Positions 1 to 64,000 of a stretch of DNA of 64,000 nt are shown here, piece after piece. The translations under genes were made by a program, and so were the position numbers. The first letter of the stretch is position 1; each line of letters opens with the position of its first letter. The stretch is from IMG/VR virus record IMGVR_UViG_3300030108_003689, positions 10,613 through 74,612 of that record. One strand, 5' to 3'. The notes beneath the pieces were generated by a model, which was not told the origin of the DNA, made no database searches, and saw only the letters and a list, made by a program, of their open reading frames with translations. Source of the stretch: a virus.

Positions 1-2
1 CA

Positions 3-641
3 CGCACAACTTCATTCGAAGAGGCTCTTCAGCAGCCTGCTACCTGGAGCAGCCGACTGAGCAAATGGCTGATTGGAAGGAGGTTTGCTCCCGCAGTGCT
101 CGACAGTACACATTGCGTTCGAGTCCTGCCGATTCCAACTGAATACAAATATCCAGAGTGGTTTCCTCATCAATGGGGCGGCGTGTACCGCATTGCTGCA
201 CCATGTTTCGAACCGGATGGATCATTCGCCAGCATTCATTGTAGAAGCGTCACCTACACCAAAGGTCGCCAACCGTCAGGATCAAAGACGAGATGGCCTA
301 CTGGTTACGAGGCCGGTGGCTTGTTGATGGCCAACGAAAGCGCCCAACGACTCATGAAGCAAGACATCGATAATGACCTTCAAGGATTTTTGATTTGCGA
401 AGGGATTACCGACTTCATGCGTGCATGTGAGCAGGCTTTTCGAGAGTCGCTCAAGCTTGCAATTGTTGCCGGTACTTCAGGGAGCTACAAATCTCTTGGT
501 AAGATCGACATCCCTTCTTCTCTGAAAATATTCATAGCAACCGACACAGATGATTCCGGCGATGCATATGCGTCAGAAATCTGCGACCAACTTCCCCAAC
601 ACACATTGTATCGCGTACCGCTGGAGCAAAAAAATGGCTGA
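3..641 (+). CDS. Toprim-domain primase-like protein (5' truncated by window edge)
   Basis: Frame open from position 3; Toprim motifs FLICEGITDF and IATDTDDSGD (E...DxD); directly upstream of VapE-like helicase. Confidence 0.7.
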   Translation, partial: RTTSFEEALQQPATWSSRLSKWLIGRRFAPAVLDSTHCVRVLPIPTEYKYPEWFPHQWGGVYRIAAPCFEPDGSFASIHCRSVTYTKGRQPSGSKTRWPTGYEAGGLLMANESAQRLMKQDIDNDLQGFLICEGITDFMRACEQAFRESLKLAIVAGTSGSYKSLGKIDIPSSLKIFIATDTDDSGDAYASEICDQLPQHTLYRVPLEQKNG

Positions 642-1968
642 TTTAGATGAGGTTCTCGCCGCTGGACAGACTCGACTCGCAGACTTGCTGCACATTGCTG
701 AAAATCAGAACTGCATCAATCAGCCCACAAGCCAAGCACAGGAACCTGAACTCTCAGAGCATGAGTCAGATGATCGGATCGTAGACATTCTCGATCAGTA
801 CATGGATCGAAACGGTCAACCTTCTGGCCGGTTTCGCAAAAACAAGAACAACCTGTACATCATCCTTAGAAGAGATCGGAGATGGCGTGGCCGGGTCTGG
901 CTAAACAGCTTCACCAATACGCTCAAGATCGATGATCGCGACTACAAGGACACAGACGATACGAGAATATCTTTGTGGGTCTCTCGTTCCTATGGTCTTG
1001 AGTACGGTGAGGCGGCTGTAAGCTCAACCGTCCAACTCATTGGTGAAGAGAACAAGCGGAACCCACTATTGGAGTGGCTGGATTCGATAGAGTGGGATGG
1101 GGTCAATCGTCTCAACTCTTGGGTCGTAGAGGCGACGGACTGTGAGGACAACGAGCTTAACCGAAAGATGGGCGAGAAATGGCTTATCCAGGCGATTGCT
1201 CGTGCATACGAGCCCGGTTGTAAGGCGGACTGCGTTTTGATCCTGGCTGGCGCTCAAGGCGCAGGCAAGAGCACTTTGTTCAGGACTCTGGCAACTGATG
1301 AATACTTCGCGGATACGCCGCTCGACATCGGTTCTGCCAACTCCTACAGCCAGATTGCCCGCGCTTGGATCTATGAGGTAGCCGAGTTGGACTCTGTTCG
1401 TCGATCAGCTAACAGCGCAACCAAGGCGTTCCTCAGCGCCCAGGAGGATAACTTCCGGCCTGCGTATGGTCGTCACGCGATCACCATCAAGCGACATGTA
1501 GTGTTCGCAGGAACGACGAATGAATCCCAGTTTATCAATGATATGACTGGATCGCGTAGGTATTGGCCGATCAAAGTAGACGCGGTCAATCTCAACTGGG
1601 TTCGAGAAAACAGAGATCAACTTTGGGCTGAGGCTATACTCGCGTACAAAAATGGTGAGACTTGGTATCTGGATAAAAAGCTCGACAAGGTTCGACATGA
1701 TTCGAGCAAGATATACCGACAAGACGACCCATGGTTGGAACCTATATCGAGCTTCCTAATGCTAAATCGTGGTTACGTGACAATGACTATGGTTATGGAA
1801 GATGGGTTAAAAATCGAACGAGGACGAATGAATAGACGAGATGAGATGAGAATATCAGAGATACTTAGGGAGCTTGATTACGAAAAGAAAAGGATGACCG
1901 TAGGCGGAAAAAGAAAGTATGTCTGGGCTAAAAATGAAATACTAACAATGAAAAGTAAGGAAGCATGA
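634..1968 (+). CDS. VapE/virulence-associated E family P-loop helicase (primase-associated)
   Basis: LEWLDSIEWDGVNR, PGCKAD, Walker A GAQGAGKST, YEVAELD, FRPAYGR, GTTN, TGSRRYWP, RDQLWAEA motifs; ATG 634 with GGAG RBS. Confidence 0.9.
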   Translation: MADLDEVLAAGQTRLADLLHIAENQNCINQPTSQAQEPELSEHESDDRIVDILDQYMDRNGQPSGRFRKNKNNLYIILRRDRRWRGRVWLNSFTNTLKIDDRDYKDTDDTRISLWVSRSYGLEYGEAAVSSTVQLIGEENKRNPLLEWLDSIEWDGVNRLNSWVVEATDCEDNELNRKMGEKWLIQAIARAYEPGCKADCVLILAGAQGAGKSTLFRTLATDEYFADTPLDIGSANSYSQIARAWIYEVAELDSVRRSANSATKAFLSAQEDNFRPAYGRHAITIKRHVVFAGTTNESQFINDMTGSRRYWPIKVDAVNLNWVRENRDQLWAEAILAYKNGETWYLDKKLDKVRHDSSKIYRQDDPWLEPISSFLMLNRGYVTMTMVMEDGLKIERGRMNRRDEMRISEILRELDYEKKRMTVGGKRKYVWAKNEILTMKSKEA

Positions 1969-3341
1969 TGAGTCAAGGAAGAGTAGCTATGGGTGGTGGG
2001 ATGTTCCTCGAGCCCGGAAGTAATAATGAAGAAGATATTTTGAGTAGATTTAAACTGTTGAACCCAGAATATAAGATGGCGGTTGGGCTGCGGGAGAAGG
2101 GTAAGTTTATCGCTTTACCCGATAAGTACATTAACGCATGCCATCGCATTCCACATGAGCACCCCTGGGGCGGAGGTCTTGCGATTCCGAGGAAGGCTGC
2201 GGCACAAATCAATCTCGGATCTTTCGCTGATGTGAGAACAGAGCCACAAGCTGAAAGTCTTAAGTTGGCATCAGGTTTCAGCCTGAGAGATTATCAACAA
2301 GACGCATTAGACGAGTGGGTCAAAAGTGGTGGCGAGGGCGTAATCATTGCACCGTGCGGTGCCGGAAAGACTGCTATCGGACTAACGGCAGCAACGGTAT
2401 TCGATACGAAGTGCTTGATCTTGGTTCACACCAACGATCTGGCTGTCCAGTGGATGAATCGATGCAAGTCAATGCTCGGTACGGAGGCAACGCAGTATGG
2501 CGCGGGTAAGAAAGATGACTCGGGACGGATTGTTGTCGCAACTTTCCAGACTCTTGAACGAATGTCATTCACAGAGAGGTACAACTTCGGGCGTCAGTTC
2601 GGACTCTGTATTGTTGATGAAGCACACCACGTTCCAGCGCACACCTTCTGCTCAGTTATGTTCTGTATGCCCGCGCGATACCGACTCGGACTAACGGCCA
2701 CGCCGAACAGACCAGATGGCCTAACATCCATTTTGTGGTGGCACTTCGGACAAGCAGTATACGAAATCACTAACGCACAGCTTGCAGGATCTGGTCACGT
2801 TGTTCCCCCTCGAATCGAGTGGTTCTTTACTGATTTTGCGGGGCCGCTACACCGAGTGGACTGGTCTAAGCTCATCACATTGATGACAACGGATGAGGAT
2901 CGTAATCAAAAGATTATCGATCGTGTCGTCCAGGCTTGTCGCAATAACAGGCAGGTCCTGGTCTTATCTGATCGGGTGGATCATTGTATAAAGTTGGCAG
3001 AGCAAATCAGCGCACATGACATCATCGCTGAACCACTGGTCGGTAAGATGACTAAGAAACAACGAGCAGAGGTTTTAGATCGTGCGGATAAAAGACAAAT
3101 TCAGGTCGTTTGCGCGACCACGGTTGCTGATGAAGGGCTTGACCTACCGTCTTTGGACACAGTTGTGCTTACAACTCCGACAAAGGCTATGGGTCGAATA
3201 CAACAAAGAATCGGCAGAGTCATGCGACCACACCCTGAAAAACAAGATCCGATCGTTATTGATTGCGTCGATGATATTGGATCAATGCGCGGTTTGGCTC
3301 GAAAAAGAAATAAACTCTATACGCAGATCGGATGTCATTAA
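1965..3341 (+). CDS. Superfamily 2 DEAH helicase (XPB/Res-III-like)
   Basis: LRDYQ Q-motif, APCGAGKT, IVDEAHH, LTATP, EGLDLP, QRIGRVMR. Confidence 0.93.
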   Translation: MMSQGRVAMGGGMFLEPGSNNEEDILSRFKLLNPEYKMAVGLREKGKFIALPDKYINACHRIPHEHPWGGGLAIPRKAAAQINLGSFADVRTEPQAESLKLASGFSLRDYQQDALDEWVKSGGEGVIIAPCGAGKTAIGLTAATVFDTKCLILVHTNDLAVQWMNRCKSMLGTEATQYGAGKKDDSGRIVVATFQTLERMSFTERYNFGRQFGLCIVDEAHHVPAHTFCSVMFCMPARYRLGLTATPNRPDGLTSILWWHFGQAVYEITNAQLAGSGHVVPPRIEWFFTDFAGPLHRVDWSKLITLMTTDEDRNQKIIDRVVQACRNNRQVLVLSDRVDHCIKLAEQISAHDIIAEPLVGKMTKKQRAEVLDRADKRQIQVVCATTVADEGLDLPSLDTVVLTTPTKAMGRIQQRIGRVMRPHPEKQDPIVIDCVDDIGSMRGLARKRNKLYTQIGCH

Positions 3342-3342
3342 G

Positions 3343-3552
3343 ATGGTTGATATTGTACAGAAACTACCAGTAGGTTGGTCAGTAATAGAAGCTGAAGATG
3401 AATGGATCGTCTATGACCAATATGATGAGCTTATATGCAAAGCCAGTACACCGGAGAAGCTCAATAGGCTTTTAGATATTGAGTTTCACATCGCTCAAAC
3501 ATTTGTAAGCGTGATGCACGCAATCAAAAATATTGAGCCTGCTGAAGCCTGA
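3343..3552 (+). CDS. Hypothetical protein (69 aa)
   Basis: ATG 1 nt after helicase stop; fills the gap to the convergent HTH gene. Confidence 0.6.
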   Translation: MVDIVQKLPVGWSVIEAEDEWIVYDQYDELICKASTPEKLNRLLDIEFHIAQTFVSVMHAIKNIEPAEA

Positions 3553-3786
3553 TCATCGTTTTATAGACAACCCAACCCAGTCTCTGACTGAAACTTGGTT
3601 GTTTGTGAGATCCTCTACAGCGATGGCAAGTCTCAACGAGGGCACTGATCGTCCCGATTCCAGATCTCTCAGATAGGGAACGGAAATGCTCAGGTCTCGT
3701 TGAGACAAGCTCTCGTTGATCCACTTGCAAAAAGCAAAGCGACTATTGAATCGAGGCTGAGCCTCTCGATAGTTCCTGATGTTCAT
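3553..3786 (-). CDS. XRE/Cro-like HTH transcriptional regulator
   Basis: ISVPYLRDLESGRSVPSLRLAIAVEDLT..VSVRDW is typical of Cro/CI-like HTH; divergent from YqaJ. Confidence 0.8.
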   Translation of the reverse strand: MNIRNYREAQPRFNSRFAFCKWINESLSQRDLSISVPYLRDLESGRSVPSLRLAIAVEDLTNNQVSVRDWVGLSIKR

Positions 3787-3817
3787 TAAATGTCCAGTCA
3801 GATTTTGTCCGGTAAAA

Positions 3818-3849
3818 GTGATGGTATTACCATCACATCATGATACTAT
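3818..3849. promoter_or_regulatory. Palindromic operator plus extended -10 in the divergent HTH/YqaJ intergenic region
   Basis: Perfect inverted repeat GTGATGGTA-T-TACCATCAC (3818-3836); TG-A-TACTAT (3841-3849) on + strand. Confidence 0.6.
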
Positions 3850-3877
3850 CCAATCGTACAAGCAAATAGGAGAAAAA

Positions 3878-4789
3878 ATGCCAAACGACTTGCCTACTAT
3901 AGGCAGCAGTAGCATCGGAGCGATACTCGGCCTTTCGCCCTGGAGTAGTCCATGGGATGTATGGGCCAGGGCACATGGGTTGACTGAAAGCTCATCATCA
4001 GCAGCGACTCAACGAGGACACATCCTCGAACCGGCAATCGGAGCGCACTACGCACACCTAAATAACGTTCAAATCAAAAGCGGACCCGCATACGAGGCCG
4101 ATCCAATCATAGGACCGGAAGAGTGGATGCACGCTCGTCCCGATTTCTTTGTCACCTCAGACAGTGCAAAGTGGTTGCTTGAGATCAAATCTACTCGAAA
4201 ATTCGATCACAGGTGGGGCTTTTCTGGTACAAACTCAGTCCCACCGTACTATGCCGCCCAGTGTGTTTGGCAGATGGCGGTAACTGACGATGACCGATGC
4301 GATCTTGCGGCCTTCGCCACGATGTCAGACGAGTATAGGTGCTTCAACATTTATCGAGACAAGTCAGTGGAATCCAAGATTCTTGACTATGTGCGCGACT
4401 GGTATGACAAGCACATACGTGCTGGCGCTCCGCCCGAAGTTGATGGATCAACAGCCTGCTCTAAGTCTTTAGCAAAGCTCTTCGAGCAAGAATCCAAGAC
4501 ATTCATCGAGCCTTCTGATACCCACATCGAGTTGGCGGCAAAGCTGAAAGACATACGCCGACAATGCGCCGAGCTTGACGATCAAAAGCGTCGTTTGGAA
4601 AATCAACTCAAAGAACAGATTGGCACCGCATATGGTATTGCTGGTGTCGCAACATGGTCCCAGAGCAAACCAAGAAGTCGATTCGATAGATCATCTTTCG
4701 AAGCCGACAACCCAGACCTCGCCAAGAAGTACATCATAGAAGGCGAACCAACCAGAACATTCAGATTCAACTACACAGGAGAGAAATAA
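3878..4789 (+). CDS. YqaJ-like (lambda Exo family) exonuclease
   Basis: IGSSSIGAILGLSPWSSP, RGHILEP, ARPD...LEIKS (PD-(D/E)xK), YYAAQCVWQM; ATG 3878 with AGGAG RBS. Confidence 0.92.
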   Translation: MPNDLPTIGSSSIGAILGLSPWSSPWDVWARAHGLTESSSSAATQRGHILEPAIGAHYAHLNNVQIKSGPAYEADPIIGPEEWMHARPDFFVTSDSAKWLLEIKSTRKFDHRWGFSGTNSVPPYYAAQCVWQMAVTDDDRCDLAAFATMSDEYRCFNIYRDKSVESKILDYVRDWYDKHIRAGAPPEVDGSTACSKSLAKLFEQESKTFIEPSDTHIELAAKLKDIRRQCAELDDQKRRLENQLKEQIGTAYGIAGVATWSQSKPRSRFDRSSFEADNPDLAKKYIIEGEPTRTFRFNYTGEK

Positions 4790-5613
4790 TGGCTAACGCA
4801 CTACATCCAGCAGTTCAGTTTAGAAACAACGTCGAGTCCAAGGCTTCTGATTTTCTTCAGACGATGGTAGGCACAGAAGAAGGAGCGCAGGCCGCTGGTC
4901 GAGTTGCGCTGGCATTTAGACAAGCAGCACAGGTCAATGACCGTCTGTACTCTTGTGACCCAGCCTCGGTCGCCCAGGCGGTTGCCTTGTCTGCTATGAC
5001 TGGTCTTATGCCCGGTGGGCCACTGCCTGACGTTTACTTGCTACCAAGAGGCAAAACGCTTCAATGGCAAGTATCCCACCGAGGGTTCGCCAAGCTCGCC
5101 GCCAGGGGAGGAGTCCGACTCCGAACCAAGGCTGTGTTTGAAAGCGACACGTTCCATGTCATCGAAGGAACGGAGCCAAAGCTGGAACACGTACCAGACC
5201 TAAACGCACAACAATCATGGGAATCTCTTACAGCGGTATACGTAGTTGCACACTACAAGGACGGCTCTAAAGACTTTGTCGTCATCCGTAAGGCCGACAT
5301 CGAAAAGCGTAGGGCCAACTCCGATGCCTGGAAGCGAAACAAGAACCAATCCCCATGGGGCCAGTGGCCTATCGAGATGGCACTCAAGACTGGACTTAGG
5401 TATGCGTTTGCTCGCGGCATCGTCCCTATGGATGATACAACTTCCAATGCCTATGATCATGATGGCAAGCAAGATGCCATAGCTGAGGATCTCAAAGTCG
5501 TTGAGATGAATGATATTCCTGAGATGGATTCTATGAATCTGTTGACCGAACAACTCGACGAGCTTTCAGAGGTTAAGGAGAAAGAGAAGGAAGAATCCGT
5601 ACTCGAAGATTAG
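4789..5613 (+). CDS. recT: RecT family single-strand annealing recombinase
   Basis: SCDPASV..A...GL.PG, YLLPRG...QWQVSHRGF, PWGQWPIEMALKT, acidic C-terminal tail; paired with YqaJ. Confidence 0.88.
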   Translation: MANALHPAVQFRNNVESKASDFLQTMVGTEEGAQAAGRVALAFRQAAQVNDRLYSCDPASVAQAVALSAMTGLMPGGPLPDVYLLPRGKTLQWQVSHRGFAKLAARGGVRLRTKAVFESDTFHVIEGTEPKLEHVPDLNAQQSWESLTAVYVVAHYKDGSKDFVVIRKADIEKRRANSDAWKRNKNQSPWGQWPIEMALKTGLRYAFARGIVPMDDTTSNAYDHDGKQDAIAEDLKVVEMNDIPEMDSMNLLTEQLDELSEVKEKEKEESVLED

Positions 5614-5621
5614 GTACCAAT

Positions 5622-5843
5622 ATGGCTCGTGACTACAAAAAGGAATACCGGGAATACCATAGCAAACCGGAGCAGAAGAAGCGGCGGGCGGGTAGAAATC
5701 GCGCTCGCCGCATCATGACAATGCTCAAACGTGTTAAAAAGGGTGATGGTAAAGATGTCCATCACAAAGACGGAAACCCAAAAAATAACTCTAAGAAAAA
5801 CCTTAGAGTTGAAAGCAAAAAAACAAATCGTTCGAGAAAGTAA
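5622..5843 (+). CDS. Small HNH-motif protein
   Basis: RDYKKEY..YH..PEQKKRRA.RN.AR and GDGKDVHHKDGNPKNN...NLRV...NR, a common phage HNH family. Confidence 0.8.
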   Translation: MARDYKKEYREYHSKPEQKKRRAGRNRARRIMTMLKRVKKGDGKDVHHKDGNPKNNSKKNLRVESKKTNRSRK

Positions 5844-5855
5844 TAGGAGAAGACA

Positions 5856-6512
5856 ATGAGTCTTTTTGAAGAAGTAGAGCGCGCTAAAAATCCATTCGTT
5901 GGCAAAACACTACAAGAAGGAAACAAGCAAGCGACGTTTATCAACCAAACATCGTCACTGCTTAGCATTTTGAATGAAATTATTTCTTCTGAAAAGTTAC
6001 CAACGAAGAAGGCAAAGGAGTGCAAGGACTACAGAACTAAGCTGGGCGATTGCTCCTGGCCTCTGCACAACCTTCAAGGAAAGGTGAACGAGCAAACCTG
6101 GATGTCTATCGTTCAATCAGCAATCAGAGGCATGCTCAAGACCATTCGCAACTCTCAGCCTAATGGTGAGTGGGCGCTGATGGACTATGAAGTGAAGATC
6201 GATTTTGCACCAGACGGCGTTGAGCGTTTGTATTTGGTGGTCAAGTTTGTAGATGTAGACAACACCGAAGAGCTTCTTTACAGGAACGGAGTGCCGATTA
6301 CGACTACTGTAAATGTAAACACAAGCCCAATCGCACCCGAAGTTGTCGAAGCTTTGAGCAGCAAGAACACAGATGATGGTGAGCTTAAAGAGTTGATCAA
6401 GCAACTGGTTGTTGCGATGTCCGCTGGTGCCATTGCAAGCAACGCTCAGACAACAGAAGAAATCGAAACGTACCCAGTACCAGACGAAGAAAAAGTTGTC
6501 TTTGACGATTAA
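5856..6512 (+). CDS. Hypothetical protein
   Basis: 218-aa ORF with AGGAG RBS, in operon. Confidence 0.75.
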   Translation: MSLFEEVERAKNPFVGKTLQEGNKQATFINQTSSLLSILNEIISSEKLPTKKAKECKDYRTKLGDCSWPLHNLQGKVNEQTWMSIVQSAIRGMLKTIRNSQPNGEWALMDYEVKIDFAPDGVERLYLVVKFVDVDNTEELLYRNGVPITTTVNVNTSPIAPEVVEALSSKNTDDGELKELIKQLVVAMSAGAIASNAQTTEEIETYPVPDEEKVVFDD

Positions 6513-6514
6513 CG

Positions 6515-6718
6515 ATGCCGCTGTATCAATTCGTCTGCCCTAACTGCAATCAAACCGTAGAAGTTTTGCAGGCATTTGGAGACCCAAGCCCCCATTGTGG
6601 GGCTTGTGCTCTCGACTTCGGCACATCCGTCGATATGAAGCGAAAGATATGTGTCACCAACTTCAGCCTCAAGGGCGAAGGATGGGCCAGGGACAACTAC
6701 GGATTGAAGAAGAAGTAA
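6515..6718 (+). CDS. FmdB family zinc-ribbon protein
   Basis: MPLYQFVCPNC...CGAC...FSLKGEGWARDNY signature. Confidence 0.85.
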   Translation: MPLYQFVCPNCNQTVEVLQAFGDPSPHCGACALDFGTSVDMKRKICVTNFSLKGEGWARDNYGLKKK

Positions 6719-6792
6719 TGGGGTGAAGCGCCACAGGCAGGTGCATCGGGCTGTTACCCCGACCGTTGTTGGTTCGAGTCCAACCGCCCCAG
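6719..6792 (+). tRNA. tRNA-Asn (GTT), no encoded CCA
   Basis: Acceptor TGGGGTG/CGCCCCA, D arm GCGC/GTGC, anticodon stem TCGGG/CCCGA with loop CTGTTAC, T arm GTTGG-TTCGAGT-CCAAC, discriminator G. Confidence 0.88.
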
Positions 6793-6801
6793 CTTTTGAG
6801 G

Positions 6802-7179
6802 ATGAACATGAAAAAAACCAAGCGTAGATGCTTTCCAATATTCAAGGAAAACAGCCGGATTCCTGTTTGGTTGTCAAAAGTTTCTCCTATTGAAATCGGT
6901 GCTATCAGCCTTGCTTTGTTCGTCTTCGCTCGCGGCGAAATGAGCAAGACCACAAAGCGACATGAGACCATCCACTACCTTCAGTGGGTCGAGCTTGGTT
7001 TTATCGGATTTCTACTGCTGTACCCTTCATTCTGGCTCATCAACTTCGTCAGGTATCGAGACGGAGATAGGGCGTATCGAGAGATACCGTTCGAGCGTGA
7101 AGCCTACGGACACGAGGAGGAGGGCGGATATCTGGCGACCAGGAAGCGTTACGCTTGGCTCAAGTACATCAGACGGTAA
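6802..7179 (+). CDS. Membrane-associated zincin-like protein (HExxH)
   Basis: RHETIHYLQW, hydrophobic stretch, AYREIPFEREAY; start 6802 or 6808. Confidence 0.7.
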   Translation: MNMKKTKRRCFPIFKENSRIPVWLSKVSPIEIGAISLALFVFARGEMSKTTKRHETIHYLQWVELGFIGFLLLYPSFWLINFVRYRDGDRAYREIPFEREAYGHEEEGGYLATRKRYAWLKYIRR

Positions 7180-7191
7180 CTCGGAGACATA

Positions 7192-7686
7192 ATGGCTGAT
7201 CATTCTTTAGATGACATCGTACATTCGATTCAATCTGCGGTTATAGCTGCCACCGACATTGCCGAGAGGCATGAGCTTGATTCAATTACGAATCAAGAGT
7301 TCTGGGAGTTGAAGACGAATGATTCCGGGGAGCCACTTAATGATGAACATGGAAGGCCCATTTATGTACCTCGTATGGTCGTCATGGAGATCCCAACATG
7401 GGAAGATGGAGTACTGGTACAAAAAAGAGTTCCAGTCCCGCTCCAATCCCTCACGACTGGTCAAAGCCTTCGCGTGGATACGCTTGAGGTTGAAATGTCA
7501 GTCGAGATATCTGGGCTTACGGCGGACAAAAAGAAAGGCAAGTTGATGGTCCGGCCTTGTGCCAACACTCCGTCATGGTTCAAAAAGCAGAACAATGCTG
7601 CTAAGGTAAAGCTGATCTTCAAGGGCAGCGAGCCCCCAGAAGGTTATGCAAGAATCGACGATCAACTAATCAAGCTGCTTCCGTAG
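7192..7686 (+). CDS. DUF2589 family protein
   Basis: VPVPLQSL...L.V...VEMSVEI and C-terminal EPPEGYARI; GGAG RBS. Confidence 0.75.
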   Translation: MADHSLDDIVHSIQSAVIAATDIAERHELDSITNQEFWELKTNDSGEPLNDEHGRPIYVPRMVVMEIPTWEDGVLVQKRVPVPLQSLTTGQSLRVDTLEVEMSVEISGLTADKKKGKLMVRPCANTPSWFKKQNNAAKVKLIFKGSEPPEGYARIDDQLIKLLP

Positions 7687-7695
7687 GAGAACATC

Positions 7696-8298
7696 ATGGC
7701 AGATTCCGGCCTCGTACAAATGTCATCACAGTTTGGTGGACTTCCAATGGAGCAACTCATTGGTGGACCGCTCAAGGCTGCATGTAACGCTCAGACTTTG
7801 CTCGCAAAGGCATCAAGTGACTTCATCAAGGATGTCGGTCTCAACGACGACGGAAAGGGTAACTTGTCCGCGCGCACCGTTGACTTTGGCTTCAACAGGC
7901 CGGTTCAAGACGCTGCCGGAAATACCACGATGGAAAAGGTGGATCTTCAGGTTCCACTTCTTGCGATGATCAACACTCCAGCCCTTTCAGTCAAGGAAGC
8001 AGAGGTTCGGTTCACCATGGAGGTCAAGTCCTCCACGTCGAGCAAGACCACGTCAGACAGCAAGGCTGACCTTACAGCCAAGGCTAAGTACAACGCTGGT
8101 CTCTTCTCTTGTGAAGTGACGGTACACGGCTCAGTAGCCAACCACAGTGAGAATAGCCGTAGCAGCGACAACAGCGCCAAGTACGATGTCAAAGTAGTAG
8201 CGCGAGATGACGGTCCTCCAGAAGGTCTCATGAAGGTTCTGGACATGCTTAACGACGCCATTGCGCCGACCCCGGCAGCCGCATCTTCTAAGAAGTAA
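7696..8298 (+). CDS. DUF2589 family protein
   Basis: GLPMEQLIGGPLKAACNAQ, VPLLAMINTPALSV, FTMEVKS, DNSAKYDV, PPEGLMKVLDML. Confidence 0.85.
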   Translation: MADSGLVQMSSQFGGLPMEQLIGGPLKAACNAQTLLAKASSDFIKDVGLNDDGKGNLSARTVDFGFNRPVQDAAGNTTMEKVDLQVPLLAMINTPALSVKEAEVRFTMEVKSSTSSKTTSDSKADLTAKAKYNAGLFSCEVTVHGSVANHSENSRSSDNSAKYDVKVVARDDGPPEGLMKVLDMLNDAIAPTPAAASSKK

Positions 8299-8306
8299 CA
8301 ACATCC

Positions 8307-8488
8307 CCTGCGCCCCCCCACCCACATCGCTTGTTCCCATACTCGGGACGTGAGCATGGGCGATTCCTACCGGGTGGGGGGGTGGCAGGCATAATGCCTA
8401 TAGGTCTTAATCCATATAATTGGTGGTGTTGTAAACATTTTGATCTTGGATAGGCTGAGATCAATTTAATCCCGTGGATTAAACCTGT
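8307..8488 (+). ncRNA. Candidate structured intergenic RNA (long hairpin plus multibranch domain)
   Basis: Nested stems with several G-U pairs that only work on the + strand; followed by an intrinsic terminator. Confidence 0.45.
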
Positions 8489-8527
8489 GCCCCATCCAAG
8501 TGTCACGACTTGGGTGGGGTTTTTTTT
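8489..8527 (+). terminator. Rho-independent terminator
   Basis: GCCCCATCCAAGT-gtcacg-ACTTGGGTGGGGT followed by a T run. Confidence 0.85.
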
Positions 8528-8540
8528 GTTACACTACCGC

Positions 8541-8834
8541 ATGGCTCGATGCGGACGATGTGGATTTTTTAAGTCTTACGAAGGTGTCAGCAAACAGGCA
8601 GGCGTCTGTTTGATGTATCGAGGCCTTGACATTCCTGAGGACGCTCTGTGGGAGCATCGTGAGTGTTCTGAGTACACTCAGAGGATTCCTGACTGGACGC
8701 CTGAGCAGCATTTCGACTTTGAAGTGAAGCGACATGGTGTTGAGCGCAGTTGGCGTGCCAGTAAACGAGCGATGATCTTTTCTTCTGCGGCATTGATCGT
8801 CTCCATCGTGACGCTGATGAGCAAGCTGATTTAG
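8541..8834 (+). CDS. Small Cys-rich protein with C-terminal TM helix
   Basis: CGRC...C...C motif; hydrophobic C-terminus; ATG 5 nt after TG-T-TACACT (probably leaderless). Confidence 0.65.
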   Translation: MARCGRCGFFKSYEGVSKQAGVCLMYRGLDIPEDALWEHRECSEYTQRIPDWTPEQHFDFEVKRHGVERSWRASKRAMIFSSAALIVSIVTLMSKLI

Positions 8835-9337
8835 TTTTTCTCGACGATTTCGAACAACTCGTCAACGCGCTTCTTCATTCGCTTGACCTTACGCTCGACA
8901 TCGTCACCATCGAAGTCAGCAGAGATACTGGATGTCTTCTTCTCGATGCCTGCCAGCTTTGTCTTGAGACTTTCAATCTCTGCCTGCATGGCAGCACACT
9001 TAGCTGCACAAGGAGGGGGCTGCTGGCCCTCGAGACCCTGATTCTGGGACTCGATCTCCAGCTTCTTCATCTCCCGCTCGTGCTTCTGCTCAGCCCAGTC
9101 CCTGTACAGCTTGAACGCCTTAGACCCACCGGCAACGGCCATGCCAGCCAAAGCGATTGCGACCATGGGTGCGTGCTCGCCGCCCAACGACTTAGCCGCA
9201 TTGGCTGCCGCTGTGATATCTGGAGCGATACCGACTGACTCCGATAGTTGTGGCGGATCAGGGCCTACATCGAAGTTTTCTATATCAACAGGTTGAGGAG
9301 TTGCGACTGGTGCAGGTGTTTCCGCTTGTGATGGCAT
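8831..9337 (-). CDS. Membrane-anchored coiled-coil protein (lysis-region accessory)
   Basis: Hydrophobic MVAIALAGMAVAGG followed by coiled coil; last gene of the late operon. Confidence 0.65.
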   Translation of the reverse strand: MPSQAETPAPVATPQPVDIENFDVGPDPPQLSESVGIAPDITAAANAAKSLGGEHAPMVAIALAGMAVAGGSKAFKLYRDWAEQKHEREMKKLEIESQNQGLEGQQPPPCAAKCAAMQAEIESLKTKLAGIEKKTSSISADFDGDDVERKVKRMKKRVDELFEIVEKN

Positions 9338-9348
9338 GGATTTCTTCC

Positions 9349-9657
9349 TTACTTGTCTCGATCTAAAATGCGGTCGAGTCGAGATACGATATCGTTGTGT
9401 ACTTTCGTACGTGCAATCAAAAAGTCTTTGGACTGACTGTCAGCGTTGTTCCGATACTCTTGAATGACTCGGTCGTACCGCTCACGTATCTTCTCAATGC
9501 GATCGTTGTAGTCCTTACGGATCTCTTCAATTTGCTCCTGAAACCCCTCAACAAGCTTGTCCAAGCGCTTCTGCATCGTGATGAACTGGAACACCAGAAA
9601 CGCTGCAAAGATGCCGAGGTGACCATCGGCCAACAGGGAATCAAGAACCGCTTCCAT
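9349..9657 (-). CDS. Holin-like protein (single TM + coiled coil)
   Basis: N-terminal TM GHLGIFAAFLVFQFI, BhlA-like architecture; adjacent to putative endolysin. Confidence 0.55.
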   Translation of the reverse strand: MEAVLDSLLADGHLGIFAAFLVFQFITMQKRLDKLVEGFQEQIEEIRKDYNDRIEKIRERYDRVIQEYRNNADSQSKDFLIARTKVHNDIVSRLDRILDRDK

Positions 9658-10232
9658 TAGAACTCCGGTTCATCAATCAGCGTATACGTAAAGCTGTTTC
9701 CCCACTTCTCCCTTGCTGCGTAGCAGATGCTCATGAACTCTTCAAAGTCAGCGCTACGGCTGAAAACCTGACATCCAGCAGACCACTTATCTACTTGCGT
9801 TGAGGCCGACCCTGCCTTGTGGATATTGATGCCATAGAACCCTTCAGTAATAGAGTCCACATCAAGATCAATGATGTCGTCTTTATTGTCGTCACGATAA
9901 GTTTTGACCTTACCGTTCCTCTGACAGAGCGCGTCATACTTCCCTTGATGCTTGTCAATCTTCCACACAGATCTGTATTGACCTGGAACAAGGATAGCAG
10001 TTCCATCGACGTTGCTGGGATTTTCCAACCAATACTTACCCGGCTCCGTCGTGCATTCCCACGTTCTTACGATCCAACCCTGTTCGTCCCTAAATACAAC
10101 GCATATACGATCATCAAAACTATTTGCTTGGTGATCCTTGCTTCGAATACCGATAATGTTCAGGTTGTACTCACCACTTTCGAATACTGCGTGGCCGAGG
10201 GATTCTACATAATCAAGAATAAGTGGTCTCAT
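9657..10232 (-). CDS. Putative endolysin, L,D-transpeptidase (YkuD)-like His/Cys catalytic motif
   Basis: YNLNIIGIR, NSFDD, TTEPG, AILVPGQY, GINIH...WSAGCQV; flanked by TM proteins. Confidence 0.65.
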   Translation of the reverse strand: MRPLILDYVESLGHAVFESGEYNLNIIGIRSKDHQANSFDDRICVVFRDEQGWIVRTWECTTEPGKYWLENPSNVDGTAILVPGQYRSVWKIDKHQGKYDALCQRNGKVKTYRDDNKDDIIDLDVDSITEGFYGINIHKAGSASTQVDKWSAGCQVFSRSADFEEFMSICYAAREKWGNSFTYTLIDEPEF

Positions 10233-10519
10233 CAGTTACAACTCGCATTAGTAGCGGCACAAATTTTGGCCTGATTAATCGCCTGCTGCTGCTGAACTTC
10301 GAGCATCTTACCCATGAGTTCTTCCATTTTATCGAGGCGCTTTTCGACTCCTTCGATTTTAAGGTCTACAACTTCTTGTTTTCCTTCTTTGGACTCGATG
10401 ACTGTGACTCTTCTCTCAAGTTCTTCTGTTTCTTGTGCAGCAGACTCGAATGATGCAAAAGCGGCGCCAGCAGCAAACAAAATAGTCCCGCAGGGAATGG
10501 CTATATCTTTCATGTTCAT
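10232..10519 (-). CDS. TM + coiled-coil protein (holin/antiholin-like)
   Basis: N-terminal hydrophobic segment then heptad repeats; in lysis cluster. Confidence 0.55.
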   Translation of the reverse strand: MNMKDIAIPCGTILFAAGAAFASFESAAQETEELERRVTVIESKEGKQEVVDLKIEGVEKRLDKMEELMGKMLEVQQQQAINQAKICAATNASCN

Positions 10520-10956
10520 TGTCCTGCTCCTGATGCGTAATGATATGTGGCCCCTAACCCAGCCGTAACAACTCCGACTATAACTATCGTTTCTATTCTA
10601 CCAAGCCACCGCTGAGTAGATGGCCTCTCTAACCATGGTTTAGGCTTTAACTGATCATTTAGTTGCTGTTTGTACCAATCACGTTCCATTTGCAATTTAG
10701 ATATTTCTATCGAAGAAATCTTGTAGGTACTATTCCCCCAAGCTTCAATAGATAACAGGTCTGCATAATGAGAAAGCGGGACAGCCACCGCAGAGCAGGA
10801 GGCAGAAGAGAGATCAACGGACAGTTCAACAGGTAGTGGCTGCCCCTTATTGATTGGAAAAACCTTGGGGCATTGTCCAGAAATTGGTTCTGGCGCATCG
10901 GGTTTCGCTGGTAAGTCAGCCCACGCAAGCGATGATAGTAAAAGATACAGCATCAT
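10516..10956 (-). CDS. Exported protein with C-terminal TM (spanin-like candidate)
   Basis: Signal peptide MMLYLLLSSLAWA, coiled coil, C-terminal IVIVGVVTAGLGA. Confidence 0.55.
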   Translation of the reverse strand: MMLYLLLSSLAWADLPAKPDAPEPISGQCPKVFPINKGQPLPVELSVDLSSASCSAVAVPLSHYADLLSIEAWGNSTYKISSIEISKLQMERDWYKQQLNDQLKPKPWLERPSTQRWLGRIETIVIVGVVTAGLGATYHYASGAGQ

Positions 10957-11189
10957 CGTTTGCGGGCGTTGCCAAGATCAGCAAGAGAGTCGGCAGCCGA
11001 ATCAGACTGCAAAGCGTCCTCGATCTTTTGTAGATTTTGTTGAAGCTGCTCAACTTCTTGAGCCTGAGCAACGTCAGCAGCAAGATTGTCGGGAGGAGCA
11101 GTGACAGTCGGCTTTTTTTTGCGCTTGCCGAAAAACAGGGCAAAAACTGCAACGGTCATCGCGCCGATCAATGCTACGATATTAGCCAT
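10953..11189 (-). CDS. N-terminal TM + coiled-coil protein (i-spanin-like candidate)
   Basis: Real start probably ATG 11189 (MANIVALIGAMTVAVFALFFGKRKKK), overlapping the upstream stop. Confidence 0.55.
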   Translation of the reverse strand: MANIVALIGAMTVAVFALFFGKRKKKPTVTAPPDNLAADVAQAQEVEQLQQNLQKIEDALQSDSAADSLADLGNARKR

Positions 11190-11406
11190 TTTTCTTAGCA
11201 CGGGACTTCTTCGCTGGAGCTTTTTTGGCCGGCGCCTTTTTTGCTGGAGCCTTCTTGACTGGAGCTTTCTTAGCCGGCGTCTTAAGCTGCTCAATTTCTT
11301 TCTGCATTTCAGATATCACATAAAACAAAGATTTTAATGCAGCTTGTTTGTTACCAGTTTTAGACTGATATTGAACTTTTGCTTTTTCGATCATGTCATT
11401 GTACAT
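11182..11406 (-). CDS. Small basic protein with histone H1-like PAKKA repeats
   Basis: PAKKAPVKKAPAKKAPAKKAPAKK C-terminus. Confidence 0.7.
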   Translation of the reverse strand: MYNDMIEKAKVQYQSKTGNKQAALKSLFYVISEMQKEIEQLKTPAKKAPVKKAPAKKAPAKKAPAKKSRAKKNG

Positions 11407-11413
11407 AAGTCAC

Positions 11414-11794
11414 CTATGTTGTTATAATTTTAATACAAACGTCTGATGTTGGTCTTGTAGATGAGTTATTGGCGGCTGATGTAACACCCCATAAACTCAG
11501 TCCATTGCTAAACGACCAACCCTCAGAAATGATGTAGCAAGTTTTCTTTCCGATTGGTGCGTAAAGTACAAGTTCTGGCTGTGTGCTACCACCTGTGGCG
11601 TTTGTAGCGTCTACAAGCTTGATGTAACAAGCAGGCTCAGCAGTGGTCGCAGCCCCCGCCGTAGCATCGATTTCAACCATATAAACGATGCCGGATGCGC
11701 TAGTAACGTTTGTTAGAGCAGTGCCAGTTATCGCGTCTATATATACAAGCTTTGTACCCAGATTACTTTGTATGGATTTGGTAGTGTACGCCAT
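11414..11794 (-). CDS. Virion structural beta-sandwich protein (paralog family A)
   Basis: Thr/Ser-rich; YIKLVDA...STQPELVL...FSNGLSLW motif shared with three other ORFs. Confidence 0.7.
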   Translation of the reverse strand: MAYTTKSIQSNLGTKLVYIDAITGTALTNVTSASGIVYMVEIDATAGAATTAEPACYIKLVDATNATGGSTQPELVLYAPIGKKTCYIISEGWSFSNGLSLWGVTSAANNSSTRPTSDVCIKIITT

Positions 11795-12205
11795 TTAGTA
11801 TCCATTCGCAGAGCCAGATGATGTGGCAGAAGAGCTTTGAGTGAGGAGCGTAACAGCTACAGTTTCATTGCCCGATACAGATGGATTTGTGTTGTCCGAT
11901 ACTGATGCATTTTCGGTTGCCCACAAAGACAATGCATCGAAAGAACAACCATTAGGTATCTGAAAGGTTTGAGTACTTGATGCAGCGCACCTGAAAATCC
12001 AGTCCGGCGCTGTGTTGCCAGCAGTAAAGGTAAGTGCATTAGATATTTTTACAAAAACAGCAGCATCGTTACCATTAACTATTTTTACGGAATAAAGTAT
12101 ACCTGGACCGTCAGTAACATTTTTGCTACCAGATGCGGTAAGGTTTGAGCTATTAGTAATCTTATAACTAACTACATCATTAAATTTTGTAGTTGAAATG
12201 GACAT
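11795..12205 (-). CDS. Virion structural beta-sandwich protein (paralog family A)
   Basis: NVTDGPGILYSV...FVKI...TAPDWIF...IPNGCSFDALSLW. Confidence 0.7.
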   Translation of the reverse strand: MSISTTKFNDVVSYKITNSSNLTASGSKNVTDGPGILYSVKIVNGNDAAVFVKISNALTFTAGNTAPDWIFRCAASSTQTFQIPNGCSFDALSLWATENASVSDNTNPSVSGNETVAVTLLTQSSSATSSGSANGY

Positions 12206-12208
12206 TTA

Positions 12209-12400
12209 CTATTTCTTTCCGATAGCAGCCATTGCTTTTTCGGCACTGTCGCCAGCGATGTAGGCGAGGGCTACGTACAGCCATTGGTCTGAAGCAAGTA
12301 AACCAGCGGCAAGTAGGCCAGTACCAAGCACCAAAACAGCAAGACGACGCCAAGATACGCGCTTTTGAGAGCAAAAAAGAGAGTTGATAAGGTCTTTCAT
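12209..12400 (-). CDS. Small two-TM membrane protein (holin-like)
   Basis: SWRRLAVLVLGTGLL...QWLYVALAYIAG; AGGAG RBS. Confidence 0.65.
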   Translation of the reverse strand: MKDLINSLFCSQKRVSWRRLAVLVLGTGLLAAGLLASDQWLYVALAYIAGDSAEKAMAAIGKK

Positions 12401-12418
12401 GATTTCTCCTTAAAATGA

Positions 12419-13276
12419 TTAGCCGCTTTCGCCGCTTCCTGGGATGTAGCTTGGGTTCAACCCATCTCTGGCCACGTTAACGCGATACCATACTCCCCAG
12501 GTCGCATCGGCGTCAGCGATTCCGTTGATGCTTGTTCCCCAGTTGAGGGCCAAAAATAAATATACGTTATCGGTTACGGTGTACTCGTGAGTTTGAATGG
12601 CAGCGCGAGTTGCACCGTTGGACAAATGGACGACGTGATTGTTGCTATCGAGCATTACCGCTGCGACATGCCGAGTGCTTGGATTGTCATCCCCATTATC
12701 GTCATCATCCACAGGCGGAGAAATCGTGGTGTGAATACCAACGCACGAGCCGTCCTGCGCGTTGTTTGTGGAAGCATCACCACCGATCACGCTTTGCAGG
12801 AAGATATTCGGGTCTGTGTCTTTCAGCAATGCGCCTTGACCGACCCAGTTTATACCTTGTGTGGAGCTTGTAACACCGTTCCCACCAATACCGACAGTGA
12901 TTCCAGATCGGTCGCTGCCGTCAATACTGGTGTTTCCGTGCAAAGTGTGGAGCTTGATGAGAAACTCGATGCTAAAAAAATCACCGAAAGTCAAAGGATT
13001 GCCGTCTGGTCCTTCGAGTTGTTGATAGTAGCGTCCAGTTGTCTGAGTGCTGGCGTTCCATCGTCGGGCGGTTTCATCTTTATCGCTTACAATTCGCAGC
13101 CCGTTCGCGGTGGTGGTGGTGCTGACGACCGTGCTGTGGGGGTCGTACAGAGTCCACCTGCCATCGTTGACATCAATGCTCTTCCAACGACTCAGCCTAT
13201 CGCTGTGCCGTTCGCCACTGTTACCCATAGTCTGGTCATGGGTAATCGGTCCTGGTACTCGTGTACGCTTAGCCAT
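12419..13276 (-). CDS. Tail/receptor-associated structural protein
   Basis: 285 aa, beta-rich, downstream of tail fibre. Confidence 0.6.
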   Translation of the reverse strand: MAKRTRVPGPITHDQTMGNSGERHSDRLSRWKSIDVNDGRWTLYDPHSTVVSTTTTANGLRIVSDKDETARRWNASTQTTGRYYQQLEGPDGNPLTFGDFFSIEFLIKLHTLHGNTSIDGSDRSGITVGIGGNGVTSSTQGINWVGQGALLKDTDPNIFLQSVIGGDASTNNAQDGSCVGIHTTISPPVDDDDNGDDNPSTRHVAAVMLDSNNHVVHLSNGATRAAIQTHEYTVTDNVYLFLALNWGTSINGIADADATWGVWYRVNVARDGLNPSYIPGSGESG

Positions 13277-13638
13277 TAGCTAATATCGATTCGGTTAACA
13301 AAACCGTGGCAAGTAATTTCGTTGGCAGTTCCTGCGAATGCTCTAACTTCAAGCCCCGCCTTCAGGATAAGTCCCGGCACCACCAAGGCCGTGGTCTCTG
13401 CCGGGATGAGTGCAACAATATGGTCATCTGGGTCTGTGGTACCACCGAACTCGATCGTGAGCTTGATTTGTGCTGTATGCGTATTTGTCGCGTAGATAAA
13501 GATTTCGTCTATGTCAGCATTGCTGCCACCAGTTGTTACCGTGTGAAGTAAAACCGAATTACCTGTTCCAGTACCAGTTACTTTTAAGCCCTTACCGTTC
13601 GTAGATCCGCTAAGGATCTCCTTTGACATTGTTGGCAT
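13276..13638 (-). CDS. Tail-fibre-associated small structural protein
   Basis: LSGSTNGKG.KV...DEIFIYA.N...LTIEFGGTT.PDD...VVPGLIL...VRAFA...GFVNRI, a common phage family. Confidence 0.7.
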   Translation of the reverse strand: MPTMSKEILSGSTNGKGLKVTGTGTGNSVLLHTVTTGGSNADIDEIFIYATNTHTAQIKLTIEFGGTTDPDDHIVALIPAETTALVVPGLILKAGLEVRAFAGTANEITCHGFVNRIDIS

Positions 13639-13647
13639 GATTACATC

Positions 13648-14931
13648 CTACGAGAAAGTTTGCATGTGAAGAATAAGGTTTAGGTCATCGGCTGCAGTGC
13701 CGCCACCGCTTGATGCCTGCCAAGAGATGTCGGTACCGTCACTGGTGAGTACTGTGCCATTGCTGCCTGGAGCCAGCTTAGCAGTCTCAGCACTTGCGTT
13801 GCCGTAGATAATGTTTCCACGGGCGAGGTCTTCAATCTTGGCCACGGTAACCGCATCATCAGAAATGGCGTTTGTGCCTACAGCGTCAAGAACGAAGTCG
13901 AGTGTACCGTCGCCGTCCTGGTAGCTGACTGAAATGCCGGTCTCAGTGTTCGAGCCGACCATGGCTCCGACTGTGTCTTGAATGACCTCTGCAAGAGTGT
14001 CACTGCCAACCCTAAAGGCGGTCGCTTGCAGTGTACCAGTGACCACAACTTCGCCATCTGGAGTCAAGTTGATGTCTGCATTCGCGCCATCATCGTCGGT
14101 AGTCGTAATGGTCAGAGCACCGTTCGCTCCCGTAGCGATTGTGCAGAAGTCCCCAGTGTCGGCTGAACTCAGCATCTTGATGTCGGGTCCACCGTCATCA
14201 ACCTTCATGAAGATGCCCTGGTTAAAATCGGCACCCGTTGCTGTTAGATCCAAAGCCCTGGTTGTCGTATTGCCGGGTCCGCTACCCGTCGCAGTAATCT
14301 CAATACCTTTGACCAGAGTTGTGCCTGCTGCCGAAGCATGCTGAAGCGTCGGAGTCAACTTCGCACCAACCATGGTGTTTGTACCATTGGTAGCGCTTGT
14401 GTTGTCCATGTCGACGTTCAAGCCGATCATGGTGTTGTCTGATGTGCTGGCACCCGTCTTGTCGAAGTTAATATCGAGTGACGTAAACGACCCCGCATTG
14501 GTATCCGAAGAAGAGTTAATCAGGTTAAGAGTATTACCGTCGAACGTCAGGTTCGCTTCACCGTTGAGGGACGCGGCTCCACTGGCTGTGGCAATACGGT
14601 TGTTTGAACCATTGGACATTGACACTGCATTCGCGGCACCAGCAACTGATGTGCCTGTCGTGATCTGAATGTCATCACCAGCATCTGTGGTGAAATGAAG
14701 CTCGTTGGGTGTAGCAGTCTTGACCCACAACTGCCCATACGCTGCGGTGTCACCATCAGCGCTTGCCTGCTCTTTAAGTGTGACTGGACCTTCGACAGTG
14801 AGTTTAGTTCTTGGGGTATCCGTGCCGATGCCAACACGGTCATTGGTCTCATCGACCACAACCGTGGTTCCGTCTACTTCAAGGTCTGTGAGGACTTGAG
14901 ATCCACCCCCACGGTTGTAAAAGTCAGCCAT
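13648..14931 (-). CDS. Tail fibre protein
   Basis: RVGIGTDTP, YGQLWVKTATPNELHFTTDAG, NGEANLTFDG, VGAMVGSNTETGISV, GTVLTSDGTDISW fibre repeats. Confidence 0.85.
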   Translation of the reverse strand: MADFYNRGGGSQVLTDLEVDGTTVVVDETNDRVGIGTDTPRTKLTVEGPVTLKEQASADGDTAAYGQLWVKTATPNELHFTTDAGDDIQITTGTSVAGAANAVSMSNGSNNRIATASGAASLNGEANLTFDGNTLNLINSSSDTNAGSFTSLDINFDKTGASTSDNTMIGLNVDMDNTSATNGTNTMVGAKLTPTLQHASAAGTTLVKGIEITATGSGPGNTTTRALDLTATGADFNQGIFMKVDDGGPDIKMLSSADTGDFCTIATGANGALTITTTDDDGANADINLTPDGEVVVTGTLQATAFRVGSDTLAEVIQDTVGAMVGSNTETGISVSYQDGDGTLDFVLDAVGTNAISDDAVTVAKIEDLARGNIIYGNASAETAKLAPGSNGTVLTSDGTDISWQASSGGGTAADDLNLILHMQTFS

Positions 14932-14943
14932 TGTATGCTCCGA

Positions 14944-15393
14944 TTAAGCAGTTTCGCGAACAACCCAGTGCAGCCGAGCTTTCTTTAAGGTGATTACTCC
15001 GCCAGCAGCGTTTTGCTTCAAATGAAGGTACAACTTTCCAGATGTCGTTTGGTCGGCAGGTCGAGTCACATATGTGCCAAGAAAAATCGACGTAGAAAGA
15101 AGCGTCGTATCAGTTAATCCAGCCTGGGCCTTGATTCCCTCGGCGAGGCCGGTGCAAGGGTCATCACCGTTAGCATCCCAAGTTAAAAAAGCAGTAAGCT
15201 TAGTTGGTGTTCCAGACGTAATCTTTACTTGAAGATCAAGATGAGACAGGAAGCACGAGTTGGGCATCGCTTTTGAAAAAACATCCATCCCTGTGGAAGG
15301 ATCGTTGTCTTCATGAAGCAATATTTTTTTCGATAGATCAAACGAGCCGTTGATGCCTGTTACTTCCGCATCATTGACAATAAACCCTTGCAT
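14944..15393 (-). CDS. Virion structural protein (hypothetical)
   Basis: 149-aa ORF with GGAGG RBS in structural operon. Confidence 0.65.
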   Translation of the reverse strand: MQGFIVNDAEVTGINGSFDLSKKILLHEDNDPSTGMDVFSKAMPNSCFLSHLDLQVKITSGTPTKLTAFLTWDANGDDPCTGLAEGIKAQAGLTDTTLLSTSIFLGTYVTRPADQTTSGKLYLHLKQNAAGGVITLKKARLHWVVRETA

Positions 15394-15453
15394 TAGAGCC
15401 TCCAGGGAGAAGTGATCCGGGGGACGTTTGCCCCCCGAGTCAGGGGTTTAAGA

Positions 15454-15903
15454 TCAAGAGTTGCCGCCAACAAGACCGCGCCAAGTAGTGCCATCACAGA
15501 ACAGCACAGCGCCCTCTGTTTGTCCTACAGTGACAATAGTTGCAGGTTCATCGCTTCTTACCACTAGACTTTCGTCAGCATCGGCAGCGTTGAACAAGAA
15601 CAACAAGAGACCAGTGCTGCTTGCTTCTGCGGGCAAAGTAATGTTTCGGCCAGCGCCACCTGGATCCATAATAATCACGTTAGACTTGATCACTGTTTGG
15701 TTAGCAGCAGCCGTTCCACTGACCAAAAGAGTGTGGTCTCCAGCGCATGTGATTGCTTCGCTTTTATGGGCGAGCAGGTTGGTTGCGCCACTTAAGGCAG
15801 TCAAAAGTGCGGTTTGAGCCTTTACCTTAAAGCCTTTTCCAGGCTCGAAAGCGATGTCGTGGGCAAGAGCGCGACCACCTGTAAGTTCAGGAATTGAGGA
15901 CAT
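15454..15903 (-). CDS. Structural protein with tail-fibre-like C-terminal domain
   Basis: DPGGAGRNITLPA...FNAAD..E.L.V...TVGQTEGAVLFCDGTTW; GGAG RBS. Confidence 0.7.
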   Translation of the reverse strand: MSSIPELTGGRALAHDIAFEPGKGFKVKAQTALLTALSGATNLLAHKSEAITCAGDHTLLVSGTAAANQTVIKSNVIIMDPGGAGRNITLPAEASSTGLLLFLFNAADADESLVVRSDEPATIVTVGQTEGAVLFCDGTTWRGLVGGNS

Positions 15904-15988
15904 GATTTACTCCATTTGGGGAAGGGGAATGGTTGTTCGAAAAGATCATAACACAGACTAAAGGCTATGAAGAAAAGACATACTAAAT

Positions 15989-18900
15989 CTATTGTTCATT
16001 GTCGATAGGAGCAGTACGCTCCAGAATTCTTTGTTGTGCTTCATTGCGTCTAATAGCTTCTGCTGACTTCTTAGCGTGTTGTTTATATTTCCAGTACGCC
16101 AATTTTTTCCAAGTTTGAGGGTGCCAAGCTGAAAAACCTATAGTTCGGCCAATTTCAGTCGGGTAAAATTGGTCAGCATAAACATTATATGTCGAACCGT
16201 CTTTGCTTTTGTAGGCTACTCCATACTTCCTGAGCGTAGGAATACTCGCGGTCGTTATTTGATCCGCTCGCTTGACGGCCTCTTTAGCACCATCCTTTGC
16301 CAATCCTGGCTCTGTTGGGCTGACATACGCTTGAGCTATTCCTGCATCATCGGGAACACTGACACGAATATCCTTCTCCTTGACGAAGCCGAGAACCTGA
16401 AGGGCTCCGATATTTGAAAGAATCGGCTTATCTGGATTCAAAGATTTCAGCGCATGCGTCAAATCCATCAACCCTTCGACAACACCCGCGTTCGCACGAG
16501 ATAGCGCCCAAAGGTTGTCTCCCATCCGACCAGTCACTGGAGTTTGCAAGTACTCCATCAAGAATAGATACGCTTTCGTGTTTTTGGCAACAAAGATGCC
16601 TCTCCCAGGCATTTCGATGTTTCGTTCGTTCACTCGTCGCTTTTCTTTATCGTCCCACACGAAACGAATGTTTTCTGGCTCGATGTACTCGATGCCCAAA
16701 ATGTCATGTAGTGTTCCGCCAGTAAACTCCAAATCGAACTCAACAAGCTCTGCTGGAACCTGTAAGGTTGCCCTTTCAAGCGGGAAGCCAAGACCAGGAT
16801 CAATGCCGAACGTTACGGCAGCCCCAAGACCTAACTGAGGCGCCAGTCTCGAGAAGACACCAAGCCTAGCTGCTCTGGAAGACTCATCTCCTCCAGTAAA
16901 TGGAAGCGCCAAGAAGAGTTCAAGCAACAAGCCAACAGAGTCACCAGTCAGCAAGAATGGAAGCCTGAATCTTTGGCCCATGATTTCGAACGGTAAAAAC
17001 GATCGATATCTATCCCATGGAGACAACATCAGGTCTGGGTCCTTGGACTCCGTAGCCTTCAACTGCGTGTTTCTCGCAAACTTAAGCTGAGTAATCACTC
17101 GGTCAGGGTTTTCCAACAATGAAGTGAACAGCAGCTTGTTTGCCTGCGAGAAGTATGTATAGAAAGCGAAATACCGCTTGAAGTAACTTGCCTCAGCATC
17201 ACTCAGATCAGAGTAATCCAGCATAATCTTGCGAGTTTTCTTGGCGGCATCGTCTAAAGTGGCACCAGCTTTAAGCTCTCTCACCAACACCTTTATTCTC
17301 ATGTAGGTGTCAATAGCGACGAATGATTCCCTATAGAACCTATGCGCTTTGCTGAAGATGTTTCCAGGCTTCAGAGACTGAGCCATGCTCATTCCGAATG
17401 CTGCACTCAAAAGCGCACTCTGTGGGCCAAGTGGAGCACCTATTAGGCCAAACATCGCTCCATTGATCCAAGTCGGATTTGCTTGAGTAAACCGCTCATA
17501 GAACTGATCGTATAAATTATTGCTGGCTAAAGCATCAGCAAACGCACTCTTCCAGCCATATCGATCAACAGTGTTCGCCAACATGTCGGCAGTAATGATT
17601 CGGCCATCTGGTAATACCAGCGGCTTTGTACGGGGCCTATGCGAGCCGTCACCGAAAAGTCTGGCCAGTGTTCCTGCTACAAACTGGATCTCTACGTCCG
17701 CAGCCTCTGCAATGTTTCTGACCAGCGGAGTGACCTCGGAGGCTACCCTGGCGCCTGTTCCTGGTGCTTCAAGAAGGTCTTGTGTCGCAGCTAAGACGCC
17801 TTGTCCGAGGTGAACCTGACTGAGACCACCGATGAATACGCCCATTCCGTAGCCCACCATAGGTAAGCCACCGACACCAATCAAAAGACCAGTGTAGAAC
17901 GTTCTTGGTGATACTAAAAACTCAGCCGCTCTTTGCCAAACCAAAGCCGCATTTGCAATCTGCTCTTTGATTCTTTGAGAGTTTTGCGTAGACGCATCTT
18001 TCAACTCAAGTTGATACTCGGCTCTACCAGTTCTACCCCATGTTTTTTTGAAACGAGCGTTCGGATACGTTTCTTGAGCCCAGCTTTCAAGCTGATCAAC
18101 CATGTTCTTAGGCATGATGAACTGCTTGTCACCAATCATAATGATTTCAGCGGTGCCGTCATCAATACGAATACCTGCACGCTTCAGTATCTGATCGGCC
18201 TCATATTGTGCTGACTTATCAATACGGGTGATAACGTCGGAGTCTGGCCTTTTTGCTGATGGCTTCTCGGTAGGCCCGTACATGTCTTTCACGGGCTTCT
18301 GCGCGATTCTGACCTTTCGTCCAAACTGCAGATCACTGAACCCAGCCACTTCATCGGACTTACTCAGGGTACGATCGATGTAGAACAGTACTCGATCTAC
18401 GTACTTGCTCCTACTGATGTTGATTTCACCTTTAAGATCAAGATTGTTTGTTATTGATCTGCGCGACAAGTCGTAACCATTTTCGGCAAGCTCTCGGGCC
18501 AAACCGAACCGAACATCATCGACTTTCAACATGATCATCAGAGCCATCAAGGCTTGATTCAAGTCTGGAGTCTTTGTAGAGTACTTCACTCCGAGTTGAT
18601 CAGCGATCGGCCTCGATACTCCCTCGATGATTTTACCCATCAAGCCCAGTTTCTTGCTGTACTGGAATACTTGTCGTGGCGTCTGCGCTTCTGGTGCGCG
18701 TCGGATCTTTTTAGGTGTTCCGATATCCAGCAGACCCTTGATGTCACCTCTGTAGAACTTTTGATATATATCGATCACTAAAGGGTCGTTCAAATCGAAT
18801 TGAGTGGCTTGCTTGATAGCAAGAATCTTTTCGAAGACATTGGTAGAAAAAGACTCAACATACTGCTTCTTTTCTCGCAGTCCTTCGTGAATCACCTGGA

Positions 18901-21900
18901 TAGCATCAGCAATTGTTGCTCGATCGGTTGTGGTGAACTCTGCGGCGTCCTGAGCGTACTTCAATCGTTCATTGAAAATACGAAGCTGATTGATAGCCTC
19001 TCTCTCCCTAGGGGTCATTCCATACGGACCATCAAGCAGGTCCTGCATGAGGGCAATCTTCCTACCAATCTCTTGAAGGGTTACGCCACCACCTGGGGAC
19101 ATCTTGCCGAGGGCTGCATCGTCCAAATCAAACGGATCATAGGTTGTGGGAATAGGCTTTCCAGCCTCCTCCGCTTCCGCGACTCTAGCTGCGGCCTTCG
19201 CCTCCATTTTTTGGATAGAGCCATCCAAAGTTCCAACAATTTCAAAAAGCGAGCGAACGCTGGAAAGGTTCACTCTTGGTGTGTGTAAAGAAACATCATA
19301 TTGGAAGAAATCATACAGAGTATCGATAGCCTTCAACTCTGGATCATTAGCAAGCCTAATAATCGACTTACCGGCATTCATGATCATTCGCCCATAACCG
19401 TCAAGAATTTCCACCATATTCGGGTCGGTGGTCATTTCTGAGATTTCTTTCTTCTTGCGCGTCGTCTCAGCTATTTTCCTAAGAGCCTCTCCTATGCCTT
19501 CGAATTGTTCCCTGTTTTCGAAGAACGATGCCATCCTCATTAAGTATCCAGGATGAGTCGTGTTCCTGCTACGCCTGTTTAATGGGGTCGCAACAATGTC
19601 AGTTACAACATTTCTGATCGTGTTGTATTCATCGACCGAAATCAGTCTCAAGTTGACATCGGGATCGAGCAAAGAGAATGGGATCAAATCTGCTTCAGGT
19701 TGGTTACCGATTTCTTGTATCAGTGTTTTCAATCCCGCCTGAGCACGATCGTCCAAGACAATGAACCCGGTTTCTTGAACGCGCTTGTTTATCTGCTCAT
19801 TTGACTCATTGAAAAATCTAGCAGCAAATCGATTCCTGTAAGAAAGAATATCAACGTCCGTGACACCATCCGGGATGGTGTCGGGGTCAGCCAACGAGTT
19901 CAACCCACTACGATTTGGCTGTTCAATTTGCTTGGTGATTGTTTCCGGGTCCATCCCAAGGGCATCAATAAATCTGTTTGTAGACTTATCTGTGATGGTT
20001 TTGAGGATCGCAACAGGGACGTGGTATCGACCAGAGCCAACAGGCGTCATTGGCTTATTGGCCAAGCTTTTCCTAAACGCAGTGTTTTTGATCAATGCAT
20101 ATACTTCGAGGCCAGCATCAATCGCGTCATACTCTCTGGGATCGTATGAGCGCTCTAATACGCGCTGTCTTTCGCCCGTGTTTAGATCAGTCTCAAAGCG
20201 AATCCTGTTTTGCTTCCGATCACCGAGAAGGGAGTGCATGGTCTCTGAGTCAAAACCAAGCTCCATTGCAACTCGCTTACGAGCCTTGTCTGCATCCGGG
20301 CTATACAAAATTCGCTCTTGTTGGGTAGCCCTCAGCTTGGTGTACTTAGGCCGCTTATTTAAGGCAGCATTTGTAATTGCTTGAACGTTACGCCTATCTT
20401 TCGGTGCTTCACCAAACTCAAGGTCCCAATACTGGCGAACCTCATTGGGAAGAAGCCCAGGCTTCTTTCGAATGCGAGACCAAAGATTGTGCAGAGAAAT
20501 CCAAAGCTCGTCCATCAGCCTTCTTACGAAGCCGTTTGGATTGTCTCGAACCCTCCGGTAGTACCTCCAGGCCTCCGCAAATTGCTCATGACCCAGATCG
20601 GTGAGTGATCGAGTTCCGTCATCCATCAACTCATTATCGAAGTAGCGGAAAAGCTTATCCGTAAACTCTCTGCCCATGAGCGTGGCCATGAAGTGGCCGT
20701 TCTCGTGCCAAAGGGTGTCAAGATCGCCCTTCTCGAACAGGTTGATGATTGCCTTGCGAGTACGCTGATCGTACTCGAAGTAACCGAGTGGCACGCCCTC
20801 CTTACGCTGGAACCTTGTGTCTGGATCACCGTCTTCGACTAAACGAAGCACTGTGGGCTCAACAGGATCTTTCGTTTGATCTTCTCCAAGCCCTGTTCTT
20901 CGGAGGTCTTTGTTTCCAGGATTCAGGAGGTCTGATTCTGCTCCTGCCGCATCTCTTGCTCTTCCCGAATCAGGTCTAAGTTCTCCGGTTCCACTGGAGT
21001 ATCGGTCGAGAGCCACATTTTCGTTATCAGTTGCTCTTCTTCCGTATCTTCTGATGAGTTTGTCAAGGTTGTCGCGGTCGACAGACGCTCGATGATACCA
21101 GGGAGTATTCTCAAATTTTTCATTTTGTATGCTCCATCCTTTCGGAATTACTCGATCTTCTACTTTTACTCTTTCTTTATGTCGTTTGATTTCACCAAAA
21201 AAGTCTGAATATGCTGCGGCATCGAATACGTAATTTACCCCATCTTGGGTCGCCATGACAAATGTTTGTTGACCGTCGGGCATAACCGCGTACTTGATAC
21301 CGTACCGGAACATGCCGAACTTGCCTTCGCTTACGTATGCGCCTACTGCTGGATCGTCATACCCAAGAGCTTGCTTCAGAATCACTGCAAGCGTGTCGTG
21401 ACCGACCTCTTGTCCGCTATTGATGACCCATGTTTCCCAATGAAGTCGACCGATGCTTCCTTCACCTTCTCGACCAGCGAGTCGATATGCCTCATCGATG
21501 CTGCCCAACAGCAGGCTTTCGATGGCCTCATACAAGATTGCGCCACGACCACCCGATAAAACATCTGCCAATCCTCGGGACGCAGAATATGGCCTCGGGT
21601 TTTTGAGCCACTTCTTCCAAGACGCATCCGATGTGGGCTTTGAAAAGCCCTCGTAGAGATCCATTTGAGTGCCATCTCTGCGAAGAACTCCATCACCGAG
21701 AAGGTTCTCAGCCTGACCCCAGAAGTGATTCGCTTGAATGCGGTCAATAACGATGACATCAGTTCGGCCAGCAGCCAACAACATGAAGGAGATTACCTTG
21801 TTGTCGATACCAGACGATTGATAGATTTGATGGAACAATCGTCGAGCTTGCTGACCACTAATGGATTGATCAAGCAAGATAGAGTGCCATGCAGCCAGCT

Positions 21901-24900
21901 TGGTTTGTCCTGCATACGGATGGCCCTCGGGCAAAATTTCGCTGGATTGAGACAGAAAGTTTTTACCAAATGCCCGTAGGTTTGCCGCAGCCGGATTACC
22001 TGCACCCTCAATTCTTAAGGCAGGGGCGAAACCAACTAATTTACCAAACTCATCAGGTGTTATCTTTTCCTCACGAAGTAGTGCCGCCGCGTCTTTTCGG
22101 GCGTCAACCATAGTCTCCGTGATTTTTTCATTAGCTTTTTTATTATCAGCCAAAGCAGGCAAAAGCTGAGTTTTAAATCTATCTGCTTGATCTTCGTCGA
22201 TTACGTTTCGATTCAACAAATCATTGATTGTATCAGCATCGCGTCCGACGAATAGTGTGTGTGTGGCCTGATCGATATCGCCATCAGCAAGCATCTTGTC
22301 TGCCGCACGCTGCCGATGAACGCCACCAACCCATACGTCGTACTCGAGCATCATTTTCGCGTCGAAAGTACCTTCGACCGCAGACCTAATGAAACCATCC
22401 AAGTTCTTTTGAAAGACGCTTGCCGGAGGTGAGTTGAGGAAGATGTCTAAGAAGGCGCTTTCATGCGGGAACGCAGACAGGCTTCGACTTAGAATCGCCC
22501 AAGCGAGAAGTTGGGCGGTGACATTTGCCTCAGCAATCCCGGTGTTGTACAGATTGCCGAGACCCTCAACCAACTCCATACCGCCATCGGCGCGCTTTTT
22601 TTGCTCTGGTGTTAGCCTGTTCAACTCCGCTGCAAGGCTCTCAGGATTAGCATATGTTCTGAGTTTCAGCGGTGGCCGAAGAACCTGCTTAGTATCGGTG
22701 ATGCCTCCCCACCATTGATTCCAATCCTCGTCGGACAAGATGGGATTACGACCATCTAATAATTCGGTGTGATTGTCCGCCTTTTCGAATGATGCTGCCG
22801 CATTTTTGGTATTCGTTCCTTTTGGTACAGGCTTTTCTTTGAATTTTTTCCTGCTGGGGTTCTTTCTCGTGAGAGGATCAGGCACACCGGAGTGCGTCTT
22901 GGCTTGGTACTTCTTTTTCTCGGCAGCCAGTTTTTTCCGGTCTACTTTAACAACAGCGGGCTTCTCAACTTTCATTTGAGCTTTGAAGAGTCTGTCTTTA
23001 AGTTCTAAGCGCTCGGCGTCTGAAAAATCTTCGAGATTTGATTTACCAAATTTCTTTTCTAAATCAGCCTTGAAGACCGGGTCAGTTTCTTCAATATTCA
23101 AGTCGTCCATGATCGCACGAATGCGACTCAATGAGTTGTCTCGACCGAGTGGTTGACTGAAAGCATTCTCAGGCGTTTCATCAACTTCTTCCAGGCCCTT
23201 GCCCATGAATCGAGCGCCAGGACGAGCAGGGCGGTTTGTGGTAATCCTCAGACCCCCTAGAACCTCTGCTGCTGAACGATAAGGGGTATCTGTTGCGTCT
23301 GCGATACGAGTGGCCTGAGCCTCAAGCATAGACATAAATCGAGCGGCATCGTCGGCCTTGATTCGACCGGCCTGAACAAGATCATTCACATCAGCCAACA
23401 GAGCTTTATATTCGGGGCTGTTCTTCAATACGATGATGTCGTTCGTATCTACTGCTCGGGTAATTTTTTCAGACTGTCGTCGAACATATTTACTGACTTG
23501 TGCCGCTTCTTGAAATGCAGCAAAAACCTCATCTGGATTTCTTCCAGTTGCGATAAGAATGTCGCTAAACAACTCACGCTCAGCAGCATCCATCCTATCA
23601 AGTGGGTTTGGACCCTCATTAAGCTCAGCTTGCGCGTTTTGCTTGAGCAGCTTGTGGTTGGCTACTGTGGGGTCTTCTGTTCTATCGAAATCAGTGTTTT
23701 GAAGTAATCGACGCTTGGTAAGAGCAGCCCGATTCGCAGGGTGCTCAGACATAAAGACTTTACCAGCAGGGATCGCGTTGGCTCCAACTCTACCCACGTT
23801 TCCTACTGCACGACCGATATACTTTTCGAGGTTCAGCATATCTAAACCGAACCCAAGGTTTTGAGCCAAGTTGAACTCTGGGCTCCCTCGCTCGAAGCCC
23901 TTAGCGAGCATAAGCTCTTCGTAGCCAACCTGGAATCCACCAGTGCCAGACTTTCGTCGAGCCCTGATCCGGCTTTGTAGCGTTGATTCAGGGTTTCTAA
24001 TCCCCAATCCTTCGAGTAAATCAACACCGGCTGGTGTACCCACTACTGTTGGCAAGCCCAGCGTTTCCACTACAGGCAGAAGGGTGTCTGGGAAATCTTT
24101 GAAATCGACCGCAACGTCAGTTTCTGCGGCTACGGTTGGTATGAGTGCTGCCCACTGAAGAAGCTCACCAAAAAGAGTTGGAGCGTATTGGAGACTACCG
24201 CCCTTTTTGAGCATCAAAGATTGCATCGTCCGTTGAATTTCACGTGTAGATTTTCGACCGACCTTTTCTTCGAGGAACTTTGCGTTATCTCTTGCCCATT
24301 TTTCGACTTGGTCTGTCGTTGGCATTTGATAAATGCCTGCGCTGTTTGACTGCCTGAATTGATTGACAAACCGCAAAGGCATCGAGTTCAATAGCTGCTG
24401 TACTGCTGCTTTATTATCGCCCTCTCGAATAGCCTCAAGTGTAGCGTCAATCTTCGGATTGCCGTGGTACTCTTTGCCGCCCATGGCCATGTCGAGCTTT
24501 ACGAATTCAATAAACGCATCAACGTTAGGCTGTTCACCTTTGATGTCTGGATTCAACTCATTGTACGATTGCTCATAAAGCCAAGATTTCACCCACAGCT
24601 TCTTATTTTTATCTGAGGGATTGTGAACGCCTAAATCGATATCCTCAAAATATTGAATTGCATCCCAATCTTTATACTCGGGCTCTCTCTTTCGTCTTGC
24701 CCTTGTAAGTTGTTCACTGAGGTCTTTAATCTCTTCTTCTCTTGCTAAATTTGCCGCTTCTCGAAACTCAGGAGTTTCCTTCAGTTCGGTTTGAATTTCT
24801 GCAAGAACTTCAGCAAACTGTTGACCAGCGCTTTTTTCTCCAGATGTGTCAATACCGAGTGCTACTTCAACAGCAGTCTGTTCCAAATCTGTGAGCTTGT

Positions 24901-26293
24901 CTTTTCCAGAAGCATATGAATGAGATAAAATTGAAGCTAAAGCTCTTTTACTACGCAATTGCGATAAAGCGGTTCCACCAATTGCGGCTGCTTGAACGGT
25001 TTCGATAAAATTGGGATCATTTTTTGCCCAATCAATAAAGTTGCTCAAAACTTCGGAATCGCCAATCTTGTCGGCAACACCAAAAGCTTCTGCGGCAGCA
25101 ACAGACCTCGATATTAATGCAGCACGAGCCTCAGCCGATGAAACCTCTAGCTGATCTGCAATGTCGTTTACGGTGCCGAAAGCACTCAACATGCCTTTGG
25201 CCAAGTCATAGCTGAACTGACCAGCCCTACGAGCGCCTGCTATATCGGCTTCAGGTCCACCTTCGTAGCTGTGCCGTTCTGCGTCTAGAATCTTTACACC
25301 CATGGCCCCCATGGTGTGTCCACTTGCATAGCCTACGACGCCACCAACTAAACCACCAAACACCCTGCCTTTAGTTTTGAAAAGCTTTTCACCAAATGCA
25401 GCACCACTTTTTCCGAGCGCTTTCGCTTGCTTATACCCAAGCACGGCCCCAGCAGCGTTGGCAGCGATGTCTACGTCTTCGTGAGTAATCTTGAAGTCTA
25501 AAGCTTCACCTGGGAGATCGTATGTTCGTCGCTCCTCCTCAAATGGAGTGTACGTGAACTCGAACAATTCCGTCCCTTCTTCGTCGGCCTTCTTCTGAAG
25601 CTCTACTCTGACCTCTTCTTCGGTCTTTCCTTCTCCCCTAAGCTTCTCGGCCAACTCCTTATTCGTGTACTGAATTGATCGCGACTGAACCAGTTGCTCG
25701 GCGTCGATCAACTGCTCTGGACGAATGCCTTTGAAAAATCCAATGAAGCTATCAAGGTATGTCTCTTCTGACTCAAGCAAGGCCATTTCTGCGGCCTCAT
25801 GTACCTGATACATGTAGGCAGTAGGCGCGTCTTTTAAAAGACGAGAGGTGTTGAACCCAGTTGCGTCACCAGCCAGCACCATATTGGGTTTTGATTTTTC
25901 TACTGTTTCATTGATCTCGTCTTCGATGATCTGATCGATGTCTACAGTGACTGGGATCTCTCCCCTTTCTTTCTGCGCTTCAAGCTCCTTCCTTCTGGTG
26001 TCTGAGCCTTCTTTGAGTGCTTCCCGCAGAGCGATCCGCCAGTTGGTTGTCGCCAGTTCCGAGGCGTCCTCGGACTCATAAAGAGGAGCCTCAACGGTTG
26101 TTTGAATCGGTACAGTTTTGCTTGCTTTTAGTTTAAGCTGCTCTTCGCCTGTGGAGTCGACAACAACGTCTTCAATGGCCTGAGCTTCGATCGGGTCATC
26201 AATCGGCTCGAACTCAAGCTCTATCTCTTGTTCGGGCTCGGGCTCGGGCTCAGGTTCAACCTTGTCTTCTTCGATTTCTTCAGGCTCAGCCAC
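15989..26293 (-). CDS. Giant (3434 aa) internal virion/ejection polyvalent protein
   Basis: Single long ORF after ejection-like genes; zincin motif TLWHENGH...HEQFAEAW; HhH glycosylase-like segment; C-terminal DYSDLS..E..YFKRYFAFYTY. Confidence 0.85.
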   Translation of the reverse strand: MAEPEEIEEDKVEPEPEPEPEQEIELEFEPIDDPIEAQAIEDVVVDSTGEEQLKLKASKTVPIQTTVEAPLYESEDASELATTNWRIALREALKEGSDTRRKELEAQKERGEIPVTVDIDQIIEDEINETVEKSKPNMVLAGDATGFNTSRLLKDAPTAYMYQVHEAAEMALLESEETYLDSFIGFFKGIRPEQLIDAEQLVQSRSIQYTNKELAEKLRGEGKTEEEVRVELQKKADEEGTELFEFTYTPFEEERRTYDLPGEALDFKITHEDVDIAANAAGAVLGYKQAKALGKSGAAFGEKLFKTKGRVFGGLVGGVVGYASGHTMGAMGVKILDAERHSYEGGPEADIAGARRAGQFSYDLAKGMLSAFGTVNDIADQLEVSSAEARAALISRSVAAAEAFGVADKIGDSEVLSNFIDWAKNDPNFIETVQAAAIGGTALSQLRSKRALASILSHSYASGKDKLTDLEQTAVEVALGIDTSGEKSAGQQFAEVLAEIQTELKETPEFREAANLAREEEIKDLSEQLTRARRKREPEYKDWDAIQYFEDIDLGVHNPSDKNKKLWVKSWLYEQSYNELNPDIKGEQPNVDAFIEFVKLDMAMGGKEYHGNPKIDATLEAIREGDNKAAVQQLLNSMPLRFVNQFRQSNSAGIYQMPTTDQVEKWARDNAKFLEEKVGRKSTREIQRTMQSLMLKKGGSLQYAPTLFGELLQWAALIPTVAAETDVAVDFKDFPDTLLPVVETLGLPTVVGTPAGVDLLEGLGIRNPESTLQSRIRARRKSGTGGFQVGYEELMLAKGFERGSPEFNLAQNLGFGLDMLNLEKYIGRAVGNVGRVGANAIPAGKVFMSEHPANRAALTKRRLLQNTDFDRTEDPTVANHKLLKQNAQAELNEGPNPLDRMDAAERELFSDILIATGRNPDEVFAAFQEAAQVSKYVRRQSEKITRAVDTNDIIVLKNSPEYKALLADVNDLVQAGRIKADDAARFMSMLEAQATRIADATDTPYRSAAEVLGGLRITTNRPARPGARFMGKGLEEVDETPENAFSQPLGRDNSLSRIRAIMDDLNIEETDPVFKADLEKKFGKSNLEDFSDAERLELKDRLFKAQMKVEKPAVVKVDRKKLAAEKKKYQAKTHSGVPDPLTRKNPSRKKFKEKPVPKGTNTKNAAASFEKADNHTELLDGRNPILSDEDWNQWWGGITDTKQVLRPPLKLRTYANPESLAAELNRLTPEQKKRADGGMELVEGLGNLYNTGIAEANVTAQLLAWAILSRSLSAFPHESAFLDIFLNSPPASVFQKNLDGFIRSAVEGTFDAKMMLEYDVWVGGVHRQRAADKMLADGDIDQATHTLFVGRDADTINDLLNRNVIDEDQADRFKTQLLPALADNKKANEKITETMVDARKDAAALLREEKITPDEFGKLVGFAPALRIEGAGNPAAANLRAFGKNFLSQSSEILPEGHPYAGQTKLAAWHSILLDQSISGQQARRLFHQIYQSSGIDNKVISFMLLAAGRTDVIVIDRIQANHFWGQAENLLGDGVLRRDGTQMDLYEGFSKPTSDASWKKWLKNPRPYSASRGLADVLSGGRGAILYEAIESLLLGSIDEAYRLAGREGEGSIGRLHWETWVINSGQEVGHDTLAVILKQALGYDDPAVGAYVSEGKFGMFRYGIKYAVMPDGQQTFVMATQDGVNYVFDAAAYSDFFGEIKRHKERVKVEDRVIPKGWSIQNEKFENTPWYHRASVDRDNLDKLIRRYGRRATDNENVALDRYSSGTGELRPDSGRARDAAGAESDLLNPGNKDLRRTGLGEDQTKDPVEPTVLRLVEDGDPDTRFQRKEGVPLGYFEYDQRTRKAIINLFEKGDLDTLWHENGHFMATLMGREFTDKLFRYFDNELMDDGTRSLTDLGHEQFAEAWRYYRRVRDNPNGFVRRLMDELWISLHNLWSRIRKKPGLLPNEVRQYWDLEFGEAPKDRRNVQAITNAALNKRPKYTKLRATQQERILYSPDADKARKRVAMELGFDSETMHSLLGDRKQNRIRFETDLNTGERQRVLERSYDPREYDAIDAGLEVYALIKNTAFRKSLANKPMTPVGSGRYHVPVAILKTITDKSTNRFIDALGMDPETITKQIEQPNRSGLNSLADPDTIPDGVTDVDILSYRNRFAARFFNESNEQINKRVQETGFIVLDDRAQAGLKTLIQEIGNQPEADLIPFSLLDPDVNLRLISVDEYNTIRNVVTDIVATPLNRRSRNTTHPGYLMRMASFFENREQFEGIGEALRKIAETTRKKKEISEMTTDPNMVEILDGYGRMIMNAGKSIIRLANDPELKAIDTLYDFFQYDVSLHTPRVNLSSVRSLFEIVGTLDGSIQKMEAKAAARVAEAEEAGKPIPTTYDPFDLDDAALGKMSPGGGVTLQEIGRKIALMQDLLDGPYGMTPREREAINQLRIFNERLKYAQDAAEFTTTDRATIADAIQVIHEGLREKKQYVESFSTNVFEKILAIKQATQFDLNDPLVIDIYQKFYRGDIKGLLDIGTPKKIRRAPEAQTPRQVFQYSKKLGLMGKIIEGVSRPIADQLGVKYSTKTPDLNQALMALMIMLKVDDVRFGLARELAENGYDLSRRSITNNLDLKGEINISRSKYVDRVLFYIDRTLSKSDEVAGFSDLQFGRKVRIAQKPVKDMYGPTEKPSAKRPDSDVITRIDKSAQYEADQILKRAGIRIDDGTAEIIMIGDKQFIMPKNMVDQLESWAQETYPNARFKKTWGRTGRAEYQLELKDASTQNSQRIKEQIANAALVWQRAAEFLVSPRTFYTGLLIGVGGLPMVGYGMGVFIGGLSQVHLGQGVLAATQDLLEAPGTGARVASEVTPLVRNIAEAADVEIQFVAGTLARLFGDGSHRPRTKPLVLPDGRIITADMLANTVDRYGWKSAFADALASNNLYDQFYERFTQANPTWINGAMFGLIGAPLGPQSALLSAAFGMSMAQSLKPGNIFSKAHRFYRESFVAIDTYMRIKVLVRELKAGATLDDAAKKTRKIMLDYSDLSDAEASYFKRYFAFYTYFSQANKLLFTSLLENPDRVITQLKFARNTQLKATESKDPDLMLSPWDRYRSFLPFEIMGQRFRLPFLLTGDSVGLLLELFLALPFTGGDESSRAARLGVFSRLAPQLGLGAAVTFGIDPGLGFPLERATLQVPAELVEFDLEFTGGTLHDILGIEYIEPENIRFVWDDKEKRRVNERNIEMPGRGIFVAKNTKAYLFLMEYLQTPVTGRMGDNLWALSRANAGVVEGLMDLTHALKSLNPDKPILSNIGALQVLGFVKEKDIRVSVPDDAGIAQAYVSPTEPGLAKDGAKEAVKRADQITTASIPTLRKYGVAYKSKDGSTYNVYADQFYPTEIGRTIGFSAWHPQTWKKLAYWKYKQHAKKSAEAIRRNEAQQRILERTAPIDNEQ

Positions 26294-26320
26294 GGTGTCT
26301 CCAGAGGATTTGAATCAATA

Positions 26321-29300
26321 CTATTCGTCTAGTGCGCCTTGTCCAGCAACCTTAATATTGTATGTTTCTGCGACAGTTTTGCCTGTCTCTTTGATAACAA
26401 AGTCAGAAAATAGATCGCCCATGTGTTCTAACGGAGGGACTGCAACCAGTTCACCCTTATCGTTTGGTTTGTGCAGTTCGAAATGTAGGTGAGGACCGTC
26501 AACATTACCTGTTGCACCGGATTTCATAATTTCCTGACCAGCTTTTACTTCAGTGCCGACTTCAAGACCTTCAGTAATTGCACTGGCATGGTAGTACTTA
26601 GTAACGCTTCCATCAGCGTGCCTAATTGAAACATTTAGTCCTGAGCCATCATTGTCAGTTCGATCTGCTCTTATTACCACACCATCTGCGACTGAAAAGA
26701 CAGGCTCACCAAGCTTTGCCCTCAAGTCGATGCCGTTATGATCCTGCACTTTTCCAGTGTTCGGATCTGGTCTAAGACCGAACTTTGCACTGGTGATGAC
26801 TTGAGCCCCATCAATAGTGTATTTAGTTTTCACGGGAGAAACGAACCCAAGCTTCGCCACCTTAGTGACTGCTTCTTCTTGGGGTTGTTCTTGTGTCTCT
26901 GGGGCTGGGGTTGATTGTCGTTGAATTGCGCGGCCAACGTCTAACGAAAACTTCATTGCTTCTTTGGCGCCAGGAATCTCATCTTGTGCGAGCCCGAATT
27001 CCTTTTCCAGATCCCCCAACATGTTTCGCGCCTGATAAGGCTCGATTTTGCCACTGGTTAATTGTCCTCTGATGAACAAAACCTGAGATGCAGCTTTAGC
27101 GATTCGGTCGTCAACTGGGGCTGGTTCCGGGGTCGGGGCCGGTGCGGAATCATCACCCTTAGCGCTATCTGCTACGATTACTGGTGTGTCACCCACTCTG
27201 GGTGAATCTACAGCAACAAGCAGATCTTCGCCAGACTGTCCTCTTATCTCAGATTCAAGTCGGTCTTTTGCGTCCTGATTTGCTTTTTCCTTTTCGAGTC
27301 TTGCTTTTTCAAGTTCTGCTTTTCGGTTCGCTGCCAAAGAATCTTGAGTGATTTGTTCCTGAGGTCGCTCATCATCCTGGATACGCTGCTGAGGTGTCGG
27401 CGTTAGATCAATATACTTAACTGGTGGTTTCTCCTCTGCTGCCGCAGCGGCGGTTGGTTGCGGATCAGGCGGGGGTGTTGGAGTTTTAACAGGCGGGGGT
27501 GCTGGCGGTTCAACAGGCTCCATTGTGGCGAAGCTGGACTCGAGCGTGGCTGTATCATCATCCGTTGGCCGCATAGGACCTTCGAACGTTGCAGCTTTTG
27601 GCTCAGGGATAGGTACATCTCGTTTCCCCCTAATGCCTGACGAATCTTGATCAACTCTGGGCGTAGTTGCAGCATAAGCCTTTGCCCCTGGTGTTGATGC
27701 CTCGTAACCCTCCTGCTGAGCCTTTGCGATTGCCCTCTGCTCAGCCATAGATTGTTCGGCGCTTTTCAGTTCTGGTATGTTTACCTCTGGAGCCTCATCT
27801 TGCGGCTCTGCAGTCATTTCGGCAATTTGCTCTCGTTGAAATTCCGACATGAAATCTGTTGGAGGCGGGGGAGGAGTCGGAGCCTTAGTCGGAGGTGGCG
27901 GTGGCTGGTCCTCAGGCCTTTCGTTGGCCTGAAAACGAACCTCGTCGCCTCTTCTACTGTCCCTGATGTCCCCATCCATGCGGCCTAAAAAGCGGTCTAC
28001 AGAGGCGAAAGACCCATACTTGGGATCGAAGTATTCGCCACGGGGACCCTGCTCAGGGATTAATTTAGATCGATTAATGATCGACTGAACGCCTTGAAAC
28101 TTGTTGGCCGAAGCATCCAAAAAGTCAGATCCAACTGTGCCTAATGGGTTTGTGCCTTCGGCAGCGTTTTGACCCAAGCTGTCTGGATTATCTAAGAACC
28201 CTAAGACCCTTTTTGTGTTTTCATATTCAGCTTCATTTGTGCGGCTAACAAGCTGACCCACTGTCATTGTGGTGACTGGTGTTCTGTCTAACAAACCCTT
28301 TTGCGTGACAGACCTTTCCCATTCCAAATTCTTTCTGGTTGGAGTATTGCTTGCACCCTTGGTATCAAAACCTTCGAGCCACTCATCAACAGCCTCATTG
28401 AAGTCGGTGGGAAATCTAGCTTTCACACTATCTGGCAGATCTTCATACTGTTCTAAAACATCCGAAAACTCTTCCATTCGCACTGTTGCATCTGATGTTG
28501 TCTCAGCATTTTTGGCCCGCTCTGCAGCACGTTCGATACGATTGATGATGCCTGGAATAACTGGAACTCCGCTATCCTCAGCGCTTACATCTCTTTCTGG
28601 GGCTTCTGTTGCCTCAGGGGCAGCCTCCGCTGGGGCTCGACCAGGAGCCTCTACTGAGGGCATTGTAAACCTGTCGGTTCCCGTCAACTCACCGCTTGGG
28701 CCTCTGCGAAAGTTTGTTCTTGTGAATAACGGATTGGTTAGAACAGAGATTTGTGCTGGCGTTAGATTTCGATCATTAACGGATCGTTGAATTAATTCAT
28801 CTCGCTGACTCTTATACTGTTCAATAGCCTGAGCGATTTGTCTTTTTTGAGACGAAGGCGAAAGAAGACCAGAAACAGAGTTTTTCACGAAGTTTGAAGA
28901 TACTAAATCATTGAAATCAGATCCTTCTTTCAGGCCCTCATTCGCAAGGATTTTAGTGAATACCTTCTTCTCTTCTTCATTGGCATCTGCTTTGAAAGCA
29001 ATCTTGCCGTCAACCTCTTCGAGAGGAGATGATTTTTGTACGATTTCAGAGATTTGCTCGGGAGTCATCTTTCCAGAAGAAAGCTCGGTAGACACTGTCT
29101 GATCAAACAACATTCCATCTAAAAGTTTTTTGTACTTTGTGATGTCTTCTGAATGGTCGATATAGTCAATGACATTCTCATTATGGAATGCCCCTGCAAC
29201 ACCTTCTGGTCCCTGGTAATCTTTAGGGTTCGCAAGAATCTTCTGACGGTTTAGACGACCCTTCTCGCTCGTGGTCCCTACATCTGGATAGTATTTACTC

Positions 29301-29899
29301 AGCCAATCTTTAGGATCGATAGATGTTTGATTAGAAAATCGTTCATCATCCGGGTACATCCGTTTGACCTGATCGGCCATCACTTCATCAATTTTAGCTT
29401 TATCATCTTCATTTTTCAAACGGCCCTTAATTGACATTAGAGCTAAAAGCGTTCGCTCCGAAGGACCCTTTTTTTCATCTAATAAATTTGCATTACCTAA
29501 CTTAGCCGCAAGACTATCGAAGTTGTAGTTGCCCGCATTTATCTCTCCTGAAATGTCAGAAATAGATTTGATGGCGGCTTCACTTCTAACAGCCTTAAAC
29601 TCATCATTTCTATTGCTGGTATATGTATCTAAATTCTTATCAATATTTTCTCGTATCTTGGCATTTCTTTCGAGTGCCTTTTCTTGAAGGTCGCTTAATC
29701 TCCCAACAAGTCGGCTAAGTTCACCGTACGAAGGACTTCCACTAGCCCTACCTCGGTTCCTCGGGTTTTCGAGTGTAGAGATTCGTTTATTGAGAAAAAC
29801 GAGCCGCTTTACATATTCGGAGTAATCCCTTTCACGAGCCTTGATGTAAGTGCTGGCAGCAGGGAGAAATTTTTCTCTCAGTTCATCAGTAAAAGACAT
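26321..29899 (-). CDS. Large virion protein with C-terminal M23 peptidase
   Basis: HNGIDLRA, ADGVV, TKYYH, VKAGQEI, GPHLHFE; Pro-rich linker. Confidence 0.85.
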   Translation of the reverse strand: MSFTDELREKFLPAASTYIKARERDYSEYVKRLVFLNKRISTLENPRNRGRASGSPSYGELSRLVGRLSDLQEKALERNAKIRENIDKNLDTYTSNRNDEFKAVRSEAAIKSISDISGEINAGNYNFDSLAAKLGNANLLDEKKGPSERTLLALMSIKGRLKNEDDKAKIDEVMADQVKRMYPDDERFSNQTSIDPKDWLSKYYPDVGTTSEKGRLNRQKILANPKDYQGPEGVAGAFHNENVIDYIDHSEDITKYKKLLDGMLFDQTVSTELSSGKMTPEQISEIVQKSSPLEEVDGKIAFKADANEEEKKVFTKILANEGLKEGSDFNDLVSSNFVKNSVSGLLSPSSQKRQIAQAIEQYKSQRDELIQRSVNDRNLTPAQISVLTNPLFTRTNFRRGPSGELTGTDRFTMPSVEAPGRAPAEAAPEATEAPERDVSAEDSGVPVIPGIINRIERAAERAKNAETTSDATVRMEEFSDVLEQYEDLPDSVKARFPTDFNEAVDEWLEGFDTKGASNTPTRKNLEWERSVTQKGLLDRTPVTTMTVGQLVSRTNEAEYENTKRVLGFLDNPDSLGQNAAEGTNPLGTVGSDFLDASANKFQGVQSIINRSKLIPEQGPRGEYFDPKYGSFASVDRFLGRMDGDIRDSRRGDEVRFQANERPEDQPPPPPTKAPTPPPPPTDFMSEFQREQIAEMTAEPQDEAPEVNIPELKSAEQSMAEQRAIAKAQQEGYEASTPGAKAYAATTPRVDQDSSGIRGKRDVPIPEPKAATFEGPMRPTDDDTATLESSFATMEPVEPPAPPPVKTPTPPPDPQPTAAAAAEEKPPVKYIDLTPTPQQRIQDDERPQEQITQDSLAANRKAELEKARLEKEKANQDAKDRLESEIRGQSGEDLLVAVDSPRVGDTPVIVADSAKGDDSAPAPTPEPAPVDDRIAKAASQVLFIRGQLTSGKIEPYQARNMLGDLEKEFGLAQDEIPGAKEAMKFSLDVGRAIQRQSTPAPETQEQPQEEAVTKVAKLGFVSPVKTKYTIDGAQVITSAKFGLRPDPNTGKVQDHNGIDLRAKLGEPVFSVADGVVIRADRTDNDGSGLNVSIRHADGSVTKYYHASAITEGLEVGTEVKAGQEIMKSGATGNVDGPHLHFELHKPNDKGELVAVPPLEHMGDLFSDFVIKETGKTVAETYNIKVAGQGALDE

Positions 29900-29909
29900 T
29901 TTGGCCCCG

Positions 29910-30482
29910 CTATATAGTAAGTGTCACTAAAGTCAGATCAGTGGTTTTATCCAAGTACAGAACTAAAAGCTTATCGCCACTTGTATCTGTACCTCCTGAG
30001 TTTGTGATTGTATCAGATGAAGCAATGGCAAACTCAGTTGTAAGGTCTGTCAATAATCCAGACGTTCCATTTTGCTCTAATACAGAAATAAGCTCATCTC
30101 CAGTACGTATTCCCGCAACTGTGTGACTACCCGCAGAACCACCATCAACGAGGGCAACCTTGATGGGGTTAGAAATTTTCGATCCACTGATTGCATCATT
30201 AGCGATCATGCTCCGACTGACAAAGCCGGATGTAAACAAGGCACGCATTCCGTTTGCTGCTGAGAACACGCCATCAGGTATCAATCGTTTTAGCACCGAT
30301 GCCGTGAATGACCTTGCTGCAAACTTAGAGTTCAGCAGCGATGTAGTGAACAACCCATTTGGGATGTCGTCTCCATCGAGAGGTTCCGGGGCACGATAGC
30401 TGTTTAGATTATCGTTGGAGTTCGATGTTGATTGATTGTTCGGCGGGACTCGGGGAACAAATACACCGTTTACAAATGGCAT
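29910..30482 (-). CDS. Virion structural protein
   Basis: 190-aa ORF; TVAGIRTGDEL..V...DLT.EF...TITN..GTDTS.DKLLVLY. Confidence 0.65.
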   Translation of the reverse strand: MPFVNGVFVPRVPPNNQSTSNSNDNLNSYRAPEPLDGDDIPNGLFTTSLLNSKFAARSFTASVLKRLIPDGVFSAANGMRALFTSGFVSRSMIANDAISGSKISNPIKVALVDGGSAGSHTVAGIRTGDELISVLEQNGTSGLLTDLTTEFAIASSDTITNSGGTDTSGDKLLVLYLDKTTDLTLVTLTI

Positions 30483-30491
30483 ACGAGCCCC

Positions 30492-31421
30492 CTAAGACGG
30501 AAGAGTTTCGCTCGTTGGTAATTGAAAGCTTGATGCCATCGTACCGCCGTACAGCGCTCTTTGCTTGGCAAGCTTTTCTGCTTGAGACTTTCGCAACTTA
30601 TCGAGCGCTGTTTCTCTTTTTTCGAATCCCCTTTCAGCACGCTTCATGGCACGATCTCTTCGTCCCTCTAAACGTGTCGCAAGCGCGTCGTCTCCCGCTG
30701 CTGTTGCCTGTGCAGCCTCGTAAGAAAGATCAATGGCTTTTTGACCCTGTTTTTGGAACTTCTTTTGTCCACGACGTGCCTTATCGGCTTGGGCTCTTTC
30801 GAAGTCTTTCGGCGCGAAGCTCGCGGCAAGCTTGCCAACACTAAACACGCCTTCCTTGATTCGTTGAAGTCTGCGTGCGTCTTTGGCTGTTTTAGCCGCT
30901 AGTTCTTCTTGTTTTGCTGCATACGTTTCTTGCAATCCAAGCTCTTGCTCGCGGAGCGCCCTTTCCATTTCACGAGTTTCTTCTACACCAGCATCACCAG
31001 CAGCCTTGATGGTGTCTGGCGCCCTTTGAGCTAACTCAATCGCTGCAGTCCCTGTAGTATCCATTGCCGCCTTATCTGCTGCGCGTTGAAGCGTAGATTG
31101 CGCTGCAGCCATCTTTGCTCCCCGTGCGGCCTCGATGCGCTCTTCCGCGCCTTCACCGGCTTTTGCAATGATTTCTTCACCACGCTTCTTTCGATCTCTA
31201 GCGGCTGCAGCCCGTCTATTTGCTTCCATAGCAAAGGCTTGGTAGTCCATTTGCTGGCCAAACAGATCTAATCCTGTGCCAAAAATAGAGTCGAGATTCT
31301 TCATGCGGTTGTAATAGTCGTCTTCCTCTTCGGCGGCGGTTTTAGCCATAGAGTCAAACAAAAGTTGATCATCGGCGGTAGAGTCTCTGAGCGATGTCTG
31401 AGTGGGGTCTTGCTTTGGCAT
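30492..31421 (-). CDS. Putative ejection/internal virion protein
   Basis: Ala/Glu/Arg-rich helical protein between pilot-like gene and large ejection proteins. Confidence 0.6.
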   Translation of the reverse strand: MPKQDPTQTSLRDSTADDQLLFDSMAKTAAEEEDDYYNRMKNLDSIFGTGLDLFGQQMDYQAFAMEANRRAAAARDRKKRGEEIIAKAGEGAEERIEAARGAKMAAAQSTLQRAADKAAMDTTGTAAIELAQRAPDTIKAAGDAGVEETREMERALREQELGLQETYAAKQEELAAKTAKDARRLQRIKEGVFSVGKLAASFAPKDFERAQADKARRGQKKFQKQGQKAIDLSYEAAQATAAGDDALATRLEGRRDRAMKRAERGFEKRETALDKLRKSQAEKLAKQRALYGGTMASSFQLPTSETLPS

Positions 31422-31429
31422 GACTAATC

Positions 31430-31861
31430 CTATCCTGTAGTACTTTGAGGCTGACCATACGTTTGAACAATGTATGTGTCATACGGGCTACCAGTTCCAA
31501 CGGCCATTGAGGATTGAAGCGTCATTTCGGTTGATGAAACCCGAGGAGCAGGTATTGTTGAATCGTCTTTTGCTGATCGAGCAGAAGCGGCCTTTTGTTG
31601 GGCTAATGATCGCCTTTCAACGCTTCTTTGCTTGGCTCTGAGATTCTTTTCCCTGCGTCTTTGTTGTCGAGCAAGCCTTCTCTGCTGACGCAATGCTTTT
31701 TCTTCTTGATCGGCCTGTGCGCCTCCAAAAATGGCACCAGCAATACCGCCGGCAACACCACCGATTGCTGCACCCAATGGGCCAAAAGCGGCACCTGCAG
31801 AGGCTCCTGTTGCTGCGCCGCTAAAAGCACCCGATCCTATCGCTACAGCTTTATCACTCAT
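31430..31861 (-). CDS. Pilot/ejection protein with glycine zipper
   Basis: GAATGASAGAAFGPLGAAIGGVAGGIAGAIFGG then basic coiled coil. Confidence 0.7.
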   Translation of the reverse strand: MSDKAVAIGSGAFSGAATGASAGAAFGPLGAAIGGVAGGIAGAIFGGAQADQEEKALRQQRRLARQQRRREKNLRAKQRSVERRSLAQQKAASARSAKDDSTIPAPRVSSTEMTLQSSMAVGTGSPYDTYIVQTYGQPQSTTG

Positions 31862-31888
31862 GACTTAAAATCCTTCGATTCAATCGTA

Positions 31889-32776
31889 TCATTTATAGTG
31901 AACATCTACGAAGAAATTTCTGGCATCAATATAAAGGTGTTGCTGAAGTCTTGAGTCGATAGCTGGAAGCCTGTAAACACATCTATAAGAAACTTTATTC
32001 ATGCCTGGAGACAGCGTAACTCTGGTTGCAAAAGAGATTTGTGACCTCTTGCTCCTGTAACTCATCTGACCTCTACCAAAAAGCCTTCTCTCAGTATGTT
32101 GAAAATCCTCTATGGTATCGCTATCTGGTCGATCAACGTAAAGCTTGAAGATACCAATAGTTGCTTTACCAGCTTTTGATCTGTACCAAGCTTTCCATTG
32201 TGATTCTGATAGCCTGTGCCCTTCTTCCGGGCCACGGCCATAGTTTTGAGCTTGATCAGCCAAGCTCATGCCATAAAAATCCGTAGAGCCTGAAGCATGG
32301 GCGTACATTGATCCACACACAAAAGCATTAACGTTTTCTGTTCCCTTCACGTAAATATTCGCAGACATCCCATCAATAGGTTGCCAAGCGCTCGCTGGCA
32401 GATCGTGAACATCATCCGTTTTCAAAAATTCAGCCAATATTTGACCGGATGTTTCGTGTCTCACATGACGATTCATTTTTCCATCAGCAACGTTTCTGTA
32501 GTACGTAGAAGACGAAACCGCATCCACTCTCGGGTTAGCACTGATGTAATACTCTGGTCGTAAAATATGTCTTGATTCAAGAGCGTTCGTTCTCGGATCA
32601 ACAGCGGGAGTAACGCCAGCATCAATTGTCGATGATTCTGTAGCGTATTGAATATCTTCAACAGATATTCCACCATTTACGAAGTTTTCTAACAGGTCAA
32701 ATCTGTCGTTGAACGAGTCCGGCGTGATTTTGTCACCTAAACCGACGGTATCACTAAAACTTGGATCTAAAGGCAT
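31889..32776 (-). CDS. Tail-associated protein (paralog family B)
   Basis: N-terminal GDKITPDSFNDRFDLLENFVNGGISVEDI shared with the next two ORFs. Confidence 0.65.
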   Translation of the reverse strand: MPLDPSFSDTVGLGDKITPDSFNDRFDLLENFVNGGISVEDIQYATESSTIDAGVTPAVDPRTNALESRHILRPEYYISANPRVDAVSSSTYYRNVADGKMNRHVRHETSGQILAEFLKTDDVHDLPASAWQPIDGMSANIYVKGTENVNAFVCGSMYAHASGSTDFYGMSLADQAQNYGRGPEEGHRLSESQWKAWYRSKAGKATIGIFKLYVDRPDSDTIEDFQHTERRLFGRGQMSYRSKRSQISFATRVTLSPGMNKVSYRCVYRLPAIDSRLQQHLYIDARNFFVDVHYK

Positions 32777-33804
32777 TATCTACGTACCGGGTAAGCAGTG
32801 ATTGTGTAGTCCATGAAATCTACAGGTAGCCTGATTGGTGTCAAACAACCTGCTTTACCTCCAGCCCCAGTATCTGCAGGCATGCCAGGATCCATGCCAG
32901 AAATGTAAGCGAGCAAGAAAAAACTTACATCGATTTTGTCTGAGACATCGTGCTCATACAAGTGGCATGCAGTGTAGTTGAACTGGGCCGGAAAGTTCAT
33001 TGTACCAGCGGTAGTCGGGTGATGATCATCGTATGTGTCACCGGGATCTAGCCTTTCACCACCCCTGTTGTCCCTGTACCACCATCCATCTACTGACCCG
33101 TAACCGTAGTCAATTTCTGCATCTTCGCCACCGTAAAATGAGTCTCTAGCGCGATGATGATCCGACATATCGTATTCATCACCGTCGCTTGTGTAAGTTT
33201 CACCCTCTAACGCCGTCTTAGACAAAGAAGAGGCGCTCGGCATTTTATCAGTAAAAGCAAACCGAAAACGTTGTTCCGTTTGCCTGATAATATCGGCATT
33301 GATGGTGTTAGTGTCTGCGACATCGTCAGGATCTCCTAAATACTTACAAAGCGCAAGTTGAATAGTGCATGGCTTGCCGTTGTAATAAGTTCTTGCCCCC
33401 ATATCGGGAACACCTAATCGCAAACTCGCCCTAATAATTAACTTTTCTCCTCTTTCCATATTTTTGACGAATATTCTAGTTGAAAATGGATAATTATATC
33501 GCTCAGCTAGAGTTATAGGCGAAGTTGATGGGTAAGTAAAAGGATTCGGAATTGAGATTGAATCGTCACCGTGCAACATTTGCCAATAAGCCTTCGATAT
33601 AAACGGATGTCGGGCATCTCCTCCAGACCCCTTAACCGTCAAAGACGTTTCATCGGGTACTTCGAACTCACCGAATGCTTCGTCTTTAAAATTAAATCCA
33701 TCAAGCTTACTGCAAACTGATTGAATTTTTGAAGTTGCTTCATTAAAGTCAGAATGTGAAATAACTTCATTATGTTTAAACTCTGGAATTTTTAAATAAG
33801 GCAT
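32776..33804 (-). CDS. Tail-associated protein (paralog family B)
   Basis: N-terminal NEVISHSDFNE...KLDGFNFK. Confidence 0.65.
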   Translation of the reverse strand: MPYLKIPEFKHNEVISHSDFNEATSKIQSVCSKLDGFNFKDEAFGEFEVPDETSLTVKGSGGDARHPFISKAYWQMLHGDDSISIPNPFTYPSTSPITLAERYNYPFSTRIFVKNMERGEKLIIRASLRLGVPDMGARTYYNGKPCTIQLALCKYLGDPDDVADTNTINADIIRQTEQRFRFAFTDKMPSASSLSKTALEGETYTSDGDEYDMSDHHRARDSFYGGEDAEIDYGYGSVDGWWYRDNRGGERLDPGDTYDDHHPTTAGTMNFPAQFNYTACHLYEHDVSDKIDVSFFLLAYISGMDPGMPADTGAGGKAGCLTPIRLPVDFMDYTITAYPVRR

Positions 33805-34868
33805 TATCCCTTCCTATACTGAACAACTAAATTTGCAGCACCAATCCAACACTCTATACCTAAAATAATTGTGTAAGTTGTCTCGCCACTGTTTTGCATG
33901 TCCAGATTGAAGTATTCCGCTGTAGCATCATCAACAGTAAAAGTTTCCTGTTTTAACTCTGGCAGCACGGATAGAGTATCCTCAGAAGATACAAACGATT
34001 TGGGGAAGTACCCGCCTTTTTTAGATACCTCTCCGGTTTCGGCTCGAACACCTTGAGATGTTCCCCATAAGTTTTCTACGTTCGCTACGGCGACTTCACT
34101 CTTGATAACGTTACGACCTGCTCGAACGGGAATCACGCCGCAGGTATAGCAACCATTGCGGTCCTTTCCGTTATATTGCCAACCAGTTTCACATATTTCC
34201 GCACCGTTCAAAGTGACTCGATATTTGATTCCAAACCTATCAACTGGTTGCAAGATATATTTACCCTGAGGGAAATCCCTATTGAAGAGCGATACATCAT
34301 CACCAGAATCCATATGCGTGATTATTTTCGATGCTTCGAGACCTCTTGATTCGCCATCACGGCAAGTAAGGCCAATCCATCCACCAACTGGTAAGCTGCT
34401 GTTGTGCATGGCTAAACGATCGTAATGTTGCACTGGCCAGTGTCTTTTAATGAGCAGCTTTCTTTCTGCCTCACTTAAGCTTAATAGTCCCGTTCCTTTC
34501 CACATATGGGATGCGTTGAAATCAATGATTACCCAACCATCACGCTCGGCTACAAATTCAACAGAGGGCATTTCCTTGCCTTCTGTACCAACAGACGTGT
34601 ACCCGGTAGTATTCCTTGATGGAATCAAAGCGGCCTTTCCGCTGGCCCAATCACCAGTGGCGAAAATACTAGATTCAAAAACCTCGCAGAAAGTTTCATT
34701 TTTGAACTGATGTGGTTTAAGTTTTTGACTCGAATCATTAATTTTCAAGTTTTCCCTTGATAAATTACCATTCAACTCGTCTGTAAATTGTTTGAAGTTT
34801 TCATTTAAATCATCAGGCTCAACTATTTCGCCATTGCTGGGCCGTATTTTAGGAAATCTATACCCCAT
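33804..34868 (-). CDS. Tail-associated protein (paralog family B)
   Basis: N-terminal GEIVEPDDLNENFKQFTDELNGNLSRENL. Confidence 0.65.
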   Translation of the reverse strand: MGYRFPKIRPSNGEIVEPDDLNENFKQFTDELNGNLSRENLKINDSSQKLKPHQFKNETFCEVFESSIFATGDWASGKAALIPSRNTTGYTSVGTEGKEMPSVEFVAERDGWVIIDFNASHMWKGTGLLSLSEAERKLLIKRHWPVQHYDRLAMHNSSLPVGGWIGLTCRDGESRGLEASKIITHMDSGDDVSLFNRDFPQGKYILQPVDRFGIKYRVTLNGAEICETGWQYNGKDRNGCYTCGVIPVRAGRNVIKSEVAVANVENLWGTSQGVRAETGEVSKKGGYFPKSFVSSEDTLSVLPELKQETFTVDDATAEYFNLDMQNSGETTYTIILGIECWIGAANLVVQYRKG

Positions 34869-34869
34869 G

Positions 34870-37122
34870 CTATCTCCTATCTGATCCTAAAACATCGGTT
34901 AAAGCTCTTATGTTTCTTTGCTCTCCGAGCTTGGCATCAACAGAGTACCCAACAAGCATAATCCTGCTCAAATCTTCCGATGCATCTTGAGTTACCCGAA
35001 CAGCAAATTCAGTTACCAACGTTTTATTTATGTGGGAAATATCAAAACGAATAACTATCGGTCTATGATATCCAAACCTATCACTACCAAAAGATGATTT
35101 GCCGTAGACATCTAGCTTTTCTTCAGAGTCGATATGCTGCTGAATCATCGATTTATCAGACTCTAACGCAAGCTCCTGATTTCTATTTATCTTAAAGTTG
35201 AGCTTTACAGGAATATCTCCGTATGCAACAGCATAAAGATTAACGTAAGCAATCCTGGCAGACCCATATGTTCCATTTAGTTTTATTGGTACAGTTTCAT
35301 AGACGGGATTATCCAAAAAAGACTTTCGTGTAATAAATTTATCTACTGGGCCGTCTGAATTACCAGCAGTAGATCCTTCTTTATTTTTATGTCTAAAGTA
35401 ATGTCCATAAACAAAAATACCTGGAACCTCACCATCAGAACTACCAAAAATAACATCTGATGATGGGCCTCTCGTTTCTATTGCACAACCGATTGGATAG
35501 TTGTTTCTCAGGCTCCAAGCGCCAACCTCATAATGCCATACCAACAATAAATTATTTTTTTCTCCAATTGTAGGAACGCAAAGCCAGTACTCCTTGTCTT
35601 GTCGATTCAGGCATCCAACAGAACCAAATGAGGAACTCACACACACTCGATCCATTGTTTCTTTAATTGGTGTGCTCAGATCAATAATAGATGTTGGTGA
35701 GTTCGAGTCTTCGAGAAACCCTTTAAGAGCAAAGATACCATTGTGAGACAAGAACACGAGGCCGGTGAATGGCACATCCTTGATCGAGTTTGGTGCAATG
35801 CACCCGATATCACGAGATATTGTTTGATAGGTGAAAGACCCGTCCGGGTTCGATTTTACCAAGTAGGTTCCGTATTCTTTGAACACAACCAAGGAGTTTG
35901 TGCTCGCATACATCCCGGTGATCTTTCCAGCATCCGAGTCACCCAAGTCAATGACATTCCTTTTGGGGAACACCTCAGGCATTCCGCTCGCACTGAATCG
36001 CAATAAATTATCAGGACCGCCAGTTAGGAATACACAGTTCTTGAACGATGCAATGAACTTAGCTTGCATCGGATATTTCCCGAATTCGAAATCATCAACC
36101 ATGAAACCTAAGCTTGCATCGGGCAAACCGTCCTCAAACATGGTTGTTTCATTGTCTTTGATTTCTCGCACGAAGTAGAAATTTCTACCAACCTGTGCTC
36201 CAATCGAGTTTCCGAAATCATCTAATTGATCATGTGTTCGATACAGTCTTCTTGCGACAGTGGAATCATCGCCAACAGGCAACTGTATTTGAACGAATCG
36301 CTTCTTACCATCGGCGCACTCAAAAATACACATGTCGCTGGGTTCGGACATTTCACTTTCTTGTCCACGGCTATTTACATATGTGACTCTATACTGGTAT
36401 CCGGCAAGTTTTCCATCGATGAAATCCTTGGAACCGTTCTTGGATTTAGCGCCTTTCGGCTTCAAACTACCCAATCCCCAACTTTTGAGTCGAGTCCCTA
36501 AAAAGTAGTCGGTGTCGGCACCGCCAGCAGAAATGTGCTCGTTGTGATATGACCTCACAACTACATTTGCTTTCGGTTGTCCGGGCTTTTCATAAAATCC
36601 GGCGCGATCTACTGTGTTTCCATCATATACGATTGGCTCGTCGACACCATTTACCAGATACAATCGACCACCGAACGTGCATGATTGTGTTCCAATGTCG
36701 TTGTTACGGGGGATGTATCTCTTTCTACCGCTAGACAAACCATTATATTCAACGTTTTGCAAATCACGCAAGAAACGAAAAGGCTCCTCCCTTGTAAGAC
36801 CAGCTTTTCTTTTACCTATATCTAATACACAAAGTCTGCCGTAATTGTCTTCAAATATAATTTCGTTATAATTAGATCGTTTAGAATAAAAGTGTATTGA
36901 CGTTATGCTTGTTCCACTTGGATCGGATAAATATCCTAAACTTTCATCTATATAGTTCCAATTGTATAGATCACGAGTGATGCATTCGTAACCCCCAGCA
37001 GCTTTCCAACCGTCGTACGTATCCCAGGTCATTTCCTCGATAATCGCGGCGTTTTCCGGTCGAGTGTAATAACGCTGATCAATGCCTCTCAGGCGCTCTA
37101 CGATAAGACGTTGTGTGTTCAT
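34870..37122 (-). CDS. Tail nozzle/tubular protein B-like beta-propeller (P22 gp10/T7 gp12-like)
   Basis: 750 aa; LRFS..G.PEVF, ITGM...LVVFKE, ISRDIGCIAPNSI, VFLSHNGIF motifs; position after adaptor. Confidence 0.7.
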   Translation of the reverse strand: MNTQRLIVERLRGIDQRYYTRPENAAIIEEMTWDTYDGWKAAGGYECITRDLYNWNYIDESLGYLSDPSGTSITSIHFYSKRSNYNEIIFEDNYGRLCVLDIGKRKAGLTREEPFRFLRDLQNVEYNGLSSGRKRYIPRNNDIGTQSCTFGGRLYLVNGVDEPIVYDGNTVDRAGFYEKPGQPKANVVVRSYHNEHISAGGADTDYFLGTRLKSWGLGSLKPKGAKSKNGSKDFIDGKLAGYQYRVTYVNSRGQESEMSEPSDMCIFECADGKKRFVQIQLPVGDDSTVARRLYRTHDQLDDFGNSIGAQVGRNFYFVREIKDNETTMFEDGLPDASLGFMVDDFEFGKYPMQAKFIASFKNCVFLTGGPDNLLRFSASGMPEVFPKRNVIDLGDSDAGKITGMYASTNSLVVFKEYGTYLVKSNPDGSFTYQTISRDIGCIAPNSIKDVPFTGLVFLSHNGIFALKGFLEDSNSPTSIIDLSTPIKETMDRVCVSSSFGSVGCLNRQDKEYWLCVPTIGEKNNLLLVWHYEVGAWSLRNNYPIGCAIETRGPSSDVIFGSSDGEVPGIFVYGHYFRHKNKEGSTAGNSDGPVDKFITRKSFLDNPVYETVPIKLNGTYGSARIAYVNLYAVAYGDIPVKLNFKINRNQELALESDKSMIQQHIDSEEKLDVYGKSSFGSDRFGYHRPIVIRFDISHINKTLVTEFAVRVTQDASEDLSRIMLVGYSVDAKLGEQRNIRALTDVLGSDRR

Positions 37123-38633
37123 GACTTACTCGGTATGCCCCATCGTTCACGATCTGCCATAGCCCTATCGAATCCACGACGAACATACATTCGATCAGTC
37201 CTGCTGAGGTATTTAGATTTCATTCGCTCCATCAATTGATTTGCACGGCCATCGTAAAGTTCGCTGTGTTGGAGCATCCCGTGTTGCATACAGATGTCTC
37301 TGAGTGACGCATAAACCAAGTAGTGATGGTACTGAACAGGCCATTCAGGGGCATCGTTATCGTTCACCAGCCGAAGTGGTCTCCGGTGATAACGAACTTC
37401 AACTTTGTAGTCGGAGTTAGGCGTATACCAAAACCTAAGGTACTGACGAGGACCAATGTCATTAAGCCTGTCCAAATCAAATGGTGTACCAGAAGGGTCT
37501 GCGGAGATGAATGGTTCGCCTGGAGCGACTACAACGGTATTAGTTGTAAGCTCATCACAGTCATCGGTAAACTCCGTTATGTCCTCAGCAACAGTGGCTA
37601 TATGACGCCACGGACCCATTCCACCTCTGAGTGCGATGTCTTTAACCAAGCCCACACCTTCGAAACGTTTACTCTCTGGTTTCACTGAAACTCTGCGGTA
37701 AATTTTCTTTACCATCCCAGTAATCCCGCTTTTACCCTCAGCCACCAACCTGTGGGCTCTGGTGTCCATTAACTTTGAAATTACAAATGCTAGAGTGTGA
37801 TGAGTCGACGAGGCTGAGGCTGTCACTTCGCTTATCGGAGACGGCGGGCTTTCCATTCCAGCGTACTGAAAGGTGTAGCAATACTCATATGTCGCGCCCC
37901 TAATCGGGTGAGCAACCGTATCTGTTGGACTAGCGGAAGAAATAACCGGCTCAAGAACAGGAGCAAAGTCAGGCGGCTGAAGGTTCGCGTGCATCTCCTC
38001 AATGCTAACGAACGGGTCGCCAGTATCCTCACGATCAAGGTACAGATACTCCTCTTTCCGTGCATCAAGGAAAATAAACCGGCCACGATCTGGGCCAGTT
38101 GTTGTTTTTGTCGTTGTCTCTCCCGGCTGACTTTGATCAGTCGGATGATCGAACGTAATGATTTCGGTATGAGGAAATCCACGATCCATAATCCCAAGCA
38201 CCTCAACAGTGTCTCGAGGCATGGGGTACTTTAAATATTTAATTGTCCAAGTTGGATTCGATGCCGCAGCGATGGGCTTATCAACAACGAAGGTCCTGGC
38301 GTCATGCCGAGCAGTAATTTTGTATTCTTCGTTATTCAAAAAGAACGTTTGTCCAACAATATCCTCGGGCAAATTAACGACGCCAGTGCCAATCGTTGTG
38401 GGCAAGCTGACAATACGACTTCCGTCTGTTGTTGCTCTGTCTTCATTTCCAGCAACGATATCAGCCCTCAGCATCAGGTACTTTCGTTCCTGCATAAAGA
38501 GCCATTGATACTGGCTTGAAACCTGCAAGTAGTGACGATTGATGACCCTCGAAATGCTATCGTCGTACTGCTTGATGTCAGGATTGTAGTCCAATGCAGA
38601 GTTGATTTCTTGTCTGATTTCCTTGAGGTTCAC
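37119..38633 (-). CDS. Head-tail adaptor/tail tubular protein A-like with inserted domains
   Basis: GTG 38633 after GGAG; N-term NLKEIRQEI..L, C-term LRFWYTP...YHRRP..LVNDNDAPEWPVQYHHYLVY. Confidence 0.7.
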   Translation of the reverse strand: MNLKEIRQEINSALDYNPDIKQYDDSISRVINRHYLQVSSQYQWLFMQERKYLMLRADIVAGNEDRATTDGSRIVSLPTTIGTGVVNLPEDIVGQTFFLNNEEYKITARHDARTFVVDKPIAAASNPTWTIKYLKYPMPRDTVEVLGIMDRGFPHTEIITFDHPTDQSQPGETTTKTTTGPDRGRFIFLDARKEEYLYLDREDTGDPFVSIEEMHANLQPPDFAPVLEPVISSASPTDTVAHPIRGATYEYCYTFQYAGMESPPSPISEVTASASSTHHTLAFVISKLMDTRAHRLVAEGKSGITGMVKKIYRRVSVKPESKRFEGVGLVKDIALRGGMGPWRHIATVAEDITEFTDDCDELTTNTVVVAPGEPFISADPSGTPFDLDRLNDIGPRQYLRFWYTPNSDYKVEVRYHRRPLRLVNDNDAPEWPVQYHHYLVYASLRDICMQHGMLQHSELYDGRANQLMERMKSKYLSRTDRMYVRRGFDRAMADRERWGIPSKS

Positions 38634-38647
38634 CTTGGACTCCAAAA

Positions 38648-38690
38648 ATGAAAACGGCTGCTGAAGTAGTATACCCCAGCAGCCGAAAAT
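38648..38690 (-). terminator. Intrinsic terminator after decoration genes
   Basis: CGGCTGCTG...CAGCAGCCG followed by TTTTCATTTTT on - strand. Confidence 0.7.
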
Positions 38691-38717
38691 GGACCGAGGT
38701 CCGGTAGCGAATATGGC

Positions 38718-39212
38718 TTAGAAGTAGCCTTGATCAACAATCAGGACATCAGCTTTATTTGTGGTTCCAGATGCTGGCTCTGTACCAGAGGCCGAAGCTT
38801 CACTCTCTAAAGCTACTGCAATGATATTACGCTCAAGTGCGTCTGCGTTACTCGAACTATCAAGCTGAGTTGCGTCTTGTGCCATACCTGGAGAAGCGCT
38901 CATTACCAAGTTCTGACCGGAAACAACAGTTGTTGCTACCGATGCATTTTCATACTTTCCGGCAGTCTGAATGACACAATACTTTCCAGCAGCAACTGTC
39001 TCTGTAGCAACACCGATGCAAAGCCCTTCATGAATATTCGCGTTGTAGCCTGATTGAGACTTACGAACAGAAGCGCCAAGACCATTGGTGGTGTCCAACG
39101 GATCGATCATCACGAAATCGCCTGCAGCAAGGAGCCCAGAGGCATAAAGAGTGACATACTTTTTTGGAAAGTGATCAACGCCATCGACGCCTTCGATCTT
39201 ATGAACTGACAT
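38718..39212 (-). CDS. Capsid decoration/cement protein, copy 2
   Basis: Follows MCP; CIGVATE..AAG...VIQTAG cement-like motif; paralog of 39241-39738; GGAGG RBS. Confidence 0.75.
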   Translation of the reverse strand: MSVHKIEGVDGVDHFPKKYVTLYASGLLAAGDFVMIDPLDTTNGLGASVRKSQSGYNANIHEGLCIGVATETVAAGKYCVIQTAGKYENASVATTVVSGQNLVMSASPGMAQDATQLDSSSNADALERNIIAVALESEASASGTEPASGTTNKADVLIVDQGYF

Positions 39213-39240
39213 ATTATCCTCCTCCTTTTGACCTTACGGC

Positions 39241-39738
39241 CTAAAAGTAGCCTTGGTTTTTGATCAGAACATCAACCTTGTTTGTAAGGCCAGATGCTGG
39301 CTCTGTACCAGTGGCCGAACCTTCACTTTCAAGCGCAACAGCAATAATGTTACGCTCAAGTGCGTCTGCATTGGTCTGACAAGCAAGCTGAGTTGCGTCT
39401 TGTGCTCGACCAGCAGTACCGCTCATCACTAGATTTTGACCGCAAACAACAGTTGTAGCAACGTTTGCGTTTTCGTATTTTCCAGCGATCTGAACTCTGA
39501 TTTCTCCAGTAGCAGTAGTTGTTGCAACCGCAACACCAATACACAGACCTTCATGAATATTCGCGTTGTAGCCTGATTCTGCTTGTCGAACTGATCCACC
39601 CAAACCATTGGTAGTGTCCAACGGATCGATCATCACGAAATCGCCTGCAGTGATTGAAGTGTCTGCTGTGTACAGTGTCACAAACTTCTTCGGAAAATTA
39701 TCGACGCCATCGACGCCGTCTACCTTATGAATTGCCAT
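39241..39738 (-). CDS. Capsid decoration/cement protein, copy 1
   Basis: Directly downstream of MCP; ITAGDFV...CIGVAV...VQIAG; GGAGG RBS. Confidence 0.75.
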   Translation of the reverse strand: MAIHKVDGVDGVDNFPKKFVTLYTADTSITAGDFVMIDPLDTTNGLGGSVRQAESGYNANIHEGLCIGVAVATTTATGEIRVQIAGKYENANVATTVVCGQNLVMSGTAGRAQDATQLACQTNADALERNIIAVALESEGSATGTEPASGLTNKVDVLIKNQGYF

Positions 39739-39775
39739 GATATCCTCCCTCTTTTGATTCTATGGCTATGAAATA

Positions 39776-39803
39776 GGGTGGGGATCACCGCGACCCCCAC
39801 CCA
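39776..39803 (-). terminator. Hairpin terminator after major capsid gene
   Basis: GGGTGGGGGTC-gcggt-GATCCCCACCC-TATTT on - strand. Confidence 0.55.
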
Positions 39804-39814
39804 ATCAGTGTGAC

Positions 39815-40870
39815 CTAGAAGGTGTCCAGGTCGAATGCAACACCGCTTGAACCAAGGTGCTTGGCGATCAACTGACCACGGCACCGGAGCTTAGCAGCGC
39901 GAACATCGTACTCACCCGACACAGTCTCGAAGTCCGAGAGGTCGAAGTAACCTTGTGGATCCCACAGGCAGTAGATGTCGTTCATGTTCAAGAAGTAGAA
40001 GCTGATTGGATCGTCAGCGGAACCGCCAGCCTTGTCGTTGGGCATGTTGTACTCAACGTTGATTGGCACACCGTCGAACATCTCAACCATGCGACCGCCA
40101 TCGATCTTAGCTTGATCGACATAGCGCTCGTGAGCTTGAAGAGCACGCTTAAGGTTCTTGAATCCAGCGCGGGATGCAAGGATCACGTTGGGAGCGCCAG
40201 AAGGCGACACAGCGTTGATCTCAACCTTGAGGTCATAAAGACCAGCGAGGCCGTTCGAGTTGAAAGATCCAGCACCATCGAAGACTTGGTTCTGCCAACC
40301 AGTCTTCGTAGTGTAGGTTCCCTTGTCGATTGTACCGACAACGTTGGTTTGAGAACCTACAGCGAGGGTCTCAAGGAAACCGTGGTGGTCGCCTGATGTG
40401 ACATCAAGACCATTCAGGGTGTTCCAGTCTTCCCAACCAGCTTGCTCGCCGTTGACGATCTGCTTGACAAACTCACGCTTGAGAGCGTTTGCAGTCATGG
40501 TGACACGGCTCTCAAGAATGGAGAGAACAGCAGCATCACCTTGGTTGACCATCTCTTCCTCAGAGGAGATAGCGACGGGACGGACAACGTGTCCCCAGTC
40601 GTACTGAGCAGGGACGAACACGTCTTCGACGCTCAGGTCGATGCGCTCGAAACCAGTCTGCATACGAGTGGTTGAAGAGTGCTCACCGAAGCCAAGAGGG
40701 ACAACGATACGAGAACCACCAGATTGAACTGGCTTGCCTGCGCCGTGAACACGTTCTTGTGCATCAAGAAATGCGACTGACTCGTGAACGTTGTCACGAA
40801 AGTCCTTCATCAGGATGTGCATGGTTGTGGAAAGCAGTTCGTTTCCAATGGTAAGTGTAGAGGTTGCCAT
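39815..40870 (-). CDS. Major capsid protein (HK97 fold)
   Basis: 351 aa after scaffold; GGSRIVVPL, AQYDWGH..PV.IS..E...N.G...V..ILE, W.NQ, FDGVPI, YFLN; strongly biased codon use. Confidence 0.85.
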   Translation of the reverse strand: MATSTLTIGNELLSTTMHILMKDFRDNVHESVAFLDAQERVHGAGKPVQSGGSRIVVPLGFGEHSSTTRMQTGFERIDLSVEDVFVPAQYDWGHVVRPVAISSEEEMVNQGDAAVLSILESRVTMTANALKREFVKQIVNGEQAGWEDWNTLNGLDVTSGDHHGFLETLAVGSQTNVVGTIDKGTYTTKTGWQNQVFDGAGSFNSNGLAGLYDLKVEINAVSPSGAPNVILASRAGFKNLKRALQAHERYVDQAKIDGGRMVEMFDGVPINVEYNMPNDKAGGSADDPISFYFLNMNDIYCLWDPQGYFDLSDFETVSGEYDVRAAKLRCRGQLIAKHLGSSGVAFDLDTF

Positions 40871-40882
40871 TTTTGGCTCCTA

Positions 40883-41839
40883 TTAGCGGTTGTTAGAAAA
40901 GGCTTTTGCAGCTTCGGGGTTGGACTGTAGCCAAGCAGCAATTGAAGCTGCACCTTGCTTCTTGACCTCAGGGGGAATCTCAGCGGTCCCAGGAGAACCA
41001 CTTACAGAACTTCTTTGTACTCGACGAGCAGCATCTGCACGGGCACGACGCTCTTTCTCTGTGCGAGCACGTTGCTCAGACATAATCTTACGAGCCTTCA
41101 CGACCTCGTAAGCATCTTGAGTGCTGAGCGGGGCATCAGTGCCTTTTCGCTCCGTAACCAGCGATGCAACTTCTCTTTTGAACGCTGGATCCTTCATTTC
41201 AGGATGAGCGTCTAAGAAGTCATAAAACGCGCTTTGTTGTCGGCGCTGTGCAGAAGCTTCCTGCATGGGCGAGAAAACATTCGCTACAGCTTCTGCAACC
41301 CTGCGATTGATATGAGCGTTGATACCTTCCTCAGACATGATGTCTGGAAGCTCTTCATCGCTAACCTTGAGACTTTCCTTAATGCTTGGATCATCAATCA
41401 AAGAAGCAAACTCAGCTTGTCGTCGAGCAAAGTCACGCTCTAGATGCTGGATCTGTTGCTCCCGCTGCTTGTATTCATTGAGCCGCTTTTCATACGACTG
41501 ATCCAATGCAGACTGCTTCTGCTTATAAGCAACCCGGAAGTTGTGAAGCATGCGACGAGCAACTGTTGGAAGCTCCTTAATGTCATGCTCAGAGATGCCC
41601 TCATAAAAAGCATCCGTCTTCAACTCCTCATCATCAATGTCAGAAAATAAAGGATCAAACGACCTTTCGTTTACAGACCCGACACTGTTTGATGGTGCAT
41701 CGGAGCTACTGAAGCTCGCCGGCTCCTCTGCACTTACTTCGGGCTCCTCTGCAACAGGGCTACTTTCCTGTCCGTCTAAAAGCCCGGTAGATCCAGCACT
41801 TTGCTCAAGATCTACCTCATTTTCAATTTCGTCACTCAC
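40883..41839 (-). CDS. Capsid scaffolding protein
   Basis: Acidic N-terminus, coiled coil, immediately upstream of MCP; GTG with AAGGAG RBS. Confidence 0.75.
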   Translation of the reverse strand: MSDEIENEVDLEQSAGSTGLLDGQESSPVAEEPEVSAEEPASFSSSDAPSNSVGSVNERSFDPLFSDIDDEELKTDAFYEGISEHDIKELPTVARRMLHNFRVAYKQKQSALDQSYEKRLNEYKQREQQIQHLERDFARRQAEFASLIDDPSIKESLKVSDEELPDIMSEEGINAHINRRVAEAVANVFSPMQEASAQRRQQSAFYDFLDAHPEMKDPAFKREVASLVTERKGTDAPLSTQDAYEVVKARKIMSEQRARTEKERRARADAARRVQRSSVSGSPGTAEIPPEVKKQGAASIAAWLQSNPEAAKAFSNNR

Positions 41840-41903
41840 AAAAATCTCCTTTAGCGGTAAAAATCTACCATCATATAATCTAAATGTTCAATCATTTTTA
41901 AGT

Positions 41904-42512
41904 TTAAGCCATCGCCGAAGCAAGCTCTTGGTCATCTTCATTCATTTCAGTAGGTGCTGGAGCCATAGGTTCTTCTGCACCAGCGGTATCGGCTGGCCCT
42001 TCATCACCAGCCATTTCTTGGCCTTCGGTCATTTCTTTGACCGATTCAATCAACTTTTTATCTTTACTAATACGCTTTAGCTGTGCGGTCATCTTTCGCA
42101 AGTCGGTATCAGTAACTGCAGTAAATGGATCAAACTCATACTTGTCTGCGAACTCTCCGCCACCGACCATTTGAATAAGCTGAACAATCGCAAGCAATGT
42201 AATGAAAAGCTCTGCTGGGAGAGGAGAGTCAAACTTGCCTCCCTTCGCATCTCCAGCATCAAAAGTAATCTCTGGGATTTCCTCGTCTGAAAGCGATGAA
42301 ATCGTATCGTTGACTTGCTTTACGAGAGTGTTGATGGCCTTTACCGTGTATGGCTTTTCGGGCTGCGGTGCCGATTGCGCCATCTGCTGGTATTGCATTT
42401 CCATATCATCAGCAGGAGGAGCTTCGCCGGGTGCCTGATCAGCGCCCATGGGTGGCTGCTGTGCGGCTTCTTCTGACTCTGGCTGACCGTATTCTTTTTT
42501 CATCCCGTACAT
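41904..42512 (-). CDS. Acidic head-associated hypothetical protein
   Basis: 202 aa, Met/Pro/Glu-rich ends, between portal and scaffold. Confidence 0.7.
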   Translation of the reverse strand: MYGMKKEYGQPESEEAAQQPPMGADQAPGEAPPADDMEMQYQQMAQSAPQPEKPYTVKAINTLVKQVNDTISSLSDEEIPEITFDAGDAKGGKFDSPLPAELFITLLAIVQLIQMVGGGEFADKYEFDPFTAVTDTDLRKMTAQLKRISKDKKLIESVKEMTEGQEMAGDEGPADTAGAEEPMAPAPTEMNEDDQELASAMA

Positions 42513-42521
42513 GGTTTTTCC

Positions 42522-43118
42522 CTAAATTTGGTTTTTGTCTCTTGATTCTCTGAATTGCCTAAAGGCTGGATGATTATCAAGCCTATCACAATAGTCGTCG
42601 TACTCTCGTGTTTCTTTTTCTGCTCTCTGGTCCCACTTACTATATTCTTTTTCGATATCCCAGTCACCATCGACTGGAGTAAGTCCCCGCTCTTTGCAAA
42701 TATCTAATCGATGTTGCTTGCTTTGAAGCATAACACCTAAACCTCGATCATAATAAGGGAACCTTTCACTAAATCTATCAATACGAGCCATCGGAACCCA
42801 TTTAGAGTTCATCGATGAACACTTTGGACACTTTTGTTTATCTTCAAAATGTTGCCCTAATGAAAAATCAATAAGCTCGTCAAACTGATGATCGCAGTCC
42901 TTACACATATAAAGGTGCATAACCAAGCCGCTAGTCTTCTTAGACTTGGGTGCAGTTTGGTTGTAGGGGTCATTAGATTGGGCAACCGAAACCCTGAACA
43001 CCCTTTTGGAGCTTGATCCACACTCTTCGCATTCTAACGAGTCAGGTCGAGCAGAGAACCTACATGTGTGGTCTTGCTCATGTTCACATTCATCACACTT
43101 ATAACTATACGTTGGCAC
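42522..43118 (-). CDS. Double FmdB-type zinc-ribbon protein
   Basis: MPTYSYKCDEC...CEECG and YMCKDC...CPKC; YYDRGLG..LQSKQHR. Confidence 0.75.
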   Translation of the reverse strand: MPTYSYKCDECEHEQDHTCRFSARPDSLECEECGSSSKRVFRVSVAQSNDPYNQTAPKSKKTSGLVMHLYMCKDCDHQFDELIDFSLGQHFEDKQKCPKCSSMNSKWVPMARIDRFSERFPYYDRGLGVMLQSKQHRLDICKERGLTPVDGDWDIEKEYSKWDQRAEKETREYDDYCDRLDNHPAFRQFRESRDKNQI

Positions 43119-45510
43119 TAATTGCCTCCAATAACTGTTCGATAGCCGGACCCTGCTCTTCGGGCGGCATCGCTTCTATTTGATCTAATACTTGCGTCAT
43201 CTCAGGCGTATCGCCAACAATCTGCCTCAGCGTAGCAATAGCTTGCTCTGGAGGCATTTGAGCTACCTCAGCCAGGATGGCCTCTGGCGATGGCTGCCCA
43301 GCCGGTGGAACTCCGGGGGGTGATTCAGGTGGCGCTTCAGGTGGAGCCTCTTGTCCTTCCTCAGGTGGCGCTTCCGGTGGCGCTCCAGGTGAGGGAGGCG
43401 CATCAGCCTTAGCGTCCGGCTCATCTTGTCTCTTAAGCTCAGAGTCGAGTTCTTCGGGGTGGAGATCCTTGGGCAGGTCGAAACGCTCTGCAAGAACCTT
43501 CATATAGTTCTTAGCAAACACACCAACGGGTCCGCCCTGGTTCGCGGTTTGCCACAGAGCACTGTAAGGCTCAAGCAAAGCAACAAGGTTCTGTTGCATC
43601 GCTGCATCGCTTAATGGAGTTCGACCACCCTCTACGAAGCTAATCAGGAAGTTCGCATCCAAGTCTTCAACGGAAACAACAATCTGCTCATTGCGCTCAC
43701 GCAAGATGATTGTTTCTTGGCGAATCTTGTGGCCATCGTCAGACTCGAAAATACCAAGCTGTGGAACCACATCATCATCAACAAAAGGCTCTTGCATTGA
43801 TGCTGTGTTTTGAACCAGGGCAAGCTCTGCCTGCTCCTGCTCTCGAGTTTCTTCGGCTTTATCAATATCTGCTGTTCTGCCAGCCAACGTAGACCCGAGA
43901 AGATTCAACTCCTCTTCGGTCATGTCATCAAGCTCACGCTTGTCTGTGATCTTAGAGGCCAGATCCTTGAAGTCTTCATCATTGACATCAACGCCAATCA
44001 TTTCAGCAAGGCCCTTGATCTTGGCCTTGTCGAATACTTCAGGCACCTTTTCCTTAGTGTCATCAGATTGATCTTCTTGAGCAGTGGCTCCAACTTCTGC
44101 TACGTCAACCTTTTGGGCCTCAAACGCCCCTGCACTGTCTCCGTCGTCTTGCATGCAAGAGATCAGACATCTAAGCATCAACTCAGTCAGAGACGCCAAC
44201 CACTGGTCCTTAATCGCAGCATGAAGACCGAACTCGGATTCAGTGTACTGCTGTACAGTCTCTACTTCGTACGCCGTCGCTTTGGTGACGATACCTCGGG
44301 CTGCTGGGCTCGTCCCAATGACACGCTCCAGGTCAACCTCAACATTGGCCAAGTAGTTTTGAATGTTAGCTGAAATCGGCGCGTTTTGAATCGGAATAAT
44401 AGCATCGTTAAGTGGTCGCTCATATCCAGAGTCAACTTCAAGAATGAGGCCGTCATGACCCTCAGTAAGTAGAGTCATCTCCTCAGCATTGAACGTTCCT
44501 TTACGAGTCACATACTGACGAGTGTCCTTCCTTGTGGCCATCGCCATGTAGGATCGATACGCATTCAGTTCCTTAAATTGAGGCATCAAACGCTTGACGT
44601 GAGGGATGCCACGAAGTGGGAACTCAGGCTCGTAGTTGAAGATCAATGGGACAATGTGGGCCAAAGGCTCGCCATCATGACGAACAAAAGGAAGAGGACC
44701 CACATAAACAGGCTTTTTGGAAGTCTCTCCCTGACCAAGGACATAAATTTCGAGGCGACCTTCATACCGAATGTTCTCATTCTCGGGGTCCTGATAATGA
44801 TCAACTAAGTTGCAAAACTCTAAGACACGAACAAAGTTGTCGTCATCATCATAGCCGCCGCTCTTTTGTCGGTTTTGGTAGGTATCCGACTCAGTGTCTC
44901 CGCCCGACAAAAAGTCAACTCTTCGAGTACCACTCAAATCACTGAGCCCATACTCCTCTTCAACCTCGTGCTTCGGCCTGTAATACAGGTGACCACGATA
45001 TCGCTCGTCGTCTACGTCCGAAACTTCCGTATCGAGAAGCATTTCCCAAATAGGAATGACTCTCAACCAAACACGGTCCATCGGGTTTCCACGGCCATGC
45101 CTGTATCCAACCTTCATTCCTGAGCCGGGGTACAGCAGAGCTTGACGTAAGCCCGTCATCACGCGCTCGTGAATCTTGCGACTCGAAAGCATTCTGTTGA
45201 CAGCAAGTTCTGATTTCTCTGAATCACCCTTACCGGATGGGTCTGGCGTCAAAATCACCCGGCTTGCTCTTGGGTACAAGGCCGAGAGGTACGAAGTGAT
45301 GACGCCCCACAGGCGGTTTACCTCTACCTCTACCTCTTTGAGTCGGCGACTACGCTTGGATGTATCGTCACCATTCATGTACTCCCAATACCGAGTCATG
45401 TATGTATGCTTGTAAAGCGACCAATCTTTACGATTCTTACGAGCATGACGGTCGTGAGAGCGAACGAATTGATGTACGAGCTTTGGCGTTATTTGATCTT
45501 TTTTGCTCAC
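43105..45510 (-). CDS. Portal protein
   Basis: 801 aa directly after terminase; LERVIGTS..RG...ATAYEV motif; Pro/Gln-rich C-terminal tail typical of P22/T7-like portals. Confidence 0.75.
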   Translation of the reverse strand: MSKKDQITPKLVHQFVRSHDRHARKNRKDWSLYKHTYMTRYWEYMNGDDTSKRSRRLKEVEVEVNRLWGVITSYLSALYPRASRVILTPDPSGKGDSEKSELAVNRMLSSRKIHERVMTGLRQALLYPGSGMKVGYRHGRGNPMDRVWLRVIPIWEMLLDTEVSDVDDERYRGHLYYRPKHEVEEEYGLSDLSGTRRVDFLSGGDTESDTYQNRQKSGGYDDDDNFVRVLEFCNLVDHYQDPENENIRYEGRLEIYVLGQGETSKKPVYVGPLPFVRHDGEPLAHIVPLIFNYEPEFPLRGIPHVKRLMPQFKELNAYRSYMAMATRKDTRQYVTRKGTFNAEEMTLLTEGHDGLILEVDSGYERPLNDAIIPIQNAPISANIQNYLANVEVDLERVIGTSPAARGIVTKATAYEVETVQQYTESEFGLHAAIKDQWLASLTELMLRCLISCMQDDGDSAGAFEAQKVDVAEVGATAQEDQSDDTKEKVPEVFDKAKIKGLAEMIGVDVNDEDFKDLASKITDKRELDDMTEEELNLLGSTLAGRTADIDKAEETREQEQAELALVQNTASMQEPFVDDDVVPQLGIFESDDGHKIRQETIILRERNEQIVVSVEDLDANFLISFVEGGRTPLSDAAMQQNLVALLEPYSALWQTANQGGPVGVFAKNYMKVLAERFDLPKDLHPEELDSELKRQDEPDAKADAPPSPGAPPEAPPEEGQEAPPEAPPESPPGVPPAGQPSPEAILAEVAQMPPEQAIATLRQIVGDTPEMTQVLDQIEAMPPEEQGPAIEQLLEAISANV

Positions 45511-47075
45511 GAGACTTTCGCTCCGCTCATTACATTAAAAGGATTGCTGCGAGCATAATATCTCTTATTACGTCGCCGGGGTATATCTTGAGACTGAGGC
45601 ATGTTCCTACGGTTCCACTCTGCAAGCATTAACGCATCAGCATGATCGTCGTGGTAGCCATCTTGACCTTCAATTTTTCCTGATTGCTCACGAATGTGCA
45701 TCAACTCTTGAACGGTCGATAAATCATTCAAAAGCAGAGAGTCACCATTGACTATTTGTCTAAGGTGAGCGTAGCCCTGCTCTTTGCTTCCACGAGTTGT
45801 AGTCCAATACTTGACGACCTTGCTCGCAGCTTGACCCGGCTGTGGAGGCTTGTGCCACAAAGGGAGTCCAGCTTTTTGGAACTCTCGAATAACAACAGGC
45901 CCAGCACCACCAGTGTTGGCCTCAATCAATGTCCTGGCCTTGTTGTAGTGCATCGCAAGCTCAACAGCCTTCTGTGCAAACAGGATCTCTCCACCCTGAT
46001 TCATAGACAGCGTGGCAACTTGACGGCCATCCGCGCTCAAAACCTGGGCAACGGCATAATCTCCGCCATTACACCACGATGGATCAACACCGACTGAGTA
46101 GTTCATGCCTGGGTATGGGCGCTCATACACCCTGAGTTCACCTTCCACAGGACTCAGAGAAGACAACACAGAGTTCAAATAGTCTGTGTCGAACCAACTC
46201 CCATCATGGATAGCGAAGCCATCCTCGATCGTCAGTGGGTACTCACGCCTGAATCGACGAATGCCAATACCATTGACACCATGAATACGATCGTGTCGCC
46301 AATACAACTGCTGCATCGAGAGGTTGTGCTGTTGAGCTAACTCCCACTCCTCTTGATCTGGCTCCCAACCATCTGGGACTTCAGCTTGGTATGCCAAGTG
46401 GTCCGACCATTTGAAGAAACGAAACCTGACTGAGGTATCTCCACGCTGTTTGGCCTCGATAGCACTCAAAACTTTGGAGTGGAATAGATTGCCGGGTCCG
46501 TCAGCAGTAGAAATAATAATGATCTTCTTGTGTGGTCCCTCGTGCAGCGTCGATGTAACAGAGGCCCACACATCCTCTGCATTCGGCCAGAACGCCAACT
46601 CATCTGCATGCAGGCGCTGATATGTCCAACCACGAGCATCACTCTTACCGCCTGCCGTCATGCAGCGGAAACCGGCCATGCTGTCTTTGAAAATCAACTC
46701 ACGCTTGTTTGAGCGCTCAATAGGCTTCTTGAGCATCTGAGGCAGAGATCGGTAGTAGTGACGTACACGACCGAAGATGGCGTCAGTAGAGTCGTAAGAG
46801 TCAGCAACGACCAAACAACGAGCGGGGTCCGTTGCCCAATACAAATAGTTAAAGTTGTACGCCGTCGCTACGGTAGTATCGCCGATCTGACGAGGCTTAT
46901 AGTGGATGACTGTCTCTGCTTCTGACTGAAAGTCTTGGAGAGCCATGACTTGCTCTGCGAACGGTGTGTTGAAGTACCGCTCCTGACCTTTCTCATCTAC
47001 GATCTTTAATCTGCCTATGAACTCACCAGGGTTGGAGCACAGTTGGGCAAGACGCTTTTTGTCATTGGCATCCAC
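45507..47075 (-). CDS. Terminase large subunit
   Basis: KPRQIGDTT, LHADELAFW, STADG, FRREYP, GVDPS, IEAN, GYHDDHADAL. Confidence 0.92.
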   Translation of the reverse strand: MDANDKKRLAQLCSNPGEFIGRLKIVDEKGQERYFNTPFAEQVMALQDFQSEAETVIHYKPRQIGDTTVATAYNFNYLYWATDPARCLVVADSYDSTDAIFGRVRHYYRSLPQMLKKPIERSNKRELIFKDSMAGFRCMTAGGKSDARGWTYQRLHADELAFWPNAEDVWASVTSTLHEGPHKKIIIISTADGPGNLFHSKVLSAIEAKQRGDTSVRFRFFKWSDHLAYQAEVPDGWEPDQEEWELAQQHNLSMQQLYWRHDRIHGVNGIGIRRFRREYPLTIEDGFAIHDGSWFDTDYLNSVLSSLSPVEGELRVYERPYPGMNYSVGVDPSWCNGGDYAVAQVLSADGRQVATLSMNQGGEILFAQKAVELAMHYNKARTLIEANTGGAGPVVIREFQKAGLPLWHKPPQPGQAASKVVKYWTTTRGSKEQGYAHLRQIVNGDSLLLNDLSTVQELMHIREQSGKIEGQDGYHDDHADALMLAEWNRRNMPQSQDIPRRRNKRYYARSNPFNVMSGAKVS

Positions 47076-47635
47076 TACGCCTCACCCGGCTTGGATGTCC
47101 ACCCATCTCCGCCACCCATGGAGAAATAGTTTCTAAGCTCCAACAATGACTCGCTCTCCGCCTGATCCTTTTTGGCTGCAGCAGAATCGAAACGAGTCTT
47201 AGCATACTGACGATAAGCCCACTCTTCACCATCGCCCATGGCATCACGAACACCAGTCCAGTACTGCATGTCCATCATGCGAAACTCTTCCTCAGATAGT
47301 TCGCTGGTCTCAGGAAACTCATCGTAAAACCAAGCTTTGAATCGATCATCTTCAGTACACCATCGATTCCAAGTGCGCTCGTTAATGGGCACGCCTGCGT
47401 ATTCTTTCTTCTTCGTTGCCTTGTACCACTCACCACGGAAAAACTTTTTGTAGCGAGCCATTTTGTAGGCCAACTCTCGAAACTTTTCTTGCTGATGAGT
47501 GGGCCTAAACTCATTATCATCAGCCTTTAGCCAAGCGTTAACGTGGGGATTATCTATGTGAGCAGATCGATCTGAAATATCGATAACGCTCTCGCTCTCG
47601 CTCACATCGATTGAATCGTCGTTGTCGTCAGACAT
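47075..47635 (-). CDS. Putative terminase small subunit
   Basis: Directly upstream of TerL; HTH-like GVPINERTWNRW...FKAW. Confidence 0.55.
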   Translation of the reverse strand: MSDDNDDSIDVSESESVIDISDRSAHIDNPHVNAWLKADDNEFRPTHQQEKFRELAYKMARYKKFFRGEWYKATKKKEYAGVPINERTWNRWCTEDDRFKAWFYDEFPETSELSEEEFRMMDMQYWTGVRDAMGDGEEWAYRQYAKTRFDSAAAKKDQAESESLLELRNYFSMGGGDGWTSKPGEA

Positions 47636-47679
47636 ATTCACCCCTTTCAGTTCATTATCACATACACGGGATATCTAAA

Positions 47680-47850
47680 ATGAACAATAAAGCACAAGAA
47701 GACCACCGTAAGTTTAACGAGATTCTTCAAAAACTTAAAGAAGAAGGTAAAATAAGCGATGCTCCTCCCCCAACTGACAAGGTTGAAAGGAGGAAGTACA
47801 TCGAAAAGTTAACCACACTCTTTAAGAAAGAGGCCTACGGGTCAGACTAA
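47680..47850 (+). CDS. Small hypothetical protein on the opposite strand of the late operon
   Basis: MNNKAQEDHRKFNEILQKLKEEGK...; fills gap between SSB and TerS. Confidence 0.5.
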   Translation: MNNKAQEDHRKFNEILQKLKEEGKISDAPPPTDKVERRKYIEKLTTLFKKEAYGSD

Positions 47851-48242
47851 AACGGGATGTGCTCGTCATTAGAGCTATGAGCAACATTCTGCGCTTGAAC
47901 AATTGGGCTGTTATCAGCGCGGCTGCCAAGGAACCGCACATTGTCAGCGACGATTTCCGTTGAGAAGCGCTCGGCACCGTTCTTGTCTGTGTACTTACGA
48001 GTCTGGATCTTGCCTTCCACATAGATCTCTTTGCCCTTAGAGCAAAACTTTGCCACATTTTCTGCGGTTCGGCCCCATACGGTGACGTTGTGCCACTCTG
48101 TATGGTCTACCCAAGAGTCACCCTCTTTGCGCCGGTCAGTCGTTGCCATGCGAATGTTAACGACGGATGTCCCAGTGCCGGTTGTTCTAAGCTCTGGATC
48201 AACTCCGAGACGCCCTACGAGGATTGCTTTATTCACACTCAT
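47847..48242 (-). CDS. ssb: Single-stranded DNA-binding protein
   Basis: SVNKAILVGRLG.DPE, TEWHNV..WG..AE, KG..IYVEGKIQTR, C-terminal HIPF. Confidence 0.95.
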   Translation of the reverse strand: MSVNKAILVGRLGVDPELRTTGTGTSVVNIRMATTDRRKEGDSWVDHTEWHNVTVWGRTAENVAKFCSKGKEIYVEGKIQTRKYTDKNGAERFSTEIVADNVRFLGSRADNSPIVQAQNVAHSSNDEHIPF

Positions 48243-48595
48243 TACTTCTTCCTTTTCTTGTATTTGTTGTATCCAATCGCAAGCGCCTGCTTTTTCTGAT
48301 CAGGACTCATTCTTGGCTTCTTTTTGTATTCCATACGCATGTGTTTGGCCAGAAACTTGTCCTCTGCTGGATTGCCCGTTTCAGTCTCTGTTCTTTTAGG
48401 TCCTGTCTTTCTTTTGGTAAAGCTCGCTTTCTCTTCCTTGGACATTTCACCAGAAGTCTTGGGAGTCTTTTTAGACACCCGCCTGCTTGGCCGACATGCG
48501 GGGTAGCCCTTGCGCTTCTCACCCTTTTGTCGACCACACGGCTTGCCAGTCTTTATATCGACCCACTCCTCGTCAAACCATCGCGTAAGAGACAT
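48242..48595 (-). CDS. Basic protein, DUF5872-like C-terminal half
   Basis: LTRWFDEEWVD...CGR...YPACRPSRRVS..TPKT..E, plus KKQALAIG tail. Confidence 0.7.
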   Translation of the reverse strand: MSLTRWFDEEWVDIKTGKPCGRQKGEKRKGYPACRPSRRVSKKTPKTSGEMSKEEKASFTKRKTGPKRTETETGNPAEDKFLAKHMRMEYKKKPRMSPDQKKQALAIGYNKYKKRKK

Positions 48596-48597
48596 GA

Positions 48598-48846
48598 CTA
48601 GCCCTTCCGGTATCCACCGCCACGCTTCTTGTACTCGCGGACGAGCCATGCGTTTGCATAAGCGCTGGGGTACACATCAAACTTACGCTTGGCCTCTGCT
48701 TTGACTCTTGCGTAGAGCTTCGGATTCGTCGGGATGTTTCCCTTCTTCTTGCTCTTTTTCTTTTTCTTGCCAGGGCCACCCGTTTCCGAGGGACCCTTCA
48801 TACGCATATTACGCATCAGCATTTCGTCTTCTGAATATCCAGGCAT
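48598..48846 (-). CDS. Basic protein, DUF5872-like N-terminal half
   Basis: PTNPKLYARVKAEAKRKFDVYPSAYANAWLVREYKKRGGGY. Confidence 0.7.
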   Translation of the reverse strand: MPGYSEDEMLMRNMRMKGPSETGGPGKKKKKSKKKGNIPTNPKLYARVKAEAKRKFDVYPSAYANAWLVREYKKRGGGYRKG

Positions 48847-48850
48847 AATA

Positions 48851-49327
48851 TCACTTGAACTTAACTGTTGCTTTCAATCCACCGCCCAAACCTTCACCCA
48901 TTCGAACTGGTTCAAGAGTGGTTGTTTTGCTAACTGGTATTTTAGTTGAAAACTTTTTTGTGATTGGTTTCGGTGGAGGGCGAACAGTAGTTGATTGCTG
49001 ACCTGCCCTAAGCGCGCCCTGCTGAACCCGCTTAGGCTCCTGAAGTGCCGTAAGGTCCTCCTGCCGACGTTTCTCGTACAAAGCATCAAATCGTTTCTGA
49101 AAATCGTCTTGCTGACGTGCCGTAAGGTCCTCCTGCCGACGTTTCTCGTACAAAGCATCAAATCGTTTCTGAAAATCGTCAGGAGGCTGTCGTTCCTGCA
49201 TCACACGAGTGTCTACAGCACTGGTGTCTGCTGCACGTTTAATGGGTTGATTCCCGCTCATCGATTTCATCAAGAGTTGATCAAGAGACGGTCCTGACGG
49301 GGTCGGCTTTTTCGGTCCGTTACTCAT
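48851..49327 (-). CDS. Hypothetical basic protein with internal duplication
   Basis: DDFQKRFDALYEKRRQEDLTA twice. Confidence 0.6.
   Translation of the reverse strand: MSNGPKKPTPSGPSLDQLLMKSMSGNQPIKRAADTSAVDTRVMQERQPPDDFQKRFDALYEKRRQEDLTARQQDDFQKRFDALYEKRRQEDLTALQEPKRVQQGALRAGQQSTTVRPPPKPITKKFSTKIPVSKTTTLEPVRMGEGLGGGLKATVKFK
49045..49180. repeat. Exact 64-bp direct repeat, 72-bp period
   Basis: 49045-49108 is identical to 49117-49180. Confidence 0.9.
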
Positions 49328-49824
49328 AGCAAAAATCTCCTGGCGTTGGGCATCATGGGTCCTTCCATTTGGGCGGTAGATCCTTTAGAATTTTTAGATT
49401 TTACGATGACTGTGTAGTCTTCACTTGGATATGGGCCACTGATTGTGGCGATCATTCCAGAAGGCAGCATCTTCCCAAATTTATCTGAATCAGGAACGCT
49501 ATCTTTGACCATCTGCTCAAGCTCACGAACTAGCTGTTCGGACAAAAATCCTTCTGTAGCCAACTCAATGATGCAATCGGGATGGCTAGCAAGCGCATGC
49601 TTTACGTCCTGATTGATGTCGAGAGGGCCAAGAGGACCCTGATCACGCTTGAACATTGTCATAGCACGAAGGCCATCAAGCATATCAAGCTCACCCATCG
49701 GGCCGTGCTGTTGCTCAAGAAGATCATCTCTAGCCATCGCGTGGTCATAAAAAAACATCACACCCTCCCTGCCCAAACCATGCACGTTCGCATGGATGCA
49801 CATTTGAAATCTAAAGCCTGACAA
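49324..49824 (-). CDS. Hypothetical protein
   Basis: ORF in operon; true start probably an internal ATG near 49760. Confidence 0.55.
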   Translation of the reverse strand: MSGFRFQMCIHANVHGLGREGVMFFYDHAMARDDLLEQQHGPMGELDMLDGLRAMTMFKRDQGPLGPLDINQDVKHALASHPDCIIELATEGFLSEQLVRELEQMVKDSVPDSDKFGKMLPSGMIATISGPYPSEDYTVIVKSKNSKGSTAQMEGPMMPNARRFLL

Positions 49825-50171
49825 TACCCCAACTCTCCAGCCTCCACAGCCATCTCGGGGTCTCCCTCATCACCAATGCCCTTTTCAATACACTCCAGCA
49901 TCTGAGGAGAACGATCAAAGAAGGAGCAATTGCCACAGCGCATCTGCATCACATTCTCAATCGAGTCGTTGAACTGATCGGCAAAACGAGCCCAAAACTC
50001 TTCATTACCACCGCTCGCGTCAAGCTGAGGATTGGCAGGGCCGTACATCTTTGTATCTAAAGCATTCTGGCGGTTCTCAAGATTCATCTGAAGGTCCTGA
50101 GTCGCACGAGGACAAGAATCCGGTTGCCCGGTTTCCCTCATGTTCCGCATCAACATCTTGTTGAACATCAT
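49758..50171 (-). CDS. Conserved Cys-rich phage protein
   Basis: SCPRATQD...NL.NRQ.A...YGPANP...RCGNC..FD...MLECI...LGYC...FKCAS.RTC..W. Confidence 0.75.
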   Translation of the reverse strand: MMFNKMLMRNMRETGQPDSCPRATQDLQMNLENRQNALDTKMYGPANPQLDASGGNEEFWARFADQFNDSIENVMQMRCGNCSFFDRSPQMLECIEKGIGDEGDPEMAVEAGELGYCQALDFKCASMRTCMVWAGRV

Positions 50172-50467
50172 CCCTTCACCTTCGATCCAGCACGCCACTG
50201 GTAGCAAGACCAATACTTCGCCGTCAGCTTGTTCTTGGCACCAGCCTTGTCGCATCCATGGCGAGACCTAAAGTTCTTTCGAGCCTTAGGGTTGTCGCGT
50301 CGAATGGCCATCTTGGCATCGCCAAAGCGAATGACCTTCTTCTTGCCGCCAGAGCTAGCCACAACAACAAACTTCTTTTTACCGTACCCAGGCTCACCCT
50401 TTTTGATGCGACGAGGCTTGTTCGTCTTCATACCTGCTTTGAGTAGAGCGTCTGCTGACTGTGCCAT
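50168..50467 (-). CDS. DUF6321-like basic phage protein
   Basis: KKFVV...IRFGD..M.I....P.ARKNFRSRHGC...K..A.YWSC..W. Confidence 0.75.
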   Translation of the reverse strand: MAQSADALLKAGMKTNKPRRIKKGEPGYGKKKFVVVASSGGKKKVIRFGDAKMAIRRDNPKARKNFRSRHGCDKAGAKNKLTAKYWSCYQWRAGSKVKG

Positions 50468-50469
50468 GG

Positions 50470-50844
50470 CTACTTCATCTTCTTCGCAATCTTGCCTACA
50501 CGCTCTGACTGACGAGCATGCATATTAGATGCCTTTGTAAGCTGACTAGAAATCTCATTTAGATCTTCCTTGGGGCCACCAGTCTCACTGTAGCTCATAC
50601 CGGGACCACCACGCTCACTGAGCCTCGGTAGATTAGCAAGCCCACGGTCCTCTAAGAAGTCTTGCATCGCAGCATTGTGCTTGGCGCGAGTCACACGATT
50701 AACGGGCTCAGCAGGATTACCCTCCTCACGAGCATACCTACGAACGCGCTCCTTAGGCGGCAGATTGCCCACCTTGGGGTTCCGTTTCGCTATATCTGTA
50801 AGCTGAACAGCCTTTCCGTAGTACCCTTTTAATTTCTCATCCAT
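50470..50844 (-). CDS. Hypothetical basic protein
   Basis: MDEKLKGYYG... after GGAG RBS; C-term LTKASNMHARQS. Confidence 0.6.
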   Translation of the reverse strand: MDEKLKGYYGKAVQLTDIAKRNPKVGNLPPKERVRRYAREEGNPAEPVNRVTRAKHNAAMQDFLEDRGLANLPRLSERGGPGMSYSETGGPKEDLNEISSQLTKASNMHARQSERVGKIAKKMK

Positions 50845-50845
50845 C

Positions 50846-52240
50846 TTACTCTCCGTAGGCCTTCTTTTCATTCATAGTGTCCATGGGCTGATCTCCCATA
50901 GCAGGCTCAATCTCTCGACCCATACCACCTTGGCCTGCCATCATAGTCCTATCCTCAACGATAGGCATCGAAGGCTTGAAGGAGATTCCCTCACGAAGCA
51001 TGCGGCTTTCTTCATCCAACAAAGCACCACGAGTGTTCATCAGGGCCTCATACTTGCCCAAAGAGCGAGCCATACCAGAGGGCACTGAACCTGTTTGCTC
51101 AAAAATGCGAACCGCAGCATCTCGATTTTCCTGGTACAGCCCAGGAAGGTCAGCAAGCTCATCAGCACTGCTGAAGTTCATTGGATCTTGGCGGTCTGTC
51201 GTCTCAGCAAAGGCGTTGCCGTAGTCCGTTGTTTTCCTGACTTCGTTCATCATGCGAACGCTCAGGTTGGGATCAATCGGCTTGGCTGCCATCTCATCGA
51301 CCATGTCTTGGTAGCCCATGCCGCGAGCACCGGCAAAAACGTCCTCTTGACCGCTACCGTGTTTTTCCCTGACAAGCGCACCAATGGCGGCAGTGCCACC
51401 AACACCAAACGCAAGTGGATTCAACTGCGGAGGAGTCCTCATCGAATCTACTTGCTTTGTAATTTTAGATTGAATGTCCTTCATGTCGGGACGAAACTCT
51501 GGGAATCGACCGCCCGATCCATACCTGTTGGCGTATGCTTGATATTCGACCCCCTTTCGGAGGGCAGGAAGATATGCATCTTGTTCTGCCTTCGACATCT
51601 TGGACACCTCTTCTAAGCTTCGACGCGCTGAAGAAGGAGGCGTACCTGCACGTTTTGGAAAATTCAAAGGGTTGTCGTACATGACCGTAGGCGTCAAATC
51701 CTCAACATCATCGGCACGCTTCATGCCCTTGCGAGCCTCCTTGGCGGCCTTCGACATAATCGCGCCAGAACCAACACCAGCGGTCAACAGTCCACCACCA
51801 GCAGCCAACATGGCGTCACCATACGTGCCCTCTGGGTCAATCAACTCGCCAGCAGCATAACCAACGTCGCCAAGACCAAGATCATACGGCGTCACAGATG
51901 CAGCCATGCTCGCTGGCTTCACAACGCCCGCAATATTGCTGCGAATGTCTCTAGCTAAACCAGCACGAGCAGCAGCGTCACGCTCCACCTGACGCGAATC
52001 AAAGCCACTCAAACGATCGTCAATCGCTCGCTTGTAGCGTTGTTGTTGCTCAGGACTACCTGGAGGAACCCGAAAGCCCTTGTACTCCTCACGAGGAGGA
52101 CTTACGATCGGATCAAAACCTTCCAAAGATGGGTCAGTGACAATCTCCATGATCTCACGCGGAGAAAGATCTGGATATCGAGCACGGTACTTCTCAGCTA
52201 ATGCCTGCGCCTGCTCAGGACTCATTCTACGTCGTGCCAC
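50846..52240 (-). CDS. Hypothetical (possibly virion) protein
   Basis: 464 aa, GTG with AGGAG RBS, Gly/Ala hydrophobic patches. Confidence 0.7.
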   Translation of the reverse strand: MARRRMSPEQAQALAEKYRARYPDLSPREIMEIVTDPSLEGFDPIVSPPREEYKGFRVPPGSPEQQQRYKRAIDDRLSGFDSRQVERDAAARAGLARDIRSNIAGVVKPASMAASVTPYDLGLGDVGYAAGELIDPEGTYGDAMLAAGGGLLTAGVGSGAIMSKAAKEARKGMKRADDVEDLTPTVMYDNPLNFPKRAGTPPSSARRSLEEVSKMSKAEQDAYLPALRKGVEYQAYANRYGSGGRFPEFRPDMKDIQSKITKQVDSMRTPPQLNPLAFGVGGTAAIGALVREKHGSGQEDVFAGARGMGYQDMVDEMAAKPIDPNLSVRMMNEVRKTTDYGNAFAETTDRQDPMNFSSADELADLPGLYQENRDAAVRIFEQTGSVPSGMARSLGKYEALMNTRGALLDEESRMLREGISFKPSMPIVEDRTMMAGQGGMGREIEPAMGDQPMDTMNEKKAYGE

Positions 52241-52249
52241 AATAGTCTC

Positions 52250-52921
52250 CTAAAATAAGGTAACGTCGCCTAATAACTCTTTATATAACAGAAATGATAT
52301 CAGACCGGCGTCCTTTAAGCTCTGAACATTGTCTATATCTTTCATCAAAGCCAGTTTATCAGATCTATTCAACTGTACAGATTGAACTGGATGATTAAAT
52401 GTTGTGGCTTTATTGTAGATGAAACGGTTCATTGTGCCGTTTGGACCTGACAAATGGACGAGTGGGCCACCAGCCTCCAACGTCGCCTCAAACAAACCAG
52501 CCTGCTCAGACTCCTGAGCCATACGCATTTCGATGTCATCAGGAATCGCAGGACCAACATAATCAATCACATCAAAAGCACGACGAGCATCAAAATCGTC
52601 CAGAGCATACGGCTTCGTCTCGTAATAGTAGTCCTCGCCCCGCAAAAAGCGCATATACGCGCCCTGGTCAATCTTATCGCCGACCTCTGACAACTCATCC
52701 ATGCGAGCACTGTGCCACTCATTCAGAATTTCGCCACGCTTCGACTCACGATCAGCTTCAGATAAACTGTAGTACTCGGACTCAATCATGCCGATTTCGT
52801 CAGCCAAATCGTCAAACTGCTGACTCAAAGCACGCCTTTGGTCGTATACCTGCTTGGAATCGCTCAACTCGTACGACTGAGCATAGCCGTCACCAGTATA
52901 AAAGGCATCCTCTGACGCCAT
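52250..52921 (-). CDS. Acidic hypothetical protein
   Basis: 223-aa ORF in operon. Confidence 0.7.
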   Translation of the reverse strand: MASEDAFYTGDGYAQSYELSDSKQVYDQRRALSQQFDDLADEIGMIESEYYSLSEADRESKRGEILNEWHSARMDELSEVGDKIDQGAYMRFLRGEDYYYETKPYALDDFDARRAFDVIDYVGPAIPDDIEMRMAQESEQAGLFEATLEAGGPLVHLSGPNGTMNRFIYNKATTFNHPVQSVQLNRSDKLALMKDIDNVQSLKDAGLISFLLYKELLGDVTLF

Positions 52922-52925
52922 GGCG

Positions 52926-53318
52926 CTAAGCCCCTAACAAAGTGATTGACACAGTACCTGTAGGATTCGTGTTGCCAGCAACGCCAGCCTCCTGACAAAC
53001 AGCCATATGAATATAAGCGCTGTTGCCTACAGTGATTCCTTCAGGAACATATGCGTCAACAACCTTGCCAGCAGCGCACTTGTACACCAAAAACGGATTC
53101 GTTGTACCAACAGTTACATTCTGACCCGTTGCACTCGTGTCAGTGTAAAGCTTCAAGTACACATCTTCTGCTGTGTTTGAAGTCGCGTCAATCTTGATAA
53201 AGTGGACCTTGGCAGCCTGCTTTTGAAAAATGTTTTGAACAATAGTCGCGTTAGCTGCAGTCTCAGTGAAAGCCAGCGTAGCGATAGGGTTTTCTAAATT
53301 AGCAAGAAAATCAGCCAC
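52926..53318 (-). CDS. Virion structural beta-sandwich protein (paralog family A)
   Basis: IKIDAT...VYLKLY...VTVGTTNPFLVYKCAAG...PEGI. Confidence 0.7.
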   Translation of the reverse strand: MADFLANLENPIATLAFTETAANATIVQNIFQKQAAKVHFIKIDATSNTAEDVYLKLYTDTSATGQNVTVGTTNPFLVYKCAAGKVVDAYVPEGITVGNSAYIHMAVCQEAGVAGNTNPTGTVSITLLGA

Positions 53319-53326
53319 TTAAAACC

Positions 53327-53704
53327 TCACTTGTATAATACGGTTACGGTTACGTCTTGACCAGGATTACTCGTGTCATTCGTTTGAGCAGACGCGACAC
53401 AACGCATCGACAAGCCATTGACTACAGCAAGTCCAGCCGGAAAACTAAATACATTCTTCTTCGCACCATCAACTTGAAGAATGTAGTCAGGCTCCGTACT
53501 CGCAGCGACAATGCCACCATCAGTCAATGCATCGTAGAGCTTCAAATAAGATGGCGTAGCTGAGTTCTGGCTACTGTTGTCGACTGTGATTGAATACACA
53601 GTAACCGGACCACCAGTAAAGTTTTGAACAGGCGCACTGCCTAAATCTGTATCGATCAAAACCTTGTAACTACAATACGATGAATCTAGTTTCGTTATAG
53701 CCAT
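53327..53704 (-). CDS. Virion structural beta-sandwich protein (paralog family A)
   Basis: NFTGGPVTVYSI.VDN...YLKLYDA...STEPDYIL...FPAGL...NGLSM. Confidence 0.7.
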   Translation of the reverse strand: MAITKLDSSYCSYKVLIDTDLGSAPVQNFTGGPVTVYSITVDNSSQNSATPSYLKLYDALTDGGIVAASTEPDYILQVDGAKKNVFSFPAGLAVVNGLSMRCVASAQTNDTSNPGQDVTVTVLYK

Positions 53705-53765
53705 ATGTCATAGCCCTCAAGTTAAGGTCCTCACAACTTTACCTTATATTGAGAATATAGCAAAC

Positions 53766-53801
53766 AAAGAAAAAGACCCTACCAGAGCAAGTAGGGCCTT
53801 T
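53766..53801 (-). terminator. Intrinsic terminator after RusA operon
   Basis: AAAGGCCCTAC-ttgctctg-GTAGGGTCTTT-TTCTTT on - strand. Confidence 0.75.
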
Positions 53802-53874
53802 CGAACAAACAAACAGGAGAGAACCGTAGAACAACCGTTCCTTGGCAACTCAATAGCAAGGTACCACACAGTGA

Positions 53875-54411
53875 CTACCAAGGCAAGTCGTGCAGAAAGC
53901 CGTCCTCCTCTTCTTGAAAAACCTCCATCAGTGTCTTGCCCATTCTCTTAGACGCCAAGTCCCACCAGCCCTCCACAGGCTCAGGACCCACTGGACGCAT
54001 ACGCAAACATAGCCTCGGACCACGATCACGCTCTGCATAGAAGTCCTGTATCGTTACCTTGACCGCTAATGAGTCATCTCGTATCACCCCAGCCATCACC
54101 AAGGCATCCAGCGCACATTTACAGATGTTGTCTGCATCTGGCTTAGATCGCTTCCAAATCACATGATCTGGGTCTTTTCGGCGCAATAAACGCTTAGGAC
54201 GATGCGAAAATGCCGCTATTTCGACCTCAACAGGCTCATCAAGTGGCGCTTTTCGCCAAACACTGGTCATCACCATTGCCGCAGAACGCTCCCAATCTGC
54301 AGTCTTTTTAGGCGTATATAGCCTTACGTGGCCGCCAACTGACGTTCCTCTTGGCCTTCCCTTGCCGATTGGGTCACCAGGAACCTCTACCATGTACATC
54401 CATTCACTCAT
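53875..54411 (-). CDS. rusA: RusA family Holliday junction resolvase
   Basis: VPGDPIGKGRPR, YTPKKT..WE, KPDADNICKCALDAL, IRDDS. Confidence 0.9.
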   Translation of the reverse strand: MSEWMYMVEVPGDPIGKGRPRGTSVGGHVRLYTPKKTADWERSAAMVMTSVWRKAPLDEPVEVEIAAFSHRPKRLLRRKDPDHVIWKRSKPDADNICKCALDALVMAGVIRDDSLAVKVTIQDFYAERDRGPRLCLRMRPVGPEPVEGWWDLASKRMGKTLMEVFQEEEDGFLHDLPW

Positions 54412-54727
54412 ATTCATCCTCATGCCACTCTAAAAGATGGTTCCTCAGCTTATCAATAGACGGAACATTCTCCATCTGCTCACAAGCCATATAGATCTCG
54501 TCCACTACTACAAACAATGCACGCAGCATCTGACGCCGATCCTTGTGCTTGTCCAACTCGAACAATGCCCAAGGTATGTCCAGCCTTGATGGAATCTGCT
54601 TGCACCAATGAGGCACTGCTCTCCATTCATCTTGATGCATGGCCTTGTCAGCCAACCACGCATACCACTCTCGAATCACAACTCTCAGATTGCGAGATAC
54701 GAACTTTACATCCAACATCAGTTCCAC
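54404..54727 (-). CDS. Hypothetical protein
   Basis: 107-aa ORF overlapping neighbours in operon fashion. Confidence 0.65.
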   Translation of the reverse strand: MELMLDVKFVSRNLRVVIREWYAWLADKAMHQDEWRAVPHWCKQIPSRLDIPWALFELDKHKDRRQMLRALFVVVDEIYMACEQMENVPSIDKLRNHLLEWHEDEYE

Positions 54728-55680
54728 TTGGCCATGTTCTTGTTGCGAAATGTGCTGAAGTGAAACGGATCATGACAATCATTCCATTCAGGCCAAGATA
54801 CGCATCGCAGAATCTCGTCTACCTCGGACAACTCCACACGCACCCATCTGGCCTCGCATCCTTTAGACGCAACAAACGACAGCGCTCTTGGTAGAGAGTC
54901 TGGATCGTTCAAGTACTCGACCTGTGCCCGCTTCCAAAACTCTTGTGTGTGCTTGTGAGTTCTTCTTGTATGAAGCCTCAGATATGGCCCCATCTCTGGA
55001 GTAGGCAAAGACATCGCAACTCTATGATGTCTTTCCAGCATCTTCTTGAGTTGATGGTATTGACCATTCGGCACAACTGGACCATTCGACATGATGTAGT
55101 GATGCAGAAACCTAAAGGTAGTCCATGCCCATCTTGGCTTGTCTGATGGCATAGATAAGTGACCCTTGTACGGATCGTACGTCACACGACGCTTATCTCT
55201 CTCGGTCTGCAGCAAAACAGCAAATGCGTACTTGAATAAACGCCTTGGCGTAGCGAATGCGCCCCTCAGCACAGCAAGCCTACCGCTTGGATCACATATG
55301 GCCACTTGGTAGTCATTACATGTAAGAGACCATTCGCCTGACTCGAGAGCCTTCTCTCTTGCCTCCTCAGCCAACGGCCAGTCAATCTCACCAGACTTGT
55401 AGTTGGTATTCATGCTTGCAGTCTCAACAGGACGCAAGACATCCAGAAACCTTTCCGACAAGCCGCTATATTTGACCACTACGTCACCTGACTTGAGATG
55501 ACTCTGCGACTTTTCAGGTATGGCAGTAAGCCGAACGAATCGAACCTTGTCAGCAGCAACAGGCACAGGAAGCTCTTCTAAATAAGAATCGATTTCATCA
55601 GGGTTTGTTACTGGAACACCAAGAACGCCATCGATTCCCTTGGCTGGAAAACGACGCGCTAAACACACATAGTCAGTCAT
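54718..55680 (-). CDS. Hypothetical protein
   Basis: 320-aa ORF with GGAG RBS directly behind a sigma70-type promoter. Confidence 0.75.
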   Translation of the reverse strand: MTDYVCLARRFPAKGIDGVLGVPVTNPDEIDSYLEELPVPVAADKVRFVRLTAIPEKSQSHLKSGDVVVKYSGLSERFLDVLRPVETASMNTNYKSGEIDWPLAEEAREKALESGEWSLTCNDYQVAICDPSGRLAVLRGAFATPRRLFKYAFAVLLQTERDKRRVTYDPYKGHLSMPSDKPRWAWTTFRFLHHYIMSNGPVVPNGQYHQLKKMLERHHRVAMSLPTPEMGPYLRLHTRRTHKHTQEFWKRAQVEYLNDPDSLPRALSFVASKGCEARWVRVELSEVDEILRCVSWPEWNDCHDPFHFSTFRNKNMAKWN

Positions 55681-55697
55681 ATTTACTCCGAGACCGG

Positions 55698-55726
55698 AGT
55701 CTATATTTGTACAAACACCACGTCAA
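55698..55726 (-). promoter_or_regulatory. Sigma70-type promoter (leftward)
   Basis: TTGACG-17 nt-TAGACT on - strand. Confidence 0.7.
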
Positions 55727-55933
55727 CCCTGAGCTTTGTAGATTTACTATCACTATCATTTCCCCAGGGGGGGACTTCGTCCCCCCCCAGCGCTGCGAGC
55801 CGCCACCGGCAGCCGCGATGGCCACCGCCTCTCCCCCCGCCGCGACGAGGCGAGGCTCCGCCCTGACCCTGGTCCGGGCCTCCGGTTCACCCCTCGAAAA
55901 ACCCAGGGCAAAGGCGGGTTATGGCGTATGCTT

Positions 55934-56389
55934 CTACATATCGTCACCTCCACAGGGGGGGCAGGCCATGGGGCCAGCACCGCCCACAGGGGGGGCACCG
56001 TCGCCGATGGCGAGGGCACCAGCCACCAGGGCGGCACGGGCACCAGCCACCAGGGCTGAGGCCTTACGGCGGAACCACCGCCCAGCAGCACCAGCCGCCG
56101 CGCGCGCGCCATTAAGAAGTGCAGCCACCACAGGGGGGGCAGCATCAGCCTCGGCACCGTCAACGATGGCGACCGGGGCAACCTCAGCAGCAGGGGCCAC
56201 CGGGGCAGCCTCGGCACCGTCAGCAGCAACCACCACCAGGGGGGAAGCGATGACGACGACGCGAGGGGCACCGGGGACCCGAAGCTGAGGAACCTTGGCC
56301 CAGGCCACGAATCGACCCGTCGCAGCACACCGAGCCCGTTGCCGGGGGGCGGCTGCGTCGAGGTCTGCAAAGGCAAGTGCGAAGGTCAT
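55934..56389 (-). CDS. Ala-rich low-complexity protein, possibly leaderless from a sigma54 promoter
   Basis: In-frame peptide repeats (DGAEA x2, ALVAGA x2); ATG about 2 nt after predicted TSS; overlaps other GC-rich ORFs, so uncertain. Confidence 0.45.
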   Translation of the reverse strand: MTFALAFADLDAAAPRQRARCAATGRFVAWAKVPQLRVPGAPRVVVIASPLVVVAADGAEAAPVAPAAEVAPVAIVDGAEADAAPPVVAALLNGARAAAGAAGRWFRRKASALVAGARAALVAGALAIGDGAPPVGGAGPMACPPCGGDDM

Positions 56390-56400
56390 GGCCCCTTCTT

Positions 56401-56418
56401 ATGCAAGTGCCGTGCCAA
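56401..56418 (-). promoter_or_regulatory. Sigma54 (-24/-12) promoter, leftward
   Basis: TTGGCAC-GGCAC-TTGCAT, a perfect match to TGGCAC-N5-TTGCW. Confidence 0.75.
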
Positions 56419-56466
56419 TCTTTGGCACACCCTGACGGGGGGCTCACCTGGCAGCAAACGGGCCAA

Positions 56467-56811
56467 AAACGCTGTACGCAAAGCCATTTTGGCACAACCA
56501 AGGTATGGCACAGGACTTGCATGGGGGGAGAGCATTTTTCCCTTGCCACGTCAACACCACGACTCGAAACCCAAAATGCTAAACGCTGTACGTCTCTGCA
56601 TTTGTCGTCCTTCGAAAAGTAGACCACGACATGTGTGTCGCGGTTTGGCAGGGTCTTCCAAACGTTGTACGTCTCTGCATCGAAATATTGCGTACAGCGT
56701 TTAGGCCATTCCTGACCACGACATATATGTCACGGTTTGGCATGGACTGTCTGTGCCAAATCAGGCCCCTACTGGTGAGTAGATTTTCAAAACCGCTGTA
56801 CGTCTCTGCAT
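56467..56811. repeat. Dispersed repeats AAACGCTGTACG(TCTCTGCAT) x5 and GACCACGACATRTRTGTCRCGGTTTGGCA x2
   Basis: First family at about 56467, 56581, 56660, 56689-56702 (inverted), 56791; second family at 56622-56650 and 56714-56742. Confidence 0.85.
56506..56522 (+). promoter_or_regulatory. Sigma54 (-24/-12) promoter, rightward 1
   Basis: TGGCAC-AGGAC-TTGCAT, a perfect consensus match. Confidence 0.75.
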
Positions 56812-56820
56812 TGGCACAGT

Positions 56821-56837
56821 TTGGCACGGTATGTGCT
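56821..56837 (+). promoter_or_regulatory. Sigma54 (-24/-12) promoter, rightward 2
   Basis: TTGGCACG-GTAT-GTGCT with exact GG-N10-GC spacing; predicted TSS about 56848. Confidence 0.6.
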
Positions 56838-56847
56838 ATATAGGTTG

Positions 56848-57433
56848 CCGACCGGCGGGACACTCCCCGCCCCGCTCTTTGACATCGTCAACCGGCTCCT
56901 TGCCAACACCAAGGTTGGAGCCGGCGAAGTGGAGGACATCAACACTCGCCCCCTTAGTTGTAGGGGGGTCGGACTCAACAAACAGTCCCCATCATCTGAT
57001 GACGTACCAGAACCGACCGGGCTCAGCCCTACTGCCACGGCAGGAACATCGGGGATTATCGGAAGCCAGACACCGACAGCGACCCCTGAGGGTAACAACC
57101 TCAGGCTGACCGGGTAGACGGCACTCAGTGAGGGGCTGGCCCATGAGAGCAAGCGAGGCCAGGAAGAGTGAGCGCAACAGCCCCTTTGAACGTGGGGTGG
57201 CGAAGACCGGGAGACAAGACCGGGAGCCAAGCACCGATGTCCGCAACCACTTGGGAATACTCCCTCAACACTCAACCACACTGCCGACTTGGAGGCAGTC
57301 CGGGCAACCCTTCACCCGGTCAATGAACTGGTCATCTCAACGAGGGCATCGGCAGCCGTGGCTGCTGCATGCATGGACCGCCAAACGCTCCCCCCTTCCA
57401 CTCCCGGAATGCAGGGGGGGCGCTGCAATCGTC
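56848..57433 (+). ncRNA. Candidate large structured non-coding RNA
   Basis: No credible ORF/RBS; dense local and long-range stems; bounded by a promoter and a hammerhead cleavage site. Confidence 0.5.
56854..56884 (+). promoter_or_regulatory. Hairpin plus boxA antitermination signal (rrn/nut-like)
   Basis: GGCGGG-acactc-CCCGCC followed by CGCTCTTTGACA (E. coli rrn boxA is TGCTCTTTAACA). Confidence 0.55.
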
Positions 57434-57485
57434 CGGTGCTGATGCTGCACCGCTGATGAGGGCCCACAGCAGGGCCGAAACGATT
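57427..57485 (+). ncRNA. Type III hammerhead ribozyme 1 (cleavage after GUC at 57433)
   Basis: Stem III AATCGT/ACGATT; stem I CGGTGC-TGATGCT-GCACCG; core CTGATGA(+G); stem II GGCCC-ACAGCA-GGGCC; GAAA. Confidence 0.9.
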
Positions 57486-57616
57486 CACATAGCCGTCGCC
57501 GGGGCTCCTCCAGCGTCAGACGAGAGTCGAGCCCTGGCGGGCGGCGGACCTCCCCCGGTTCGCTGCTCCGCCGCTCCGACGGCCAAGCACCTGCAACCCT
57601 CAAACCCAGAGAAACC

Positions 57617-57853
57617 AAGGTTCCCCGGTACTTTCCGGGCAGCACCTGGAACCCGAAACCCGACGCCGGATGGCTGGGGGACGGGCTGAACCTGGAAGGG
57701 TCCACTTTCACCTGGAACCCGAAACGCGATTATTGGGCCTCGAACGCCGGATATCGCGTGGCCGATGGTAGTTTCAAACCGGTAGAGAGCGATGCGCCGC
57801 TGACCCCCTACGCACTGAACCTCGCCATATCGCGCCTCTATTCGAGCCTGTGA
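57617..57853 (+). pseudogene. Coding-like frame lacking a canonical start codon
   Basis: 78 codons with high GC3 and TWNPK repeat; AAG where a start is expected. Confidence 0.35.
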
Positions 57854-57860
57854 GCCTCAA

Positions 57861-58055
57861 CCTGCCCCGACCTGCCCCGACCTTTCCCGCCTTTTTTGGT
57901 GGGGTTAGGGCAGCGATTATCCGGGGATGAAGCTCAACTATCATCGAGCAGGGGGTGAGGTTAGGGCAGAAAGCCCCCAACTTTTTCTCTCTCTCCCCCC
58001 TATGGGGTTCTCCCCCTTGCTCTTCTTTCCCTGAGGTTAGGGCAGGTTAGGGCAG
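57861..58055. repeat. Iteron-like GGTTAGGGCA x4 plus inverted variant x2 around a pyrimidine tract (candidate origin)
   Basis: Copies at 57903, 57959, 58035, 58045; CCTGCCCCGA x2 at 57861-57880; CT tract 57981-58000. Confidence 0.7.
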
Positions 58056-58150
58056 CAGCGAATAACCCAGGTACAACCGTTACTTTCAATCAACCCTGAC
58101 GGTCCAACCGTCAACCCCAACCGGGAGCCACTGGCCCCAACGGACACCCC

Positions 58151-58558
58151 ATGACCATGATTAGCAGCAACATCACCGCCCGGCGACCCACCGGAGTCGG
58201 ACTCCTCCCCTGGCAGGCACGCAGTGACGCCTGGACCGCTCAGATTCACTACCAGGGGCGCAGCATGACCGTGCCGTTTTTCACCGGGTCCGCGCATGCT
58301 CACCCCACAACCTGGGACGTGGTCTACTGCCTGCTCTCTGATGCCCACTATGTGATGTGGGGCCAGACCCTTGAAGAGTTCTGCTCGGACTTCGGGTACG
58401 ACCTTGACGACCCCGACAGCCGCGAAGCGAAGGAGGCCACCGCCACGTATCGCCAGACGGTCAAGCAGACTCGCAGCCTCAAGCGGTTGCTCGGCGATGA
58501 CTTCGAGCGGTTCATGGCCATGGACCTTGAAGAAGAACTGACGGCGCACTGCCAATAA
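58151..58558 (+). CDS. Conserved phage early hypothetical protein
   Basis: VPFFTG...PT..DV..CLLSDA...EEFCSDFGYD.D motif; high GC3. Confidence 0.8.
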   Translation: MTMISSNITARRPTGVGLLPWQARSDAWTAQIHYQGRSMTVPFFTGSAHAHPTTWDVVYCLLSDAHYVMWGQTLEEFCSDFGYDLDDPDSREAKEATATYRQTVKQTRSLKRLLGDDFERFMAMDLEEELTAHCQ

Positions 58559-58566
58559 CCCCCACC

Positions 58567-58582
58567 GGGGGCTTCGGCCCCC
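58567..58582 (+). other. C(UUCG)G tetraloop hairpin (repeated at about 58834)
   Basis: CACCGGGGGCTTCGGCCCC appears after two consecutive stops. Confidence 0.75.
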
Positions 58583-58596
58583 ATTGGATACCCACC

Positions 58597-58818
58597 ATGT
58601 CACGTGTTTACGAAGACTCAAACGGCAACCGCCGAGAGCACGACCTTCGCGGCGTGTACGTTATTCACCGCGACGGTGACAAGGTCACCGGCCACTACAT
58701 CAGCCGCAGCCGTGGTCGCTTTCACATTCACAAGTTCACCAACTGCACACTTGAATCGGTGGTTGAGCAAGCCGAGCGTCTCATTCATGAGCCGCCTGTC
58801 TACTTCCTGACCGCCTGA
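58597..58818 (+). CDS. Early hypothetical protein
   Basis: 73 aa, high GC3, flanked by UUCG hairpins. Confidence 0.7.
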   Translation: MSRVYEDSNGNRREHDLRGVYVIHRDGDKVTGHYISRSRGRFHIHKFTNCTLESVVEQAERLIHEPPVYFLTA

Positions 58819-58871
58819 ACCCCAACCCTCACCGGGGGCTTCGGCCCCTACCCCCTCACACTGGAGCTACC

Positions 58872-59309
58872 ATGTCAGCACTCATCAACGATTCCCACAT
58901 CTTCCTCAACTCAATGGCCCGCTTCGAGCCTGAGAGCCCCCTCGAAGAGGCCATGGGCCGCGACAACTTCGTCGAGATGGACCTTTTCAACGCTATGGCG
59001 CTCATGAGCACCAAACAAAAGGACATCCTCAACGAACTGGCGTTCAGGGGTGCCGAGTTCAGCCTTATCCGGGTCGCTCTTGGTAAGGGACGCGAGCGCC
59101 AGGGCACACTGAGGCTGTGTGTTCAGCGCAGCATCGCCTTCGACTCTGCTCACATCGACATCAGCCCCCGTGGCAAGGTGACCGGGATGGTGTTCGGCCA
59201 CCCATGGGCAACCGACAAGCGGAAGGCGCTGGGCGACGTGAAGGTGAAGAGCCTCCGCGACCTGACCAGCCACTACGGCGAGATGGGCTTGGATAGACTC
59301 GATGACTGA
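58872..59309 (+). CDS. Early hypothetical protein
   Basis: GGAG RBS, high GC3. Confidence 0.75.
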   Translation: MSALINDSHIFLNSMARFEPESPLEEAMGRDNFVEMDLFNAMALMSTKQKDILNELAFRGAEFSLIRVALGKGRERQGTLRLCVQRSIAFDSAHIDISPRGKVTGMVFGHPWATDKRKALGDVKVKSLRDLTSHYGEMGLDRLDD

Positions 59310-59352
59310 CAGTCTCTGGATAGTTCCCGAACAACTCAACCATGGAGACCCC

Positions 59353-59706
59353 ATGCACATGTTCTACCTCACGAGCAGGGCCGATAACACCGGCCCCCTG
59401 CTCGACCTGCTGCCGTCGTTTCACCTGAACAACGACACCCCAGACACTTCCCTGGTGGATGCTGGCTGGCGCTATGCCCAGTTCGCCTACACCGGGGCCC
59501 GTGTGCTGGTCCGGTGGAAGCAGAACCGCCGATGGCTCAACGCCTGGAGCAACTTCGTAACCGACTTCGAGGTCCGCCACGTTGACACCGTGGTTGACTC
59601 GGATGGCGTCATCTGGGCTGGCCTGGGTGAGCCTCACAACCTCAAGCTGTATGCACTCGCCGACCGTGTAGCGGAACGCGAGGGCTATCCCATCCTCTCT
59701 AAGTAG
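59353..59706 (+). CDS. Early hypothetical protein
   Basis: ATG 59353 after GGAG (alternative start 59302). Confidence 0.7.
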   Translation: MHMFYLTSRADNTGPLLDLLPSFHLNNDTPDTSLVDAGWRYAQFAYTGARVLVRWKQNRRWLNAWSNFVTDFEVRHVDTVVDSDGVIWAGLGEPHNLKLYALADRVAEREGYPILSK

Positions 59707-59746
59707 AACCCCCCACCCTCTCTCAAACAAACAGGAGCCCATCACT

Positions 59747-60697
59747 ATGGCTAAGTTCGACCCATACAAAGTAATCGCAGACACCCTCATCGCCTCCATC
59801 GAGGCAGGCACCCTCGCATGGCGCTGCGGCTGGAAGAAGCTGGGCGGCGCACTCGTTCGCCCCGTCAGCGGAGGCAGCGGCAAGCCTTACAACGGCATCA
59901 ACGTGCTGCTGCTCTGGGGCTCTGCTCAGGACCAGGGCTTCTGGTCGCCGACTTGGCACACCTACAAGGGTGCCCAGGGCAAGGGCGGCCAAGTCCGCAA
60001 GGGCGAGAAGGGCACCAAGATTGTGAAGTGGCTGTTCCTGCCCTACAAGGACCCCAAGACCGGCAAGCCCCAACTTGACGCCAACGGTGAGCCCATGACC
60101 TATGCACGGCTCAGGCTGTACACGGTCTTCAATGCCTGCCAGATTGAGTGGGCCGAGGGCAGCGAGCACGCCCCAGGGCCACGGCCTACGGTTGAGGACC
60201 ACGATGGCTCTCAAGCTGGCGACAACTTCGAGCAGGCCAAGGTCATCCTCGATGCATGGGCCACCGAGGTTGAGATTCGCCACGGCGGCGACCGTGCCTT
60301 CTACCGTCCATCGGATGACCACATCCAGTTGCCACTGTTCGAGCAGTTCGAGAGTGAGGCCGAGTACTTCTCGACCGCGTTCCACGAGGCCGTCCACAGC
60401 ACGGGCCACAAGTCCAGGCTGAACCGCTTCAAGAAGGAGCGCAAGGGCAGCTACAAGGATGCCTACGCATTCGAAGAGTTGGTCGCCGAGCTTGGCGCAG
60501 CGTTCCTCTGCTGCGATGCTGGTATCAGCCAGCCTGACGAGCCACGCGCCGACCACGCTGCGTACCTGAGCCACTGGCTCAAGGTCCTCAAGGGTGACCC
60601 CAAGGCCATCGTGTCTGCGGCATCCAAGGCCGAGAAGGCCGCCAAGCTGGTGCTCGCCAAGGCTGACGAGGCCGACCAGCAGATGGCCGCCAAGTAA
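59747..60697 (+). CDS. ardC: ArdC-like antirestriction protein (ssDNA-binding domain + zincin MPTase)
   Basis: GKPYNGINVLLLW, W.TYK.A...GGQVRKGEKG, YTVFNACQ, AFY.PS.D.I.LP, FHEAVHSTGH..RL.R, YAFEELVAELGAAFLC. Confidence 0.92.
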   Translation: MAKFDPYKVIADTLIASIEAGTLAWRCGWKKLGGALVRPVSGGSGKPYNGINVLLLWGSAQDQGFWSPTWHTYKGAQGKGGQVRKGEKGTKIVKWLFLPYKDPKTGKPQLDANGEPMTYARLRLYTVFNACQIEWAEGSEHAPGPRPTVEDHDGSQAGDNFEQAKVILDAWATEVEIRHGGDRAFYRPSDDHIQLPLFEQFESEAEYFSTAFHEAVHSTGHKSRLNRFKKERKGSYKDAYAFEELVAELGAAFLCCDAGISQPDEPRADHAAYLSHWLKVLKGDPKAIVSAASKAEKAAKLVLAKADEADQQMAAK

Positions 60698-60769
60698 TCT
60701 GTGAGAGGGTAGCAGTCCGCGCGGCCTGCTTTATCAAAGCCGCGCCCCCTTCAATCAACAGGAGCAATC

Positions 60770-61228
60770 ATGATCGACACTTTCAACCCCCTTGAGCTTC
60801 AGCGCGTCGAGGTCTACTGGAACCTCCACAAGAACCTGTGGAGCATCCGCAGCACAGCGACTGGCCGCCTGATACCGATACGCCCCCACCGTCAGAACCT
60901 ACACCTGATGTTCGTCAAGTGGGTAGTGCAGCCCGCTGGCCGTGCTCGTGTCCTCCGTGAGGGCCGTAAGAACGTCCATGCCTTCGCCCGTGGCTACCTC
61001 GTGCCTGATTGTGGCACCTTCAATCACTTCATGGTGGATGCTGAGGAGTACGCCGACGCTGACCCGCTCATGTACAACCCCTACAAAATGGACACCTTCC
61101 AGACTGTGGGCACCGGCAAGACGGTGCGCGAGTCCGAGAAGGCCTACCTCGACATGAGAGCAGGCCGCCCCCGCGTGTCCGCTGTTCGCAGCACCCCCAA
61201 CCCTTCACCCTTTGCACAGGAAGCATAA
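60770..61228 (+). CDS. Conserved phage early protein
   Basis: VYWNLHK..WSIR, V..AGR.RVLRE.RKNVHAF..G, YNPYK; AGGAG RBS. Confidence 0.8.
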   Translation: MIDTFNPLELQRVEVYWNLHKNLWSIRSTATGRLIPIRPHRQNLHLMFVKWVVQPAGRARVLREGRKNVHAFARGYLVPDCGTFNHFMVDAEEYADADPLMYNPYKMDTFQTVGTGKTVRESEKAYLDMRAGRPRVSAVRSTPNPSPFAQEA

Positions 61229-61503
61229 TGACTGACAACATCTCTTTCGACCGCACCTTCTGCATGAACCGTCACCACAACGACTGGGAGGAAGCGTGGC
61301 AGACGCTCGCCCGCCACTATTCGAACGCCCGCATGGCTGACAAGGTAAATGCCCCTTGCCCCTTCAGTGGCGAGTCCTGGCAGTACATGGGCAGCTACAA
61401 CAAGCCACAGGGCAACGTCCACACGTTCCGCCATCGCTGCCACCCTGGCATGGATGGCCAGCGCGTCAACGTCCGAGTGTTCATCCGGGGAGGTGAGATG
61501 TGA
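61228..61503 (+). CDS. Early hypothetical protein
   Basis: GESWQYMG...HTFRHRCHP motif; TAATG overlap. Confidence 0.75.
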   Translation: MTDNISFDRTFCMNRHHNDWEEAWQTLARHYSNARMADKVNAPCPFSGESWQYMGSYNKPQGNVHTFRHRCHPGMDGQRVNVRVFIRGGEM

Positions 61504-61907
61504 TTGCCCGATTCAAGGACAGCGTGAACGGCGGCGATGTCGTCGTCCAACTGAAGACCGGCCAGACCCTGCGGCACCACCGCTTCACACCCACCGATGA
61601 GGGGTATGACCGCACTATCATCGAGTGGGAATACGACGGGCACACGGTCACCCGTACCTACTTCAATGAGGGACGCGACTGCGACGGCTACATGTCCAGC
61701 CAGTTCGTCCAGTTCTGCCCTGTGGGCAGGCTTCGCTCGGAGACAGTGAACCGCCCGACTGGTGAACGGTGGGAAGCATTCACCGACTACGACGGCACCA
61801 CTGCCCACGAGTGTGTGACCACCTGGGAAGAGCAACCCGGCTGGCCCGCATGGACCGAGGACAGCCACGAGTACTACGACGCCAACGCTGTAGCCGCTGG
61901 CTACTGA
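61500..61907 (+). CDS. Early hypothetical protein
   Basis: GTG after GGAGG; PTDEGY, GRDCDG, D.NA.AAGY motifs. Confidence 0.75.
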   Translation: MIARFKDSVNGGDVVVQLKTGQTLRHHRFTPTDEGYDRTIIEWEYDGHTVTRTYFNEGRDCDGYMSSQFVQFCPVGRLRSETVNRPTGERWEAFTDYDGTTAHECVTTWEEQPGWPAWTEDSHEYYDANAVAAGY

Positions 61908-61930
61908 ACCCCCCCACCCCTGGAGCCCCC

Positions 61931-62026
61931 ATGACTTGGTACTGCTCTCTTTGCAAAACCTTCAATGCCCTTAACATCCTCCGCTGCCGCTGCTGTGGAA
62001 AGCATCGCGACGACAGCCGCTACTGA
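61931..62026 (+). CDS. 31-aa RanBP2-type zinc-finger microprotein
   Basis: MTWYCSLCKTFN...RCRCCG with GGAG RBS. Confidence 0.55.
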   Translation: MTWYCSLCKTFNALNILRCRCCGKHRDDSRY

Positions 62027-62052
62027 ACCCCCCCACTAACTGGAGAACCGAC

Positions 62053-62466
62053 ATGCCATGGACTGAAGAAGAGAAAGAGCAGCACCGTCAGCAAATGCGA
62101 GATGAGTATGCGAGAATCGCCGCAGAACTGAAGGCCGAGAAGGCGCGAGAGTGGGCGACCATTCCGCCCGAAGTTCTCGAAGTTCACAACGCCCTGACCG
62201 ATAACGCCCGGAAGGTCTACACGGACCCGGAAGAGTACGAGGCGATACGCCCGGTCCACACCTACCCAGAGGACTACTGGGAGGGCTCGGAGCGCAAGTA
62301 CACCGGGGCATGGGTCACCGGCAGTAACTACGAGGACGGCAAGGCCGTCATGGTCTGGAAGGACGGCGCGTGGTTCTACCACTCGACGCGGTCTGGTCAT
62401 CGGCGTCCGATGGAGGGCGGCCACGAAGAGGCGCTCGCGAATGCGTCAATCTTCTGGACTGGATGA
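62053..62466 (+). CDS. Early hypothetical protein
   Basis: GGAG RBS, high GC3. Confidence 0.75.
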   Translation: MPWTEEEKEQHRQQMRDEYARIAAELKAEKAREWATIPPEVLEVHNALTDNARKVYTDPEEYEAIRPVHTYPEDYWEGSERKYTGAWVTGSNYEDGKAVMVWKDGAWFYHSTRSGHRRPMEGGHEEALANASIFWTG

Positions 62467-62485
62467 GCGATGGCCCTTCGGGGCC

Positions 62486-62538
62486 GTGTCGGGGCGTGAT
62501 GCTCGCCCCCTGATGATGACCGAGCACGGTCGAAACAC
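62486..62538 (+). ncRNA. Type III hammerhead ribozyme 2 (cleavage after GUC at 62490)
   Basis: Stem III GTGT/ACAC; stem I GGGGCG-TGATGCT-CGCCCC; core CTGATGA(+T); stem II GACCG-AGCA-CGGTC; GAAA; intergenic. Confidence 0.9.
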
Positions 62539-62556
62539 AACCAACAGGAGCCCATC

Positions 62557-62760
62557 ATGAAGTACCCACCCGGAACCATTTTCACCGTCGGCTATCAACT
62601 CGAAAGCTGCTGGATGGTTATCCACACCAGCAAGGTCGAGGCCCGTAGCAAAGAAGAGGCCGTCAACAAGGTTGCGACTGACGTGCCCCGTTCCTACGGA
62701 CACTACGTCGATCGCATCCAAGGCACCCTTGGCCCCAAGAAGTCTGGAGGTGCGGCATGA
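62557..62760 (+). CDS. Early hypothetical protein
   Basis: AGGAG RBS just after hammerhead 2. Confidence 0.7.
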   Translation: MKYPPGTIFTVGYQLESCWMVIHTSKVEARSKEEAVNKVATDVPRSYGHYVDRIQGTLGPKKSGGAA

Positions 62761-63239
62761 GGCGCGACATCGACACCCTACGCTTCACCTTCCCGGCCCG
62801 CTCGGGCCGACCCATGGATGAAATCCGGTTCGGCCTGGAGGAGAACCTTGTGACGTTCTACTTCCGCCGCACTGGAACGGACACCACCGCGTACTGGATA
62901 GACCGCAAGGGTCTGGACATTGACGACTTGGACTTGATGGTGCTGGACTCAGTGTGCCCCTTGCGTAACCTTGGAGCACGGCAGGCCATCATGGACCTGT
63001 CGCGATACGCCCGCCACCTCCAATCTCAAGGCTTGGTGCAAGTCGGGAACTGTCGTCTCACCATCACTCGATGCGGGACAACCGGCGACCGGAGGTATTG
63101 CATGACCGGCCCGTCAGGGGTTCACACCCTCGACTTCGACAGCACCGACCCTAAACGACTGGAGGCCCACTGGCATGGCTTCCTGCACAATAACGGTTGC
63201 CCTCATTACAGGAGCCAGTGGAAAGCGCCCACTTCCTGA
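62757..63239 (+). CDS. Early hypothetical protein
   Basis: GGAGG RBS, ATGA overlap. Confidence 0.7.
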   Translation: MRRDIDTLRFTFPARSGRPMDEIRFGLEENLVTFYFRRTGTDTTAYWIDRKGLDIDDLDLMVLDSVCPLRNLGARQAIMDLSRYARHLQSQGLVQVGNCRLTITRCGTTGDRRYCMTGPSGVHTLDFDSTDPKRLEAHWHGFLHNNGCPHYRSQWKAPTS

Positions 63240-63318
63240 CCTATGTCCGCGTTTAGAACCCCTCTCGTTCTGTAGGGTGAGAGGCAAACCAAACAACCCC
63301 CGACACACAGGAGCCATC

Positions 63319-63468
63319 GTGAACGACTCAAGAAAAGCAACCGGATCCTTCCGGTTCATCATCGGCAAGCCTTGCAGGTTCTGGACCGACACAGTTGGCA
63401 ACGGCTTTCTCATGGACAACTGGGGCAACCTGCTTCCAGTTCCAAACATCAAAACAATCACCCAATAG
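63319..63468 (+). CDS. Small early hypothetical protein (49 aa)
   Basis: GTG after ACAGGAGCCATC, the same RBS cassette as neighbours. Confidence 0.55.
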   Translation: MNDSRKATGSFRFIIGKPCRFWTDTVGNGFLMDNWGNLLPVPNIKTITQ

Positions 63469-63478
63469 GAGGTGTATC

Positions 63479-63835
63479 ATTACACCCATCACTAATCGTC
63501 AAATGTCCGCTCGGCTTCGCAAGCTGGGCTTCCGCAAGTCCCGCTTCCAAATGAGCCGCAATGGTGTGAGCTTCGAGCATCCCGATGCATCGGCGCTGTT
63601 CACCTTCGGCAAGCACCCTGAAAGCAGCGTCATGGTCACCGCGCCCGACAACCCTGGGTGGTCGTTCGCCTTCCTGACTGAAGACACCTGGGACCGCATC
63701 CAGCGCAACCCTTGGGTAGTCCTGCCATGGGAGGAGCCCAAGGACGGGGTAGAGCAGCCCCTGTGCCACCGTGAGATTCTACTGTGCTGGGCTCGCGCCT
63801 TCGCCGCCATGCTCGCCGAGTCGGGTGAGGAATAG
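63479..63835 (+). CDS. Early hypothetical protein (ATT 63479 or ATG 63503 start)
   Basis: Perfect AGGAGGT at 63467-63473 precedes in-frame ATC/ATT; coding-like downstream. Confidence 0.65.
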   Translation: MTPITNRQMSARLRKLGFRKSRFQMSRNGVSFEHPDASALFTFGKHPESSVMVTAPDNPGWSFAFLTEDTWDRIQRNPWVVLPWEEPKDGVEQPLCHREILLCWARAFAAMLAESGEE

Positions 63836-63863
63836 GCCAACCGGCCCCCCCATACTGACAGAC

Positions 63864-63893
63864 TTGACACCCCGAACCAAACAAGTGTATAAG
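63864..63893 (+). promoter_or_regulatory. Sigma70-type promoter
   Basis: TTGACA-18 nt-TATAAG. Confidence 0.55.
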
Positions 63894-63902
63894 GAGATTC
63901 TG

Positions 63903-64000
63903 ATGAGCGATACACACACACAGCCCAAGGTTGACTTCATCCACAATCAAGTAGAGAACAGGCTGCAAAGCCTGCGCTCTCTTCTGGAGGGTGAGTACGC
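63903..64000 (+). CDS. Hypothetical protein, 3' truncated by window edge
   Basis: AAGGAG then ATG AGC GAT...; open to the end of the window. Confidence 0.6.
   Translation, partial: MSDTHTQPKVDFIHNQVENRLQSLRSLLEGEY

Follow-up and report, generated by a model that had tools for sequence, protein, structure and literature searches.

In bacterial rRNA operons, the leader carries a boxB hairpin, boxA and boxC and is served by NusA, NusB, NusE, NusG, SuhB and S4. The nut sites of phage lambda consist of boxA followed by boxB and require the phage N protein. The early region of T7 is transcribed from the host promoters A1–A3, begins with an untranslated leader, is cut by RNase III and carries the anti-restriction gene 0.3; T7 also supplies an RNA polymerase of its own. 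We know of no description of the T7 leader as a conserved structured RNA. In 2011, hammerhead ribozymes of prophages were found to flank short gene blocks, one of them with the anti-restriction gene ardA (Perreault et al. 2011, PMC3088659). These gene-flanking ribozymes are active both in vitro and in E. coli, and the authors inferred that they divide long phage transcripts into segments (PMC3088659). The same article discusses the "HHphage" hammerhead of haloviruses HF1/HF2, which directly precedes the opening ORF of an early polycistronic transcript; the mapped 5' end of this transcript lies at most 3 nt from the hammerhead cut (PMC3088659). Pseudomonas phage YuA reportedly has a sigma54-like promoter (PMC10914365, citing Ceyssens 2008).

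The locus described here lies in a window of 64,000 nucleotides, which is the whole stretch of DNA analysed. On balance, its source appears to be an uncultured marine podovirus-like phage of ~75 kb (the genome size is 74.6 kb), and the locus its control region with the 5' part of a rightward early-to-middle operon. No cultured phage has a TerL protein more than 27% identical to the one encoded here, and a search for a related bacterial locus found none. Divergent operons, one leftward and one rightward, meet in the control region. The features are as follows.

56402–56417, minus strand: sigma54-consensus site TGGCACGGCACTTGCA, an exact pattern match that faces the leftward operon (ATG at 56389)
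56467–56812, plus strand: repeat array upstream of the leader promoter
56506–56521, plus strand: upstream sigma54-consensus site P1, TGGCACAGGACTTGCA, a pattern match
56822–56837, plus strand: sigma54-type promoter P2, TGGCACGGTATGTGCT, immediately before the leader, with a predicted start at ~56848
56848–57433, plus strand: structured non-coding leader RNA of ~585 nt, its 3' end fixed by hammerhead 1
56854–56871, plus strand: 5' hairpin GGCGGG-ACACUC-CCCGCC, boxB-like by position
56874–56885, plus strand: boxA-like word GCTCTTTGACAT, with the core GCTCTTTGACA at 56874–56884
57424–57488, plus strand: hammerhead 1 (HH1), type III, predicted cut at 57433/57434, after C57433
57487–57550, plus strand: ACAUAGC word and ~55-nt hairpin, a conserved fold after HH1
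57903–58055, plus strand: four GGTTAGGGCA iterons ahead of the first ORF, where the sequence is untranslated
58151–62466, plus strand: nine to ten small early-type genes between the ribozymes
58567–58582, plus strand: GC-rich UUCG hairpin directly after a stop codon
58834–58849, plus strand: UUCG hairpin after a stop codon
59747–60697, plus strand: ArdC, within the early-type gene block
60770–61228, plus strand: L5 gp82-like protein, within the same block
62470–62487, plus strand: UUCG hairpin after a stop codon, just 5' of hammerhead 2
62481–62543, plus strand: hammerhead 2 (HH2), type III, predicted cut at 62490/62491, after C62490

The best joint explanation, to which we assign a probability of roughly 0.55, is a host-polymerase-dependent operon with a sigma54-type start, Nus loading, release of the leader by HH1 and a second cut by HH2. 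Within it, we infer the transcription start, the use of sigma54, Nus binding, cleavage in vivo and a role of the released RNA. Transcription would initiate near 56848 from the sigma54-type promoter, and the upstream repeat arrays are probably bound by an activator. The first 40 nt, a hairpin and then the boxA-like word, may load the host NusB/NusE complex, which would protect the polymerase from Rho termination across ~1.3 kb of C-rich RNA that is not translated. The rRNA operons solve the same problem in the same way. The following ~560 nt would fold into a conserved multi-helix RNA, and HH1 would cut after C57433. The released ~585-nt RNA would have a hairpin at its 5' end and a G/C-rich hairpin bearing a 2',3'-cyclic phosphate at its 3' end. 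The RNA 3' of the cut would have a 5'-OH, followed by the hairpins of the ribozyme itself, and would contain ardC, the anti-restriction gene, among other small genes. HH2 is predicted to cut again right after a UUCG hairpin, 66 nt ahead of the next start codon (ATG at 62557), and because of this second cut the segments could have separate stabilities.

Neither an RNA polymerase nor a sigma factor or a sigma54 activator (PF00158 domain) was detected in the phage, and the DxDGD motif was likewise not found in it, which is consistent with transcription by the host. Scans of the plus strand from 55800 to 64000 returned neither a sigma70-type promoter nor an intrinsic terminator, as is consistent with a single long transcript. 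The RNA data consist of assembled contigs, which cannot reveal RNA ends; one contig of 165 nt, from an oligo-dT library, spans the HH1 site.

In about 12 related marine contigs the elements follow one order, from the promoter through the hairpin and the boxA-like word to the long non-coding leader and the hammerhead; this was the refutation test set by the sequence-only reading, and the locus withstands it. The sequence-only reading had pointed to ~590 nt of structured, ORF-poor sequence here, and this stretch proved to be conserved, with covarying helices. It is non-coding: stop codons interrupt all forward frames between 56848 and 57433, substitutions lack codon periodicity, and indels among the relatives are mostly not multiples of 3. 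The leader is 91.5% identical to that of contig L070 and 86.5% identical to that of L034, the values for the neighbouring gene being 74–76%, so its conservation equals or exceeds that of the flanking genes. Compensatory changes were found in 43 of 160 proposed pairs, compared with 29 in shuffles and 10–23 in slid controls, and 85% of the cells can pair, compared with about 40% in controls. The z-score of the single-sequence fold is only −1.96. A search of 55500–64000 against Rfam 15 (GOLLD, ROOL, OLE, 6S, IMES and others; E ≤ 10) returned only HH2 and four chance-level matches, and the same search of five related loci gave no match at E ≤ 0.1. The leader is probably a new large phage RNA family.

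Alifold energies are equal for the plus and minus strands, and wobble counts favour the plus strand modestly. Folding thus cannot assign the structure to one strand, as would also be expected if the leader were merely a long 5' UTR or a DNA-level control region (a genome end, packaging site or replication origin), with hairpins kept for mRNA stability or DNA function, HH1 as a mere trimming device and a released piece without a role of its own. Such a region could also account for the iterons and other repeats in the same 1.7-kb gene-free stretch, for the L032-type relatives, whose long leader has no hammerhead, and for the divergent operons that meet at the leader, as they do at T7- and N4-like genome ends. 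However, conservation at or above that of the neighbouring genes extends across ~600 nt and is not confined to short sites, the covariation includes a long-range helix (56927–56940 with 57236–57252), and the ribozyme lies exactly at the 3' border of the leader in three leader types. We therefore consider this account unlikely and retain that of a structured RNA freed by HH1.

Promoters were sought with the pattern TGGCAC-N5-TTGCW, in which GG and GC are exactly 10 nt apart, allowing at most one mismatch. The three matches (0–1 mismatch) all fall inside 436 bp (56402–56837), and the window and the whole 74.6-kb genome contain no further ones. The two plus-strand sigma54-consensus sites proposed at 56506 and 56821 are thus present, at 56506–56521 and 56822–56837. 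Perfect sites equivalent to P1 occur in L076 (TGGCACGGACCTTGCA) and L060 (TGGCACGGGACTTGCA); the minus-strand site lacks a positional counterpart in L034 and the L047 group. The P2-type motif, TGGCACGG-N4-GTGCA with a variable spacer, is kept in L034, L070, the L047 group, L041 and L043, and, when L060 and L076 are included, ten variants retain TGGCACGG and (T/G)TGCA with a free spacer. In L076 and in the L032 and L033 types, the motif before the same leader is exchanged for other promoter-like sequences, namely TTGNNN-N17-TCTATT in L076 and L032 and TGGCACGGTTTGACGGG in the L033 type. The bipartite motif therefore recurs in several marine contigs, but the type of promoter is not kept throughout.

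The repeat array comprises AAACGCTGTACG(TCTCTGCAT) boxes (four direct and one inverted), two CCACGACA-N4-TGTCRCGG palindromes and additional TTGGCA words. These repeats resemble no nameable activator site. The palindromic and direct repeats sit 20–350 nt upstream of the sigma54-type motif, and in L034, L070, the L047 group, L041 and L043 the boxes accompany the sigma54-like promoter, whereas they are missing where the promoter differs. Sigma54 holoenzyme requires an AAA+ activator, and the repeats are candidate activator or operator sites.

The TGGCAC...TGC words may instead be operators bound by a regulator of the phage or the host, or may belong to sigma70-type promoters in which TTGGCA is the −35 element and TGnTATATA the extended −10. 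TTGGCA is indeed over-abundant, with nine occurrences in the 800 bp scanned, one of them within the palindrome GTGCCAA-TCT-TTGGCAC (56411–56427). Moreover, TGCTATATA at 56835–56843 resembles an extended −10 and lines up with TCTATT in the sigma70-like promoters of L032 and L076, and an activator-dependent promoter is awkward for immediate-early expression in a phage with no activator gene found. However, the spacing between the −35 and −10 elements would be wrong (10 or 19–20 nt), the plus-strand sigma70 scan was empty, and the full GG-N10-GC spacing is kept in ten variants whose spacer letters change. This interpretation seems to us a possible but rather doubtful one, and we prefer sigma54-type initiation at P2.

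The hairpin and boxA proposed at 56854–56884 are found as a hairpin at 56854–56871 and a word at 56874–56884, and they head every related leader. The hairpin differs in sequence in every lineage, and the word behind these unlike hairpins is invariant as GYTCTTTGAMAT in all ten aligned leaders. It begins ~26 nt past the predicted transcription start, and GCTCTTTGACA is the sole exact match to the family word (GYTCTTTGAMA) within the window. At other hammerhead loci, viral and genomic, 0 of 29 had a boxA-like word within 1.5 kb upstream. GCTCTTTGACA matches 10 of the 11 positions of GYTCTTTAANA, C4 included; this is the gamma-proteobacterial consensus (10.1101/091223). Position 8 is G across the phage family and A in that consensus. 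The plus strand has no second boxA (at most one mismatch) past 56885. The proposal that a single boxA antiterminates the whole polycistron is therefore doubtful, because the HH1 cut, 560 nt after boxA, would break the tether between boxA and the polymerase with no later boxA to restore it.

Both hammerheads, proposed with cuts at 57433 and 62490, were confirmed as type III. GUC, CUGAUGA and GAAAC are in register in each. A covariance model (R1) was trained on nine other phage hammerheads and HH2. With it, HH2 reached 81.8 bits, and HH1, which the training set did not include, reached 68.5 bits (E 4e-20); the genome gave no further hammerhead. Among nine class members, 98.5% of the cells pair (slid controls, 35–44%) and 12 of 15 pairs show compensatory, two-sided changes. 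All three helices covary; stems I and II are capped and stem III is open. Loop I of the subclass is invariably UGAUGCU, loop II contains AGCA, and an additional base often follows CUGAUGA. With Rfam RF00008, HH2 scored 32.9 bits (E 5e-4), under the gathering threshold of 48.5 bits, and HH1 was unreported; the extra base and the 7-nt loop I make the phage subclass a poor fit to the Rfam seed. HH1 and HH2 are real members of the type III class, with cleavage predicted from their sequences. HH1 is found at the equivalent place in L033–35, L047, L049–53, L070, L073 and L076. HH2 had been presented as part of the same system, but it is not retained across the relatives, being absent from L051 within the 5.2 kb downstream of HH1.

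The two ribozymes bound a 5057-nt block exactly. Hammerhead cuts leave ligatable ends, and a host RtcB-type ligase might join the 5'-OH to the 2',3'-cyclic phosphate, so that the same-strand pair would make a circular or spliced RNA of this block in the manner of a retrozyme. However, HH2 is not conserved, no RNA contig joins 62490 to 57434, although cover is almost nil, and such products were sought at prophage hammerhead clusters and none were found (Perreault et al., PMC3088659). We regard this outcome as very improbable and keep the reading in which the two cuts separate segments of one transcript.

Behind HH1, the sequence-only reading had proposed a three-way-junction RNA. The relatives keep the ACAUAGC word and one long hairpin, the junction being confined to the present copy; this element is common to all lineages, including those without a hammerhead, and is single-copy in the genome. 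No conserved ORF lies in the ~660 nt after HH1, up to 58150, and repeats similar to the GGTTAGGGCA iterons occur in L032. The genes of the 58151–62466 block are mosaic among the relatives. About ten early genes punctuated by UUCG hairpins had been described; the nine to ten ORFs are there, but the strong UUCG hairpins number only three, not one per gene. As intrinsic terminators these hairpins were rejected because no T run follows them.

The combination had been thought undescribed in a phage. This probably holds for the leader RNA family, which has no Rfam match, but ribozyme-flanked blocks (2011, PMC3088659) and the sigma54-like promoter of YuA (PMC10914365) precede it. Ribozyme-cut phage operons are thus already known, and the leader RNA family probably is not. 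It is a tentative, rather unlikely idea that the ~585-nt leader is a trans-acting RNA effector, or that its cyclic-phosphate end signals to an RtcR-type sigma54 activator. If so, the leader would be produced before anything else in the infection, would need no translation, and would be freed by its own ribozyme with its ends protected; its target might lie in the host, where it could, for example, titrate a defence or RNA-decay factor. Alternatively, its 2',3'-cyclic-phosphate end would feed back on the RtcR-type activator. Either would represent a new class of large phage RNA coupled to a sigma54 and boxA expression module.

Like the bacterial rRNA operon, the locus would begin its long transcript, structured and untranslated, with a hairpin and then a boxA or boxA-like word in the first ~40 nt, and the leader is subsequently cut, here by prediction, from the downstream RNA. 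The cut is made by RNase III in the rRNA operon and by a ribozyme here; in the rRNA operon boxA recurs past the first processing site, whereas the boxA-like word occurs once here, its position 8 differs from the gamma-proteobacterial consensus, and its Nus binding is putative. With lambda nutL and nutR the locus would share a boxA-type word beside a hairpin in a phage early transcript, but here the hairpin precedes the boxA-like word and no N-like gene was recognised. The T7 early region is similar in its tandem host-type promoters at the head of the genome, untranslated leader and processed (here predicted) polycistronic early RNA with an anti-restriction gene; it differs in using host RNase III instead of ribozymes and in bringing an RNA polymerase, none being found here. 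The YuA promoter has the same sigma54 −24/−12 pattern, but belongs to another phage group, whereas here two or three sites with upstream repeat arrays head an early operon. HF1/HF2 also have a hammerhead ahead of early polycistronic genes, but these are archaeal viruses with a variant core, and no long conserved leader or boxA is described for them. The locus also resembles the prophage clusters of Perreault et al. (PMC3088659), in which several same-strand hammerheads likewise bracket a short gene block including an anti-restriction gene and a ribozyme lies immediately upstream of a ribosome-binding site. Here, however, the anti-restriction gene is ardC instead of ardA, the ribozymes are set apart by UGAUGCU as loop I, the AGCA of loop II and a frequent extra base after CUGAUGA, and HH1 does not lie between two genes but ends a conserved non-coding RNA of ~585 nt.

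The record (74.6 kb), of which the window covers bases 10613-74612, is rated complete in IMG/VR. The plus-strand block that begins at about 56850 runs past the end of the record and resumes at its start. Its G+C content is 60% vs 48% elsewhere; the rise, from about 48% to about 60%, comes where the early block begins (window 56000-64000 plus the first ~4 kb of the record). Because this high G+C content crosses the record's end and carries on at its beginning, the genome is compositionally two-part. The features are as follows.

1-8800, plus strand: genes including helicase-primase, RecE and RecT
8831 to 56389, minus strand: genes for terminase, virion proteins and a 3434-aa protein
56848-57433, plus strand: putative leader RNA (~585 nt)
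56874-56885, plus strand: boxA-like word GCTCTTTGACAT, a single exact copy in the window
57424-57488, plus strand: hammerhead HH1
57903-58055: four direct GGTTAGGGCA iterons, 3' of the leader and 5' of the first ORF
62481-62543, plus strand: hammerhead HH2

No cultured phage has a TerL more than 27% identical to this one, and a blastn comparison of 56300-58100 with cultured phages gave no match. DNA of the phage is present in marine, estuarine and seawater metagenomes (13 studies). ArdC shows at most 44% identity to proteobacterial plasmid proteins, a faint hint that the host may be proteobacterial.

Both hammerheads were read directly from the sequence. Each has GUC, a stem I of 6 bp with the loop UGAUGCU, CUGAUGA followed by an additional base, a stem II of 5 bp whose loop contains AGCA, GAAAC, and an open stem III. 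Cleavage is predicted after 57433 and 62490, in agreement with the sequence-only reading. At the gathering threshold, the sole Rfam match was a tRNA; HH2 (62483-62541) scored 32.9 bits, under the gathering score of 48.5, and HH1 was unreported, also in E-value mode. A scan of IMG/VR with core words and free stems found the same subclass in 29 contigs, mostly just 5' of a ribosome-binding site, and a model from nine subclass sequences, HH2 among them, has two-sided changes in 12 of 15 pairs. This covariance model, R1, gave 68.5 bits (E 4e-20) for HH1, which was outside its training set, and 81.8 bits for HH2, which was within it; it found only these two in the genome. Members of the subclass are present in bacterial genomes as well, from many phyla, at loci none of which is related to this phage.

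Relatives were found through the 320-aa protein encoded 1.1 kb leftward, which is shared by 4 viral loci and by 38 from metagenomes, every one of them marine. When the 135-aa or the 151-aa neighbour was used alone to scan IMG/VR, the yield was 0 and 1 relatives, respectively. A hammerhead lies at the same place, ~1.7 kb upstream of the 320-aa protein gene and on the opposite strand, in contigs L033/L035, L034, L047, L049-L053, L070, L073 and L076. In L034, a second stem-II-like hairpin with GAAAC (GGGGCCCAUAGCAGGGCCGAAAC) stands directly 3' of the complete ribozyme (~2960-2990, minus strand) and has the appearance of a half hammerhead that was duplicated. The leader of L029 and L005 is of another type, 750-1000 nt long and likewise hammerhead-terminated, with a gene start directly after the ribozyme that resembles the one after HH2. 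The L032 type has a long leader without a hammerhead, and Rfam in E-value mode gave no match on the relatives lacking one, this type included. The DNA word GCCCCTNTGAACGTGGGG yielded a single additional match, L038, which is unrelated.

Several features suggest that the leader is a non-coding structured RNA. Stops occur in all forward frames in 10 of 10 sequences, substitutions against L047 are even over the codon positions (49/52/53), and indels are mostly non-multiples of three. Leader identity is 91.5% to L070 and 86.5% to L034; that of the adjoining gene is 74-76%. The consensus fold contains many hairpins and a long-range helix pairing 56927-56940 with 57236-57252. Two-sided changes were observed in 43 of 160 pairs of the ten-sequence alignment, while shuffles gave 29 and reached 43 in 0 of 500, and slid controls gave 10-23; this contrast is somewhat inflated, as the structure was derived from the same ten sequences. 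Paired cells amount to 85% vs ~40% in the controls. Folding of the single sequence gives a z-score of -1.96. Alifold energies are equal for the two strands, so that folding does not tell the strand, and the leader is assigned to the plus strand because of the ribozyme, boxA and promoter. A role as a CsrA sponge was rejected, because GGA (CsrA-type) motifs, counted by eye only, are apparently not enriched.

The hairpin and boxA that the sequence-only reading had placed at the leader's head were seen there and are kept in relatives: in the ten aligned leaders the candidate boxA word GYTCTTTGAMAT is invariant, and the hairpin 5' of it varies in sequence with its pairing preserved. The word fits GYTCTTTAANA, a published gamma-proteobacterial consensus, at 10 of 11 positions. 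No second copy follows HH1 or HH2, and none was found within 1.5 kb upstream of other hammerheads (0/29 loci).

The proposed sigma54-consensus promoters were likewise recovered as sequence motifs: TGGCACG-N4-TTGCW is matched with no more than one mismatch at three sites, all of them in 56402-56837, and nowhere else in the genome. The site before the leader has the form TGGCACGG-N4-GTGCA, which L034, L070, the L047 group, L041 and L043 all share; the spacers across relatives are TATG, TGTG, GGTG and GCTG. Perfect counterparts of the upstream site occur in L076 and L060. AAACGCTGTACG boxes and CCACGACA-N4-TGTCRCGG palindromes travel with this motif. A sigma70-like TTGNNN-N17-TCTATT takes the motif's place in other relatives that share the leader, so that the promoter type is exchangeable. 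In L033, L035 and L060, a ~300-nt low-complexity tract of CACACGCG-type repeats lies 5' of the leader promoter and takes up some of the divergent control region. Phage YuA is a precedent for a sigma54-like phage promoter. No sigma70-type promoter or terminator was found on the plus strand between 55800 and 64000. In the genome, searches for an activator, a sigma factor or an RNA polymerase of the phage's own were negative, as were those for a DxDGD motif, a sigma70-family domain and a T7-type RNA polymerase, the last without a positive control. The 3434-aa virion protein (15989-26293, minus strand) was considered as a phage polymerase; it has no PHROG family and no relative by sequence among solved structures in the PDB.

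Downstream of HH1, the three-way-junction RNA proposed earlier is not conserved in relatives. The conserved element is instead ACAUAGC with a ~55-nt hairpin (57487-57550), present in every lineage whether or not it has a hammerhead; it was found in L032 (two tandem copies), L059, L063, L068, L033-35 and the L047 group. A small protein in the open frame 57443-57853 was rejected: it has no start codon, stops interrupt the frame in relatives, and what they share is limited to a 20-nt patch. The patch AACGCCGGATATCGCGTGGCC (57743-57764) is conserved in several relatives, in a stretch otherwise neither conserved nor coding. The iterons could mark an origin or operator; in L032, similar repeats run in both orientations. 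Since the first clear gene begins at 58151, the untranslated span is ~1.3 kb. UUCG hairpins, said to punctuate about ten early genes, do follow stop codons, at three places and no more.

RNA data consist of contigs, which do not show ends, strand or level, and cover only two places. A contig of 165 nt, from an oligo-dT library, extends over 57282-57446 and spans the HH1 site. A 355-nt contig of a relative (~90% alike; word depth 27.8) from a marine metatranscriptome run covers 58603-58839 and takes in the 73-aa early ORF.

On sequence grounds, the layout is consistent with an early operon that the host transcribes and that begins with a structured leader, rRNA-operon-like, Rho-proof and released by a ribozyme. 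HH1 would release this leader from the early transcript, and HH2 would separate downstream mRNA segments. We favor a cis role, in which the leader would carry polymerase across the untranslated stretch and a stable RNA would be released; a trans role is possible.

The role of phage hammerheads is unclear, and the idea that they segment transcripts was put forward earlier for clusters of hammerheads in prophages, including a cluster around the anti-restriction gene ardA (PMC3088659). What is probably new here is the family of leader RNAs, with its constant association with boxA and HH1. This phage family offers a clean case for asking what the ribozymes do: one of them apparently sets the 3' end of a conserved, structured RNA of large size at the head of an early operon, where a boxA-like word and a sigma54-type promoter adjoin it. 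Should the leader have a function of its own, phages, from which few large RNA classes are known, would gain another. If it is merely a leader, the phage would copy the rRNA-operon solution for transcribing a long untranslated RNA, with ribozymes replacing host RNases.

Follow-up and report, generated by a model that had tools for sequence, protein, structure and literature searches.

Can a phage place its central control region under sigma-54 (RpoN) promoters when it carries no gene for the protein that opens them? Phages normally launch early expression from strong sigma-70 sites or from sites read by a phage polymerase, because an incoming genome must be expressed at once. The sigma-54 holoenzyme forms closed complexes that open only upon ATP hydrolysis by an AAA+ enhancer-binding protein. 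We considered this question for a 74.6-kb marine phage in which sigma-54-type sites had been noticed between two divergent gene blocks. With a probability that we put at roughly 0.7, the segment 56390-56850 appears to be a divergent master control region built on promoters of the host sigma-54.

Sigma-54-type sites in the divergent intergenic region

The window, which is the whole stretch of 64,000 nucleotides that was analyzed and to which positions refer unless stated otherwise, comprises bases 10613-74612 of one 74,612-bp IMG/VR virus record rated as complete by CheckV. The phage gene products include a large terminase, a major head protein, an internal virion protein, RusA, a 3434-aa protein, and a peptidase-tailed 1192-aa protein. 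The terminase was approximately 26% identical to that of any isolate, with no isolated phage close, and a DNA search of the control region against isolated phages returned no match. Leftward genes extend from 56389 down to about 8831, and rightward genes from 58151 to the contig end and onward over genome bases 1 to about 19,400, as judged by base composition and the preliminary description of the DNA. The sigma-54 sites occupy the genome's only divergent intergenic region, and no regulator was recognized among the flanking ORFs when they were compared with PHROGs, Pfam, and the Atlas. G+C also changes abruptly near window position 55,700, from about 48% to about 61%, and some 12 kb spanning the contig ends (window 55700-64000 with genome bases 1-4000) remain at the higher level; the composition of the rightward early block is unlike the rest of the phage.

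All of the elements listed in the preliminary description were recovered, within 1 nt of the positions it had given. Two perfect TGGCAC-N5-TTGCA sites face opposite ways, at 56402-56417 on the minus strand (TGGCACGGCACTTGCA; P_L) and at 56506-56521 on the plus strand (TGGCACAGGACTTGCA; P_R1), and a third at 56822-56837 on the plus strand (TGGCACGGTATGTGCT; P_R2) has one mismatch and the exact GG-N10-GC spacing. Scored against TGGCAC-N5-TTGCW, P_L and P_R1 again had no mismatches and P_R2 had one, and in all three sites the GG at -24 and the GC at -12 are exactly 10 nt apart. The sigma-54 consensus YTGGCACGr-N3-TTGCW (PMC12316311) reaches beyond the pattern first used, and its extended part YTGGCACGr was found to be matched by TTGGCACGG in both P_L and P_R2. 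Additional copies of TGGCAC were present at 56423 (+), 56490 (+), 56753 (-), and 56812 (+).

The consensus was scanned against the whole 74,612-bp genome with GG and GC required, and no site without a mismatch was found besides P_L and P_R1. Perfect sites are expected 0.09 times per window, and at least two of them occurred in none of 100 dinucleotide shuffles of the window (0/100); both perfect sites and the correctly spaced third fall inside 436 bp. Seven of the 43 copies of TGGCAC lie within approximately 415 bp (416 bp), where 0.28 would be expected (binomial P ~1e-8), as do eight of the 60 copies of TTGGCA (0.39 expected; binomial P 6e-9). Because of these shuffle and binomial figures, chance is no explanation for the sites. 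Four sites with one mismatch occur elsewhere in the window, and the one that was inspected (10454-10469, minus strand) is within a small ORF. A consensus scan of the plus strand of 56200-58300 gave no sigma-70-type promoter.

Conservation and geometry among relatives

Three IMG/VR contigs were retrieved with a flanking protein as query, and 19 marine metagenome contigs, including Tara Oceans assemblies, matched a 22-base core pattern from the conserved RNA downstream of the sites. The same pattern had 0 matches in 185,579 prokaryote genomes, and read-set indexing found the sequence in metagenomes of marine and estuary origin, from 12 studies. The pattern CCCCTNTGAACGTGGGG yielded four extra loci in viral contigs (L007-L010), which were rejected as chance matches in coding DNA.

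P_R2 was conserved in 12 distinct sequences from 20 loci, which were stacked without gaps to give a conservation profile. Across the 12 sequences the invariant positions are -28 to -19 (GTTGGCACGG) and the TGC at -14 to -12; the N3 spacer and positions -10 to -1 vary freely, and conservation is back from +1. The GG-N10-GC spacing was unchanged in the 12 homologues, and all relatives whose upstream sequence is available, apart from L001 and L003, had TTGGCACGG-N3-(G/T/A/C)TGCA. Between the -12 C and the point where conservation of the downstream RNA sets in, there are exactly 11 nt of variable sequence. The exception is L023, where the promoter element is kept and the RNA starts about 135 nt further on; there the -24/-12 element is retained although the flanks on both sides are unrelated. 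In L034, which is another phage, TTGGCACGGGTCCTGCA stands beside the same box as in L022 with a different downstream region. Judged from these alignments, the P_R2 pattern is that of a -24/-12 promoter with a predicted start 12 nt after the GC, here at 56848, and not that of a passenger of a conserved block. Two observations count against this assignment. The P_R2 mismatch, a G for T before the invariant TGC (counted there as -14), is shared by most relatives, and L001 and L003 have TGGCAC without the -12 GC.

For P_L, the -12 C is at 56403 and the predicted start at about 56391, 2 nt 5' of the ATG at 56389 (ATG = +3). This ATG opens the first leftward ORF (55934-56389, minus strand), an Ala/Val/Pro-rich frame of 151 aa with a conserved N-terminal part of about 47 aa (MTFALAF...) and no PHROG, Pfam, or Atlas match. 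A perfect or near-perfect minus-strand site with an exact 12-nt gap to the ATG was encountered in four lineages (the window, L014, L016, and L022), and the 12 bases in between differ among them, with three different intervening sequences. Given this gap, with the start 2 nt before the ATG, the P_L mRNA is probably near-leaderless. An SD-like AAGAAGGGG 5' of the ATG would lie outside such a transcript, which is a point against the model. It was noted separately that L001 (approximately 1760-2020) and the same region of L003 carry an imperfect (CA/CG)n-like repeat of about 260-330 bp in place of the Ala-rich leftward ORF.

P_R1, with a predicted start at about 56532 from the consensus scan, has counterparts at a matching location in L012, L014, and L016 (-342 to -351 relative to the start of P_R2). 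Group-B relatives have instead TGGCACAGGACTGGCA (GG-N10-GC) at -101, directly after a palindrome. From these alignments, a tandem of putative rightward sigma-54 sites is a recurring feature of the region. By eye, the sequence just after the P_R1 -12 element (56522-56560) and its L014 and L016 equivalents show a small hairpin whose changes appear compensatory, and then a direct repeat of CACGTCA.

Several relatives lack a sigma-54 site at one of these places. The P_L position is without one in L002, the L011 group, L019, and L021, which share a TTGnCA-like hexamer 29 nt 5' of the same ATG (read by eye); this leaves room for a 17-nt spacer, a weak -10 that starts with TA and is poor, and 6 nt. 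The P_R2 position is without one in L001, L003, and L033. In L033, a clear sigma-70-like pair, TTGCAC-N17-TATAAC, precedes an alternative 5' end of the same RNA, and in L001 and L003 the sigma-70-like hexamers before the RNA start are less clear (all read by eye). Relative to the same ATG or RNA start, sigma-70-like pairs can thus be placed at a suitable distance, clearly only in L033 and weakly elsewhere. Should this reading be correct, promoter types have been swapped while the start points stayed fixed, which would speak for the sigma-54 sites as working promoters.

The segment behind P_R2 contains no credible ORF for approximately 1.3 kb from 56848. Its first 586 nt (56848-57433, plus strand) form a highly conserved, ORF-free RNA that is the predicted product of P_R2, with conservation beginning at the predicted +1 and compensatory (double) changes in 24 of 80 RNAalifold pairs. 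A hairpin and the boxA-like GCTCTTTGACA, which was found once in the genome, lie at 56854-56884, within 40 nt of the predicted start, as is expected of a leader. No Rfam family matched the 586-nt RNA; searches of the window and of a 2-kb region gave only a tRNA and noise. The RNA ends at a predicted type III hammerhead ribozyme (57426-57486, plus strand) that would cut after C57433. RF00008 aligned over the full model at 32.5 bits (E 7e-6), below the gathering score of 48.5, and the match appeared only with 96 nt searched alone. The CUGANGA and GAAA cores and the GUC triplet (ending at C57433) are present, and stems I, II, and III covary among relatives; one extra nucleotide, or in some relatives an inserted mini-hairpin, is located between the CUGANGA core and stem II. 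Two RNA libraries contained three short contigs of relatives over parts of 56579-57446, with 57447-58300 uncovered, a coverage too sparse to reveal transcription or its ends. One of these contigs spans the P_R2 promoter, for which DNA carry-over and read-through are indistinguishable.

Further features were encountered around the leader. A second hammerhead core, CUGAUGA...GAAAC, is present at 62510 (+), on the same strand and about 5 kb downstream. After the first hammerhead, a conserved ORF-free block (CATAGCTGCCCCGC ... CAACCCTCA) covers 57487-57620 and is shared with L001-L003, L014, and L021-L023, so the structured transcript continues beyond the cleavage site. At 57862-58055, just 5' of the first rightward ORF (58151), there are four direct copies of AGGTTAGGGCAG and two inverted copies (CTGCCCCGACCT), apparently with similar copies at the equivalent place in L002 (read from the printed sequence); these could represent another group of operators or iterons. 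Behind the leader RNA, the window (58151 onward) and its closest relative L002 (from about 2190 downward) have different first genes, and the early region therefore appears as a mosaic behind a conserved promoter and leader. In L034 (IMGVR_UViG_3300025109_000013, about 5380-5410, minus strand), an inverted box and TTGGCACGGGTCCTGCA occur with the spacing seen in L022, followed by a GC-rich stretch that is non-coding to the eye and unrelated to the 586-nt RNA. This stretch might be another non-coding RNA driven by sigma-54.

Repeats, activation and competing readings

Between and beside the promoters, we found five copies of a box, AAACGCTGTACG(TCTCTGCAT), and two palindromes, all confined to the control region within the genome. 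Box copy 1 (AAACGCTGTACG...) is upstream of P_R1 at 56467-56488, copy 2 (AAACGCTGTACGTCTCTGCAT) is at 56581-56602, and copy 3 at 56660-56681, all on the plus strand; copy 4 is inverted (56688-56704, minus strand), and copy 5 (56791-56812, plus strand), at -57 to -36 of P_R2, has the same position in nearly all relatives. The imperfect 22-bp palindrome ACCRYGACAT-NN-ATGTCRYGGT occurs at 56623-56644, starting at -220 from the P_R2 start, and in a second copy at 56715-56736, starting at -128. In relatives, the boxes are at about -56, -175/-187, and -266/-313, and the palindromes at about -117/-128, -210/-220, and -290. These distances from the promoter suit enhancers. The mismatches in the palindrome arms switch sides between copies, for which reason the palindrome is read as a dimeric protein site and not as an RNA hairpin; the 22-bp palindromes are candidate enhancer or operator sites.

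The box was also noted before promoters of another type. In the IMG/VR contigs L033 and L035, a AAACGCTGTACGTCTCTGCAT box lies approximately 30-60 bp before sigma-70-like promoters (TTGCAC-N17-TATAAC and ...TATAAT), and the same box is common to several GC-rich phage contigs, whatever the promoter type. The box is therefore no sigma-54-specific enhancer, and from its distribution a site for a general regulator, or an architectural one, is the likelier reading. We know of no convincing fit of either the box or the palindrome to the sites of NifA, NtrC, LexA, Pho, CRP, IHF, CtrA, or DnaA. Minus-strand mini-ORFs that begin with MQRRTA in each box were dismissed as genes, as their lengths and tails are not conserved.

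The repeat density of the region, which resembles that of an origin, raises the alternative that the repeats, boxes, and palindromes are sites of some other DNA-binding protein (a repressor, a replication initiator with iterons, or a packaging factor) and that the likeness to sigma-54 sites is incidental. Each palindrome is followed by TTGGCA half-sites that lack a -12 element, and such half-sites are themselves arranged as palindromes (56410-56428 and about 56736-56760); the occurrence of the box before non-sigma-54 promoters in other phages fits such a protein as well. We consider this alternative rather unlikely. Two 11/11 matches together with the conserved GG-N10-GC and the extended consensus are hard to obtain by accident, the -12 TGC is invariant among variable neighbors, and fixed distances to an ATG and to an RNA start suit promoters and not iterons. 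An origin could, moreover, share the region without replacing the promoters. The three full sites thus look like real sigma-54 promoters, a view well supported by their conservation, correct orientation, and fixed distances.

The preliminary description had further proposed that the extra half-sites make up an array that docks or sequesters sigma-54 RNA polymerase. This did not hold up, as there are only three full sites, and the extra half-sites (56423, 56490) mostly lack conservation in the closest relatives or resemble decayed copies of promoter modules. The TTGGCAC at 56422-56428 (+), which is palindromic with the P_L -24 box, and that at 56489-56495 (+), 16 nt 5' of the P_R1 -24 box, are not conserved in L014 and L016. 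The copy at 56811-56817 (+), 10 nt 5' of the P_R2 -24 box, is variably kept: it reads TTGGCAC in L014, L016, and L019 and TTGGCAA in L002, and is lost in others. A TTGGCA directly follows palindrome 1 (56645-56650, +) with no -12 GC at the right distance, and TTTGGCA-N9-TGCCAAA can be read in the sequence after palindrome 2 (56737-56759). Group-B relatives carry a near-full sigma-54 site right after the corresponding palindrome (-101 vs -111 in the window). Behind each palindrome, the degenerate TTGGCA of the window corresponds to a full site in some relatives. We read the extra half-sites as probable relics or by-products of duplicated promoter modules and not as a docking array.

A related possibility is that the full sites bind the sigma-54 holoenzyme unproductively, for parking, sequestering, or as a roadblock, as with intragenic sigma-54 sites in E. 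coli. Closed complexes of sigma-54 are stable without an activator, the phage encodes none, and extra half-sites are present. Widespread non-promoter binding of sigma-54 has also been reported (PMC4591121). We regard this as decidedly unlikely, as only three full sites exist per genome, each oriented toward a conserved start codon or transcript start and set at a precise distance from it, and the half-sites are poorly conserved. Least probable are promoters for other machinery, either a phage or virion RNA polymerase with N4-like hairpin promoters or an unrecognized phage sigma factor, which the 3434-aa virion-type protein and the hairpin-forming palindromes near TTTGGCA might suggest and which are opposed by the lack of a PF00940 polymerase and of a sigma-70 region 2 in the genome, by a 3434-aa protein without a PHROG family match, by a terminase that is not N4-like (about 26% identity to any isolate), and by palindrome mismatches that switch sides as in a protein operator and not a strand-specific hairpin. 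The specific N4-like idea, with the giant protein as virion RNA polymerase, was ruled out by the terminase, PHROG, and PF00940 results.

Returning to the sigma-54 promoters, the claim that no activator is encoded was borne out for the window and extended to the whole genome, where a six-frame search found no sigma-54 activator domain (PF00158). Six-frame searches of the genome also gave no sigma-54 DNA-binding domain (PF04552), no sigma-70 region 2, and a single match to sigma-70 region 4 at 11.6 bits. The positive controls rang in all of these domain searches except that for the T7-type RNA polymerase PF00940, whose absence from the six-frame search is a weaker negative because its control failed to ring. 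From the sites and these searches we infer sigma-54 binding, the start sites, and a dependence on an activator. It had been suggested that early transcription needs a host activator. The need for a host activator remains the simplest explanation of a phage without one, and the restriction to early transcription does not stand, because P_L serves the leftward structural and late-looking block.

In the model that we favor, P_L would fire leftward into the long structural and late-looking block with a near-leaderless mRNA, and P_R1 and P_R2 would fire rightward in tandem. Transcription from P_R2 would start at 56848, the first base of the 586-nt structured leader with its boxA-type antitermination signal, and the hammerhead would cut the leader off the downstream early mRNA, which encodes an ArdC-like anti-restriction protein among others. 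Because the phage encodes no AAA+ activator, the promoters would fire only with an active host activator or an unrecognized phage factor. We infer the roles of the repeats from their placement, with the two palindromes (-128 and -220) and the five boxes (one at -57 to -36) potentially binding activator or modulator proteins. Placing immediate-early genes behind activator-dependent promoters is an odd strategy, and this counts against the model.

A hammerhead leaves a 2',3'-cyclic phosphate RNA end, the kind of end that serves as the RtcR signal. One possible scheme, which we consider unlikely, is that the clade runs both divergent units from host sigma-54 promoters that are switched on by an infection-triggered and not a nutritional host signal, through a stress-sensing host activator of the PspF/RtcR kind or a non-AAA+ phage factor on the boxes or palindromes. 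If true, sigma-54 closed complexes would be opened by a novel route, or phage entry would be coupled to a host stress sensor.

Host affinities and comparison with known systems

The suggestion that the sites hint at a host among the Myxococcota or other former Deltaproteobacteria was not sustained, as the relatives are marine or estuarine and the capsid, terminase, and ArdC affinities are alphaproteobacterial. The capsid matched phages of Bradyrhizobium, Ruegeria, and Brucella, the best E-value for the terminase was to a Roseobacter phage, and the ArdC-like protein was closest to plasmid genes, mostly of Alphaproteobacteria. A scan of the ArdC-like protein against prokaryote genome contigs returned no match and hence no host clue. 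These affinities weakly favor a marine alphaproteobacterium as the host. To our knowledge, Cyanobacteria are without rpoN. Actinomycetota are without it as well (PMC12316311). Both groups are therefore unlikely hosts.

A sigma-54 control region stays silent unless an ATP-driven activator is present, so that a host signaling protein, or a phage activator as yet unrecognized, would gate infection by this clade. One transcript would combine initiation at a sigma-54 promoter, antitermination through boxA, and processing by a ribozyme. The 12 distinct promoter variants, mostly from marine metagenome contigs (some from Tara Oceans), amount to natural mutagenesis data, and a defined 450-bp fragment is available for binding tests.

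The sites resemble bacterial sigma-54 promoters (glnAp2/NtrC, nifH/NifA, and pspA/PspF) in the GG and GC 10 nt apart, the consensus match, and the repeated palindromes 100-300 bp upstream. They differ in that they are carried by a virus without a sigma-54 or activator gene, and in that their palindromes and boxes match no known activator site. It is also unlike those promoters that one of the sites would yield a near-leaderless mRNA and another a large ribozyme-terminated leader (both predicted). With lambdoid PL/PR, the region shares a compact divergent layout, operators (here candidates) in several copies, and a boxA-type element near the beginning of the rightward transcript; however, the promoters here are of the sigma-54 and not the sigma-70 type, and no cI/Cro-like or N-like genes were recognized. 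The order of hairpin then boxA resembles that in rrn leaders, when compared at the motif level.

Hammerheads that flank gene blocks in prophages are known (Perreault et al. 2011, PMC3088659). The present ribozyme shares with these the type III form, the coding strand, and the cutting of a long phage transcript into pieces. Unlike them, it would define the 3' end of a 586-nt non-coding leader from a predicted sigma-54 promoter, and it has an extra nucleotide or mini-hairpin between the CUGANGA core and stem II.

We found no paper in the literature that describes a phage control region built on sigma-54 promoters. The nearest case is a sigma-54-like promoter, P015, whose start site has been mapped in Pseudomonas phage YuA (Ceyssens et al. 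2008, cited in PMC10914365). As far as that account goes, YuA likewise uses a host sigma-54-type promoter without encoding the factor, which in the present phage is a prediction, and P015 is the only YuA promoter of this kind, the others being sigma-70-type or phage-specific. The present phage has three sites that form a central divergent control region conserved across an uncultured marine clade; the two phages are unrelated and their hosts are different. Taken together with YuA, the region suggests that the use of sigma-54 by phages is under-reported.

Follow-up and report, generated by a model that had tools for sequence, protein, structure and literature searches.

Two same-strand type III hammerhead ribozymes bracketing an ArdC-containing gene block in a marine phage, with a probable role in transcript self-processing

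The genome of an uncultured marine phage carries two type III hammerhead ribozymes on the same strand, HH1 and HH2, with a block of ten open reading frames between them. We consider it probable that both are active, cis-cleaving members of a phage-specific hammerhead subfamily that process one long rightward transcript. The analysis established the two motifs, their family membership, the covariation of their stems, and a recurring layout in which a hairpin, a ribozyme, a Shine-Dalgarno sequence and an ATG follow one another.

The two hammerheads and the genes between them

The window, i.e. the whole stretch of 64,000 nucleotides that was analyzed and to which all coordinates refer, belongs to the record of a 74.6-kb virus with genes for a terminase, a major head protein and an internal virion protein. 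The region of the ribozymes contains the following features:

56506..56837, + strand: putative sigma-54-type promoters ahead of HH1, directed rightward (pattern search, consensus matches only)
57388..57424, + strand: GC-rich hairpin with a C6/G7 stem, directly 5' of HH1 (minimum-energy fold)
57427..57485, + strand: HH1, type III hammerhead, predicted cut C57433/C57434
57486..58150, + strand: about 665 nt from HH1 to the first clear gene, apparently non-coding (ORF list, translation, codon-position GC, repeats)
58151-58558, 58597-58818, 58872-59309 and 59302-59706, + strand: four small genes, function unassigned (GC3 0.68-0.80)
59747..60697, + strand: ArdC-type anti-restriction gene with ArdcN and zincin-like metallopeptidase domains (PF08401, PF18818, phrog_7245)
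60770-61228, + strand: gene similar to mycobacteriophage L5 gp82 (PF25735 at 3.4e-27)
61228-61503, 61500-61907 and 62053-62466, + strand: three genes without a family match (Pfam/phrog search)
61931-62026, + strand: 31-codon ORF with a CxxC...CxCC pattern, no family match (read from sequence)
62472..62485, + strand: GGCCC-UUCG-GGGCC hairpin (sequence and fold; hairpins placed likewise recur across the subfamily)
62486..62538, + strand: HH2, type III hammerhead, predicted cut C62490/C62491
62547..62760, + strand: Shine-Dalgarno sequence AGGAG (62547-62551) and 67-codon gene (62557-62760; sequence and ORF list)

The initial annotation had described two same-strand type III hammerheads, and every feature that it named was found in the sequence where it had been placed. 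In HH1, stem III is formed by AAUCGU/ACGAUU (6 bp including A15.1-U16.1), stem I by CGGUGC/GCACCG with the loop UGAUGCU, and stem II by GGCCC/GGGCC with the loop ACAGCA, followed by GAAA. In HH2, the corresponding elements are GUGU/ACAC (4 bp), GGGGCG/CGCCCC with the loop UGAUGCU, and GACCG/CGGUC with the loop AGCA, again followed by GAAA. All three stems thus differ in sequence between the two ribozymes and all of them pair; the descriptor match lists stems I/II/III as 6/5/6 bp for HH1 and 6/5/4 bp for HH2. Both have GUC at the cut site, and the segment between the predicted cuts (57434-62490) measures 5057 nt. The invariant core positions C3 U4 G5 A6 N7 G8 A9 and G12 A13 A14 are intact in both, as are the core-adjacent pairs C1.1-G2.1 or G1.1-C2.1 and G10.1-C11.1. 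U16.1 and C17 (from GUC, H17 being not G) stand opposite A15.1, loops cap stems I and II, and stem III remains open. The stretch between A9 and G10.1 is interrupted in both ribozymes, since CUGAUGA is followed by an extra G in HH1 and an extra U in HH2. We treated this base as a tolerated variant and not as a reason to exclude the motifs from the type III hammerheads; a viroid hammerhead with an additional nucleotide in its core has been described (De la Pena and Flores 2001, ref. 17 of PMC2632901).

A search with the Rfam hammerhead models was run, and RF00008 (Hammerhead_3) aligned to both sites over all 54 model positions (1-54). The score was 32.5 bits for HH1 (E 8e-6 in a 111-nt search) and 32.9 bits for HH2 (E 3.4e-4 with 6 kb searched). 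Neither ribozyme reached the gathering score of 48.5 bits, which is an operational cut-off for annotation and not a structural definition, and neither is therefore displayed at the default Rfam threshold. The low scores are explained by the 7-nt loop I, which is 6 nt beyond that of the model, and by the one-base insert after A9, both of which are scored as insertions. The core CUGAUGA ... GAAA, the A15.1-U16.1 pair and the GUC are identical to those of RF00008 members; unlike the viroid and satellite members of that family, HH1 and HH2 are encoded in DNA and lie inside an mRNA rather than in a circular RNA replicon. With the subfamily model R1, the scores were 73.3 bits for HH1 and 79.9 bits for HH2. 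Over the entire 74.6-kb genome, a lenient descriptor returned HH1 and HH2, both on the + strand, and no other site. In 150 random sequences of matched composition it gave 0.027 sites per window, and none of these sequences contained two.

The ten ORFs between HH1 and HH2 are all located on the + strand and separated by short spacers. The ArdC-type gene matched PF08401 (1.5e-30), PF18818 (2.7e-43) and phrog_7245, an anti-restriction protein family (1.7e-81). The four genes preceding it (58151..59706) gave no Pfam match, and their only phrog match was that of the first gene to phrog_4273, of unknown function.

Covariation and loop contacts in a phage hammerhead subfamily

A pattern scan without a pairing requirement returned 89 viral loci with 33 complete hammerheads among them. 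The phage subfamily that contains HH1 and HH2 comprises 31 distinct members. In their alignment, 94.3% of the cells were paired, as compared to 58% in shuffles and 35–48% in slid controls, and 15 of 16 pairs showed changes on both sides; none of 500 shuffles equalled the observed covariation, although part of the set had been chosen with a descriptor that demands pairing and the sequences were aligned on the model, both of which bias the result toward structure. Strong covariation across the subfamily agrees with the earlier suggestion of selection on ribozyme structure. Based on these sequence comparisons, HH1 and HH2 are confirmed as genuine type III hammerheads that are under selection for structure.

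The initial annotation had also proposed that loop I UGCU pairs with loop II AGCA. Three of the four pairs, GCU:AGC, covary in the relatives, with compensatory variants in the form of UCCU/AGGA, GCC/GGC (twice) and UCC/GGA, plus two cases with G.U. The fourth pair, U4:A, did not hold up: position 4 of loop I is U, C, G or A across the relatives while the 3' A of loop II is fixed. In all subfamily members, loop I has U as its 5' base and loop II has A as its 3' base. Thus, the comparative sequence data support a predicted tertiary contact of three pairs between the loops. Approximately 40% of hammerheads join stems I and II through Watson-Crick contacts (Perreault et al. 2011, PMC3088659). The 7-nt loop I with its initial U and the loop II with its final A also correspond to the loop-loop motif of the CChMVd hammerheads (PMC2632901).

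Ribozyme surroundings and a model of transcript processing

A same-strand ORF starts 1–24 nt after the ribozyme in 29 of 34 subfamily members. The 30 nt downstream of the ribozyme are usually unstructured (30 members), and the 30 nt upstream fold better than 95% of the windows from the same locus in 11 of the 30. HH2 shows both. Its upstream hairpin at 62472..62485 is located 6 nt past the stop codon of the preceding gene, abuts stem III, and would be separated by 5 nt from the 3' end that HH2 cleavage creates. The next gene (62557-62760) begins 19 nt after HH2, and the unstructured spacer in between is typical of the subfamily. GC hairpins are also found at other gene junctions of the block, ones without a ribozyme, so the hairpin at HH2 may be a general habit of the phage.

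Upstream of HH1, a 45-nt window folds at -20.4 kcal/mol. Three CACCTGGAACCCGAAAC repeats and four GGTTAGGGCAG repeats (D5 and D8) occur in the leader that follows HH1 (57486..58150), where the codon-position GC signal is weak; the open frame at 57443-57853 lacks ATG, GTG and TTG codons upstream of 57758. HH1 is thus situated mid-way in approximately 1.75 kb without clear genes and has no typical Shine-Dalgarno/ATG partner, which suggests that its role may differ. The candidate sigma-54-type promoters upstream of it are TGGCACAGGACTTGCA at 56506-56521 and a weaker site, TGGCACGGTATGTGCT, at 56821-56836, both recognized as consensus matches only. No sigma-70-like promoter or terminator-like site was found on the + strand between HH1 and HH2, which, together with the single orientation and short spacers of the genes, we count in favor of processing of a single transcript.

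Hammerhead cleavage leaves a 5'-OH and a 2',3'-cyclic phosphate, and the ends that the initial annotation assigned to the products follow from this established chemistry. From the features above we infer cleavage itself, the existence of one transcript, and consequences for RNA stability and for translation. Most likely, a long rightward transcript would process itself into mRNAs that are each stable and translatable on their own. HH1 and HH2 would lie in one rightward transcript of a GC-rich accessory or early region, which probably starts at the sigma-54-like promoters near 56.5–56.85 kb. HH1 would remove a 5' leader of some 0.6–0.9 kb during transcription, and HH2 would cut in the 90-nt spacer between the genes at 62053-62466 and 62557-62760. 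At each cut, the 3' end of the upstream RNA would consist of a GC-rich hairpin and then ...GUC carrying the cyclic phosphate, and the downstream RNA would start with the 5'-OH and a compact ribozyme fold; past HH2, the unstructured Shine-Dalgarno sequence and the start codon would follow directly. The net effect would be processing of the polycistronic RNA into units independently of host RNases, with the stability and translation of each unit freed from its upstream context.

Processing of this kind has parallels in working, but not in membership. In the early mRNA of phage T7, RNase III sites are cut between the cistrons, leaving a 5'-phosphate and a 3'-OH. Both the T7 sites and the synthetic RiboJ insulator leave a hairpin at the 3' end of the upstream mRNA and, ahead of the next ribosome-binding site, a 5' end that is structured and defined. 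In contrast to the T7 sites, HH1 and HH2 would be cut by the RNA itself, with 5'-OH and cyclic phosphate ends.

The closest known arrangement comes from prophages, in which clustered hammerheads on the same strand flank genes or short gene blocks, and in Agrobacterium tumefaciens surround the anti-restriction gene ardA (Perreault et al. 2011, PMC3088659). These authors proposed that long phage transcripts are processed into gene- or operon-length mRNAs, and the analogous clusters, including the ardA set, cleave in vitro, one of them in vivo (PMC3088659). As in those clusters, two same-strand hammerheads here bracket genes of variable identity in phage DNA. The differences are that the block is longer (5057 nt and ten ORFs), that the carrier is a lytic-looking phage and not a prophage, that HH1 is located in a long leader and not directly before a gene, and that cleavage is predicted.

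Alternative explanations

The released segment has also been suggested to become circular, in that a host RtcB-type ligase would join the 5057-nt RNA into a circular polycistronic mRNA. The ends produced by hammerheads are indeed those that RtcB joins, the block is bracketed by two same-strand ribozymes, and circular products were raised as a possibility by Perreault et al. (PMC3088659). Viroid, satellite and retrozyme hammerheads likewise cut on both sides of an RNA and leave ends that an RtcB-type or tRNA ligase can join, but those circles are small and their flanking ribozymes repeat one sequence, so that the cut ends rebuild a hammerhead (PMC7229834). Here the segment is a 5-kb protein-coding RNA, far longer than known ribozyme-made circles, and the differing stem IIIs mean that the cut ends cannot rebuild a hammerhead: between the HH2 3' end (..GUGUC) and the 3' strand of HH1 stem III (ACGAUU), only A-U, C-G and G.U are possible. 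Complementarity between the end regions does not exceed that of shuffles (-83.7 versus a mean of -86.5 kcal/mol), and the phage genome has no match to RtcB, RNA_ligase or 2_5_RNA_ligase2. Circular or spliced products from the analogous prophage arrangements were sought and not detected (Perreault et al. 2011, PMC3088659), and the placement of the ribozyme right before a Shine-Dalgarno sequence and ATG across the family suggests linear processing. Incompatible stem IIIs, non-complementary ends and a phage without an RtcB or RNA ligase gene thus speak against the initial annotation on this point, and we regard circularization as very unlikely. If true, it would yield an exonuclease-proof circular polycistronic mRNA of the ArdC block early in infection, and the first natural ribozyme-made circular mRNA from a dsDNA phage. 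The score shortfall, the extra core base and the short stem III of HH2 (4 bp) might mark inactive relics or chance look-alikes without function. This explanation is extremely unlikely, given two observed sites against a chance expectation of 0.027 per window and cores with every invariant position intact; the insert after A9 occurs in 17 of the 31 distinct subfamily members, several of them have a stem III of only 3 bp, and the low scores reflect insertions.

Down-regulation is unlikely as well. Cleavage would in that case sever upstream from downstream genes and expose 5'-OH ends to a 5' exonuclease of the RNase J type, RNase J1 being the nuclease that degrades the 5'-OH product of the glmS ribozyme; this would limit how much of ArdC and its neighbors is made, or when, possibly tuned by folding or translation. 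After glmS cleavage, cellular RNases do degrade the mRNA and expression is lowered (2019 review), and the hairpin at HH2 can gain two pairs, A62470-U62487 and U62471-G62486, that take up bases of the stem III 5' strand and give a competing fold. However, no ligand-binding or switch element is visible at HH1 or HH2, the downstream product begins with two stable hairpins expected to block a 5' exonuclease, and the ribozyme placement that keeps the Shine-Dalgarno sequence free in 29 of 34 members fits promotion of the next gene. Protection of the released RNA by the 5'-OH, as the initial annotation proposed, is speculative and depends on the host, and the same end can be destabilizing where RNase J is present. 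A role mainly as portable junction modules, which move with gene cassettes between phages as shared recombination linkers or hitch-hikers and for which processing is a side effect, we consider quite unlikely. It would account for the identical stem I sequences in otherwise unrelated contigs (L025 and L265 for HH1; L089, L263 and L299 for HH2). It would also fit the similarity between HH2 and L089, which continues through the Shine-Dalgarno sequence and the first codons with no protein homology found between the two, and the genes flanking the subfamily ribozymes, which are mostly ORFans of no constant identity. The strong compensatory covariation, however, argues for selection on the RNA fold and not just on DNA identity, and the single apparent edge of a cassette, at 62538 in one metagenome contig, proved to be an alignment artefact arising from a repeated Shine-Dalgarno context. 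A portable module is compatible with a processing function.

The bracketing layout is already described in phages since 2011 (Perreault et al., PMC3088659), and the HH1/HH2 pair alone therefore adds little. The subfamily is characterized by a loop I of 7 nt, a kissing contact of 3 bp (GCU:AGC) and, in some members, an inserted base behind A9, and it falls approximately 16 bits under the Rfam cut-off, so that routine annotation misses such ribozymes. What hammerheads do in bacteria and phages is still called largely elusive (2019 review). The order of GC hairpin, ribozyme, free Shine-Dalgarno sequence and start codon provides a testable model, in which host-independent processing would stabilize both products. 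ArdC in this phage, next to ardA in the clusters of Perreault et al. (2011), is the second link between such ribozymes and anti-restriction, which may indicate that such genes have to be expressed quickly, and independently of context, as soon as the DNA has entered.

The two hammerhead ribozymes and their subfamily

Both sites match the initial annotation of two hammerheads, with every invariant hammerhead position intact:

57427-57485, plus strand: HH1, AAUCGUC / CGGUGC-UGAUGCU-GCACCG / CUGAUGA / G / GGCCC-ACAGCA-GGGCC / GAAA / CGAUU
62486-62538, plus strand: HH2, GUGUC / GGGGCG-UGAUGCU-CGCCCC / CUGAUGA / U / GACCG-AGCA-CGGUC / GAAA / CAC

The three stems differ in sequence between HH1 and HH2, yet all are paired. 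The predicted cuts lie 3' of C57433 (HH1) and of C62490 (HH2), with an intervening segment of 5057 nt. A search with Rfam hammerhead models, proposed at the outset as a check, agreed with this reading: the Hammerhead_3 model RF00008 aligned to both ribozymes over 54 of 54 model positions. With E-value thresholds the scores were 32.9 bits for HH2 and 32.5 bits for HH1, against a gathering score of 48.5, and the default Rfam scan of the window returned tRNA only, with neither hammerhead reported. The shortfall is due to loop I, which exceeds that of the model by six bases, and to a single base inserted after A9. A lenient hammerhead descriptor found HH1, HH2 and nothing else in the whole genome; its chance rate in 150 composition-matched random sequences was 0.027 per window, and never two. 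A third RF00008 match on the minus strand (54213-54266, 14.3 bits, E 0.18) was treated as noise, R1, our covariance model of the phage subfamily, being silent there. Among the differences listed for DNA contigs of four marine runs, the only one inside the ribozymes was a 1-nt deletion at 57484.

Viral contigs were scanned with the pattern TGATGCT-N6-CTGATGA-N9-25-GAAA, which demands loop I, the core and GAAA, with pairing left free. The scan gave 89 loci, of which 33 were complete type III hammerheads by the descriptor; we estimate that six bases pair by chance with the six preceding the loop in about 0.3% of cases. Fixing loop II in place of loop I in a second scan added members with loop I variants. 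R1, built from 13 sequences, gave 73.3 bits for HH1 and 79.9 bits for HH2, and its search of the whole genome revealed no third copy. In the R1 alignment of 31 distinct sequences, which is fitted to the model and partly composed of members picked by a pairing descriptor, 94.3% of cells were paired, as compared to 58% in shuffles and 35-48% with slid partners. Changes on both sides were seen in 15 of 16 pairs, and none of 500 shuffles reached the observed covariation. Of the 31 members, 17 have the extra base after A9 (10 U, 3 A, 4 G). Scanning bacterial genomes with the same pattern gave one or two true hammerheads among 120 loci listed, and no link to the experimentally tested ribozymes of Agrobacterium or Azorhizobium among these; by this rough comparison of pattern scans, the subfamily appears to be mainly a phage one.

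The proposed contact between UGCU of loop I and AGCA of loop II stood for three pairs, GCU with AGC, and failed for the fourth. Across members, loop I ends in GCU, which lies opposite AGC of loop II, and covariation backs these pairs: compensatory variants include UCCU with AGGA (locus L221), GCC with GGC (twice independently, in L091c and L284) and UCC with GGA (L091a), and GGC facing GCU in two members makes a G.U pair. The fourth pair fails because all four bases occur at position 4 of loop I, whereas loop II invariably keeps its 3' A. The 5' U of loop I is equally constant, and these two bases match the loop-loop motif described for natural hammerheads such as those of CChMVd (PMC2632901). 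For about 40% of hammerheads, stems I and II have been reported to make Watson-Crick contacts (PMC3088659).

Genome and gene context

The virus record (74,612 bp, rated complete by CheckV; the window is its bases 10613-74612) ends in 98 bases (window 63903-64000) that repeat its bases 2-99. The assembly is thus circular or terminally redundant, although the record is labelled 'linear', and the gene from 63771 onward runs across the contig junction. No close known phage was found; marine metagenomes from several studies contain DNA of this phage or of close relatives. The genes for terminase, major head protein and internal virion protein are on the minus strand, together with a 3434-aa ORF. 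An N4-like identity, suspected from this ORF, was dropped, as the ORF had no PHROG match at 1e-5 and the matches of its 1192-aa neighbour to known phages were confined to a peptidase domain. Near window position 55400 the GC content rises from about 49% to 57-62%, and this higher level extends across the contig junction until about contig base 5000 (roughly 13 kb). This step over the small-gene region suggests a different origin or different constraints for that part. The ribozymes lie within it, on the strand opposite to the structural genes.

Between the ribozymes are ten plus-strand ORFs, encoding ArdC (phrog_7245), an L5 gp82-like protein and eight ORFans, and more small genes follow 3' of HH2. 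No match was obtained by tblastn of 12 proteins of this block against all hammerhead-bearing loci, nor in a related-locus search with two of them, and the sole blastn match against phage records covered 130 nt of ArdC and was to Caulobacter phages. Five block junctions (58557-58581, 58824-58848, 59703-59720, 61905-61925 and 62022-62040) have the C-rich motif GAACCCCCCCAC in common, two of them with a near-identical GGGGGCUUCGGCCCC hairpin, and the Shine-Dalgarno context AACAGGAGCNNATCATG is repeated at 59733, 60754 and 62538. These elements look like standardised intergenic modules. One small ORF may encode a mini zinc-ribbon protein, easily missed in annotation:

61931-62026: 31-codon ORF (MTWYCSLCKTF...CRCCGKH...) with a CxxC...CxCC pattern and its own GGAG site

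Across the subfamily, a same-strand ORF starts 1-24 nt past the ribozyme in 29 of 34 members, usually with a GGAG-type Shine-Dalgarno sequence in front. The 30 nt upstream fold better than 95% of same-locus windows in 11 of 30 members (expected 1.5), a tally with fewer independent cases because some members are related. Longer upstream windows contain further hairpins, and the 30 nt downstream are mostly without structure. HH2 fits this layout exactly:

62464-62466, plus strand: stop codon of the gene before HH2
62472-62485, plus strand: hairpin GGCCC-UUCG-GGGCC before HH2 (sequence and fold)
62547-62551, plus strand: Shine-Dalgarno AGGAG after HH2
62557, plus strand: ATG of the gene after HH2

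GC hairpins (GGGGGCUUCGGCCCC) of the same kind as that of HH2 occur at two other, ribozyme-free junctions of the block, which calls for caution on the role of the hairpin. HH1 has the upstream hairpin (57388-57424) and no gene directly 3'. An upstream ORF is missing in about a quarter of the members, which suggests a leader position for these and likewise for HH1. Pfam searches on 20 genes flanking subfamily members found almost exclusively ORFans and no common gene identity. An apparent joint of 60709 to 62538 in the DNA contigs of the four marine runs, considered as a cassette boundary exactly at the HH2 end, was rejected as an alignment artefact, since the 38 letters between its sides resemble the phage's own ArdC-downstream spacer and its 28-nt anchor is the Shine-Dalgarno context repeated at 59733, 60754 and 62538.

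Two or three hammerheads of the subfamily, on one strand and 0.3-1.5 kb apart, were also found in other viral contigs, with a small ORF after each:

L091:1741-3025, plus strand
L027:3158-3484, plus strand
L087:2520-5162, minus strand

At another locus (L089:1320-1480, minus strand, IMGVR_UViG_3300025109_000038), stem I is identical to that of HH2, and the likeness runs on through the spacer, the Shine-Dalgarno sequence and the first codons (CAACCAACAGGA.CCCA.CATGAA). No protein homology was detected between the L089 contig and the block. Ribozyme and translation start may, from this likeness, be one travelling unit.

The region upstream of and around HH1

About 1.75 kb (56400-58150) is without a convincing coding signal, which is unusual for a phage. 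Its elements, and the ORF that separates it from the last structural gene, are:

55756-56376, minus strand: 206-codon ORF, GC3 0.82, with many repeats built on CACAGGGGGGGCA (G7 runs)
56402-56417, minus strand: perfect sigma-54-type site TGGCAC-N5-TTGCA (pattern search)
56506-56521, plus strand: perfect sigma-54-type site TGGCAC-N5-TTGCA (pattern search)
56821-56836, plus strand: weaker third sigma-54-type site (pattern search)
56851-56884: hairpin GGCGGG-ACACU-CCCCGCC, then CGCTCTTTGACA (56873-56884), resembling rrn boxA
57588-57729: three CACCTGGAACCCGAAAC repeats
57862-57885: inverted CTGCCCCGACC copies
57898-58055: four GGTTAGGGCAG repeats

The stretch 56400-56840 also holds four AAACGCTGTACGTCTCTGCATT copies, one inverted copy and extra TGGCA half-sites, and is possibly a phage example of a divergent, enhancer-dependent promoter region. 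The boxA-like element lies just 3' of the third sigma-54-like site and may signal antitermination of the transcript carrying both ribozymes. With its repeats, the whole region is a possible origin, packaging or protein-binding region.

A 137-codon frame (57443-57853) is open from inside HH1, with its first ATG, GTG or TTG not before 57758. The database protein P0002 (131 aa) is 90% identical to this frame; its first 50 residues agree fully, and 8 mostly non-conservative changes fall in the last 80. The called start of P0002 is the AUG within the CUGAUGA core of a relative's HH1, which is in another frame in the window, and P0002 is therefore probably a gene-caller artefact. The frame could be either coding or conserved RNA. 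Judging from the first codons of P0002, the relative's HH1 would have a loop II that is 2 nt shorter, an AGCA tetraloop.

Transcript processing and place among known systems

From the layout of the subfamily and the fit of HH2 to it, we infer that the two ribozymes are processing sites, which would not need a host RNase. The upstream cleavage product would carry a hairpin and a cyclic phosphate at its 3' end, and the downstream product would start with a 5'-OH, the ribozyme fold and, next to it, an unobstructed ribosome-binding site. Between the ribozymes, no plus-strand sigma-70-like promoter or terminator-like site was found, which fits one long transcript but is no proof of it. Processing of long phage transcripts was proposed by Perreault et al. 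2011 (PMC3088659); analogous arrangements cleave in vitro, and cleavage in vivo was shown for an Agrobacterium set around ardA (same study). A 2019 review still called the role of such ribozymes unresolved.

The initial annotation had also proposed that the released 5057-nt segment could be closed into a circular mRNA, for which nothing testable provided support. The cut ends of viroids and retrozymes rebuild a hammerhead because the ribozymes on either side are copies of each other; here, in contrast, no more than three pairs could form between the 3' end left by HH2 and the stem III strand of HH1. Complementarity of the end regions was no better than in shuffled controls (-83.7 kcal/mol versus -86.5 kcal/mol on average, with 125 of 200 shuffles equal to or surpassing the real ends), and the phage genome had no match to the RtcB, RNA_ligase or 2',5'-ligase families. 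Circular or spliced products were sought in analogous systems by Perreault et al. (PMC3088659) and none were seen, and we found no paper on hammerhead-made circular mRNAs in phages. Processing of a linear transcript is the more probable reading, and closure into a circle is improbable.

HH1 and HH2 belong to a known type, clustered type III hammerheads in phage DNA, and lie near an anti-restriction gene, like the published ardA case (Perreault et al. 2011). The additions made here are modest: the definition of a subfamily below the Rfam cut-off, a covariation-backed kissing contact of 3 bp, and a recurring layout of hairpin, ribozyme and Shine-Dalgarno sequence.
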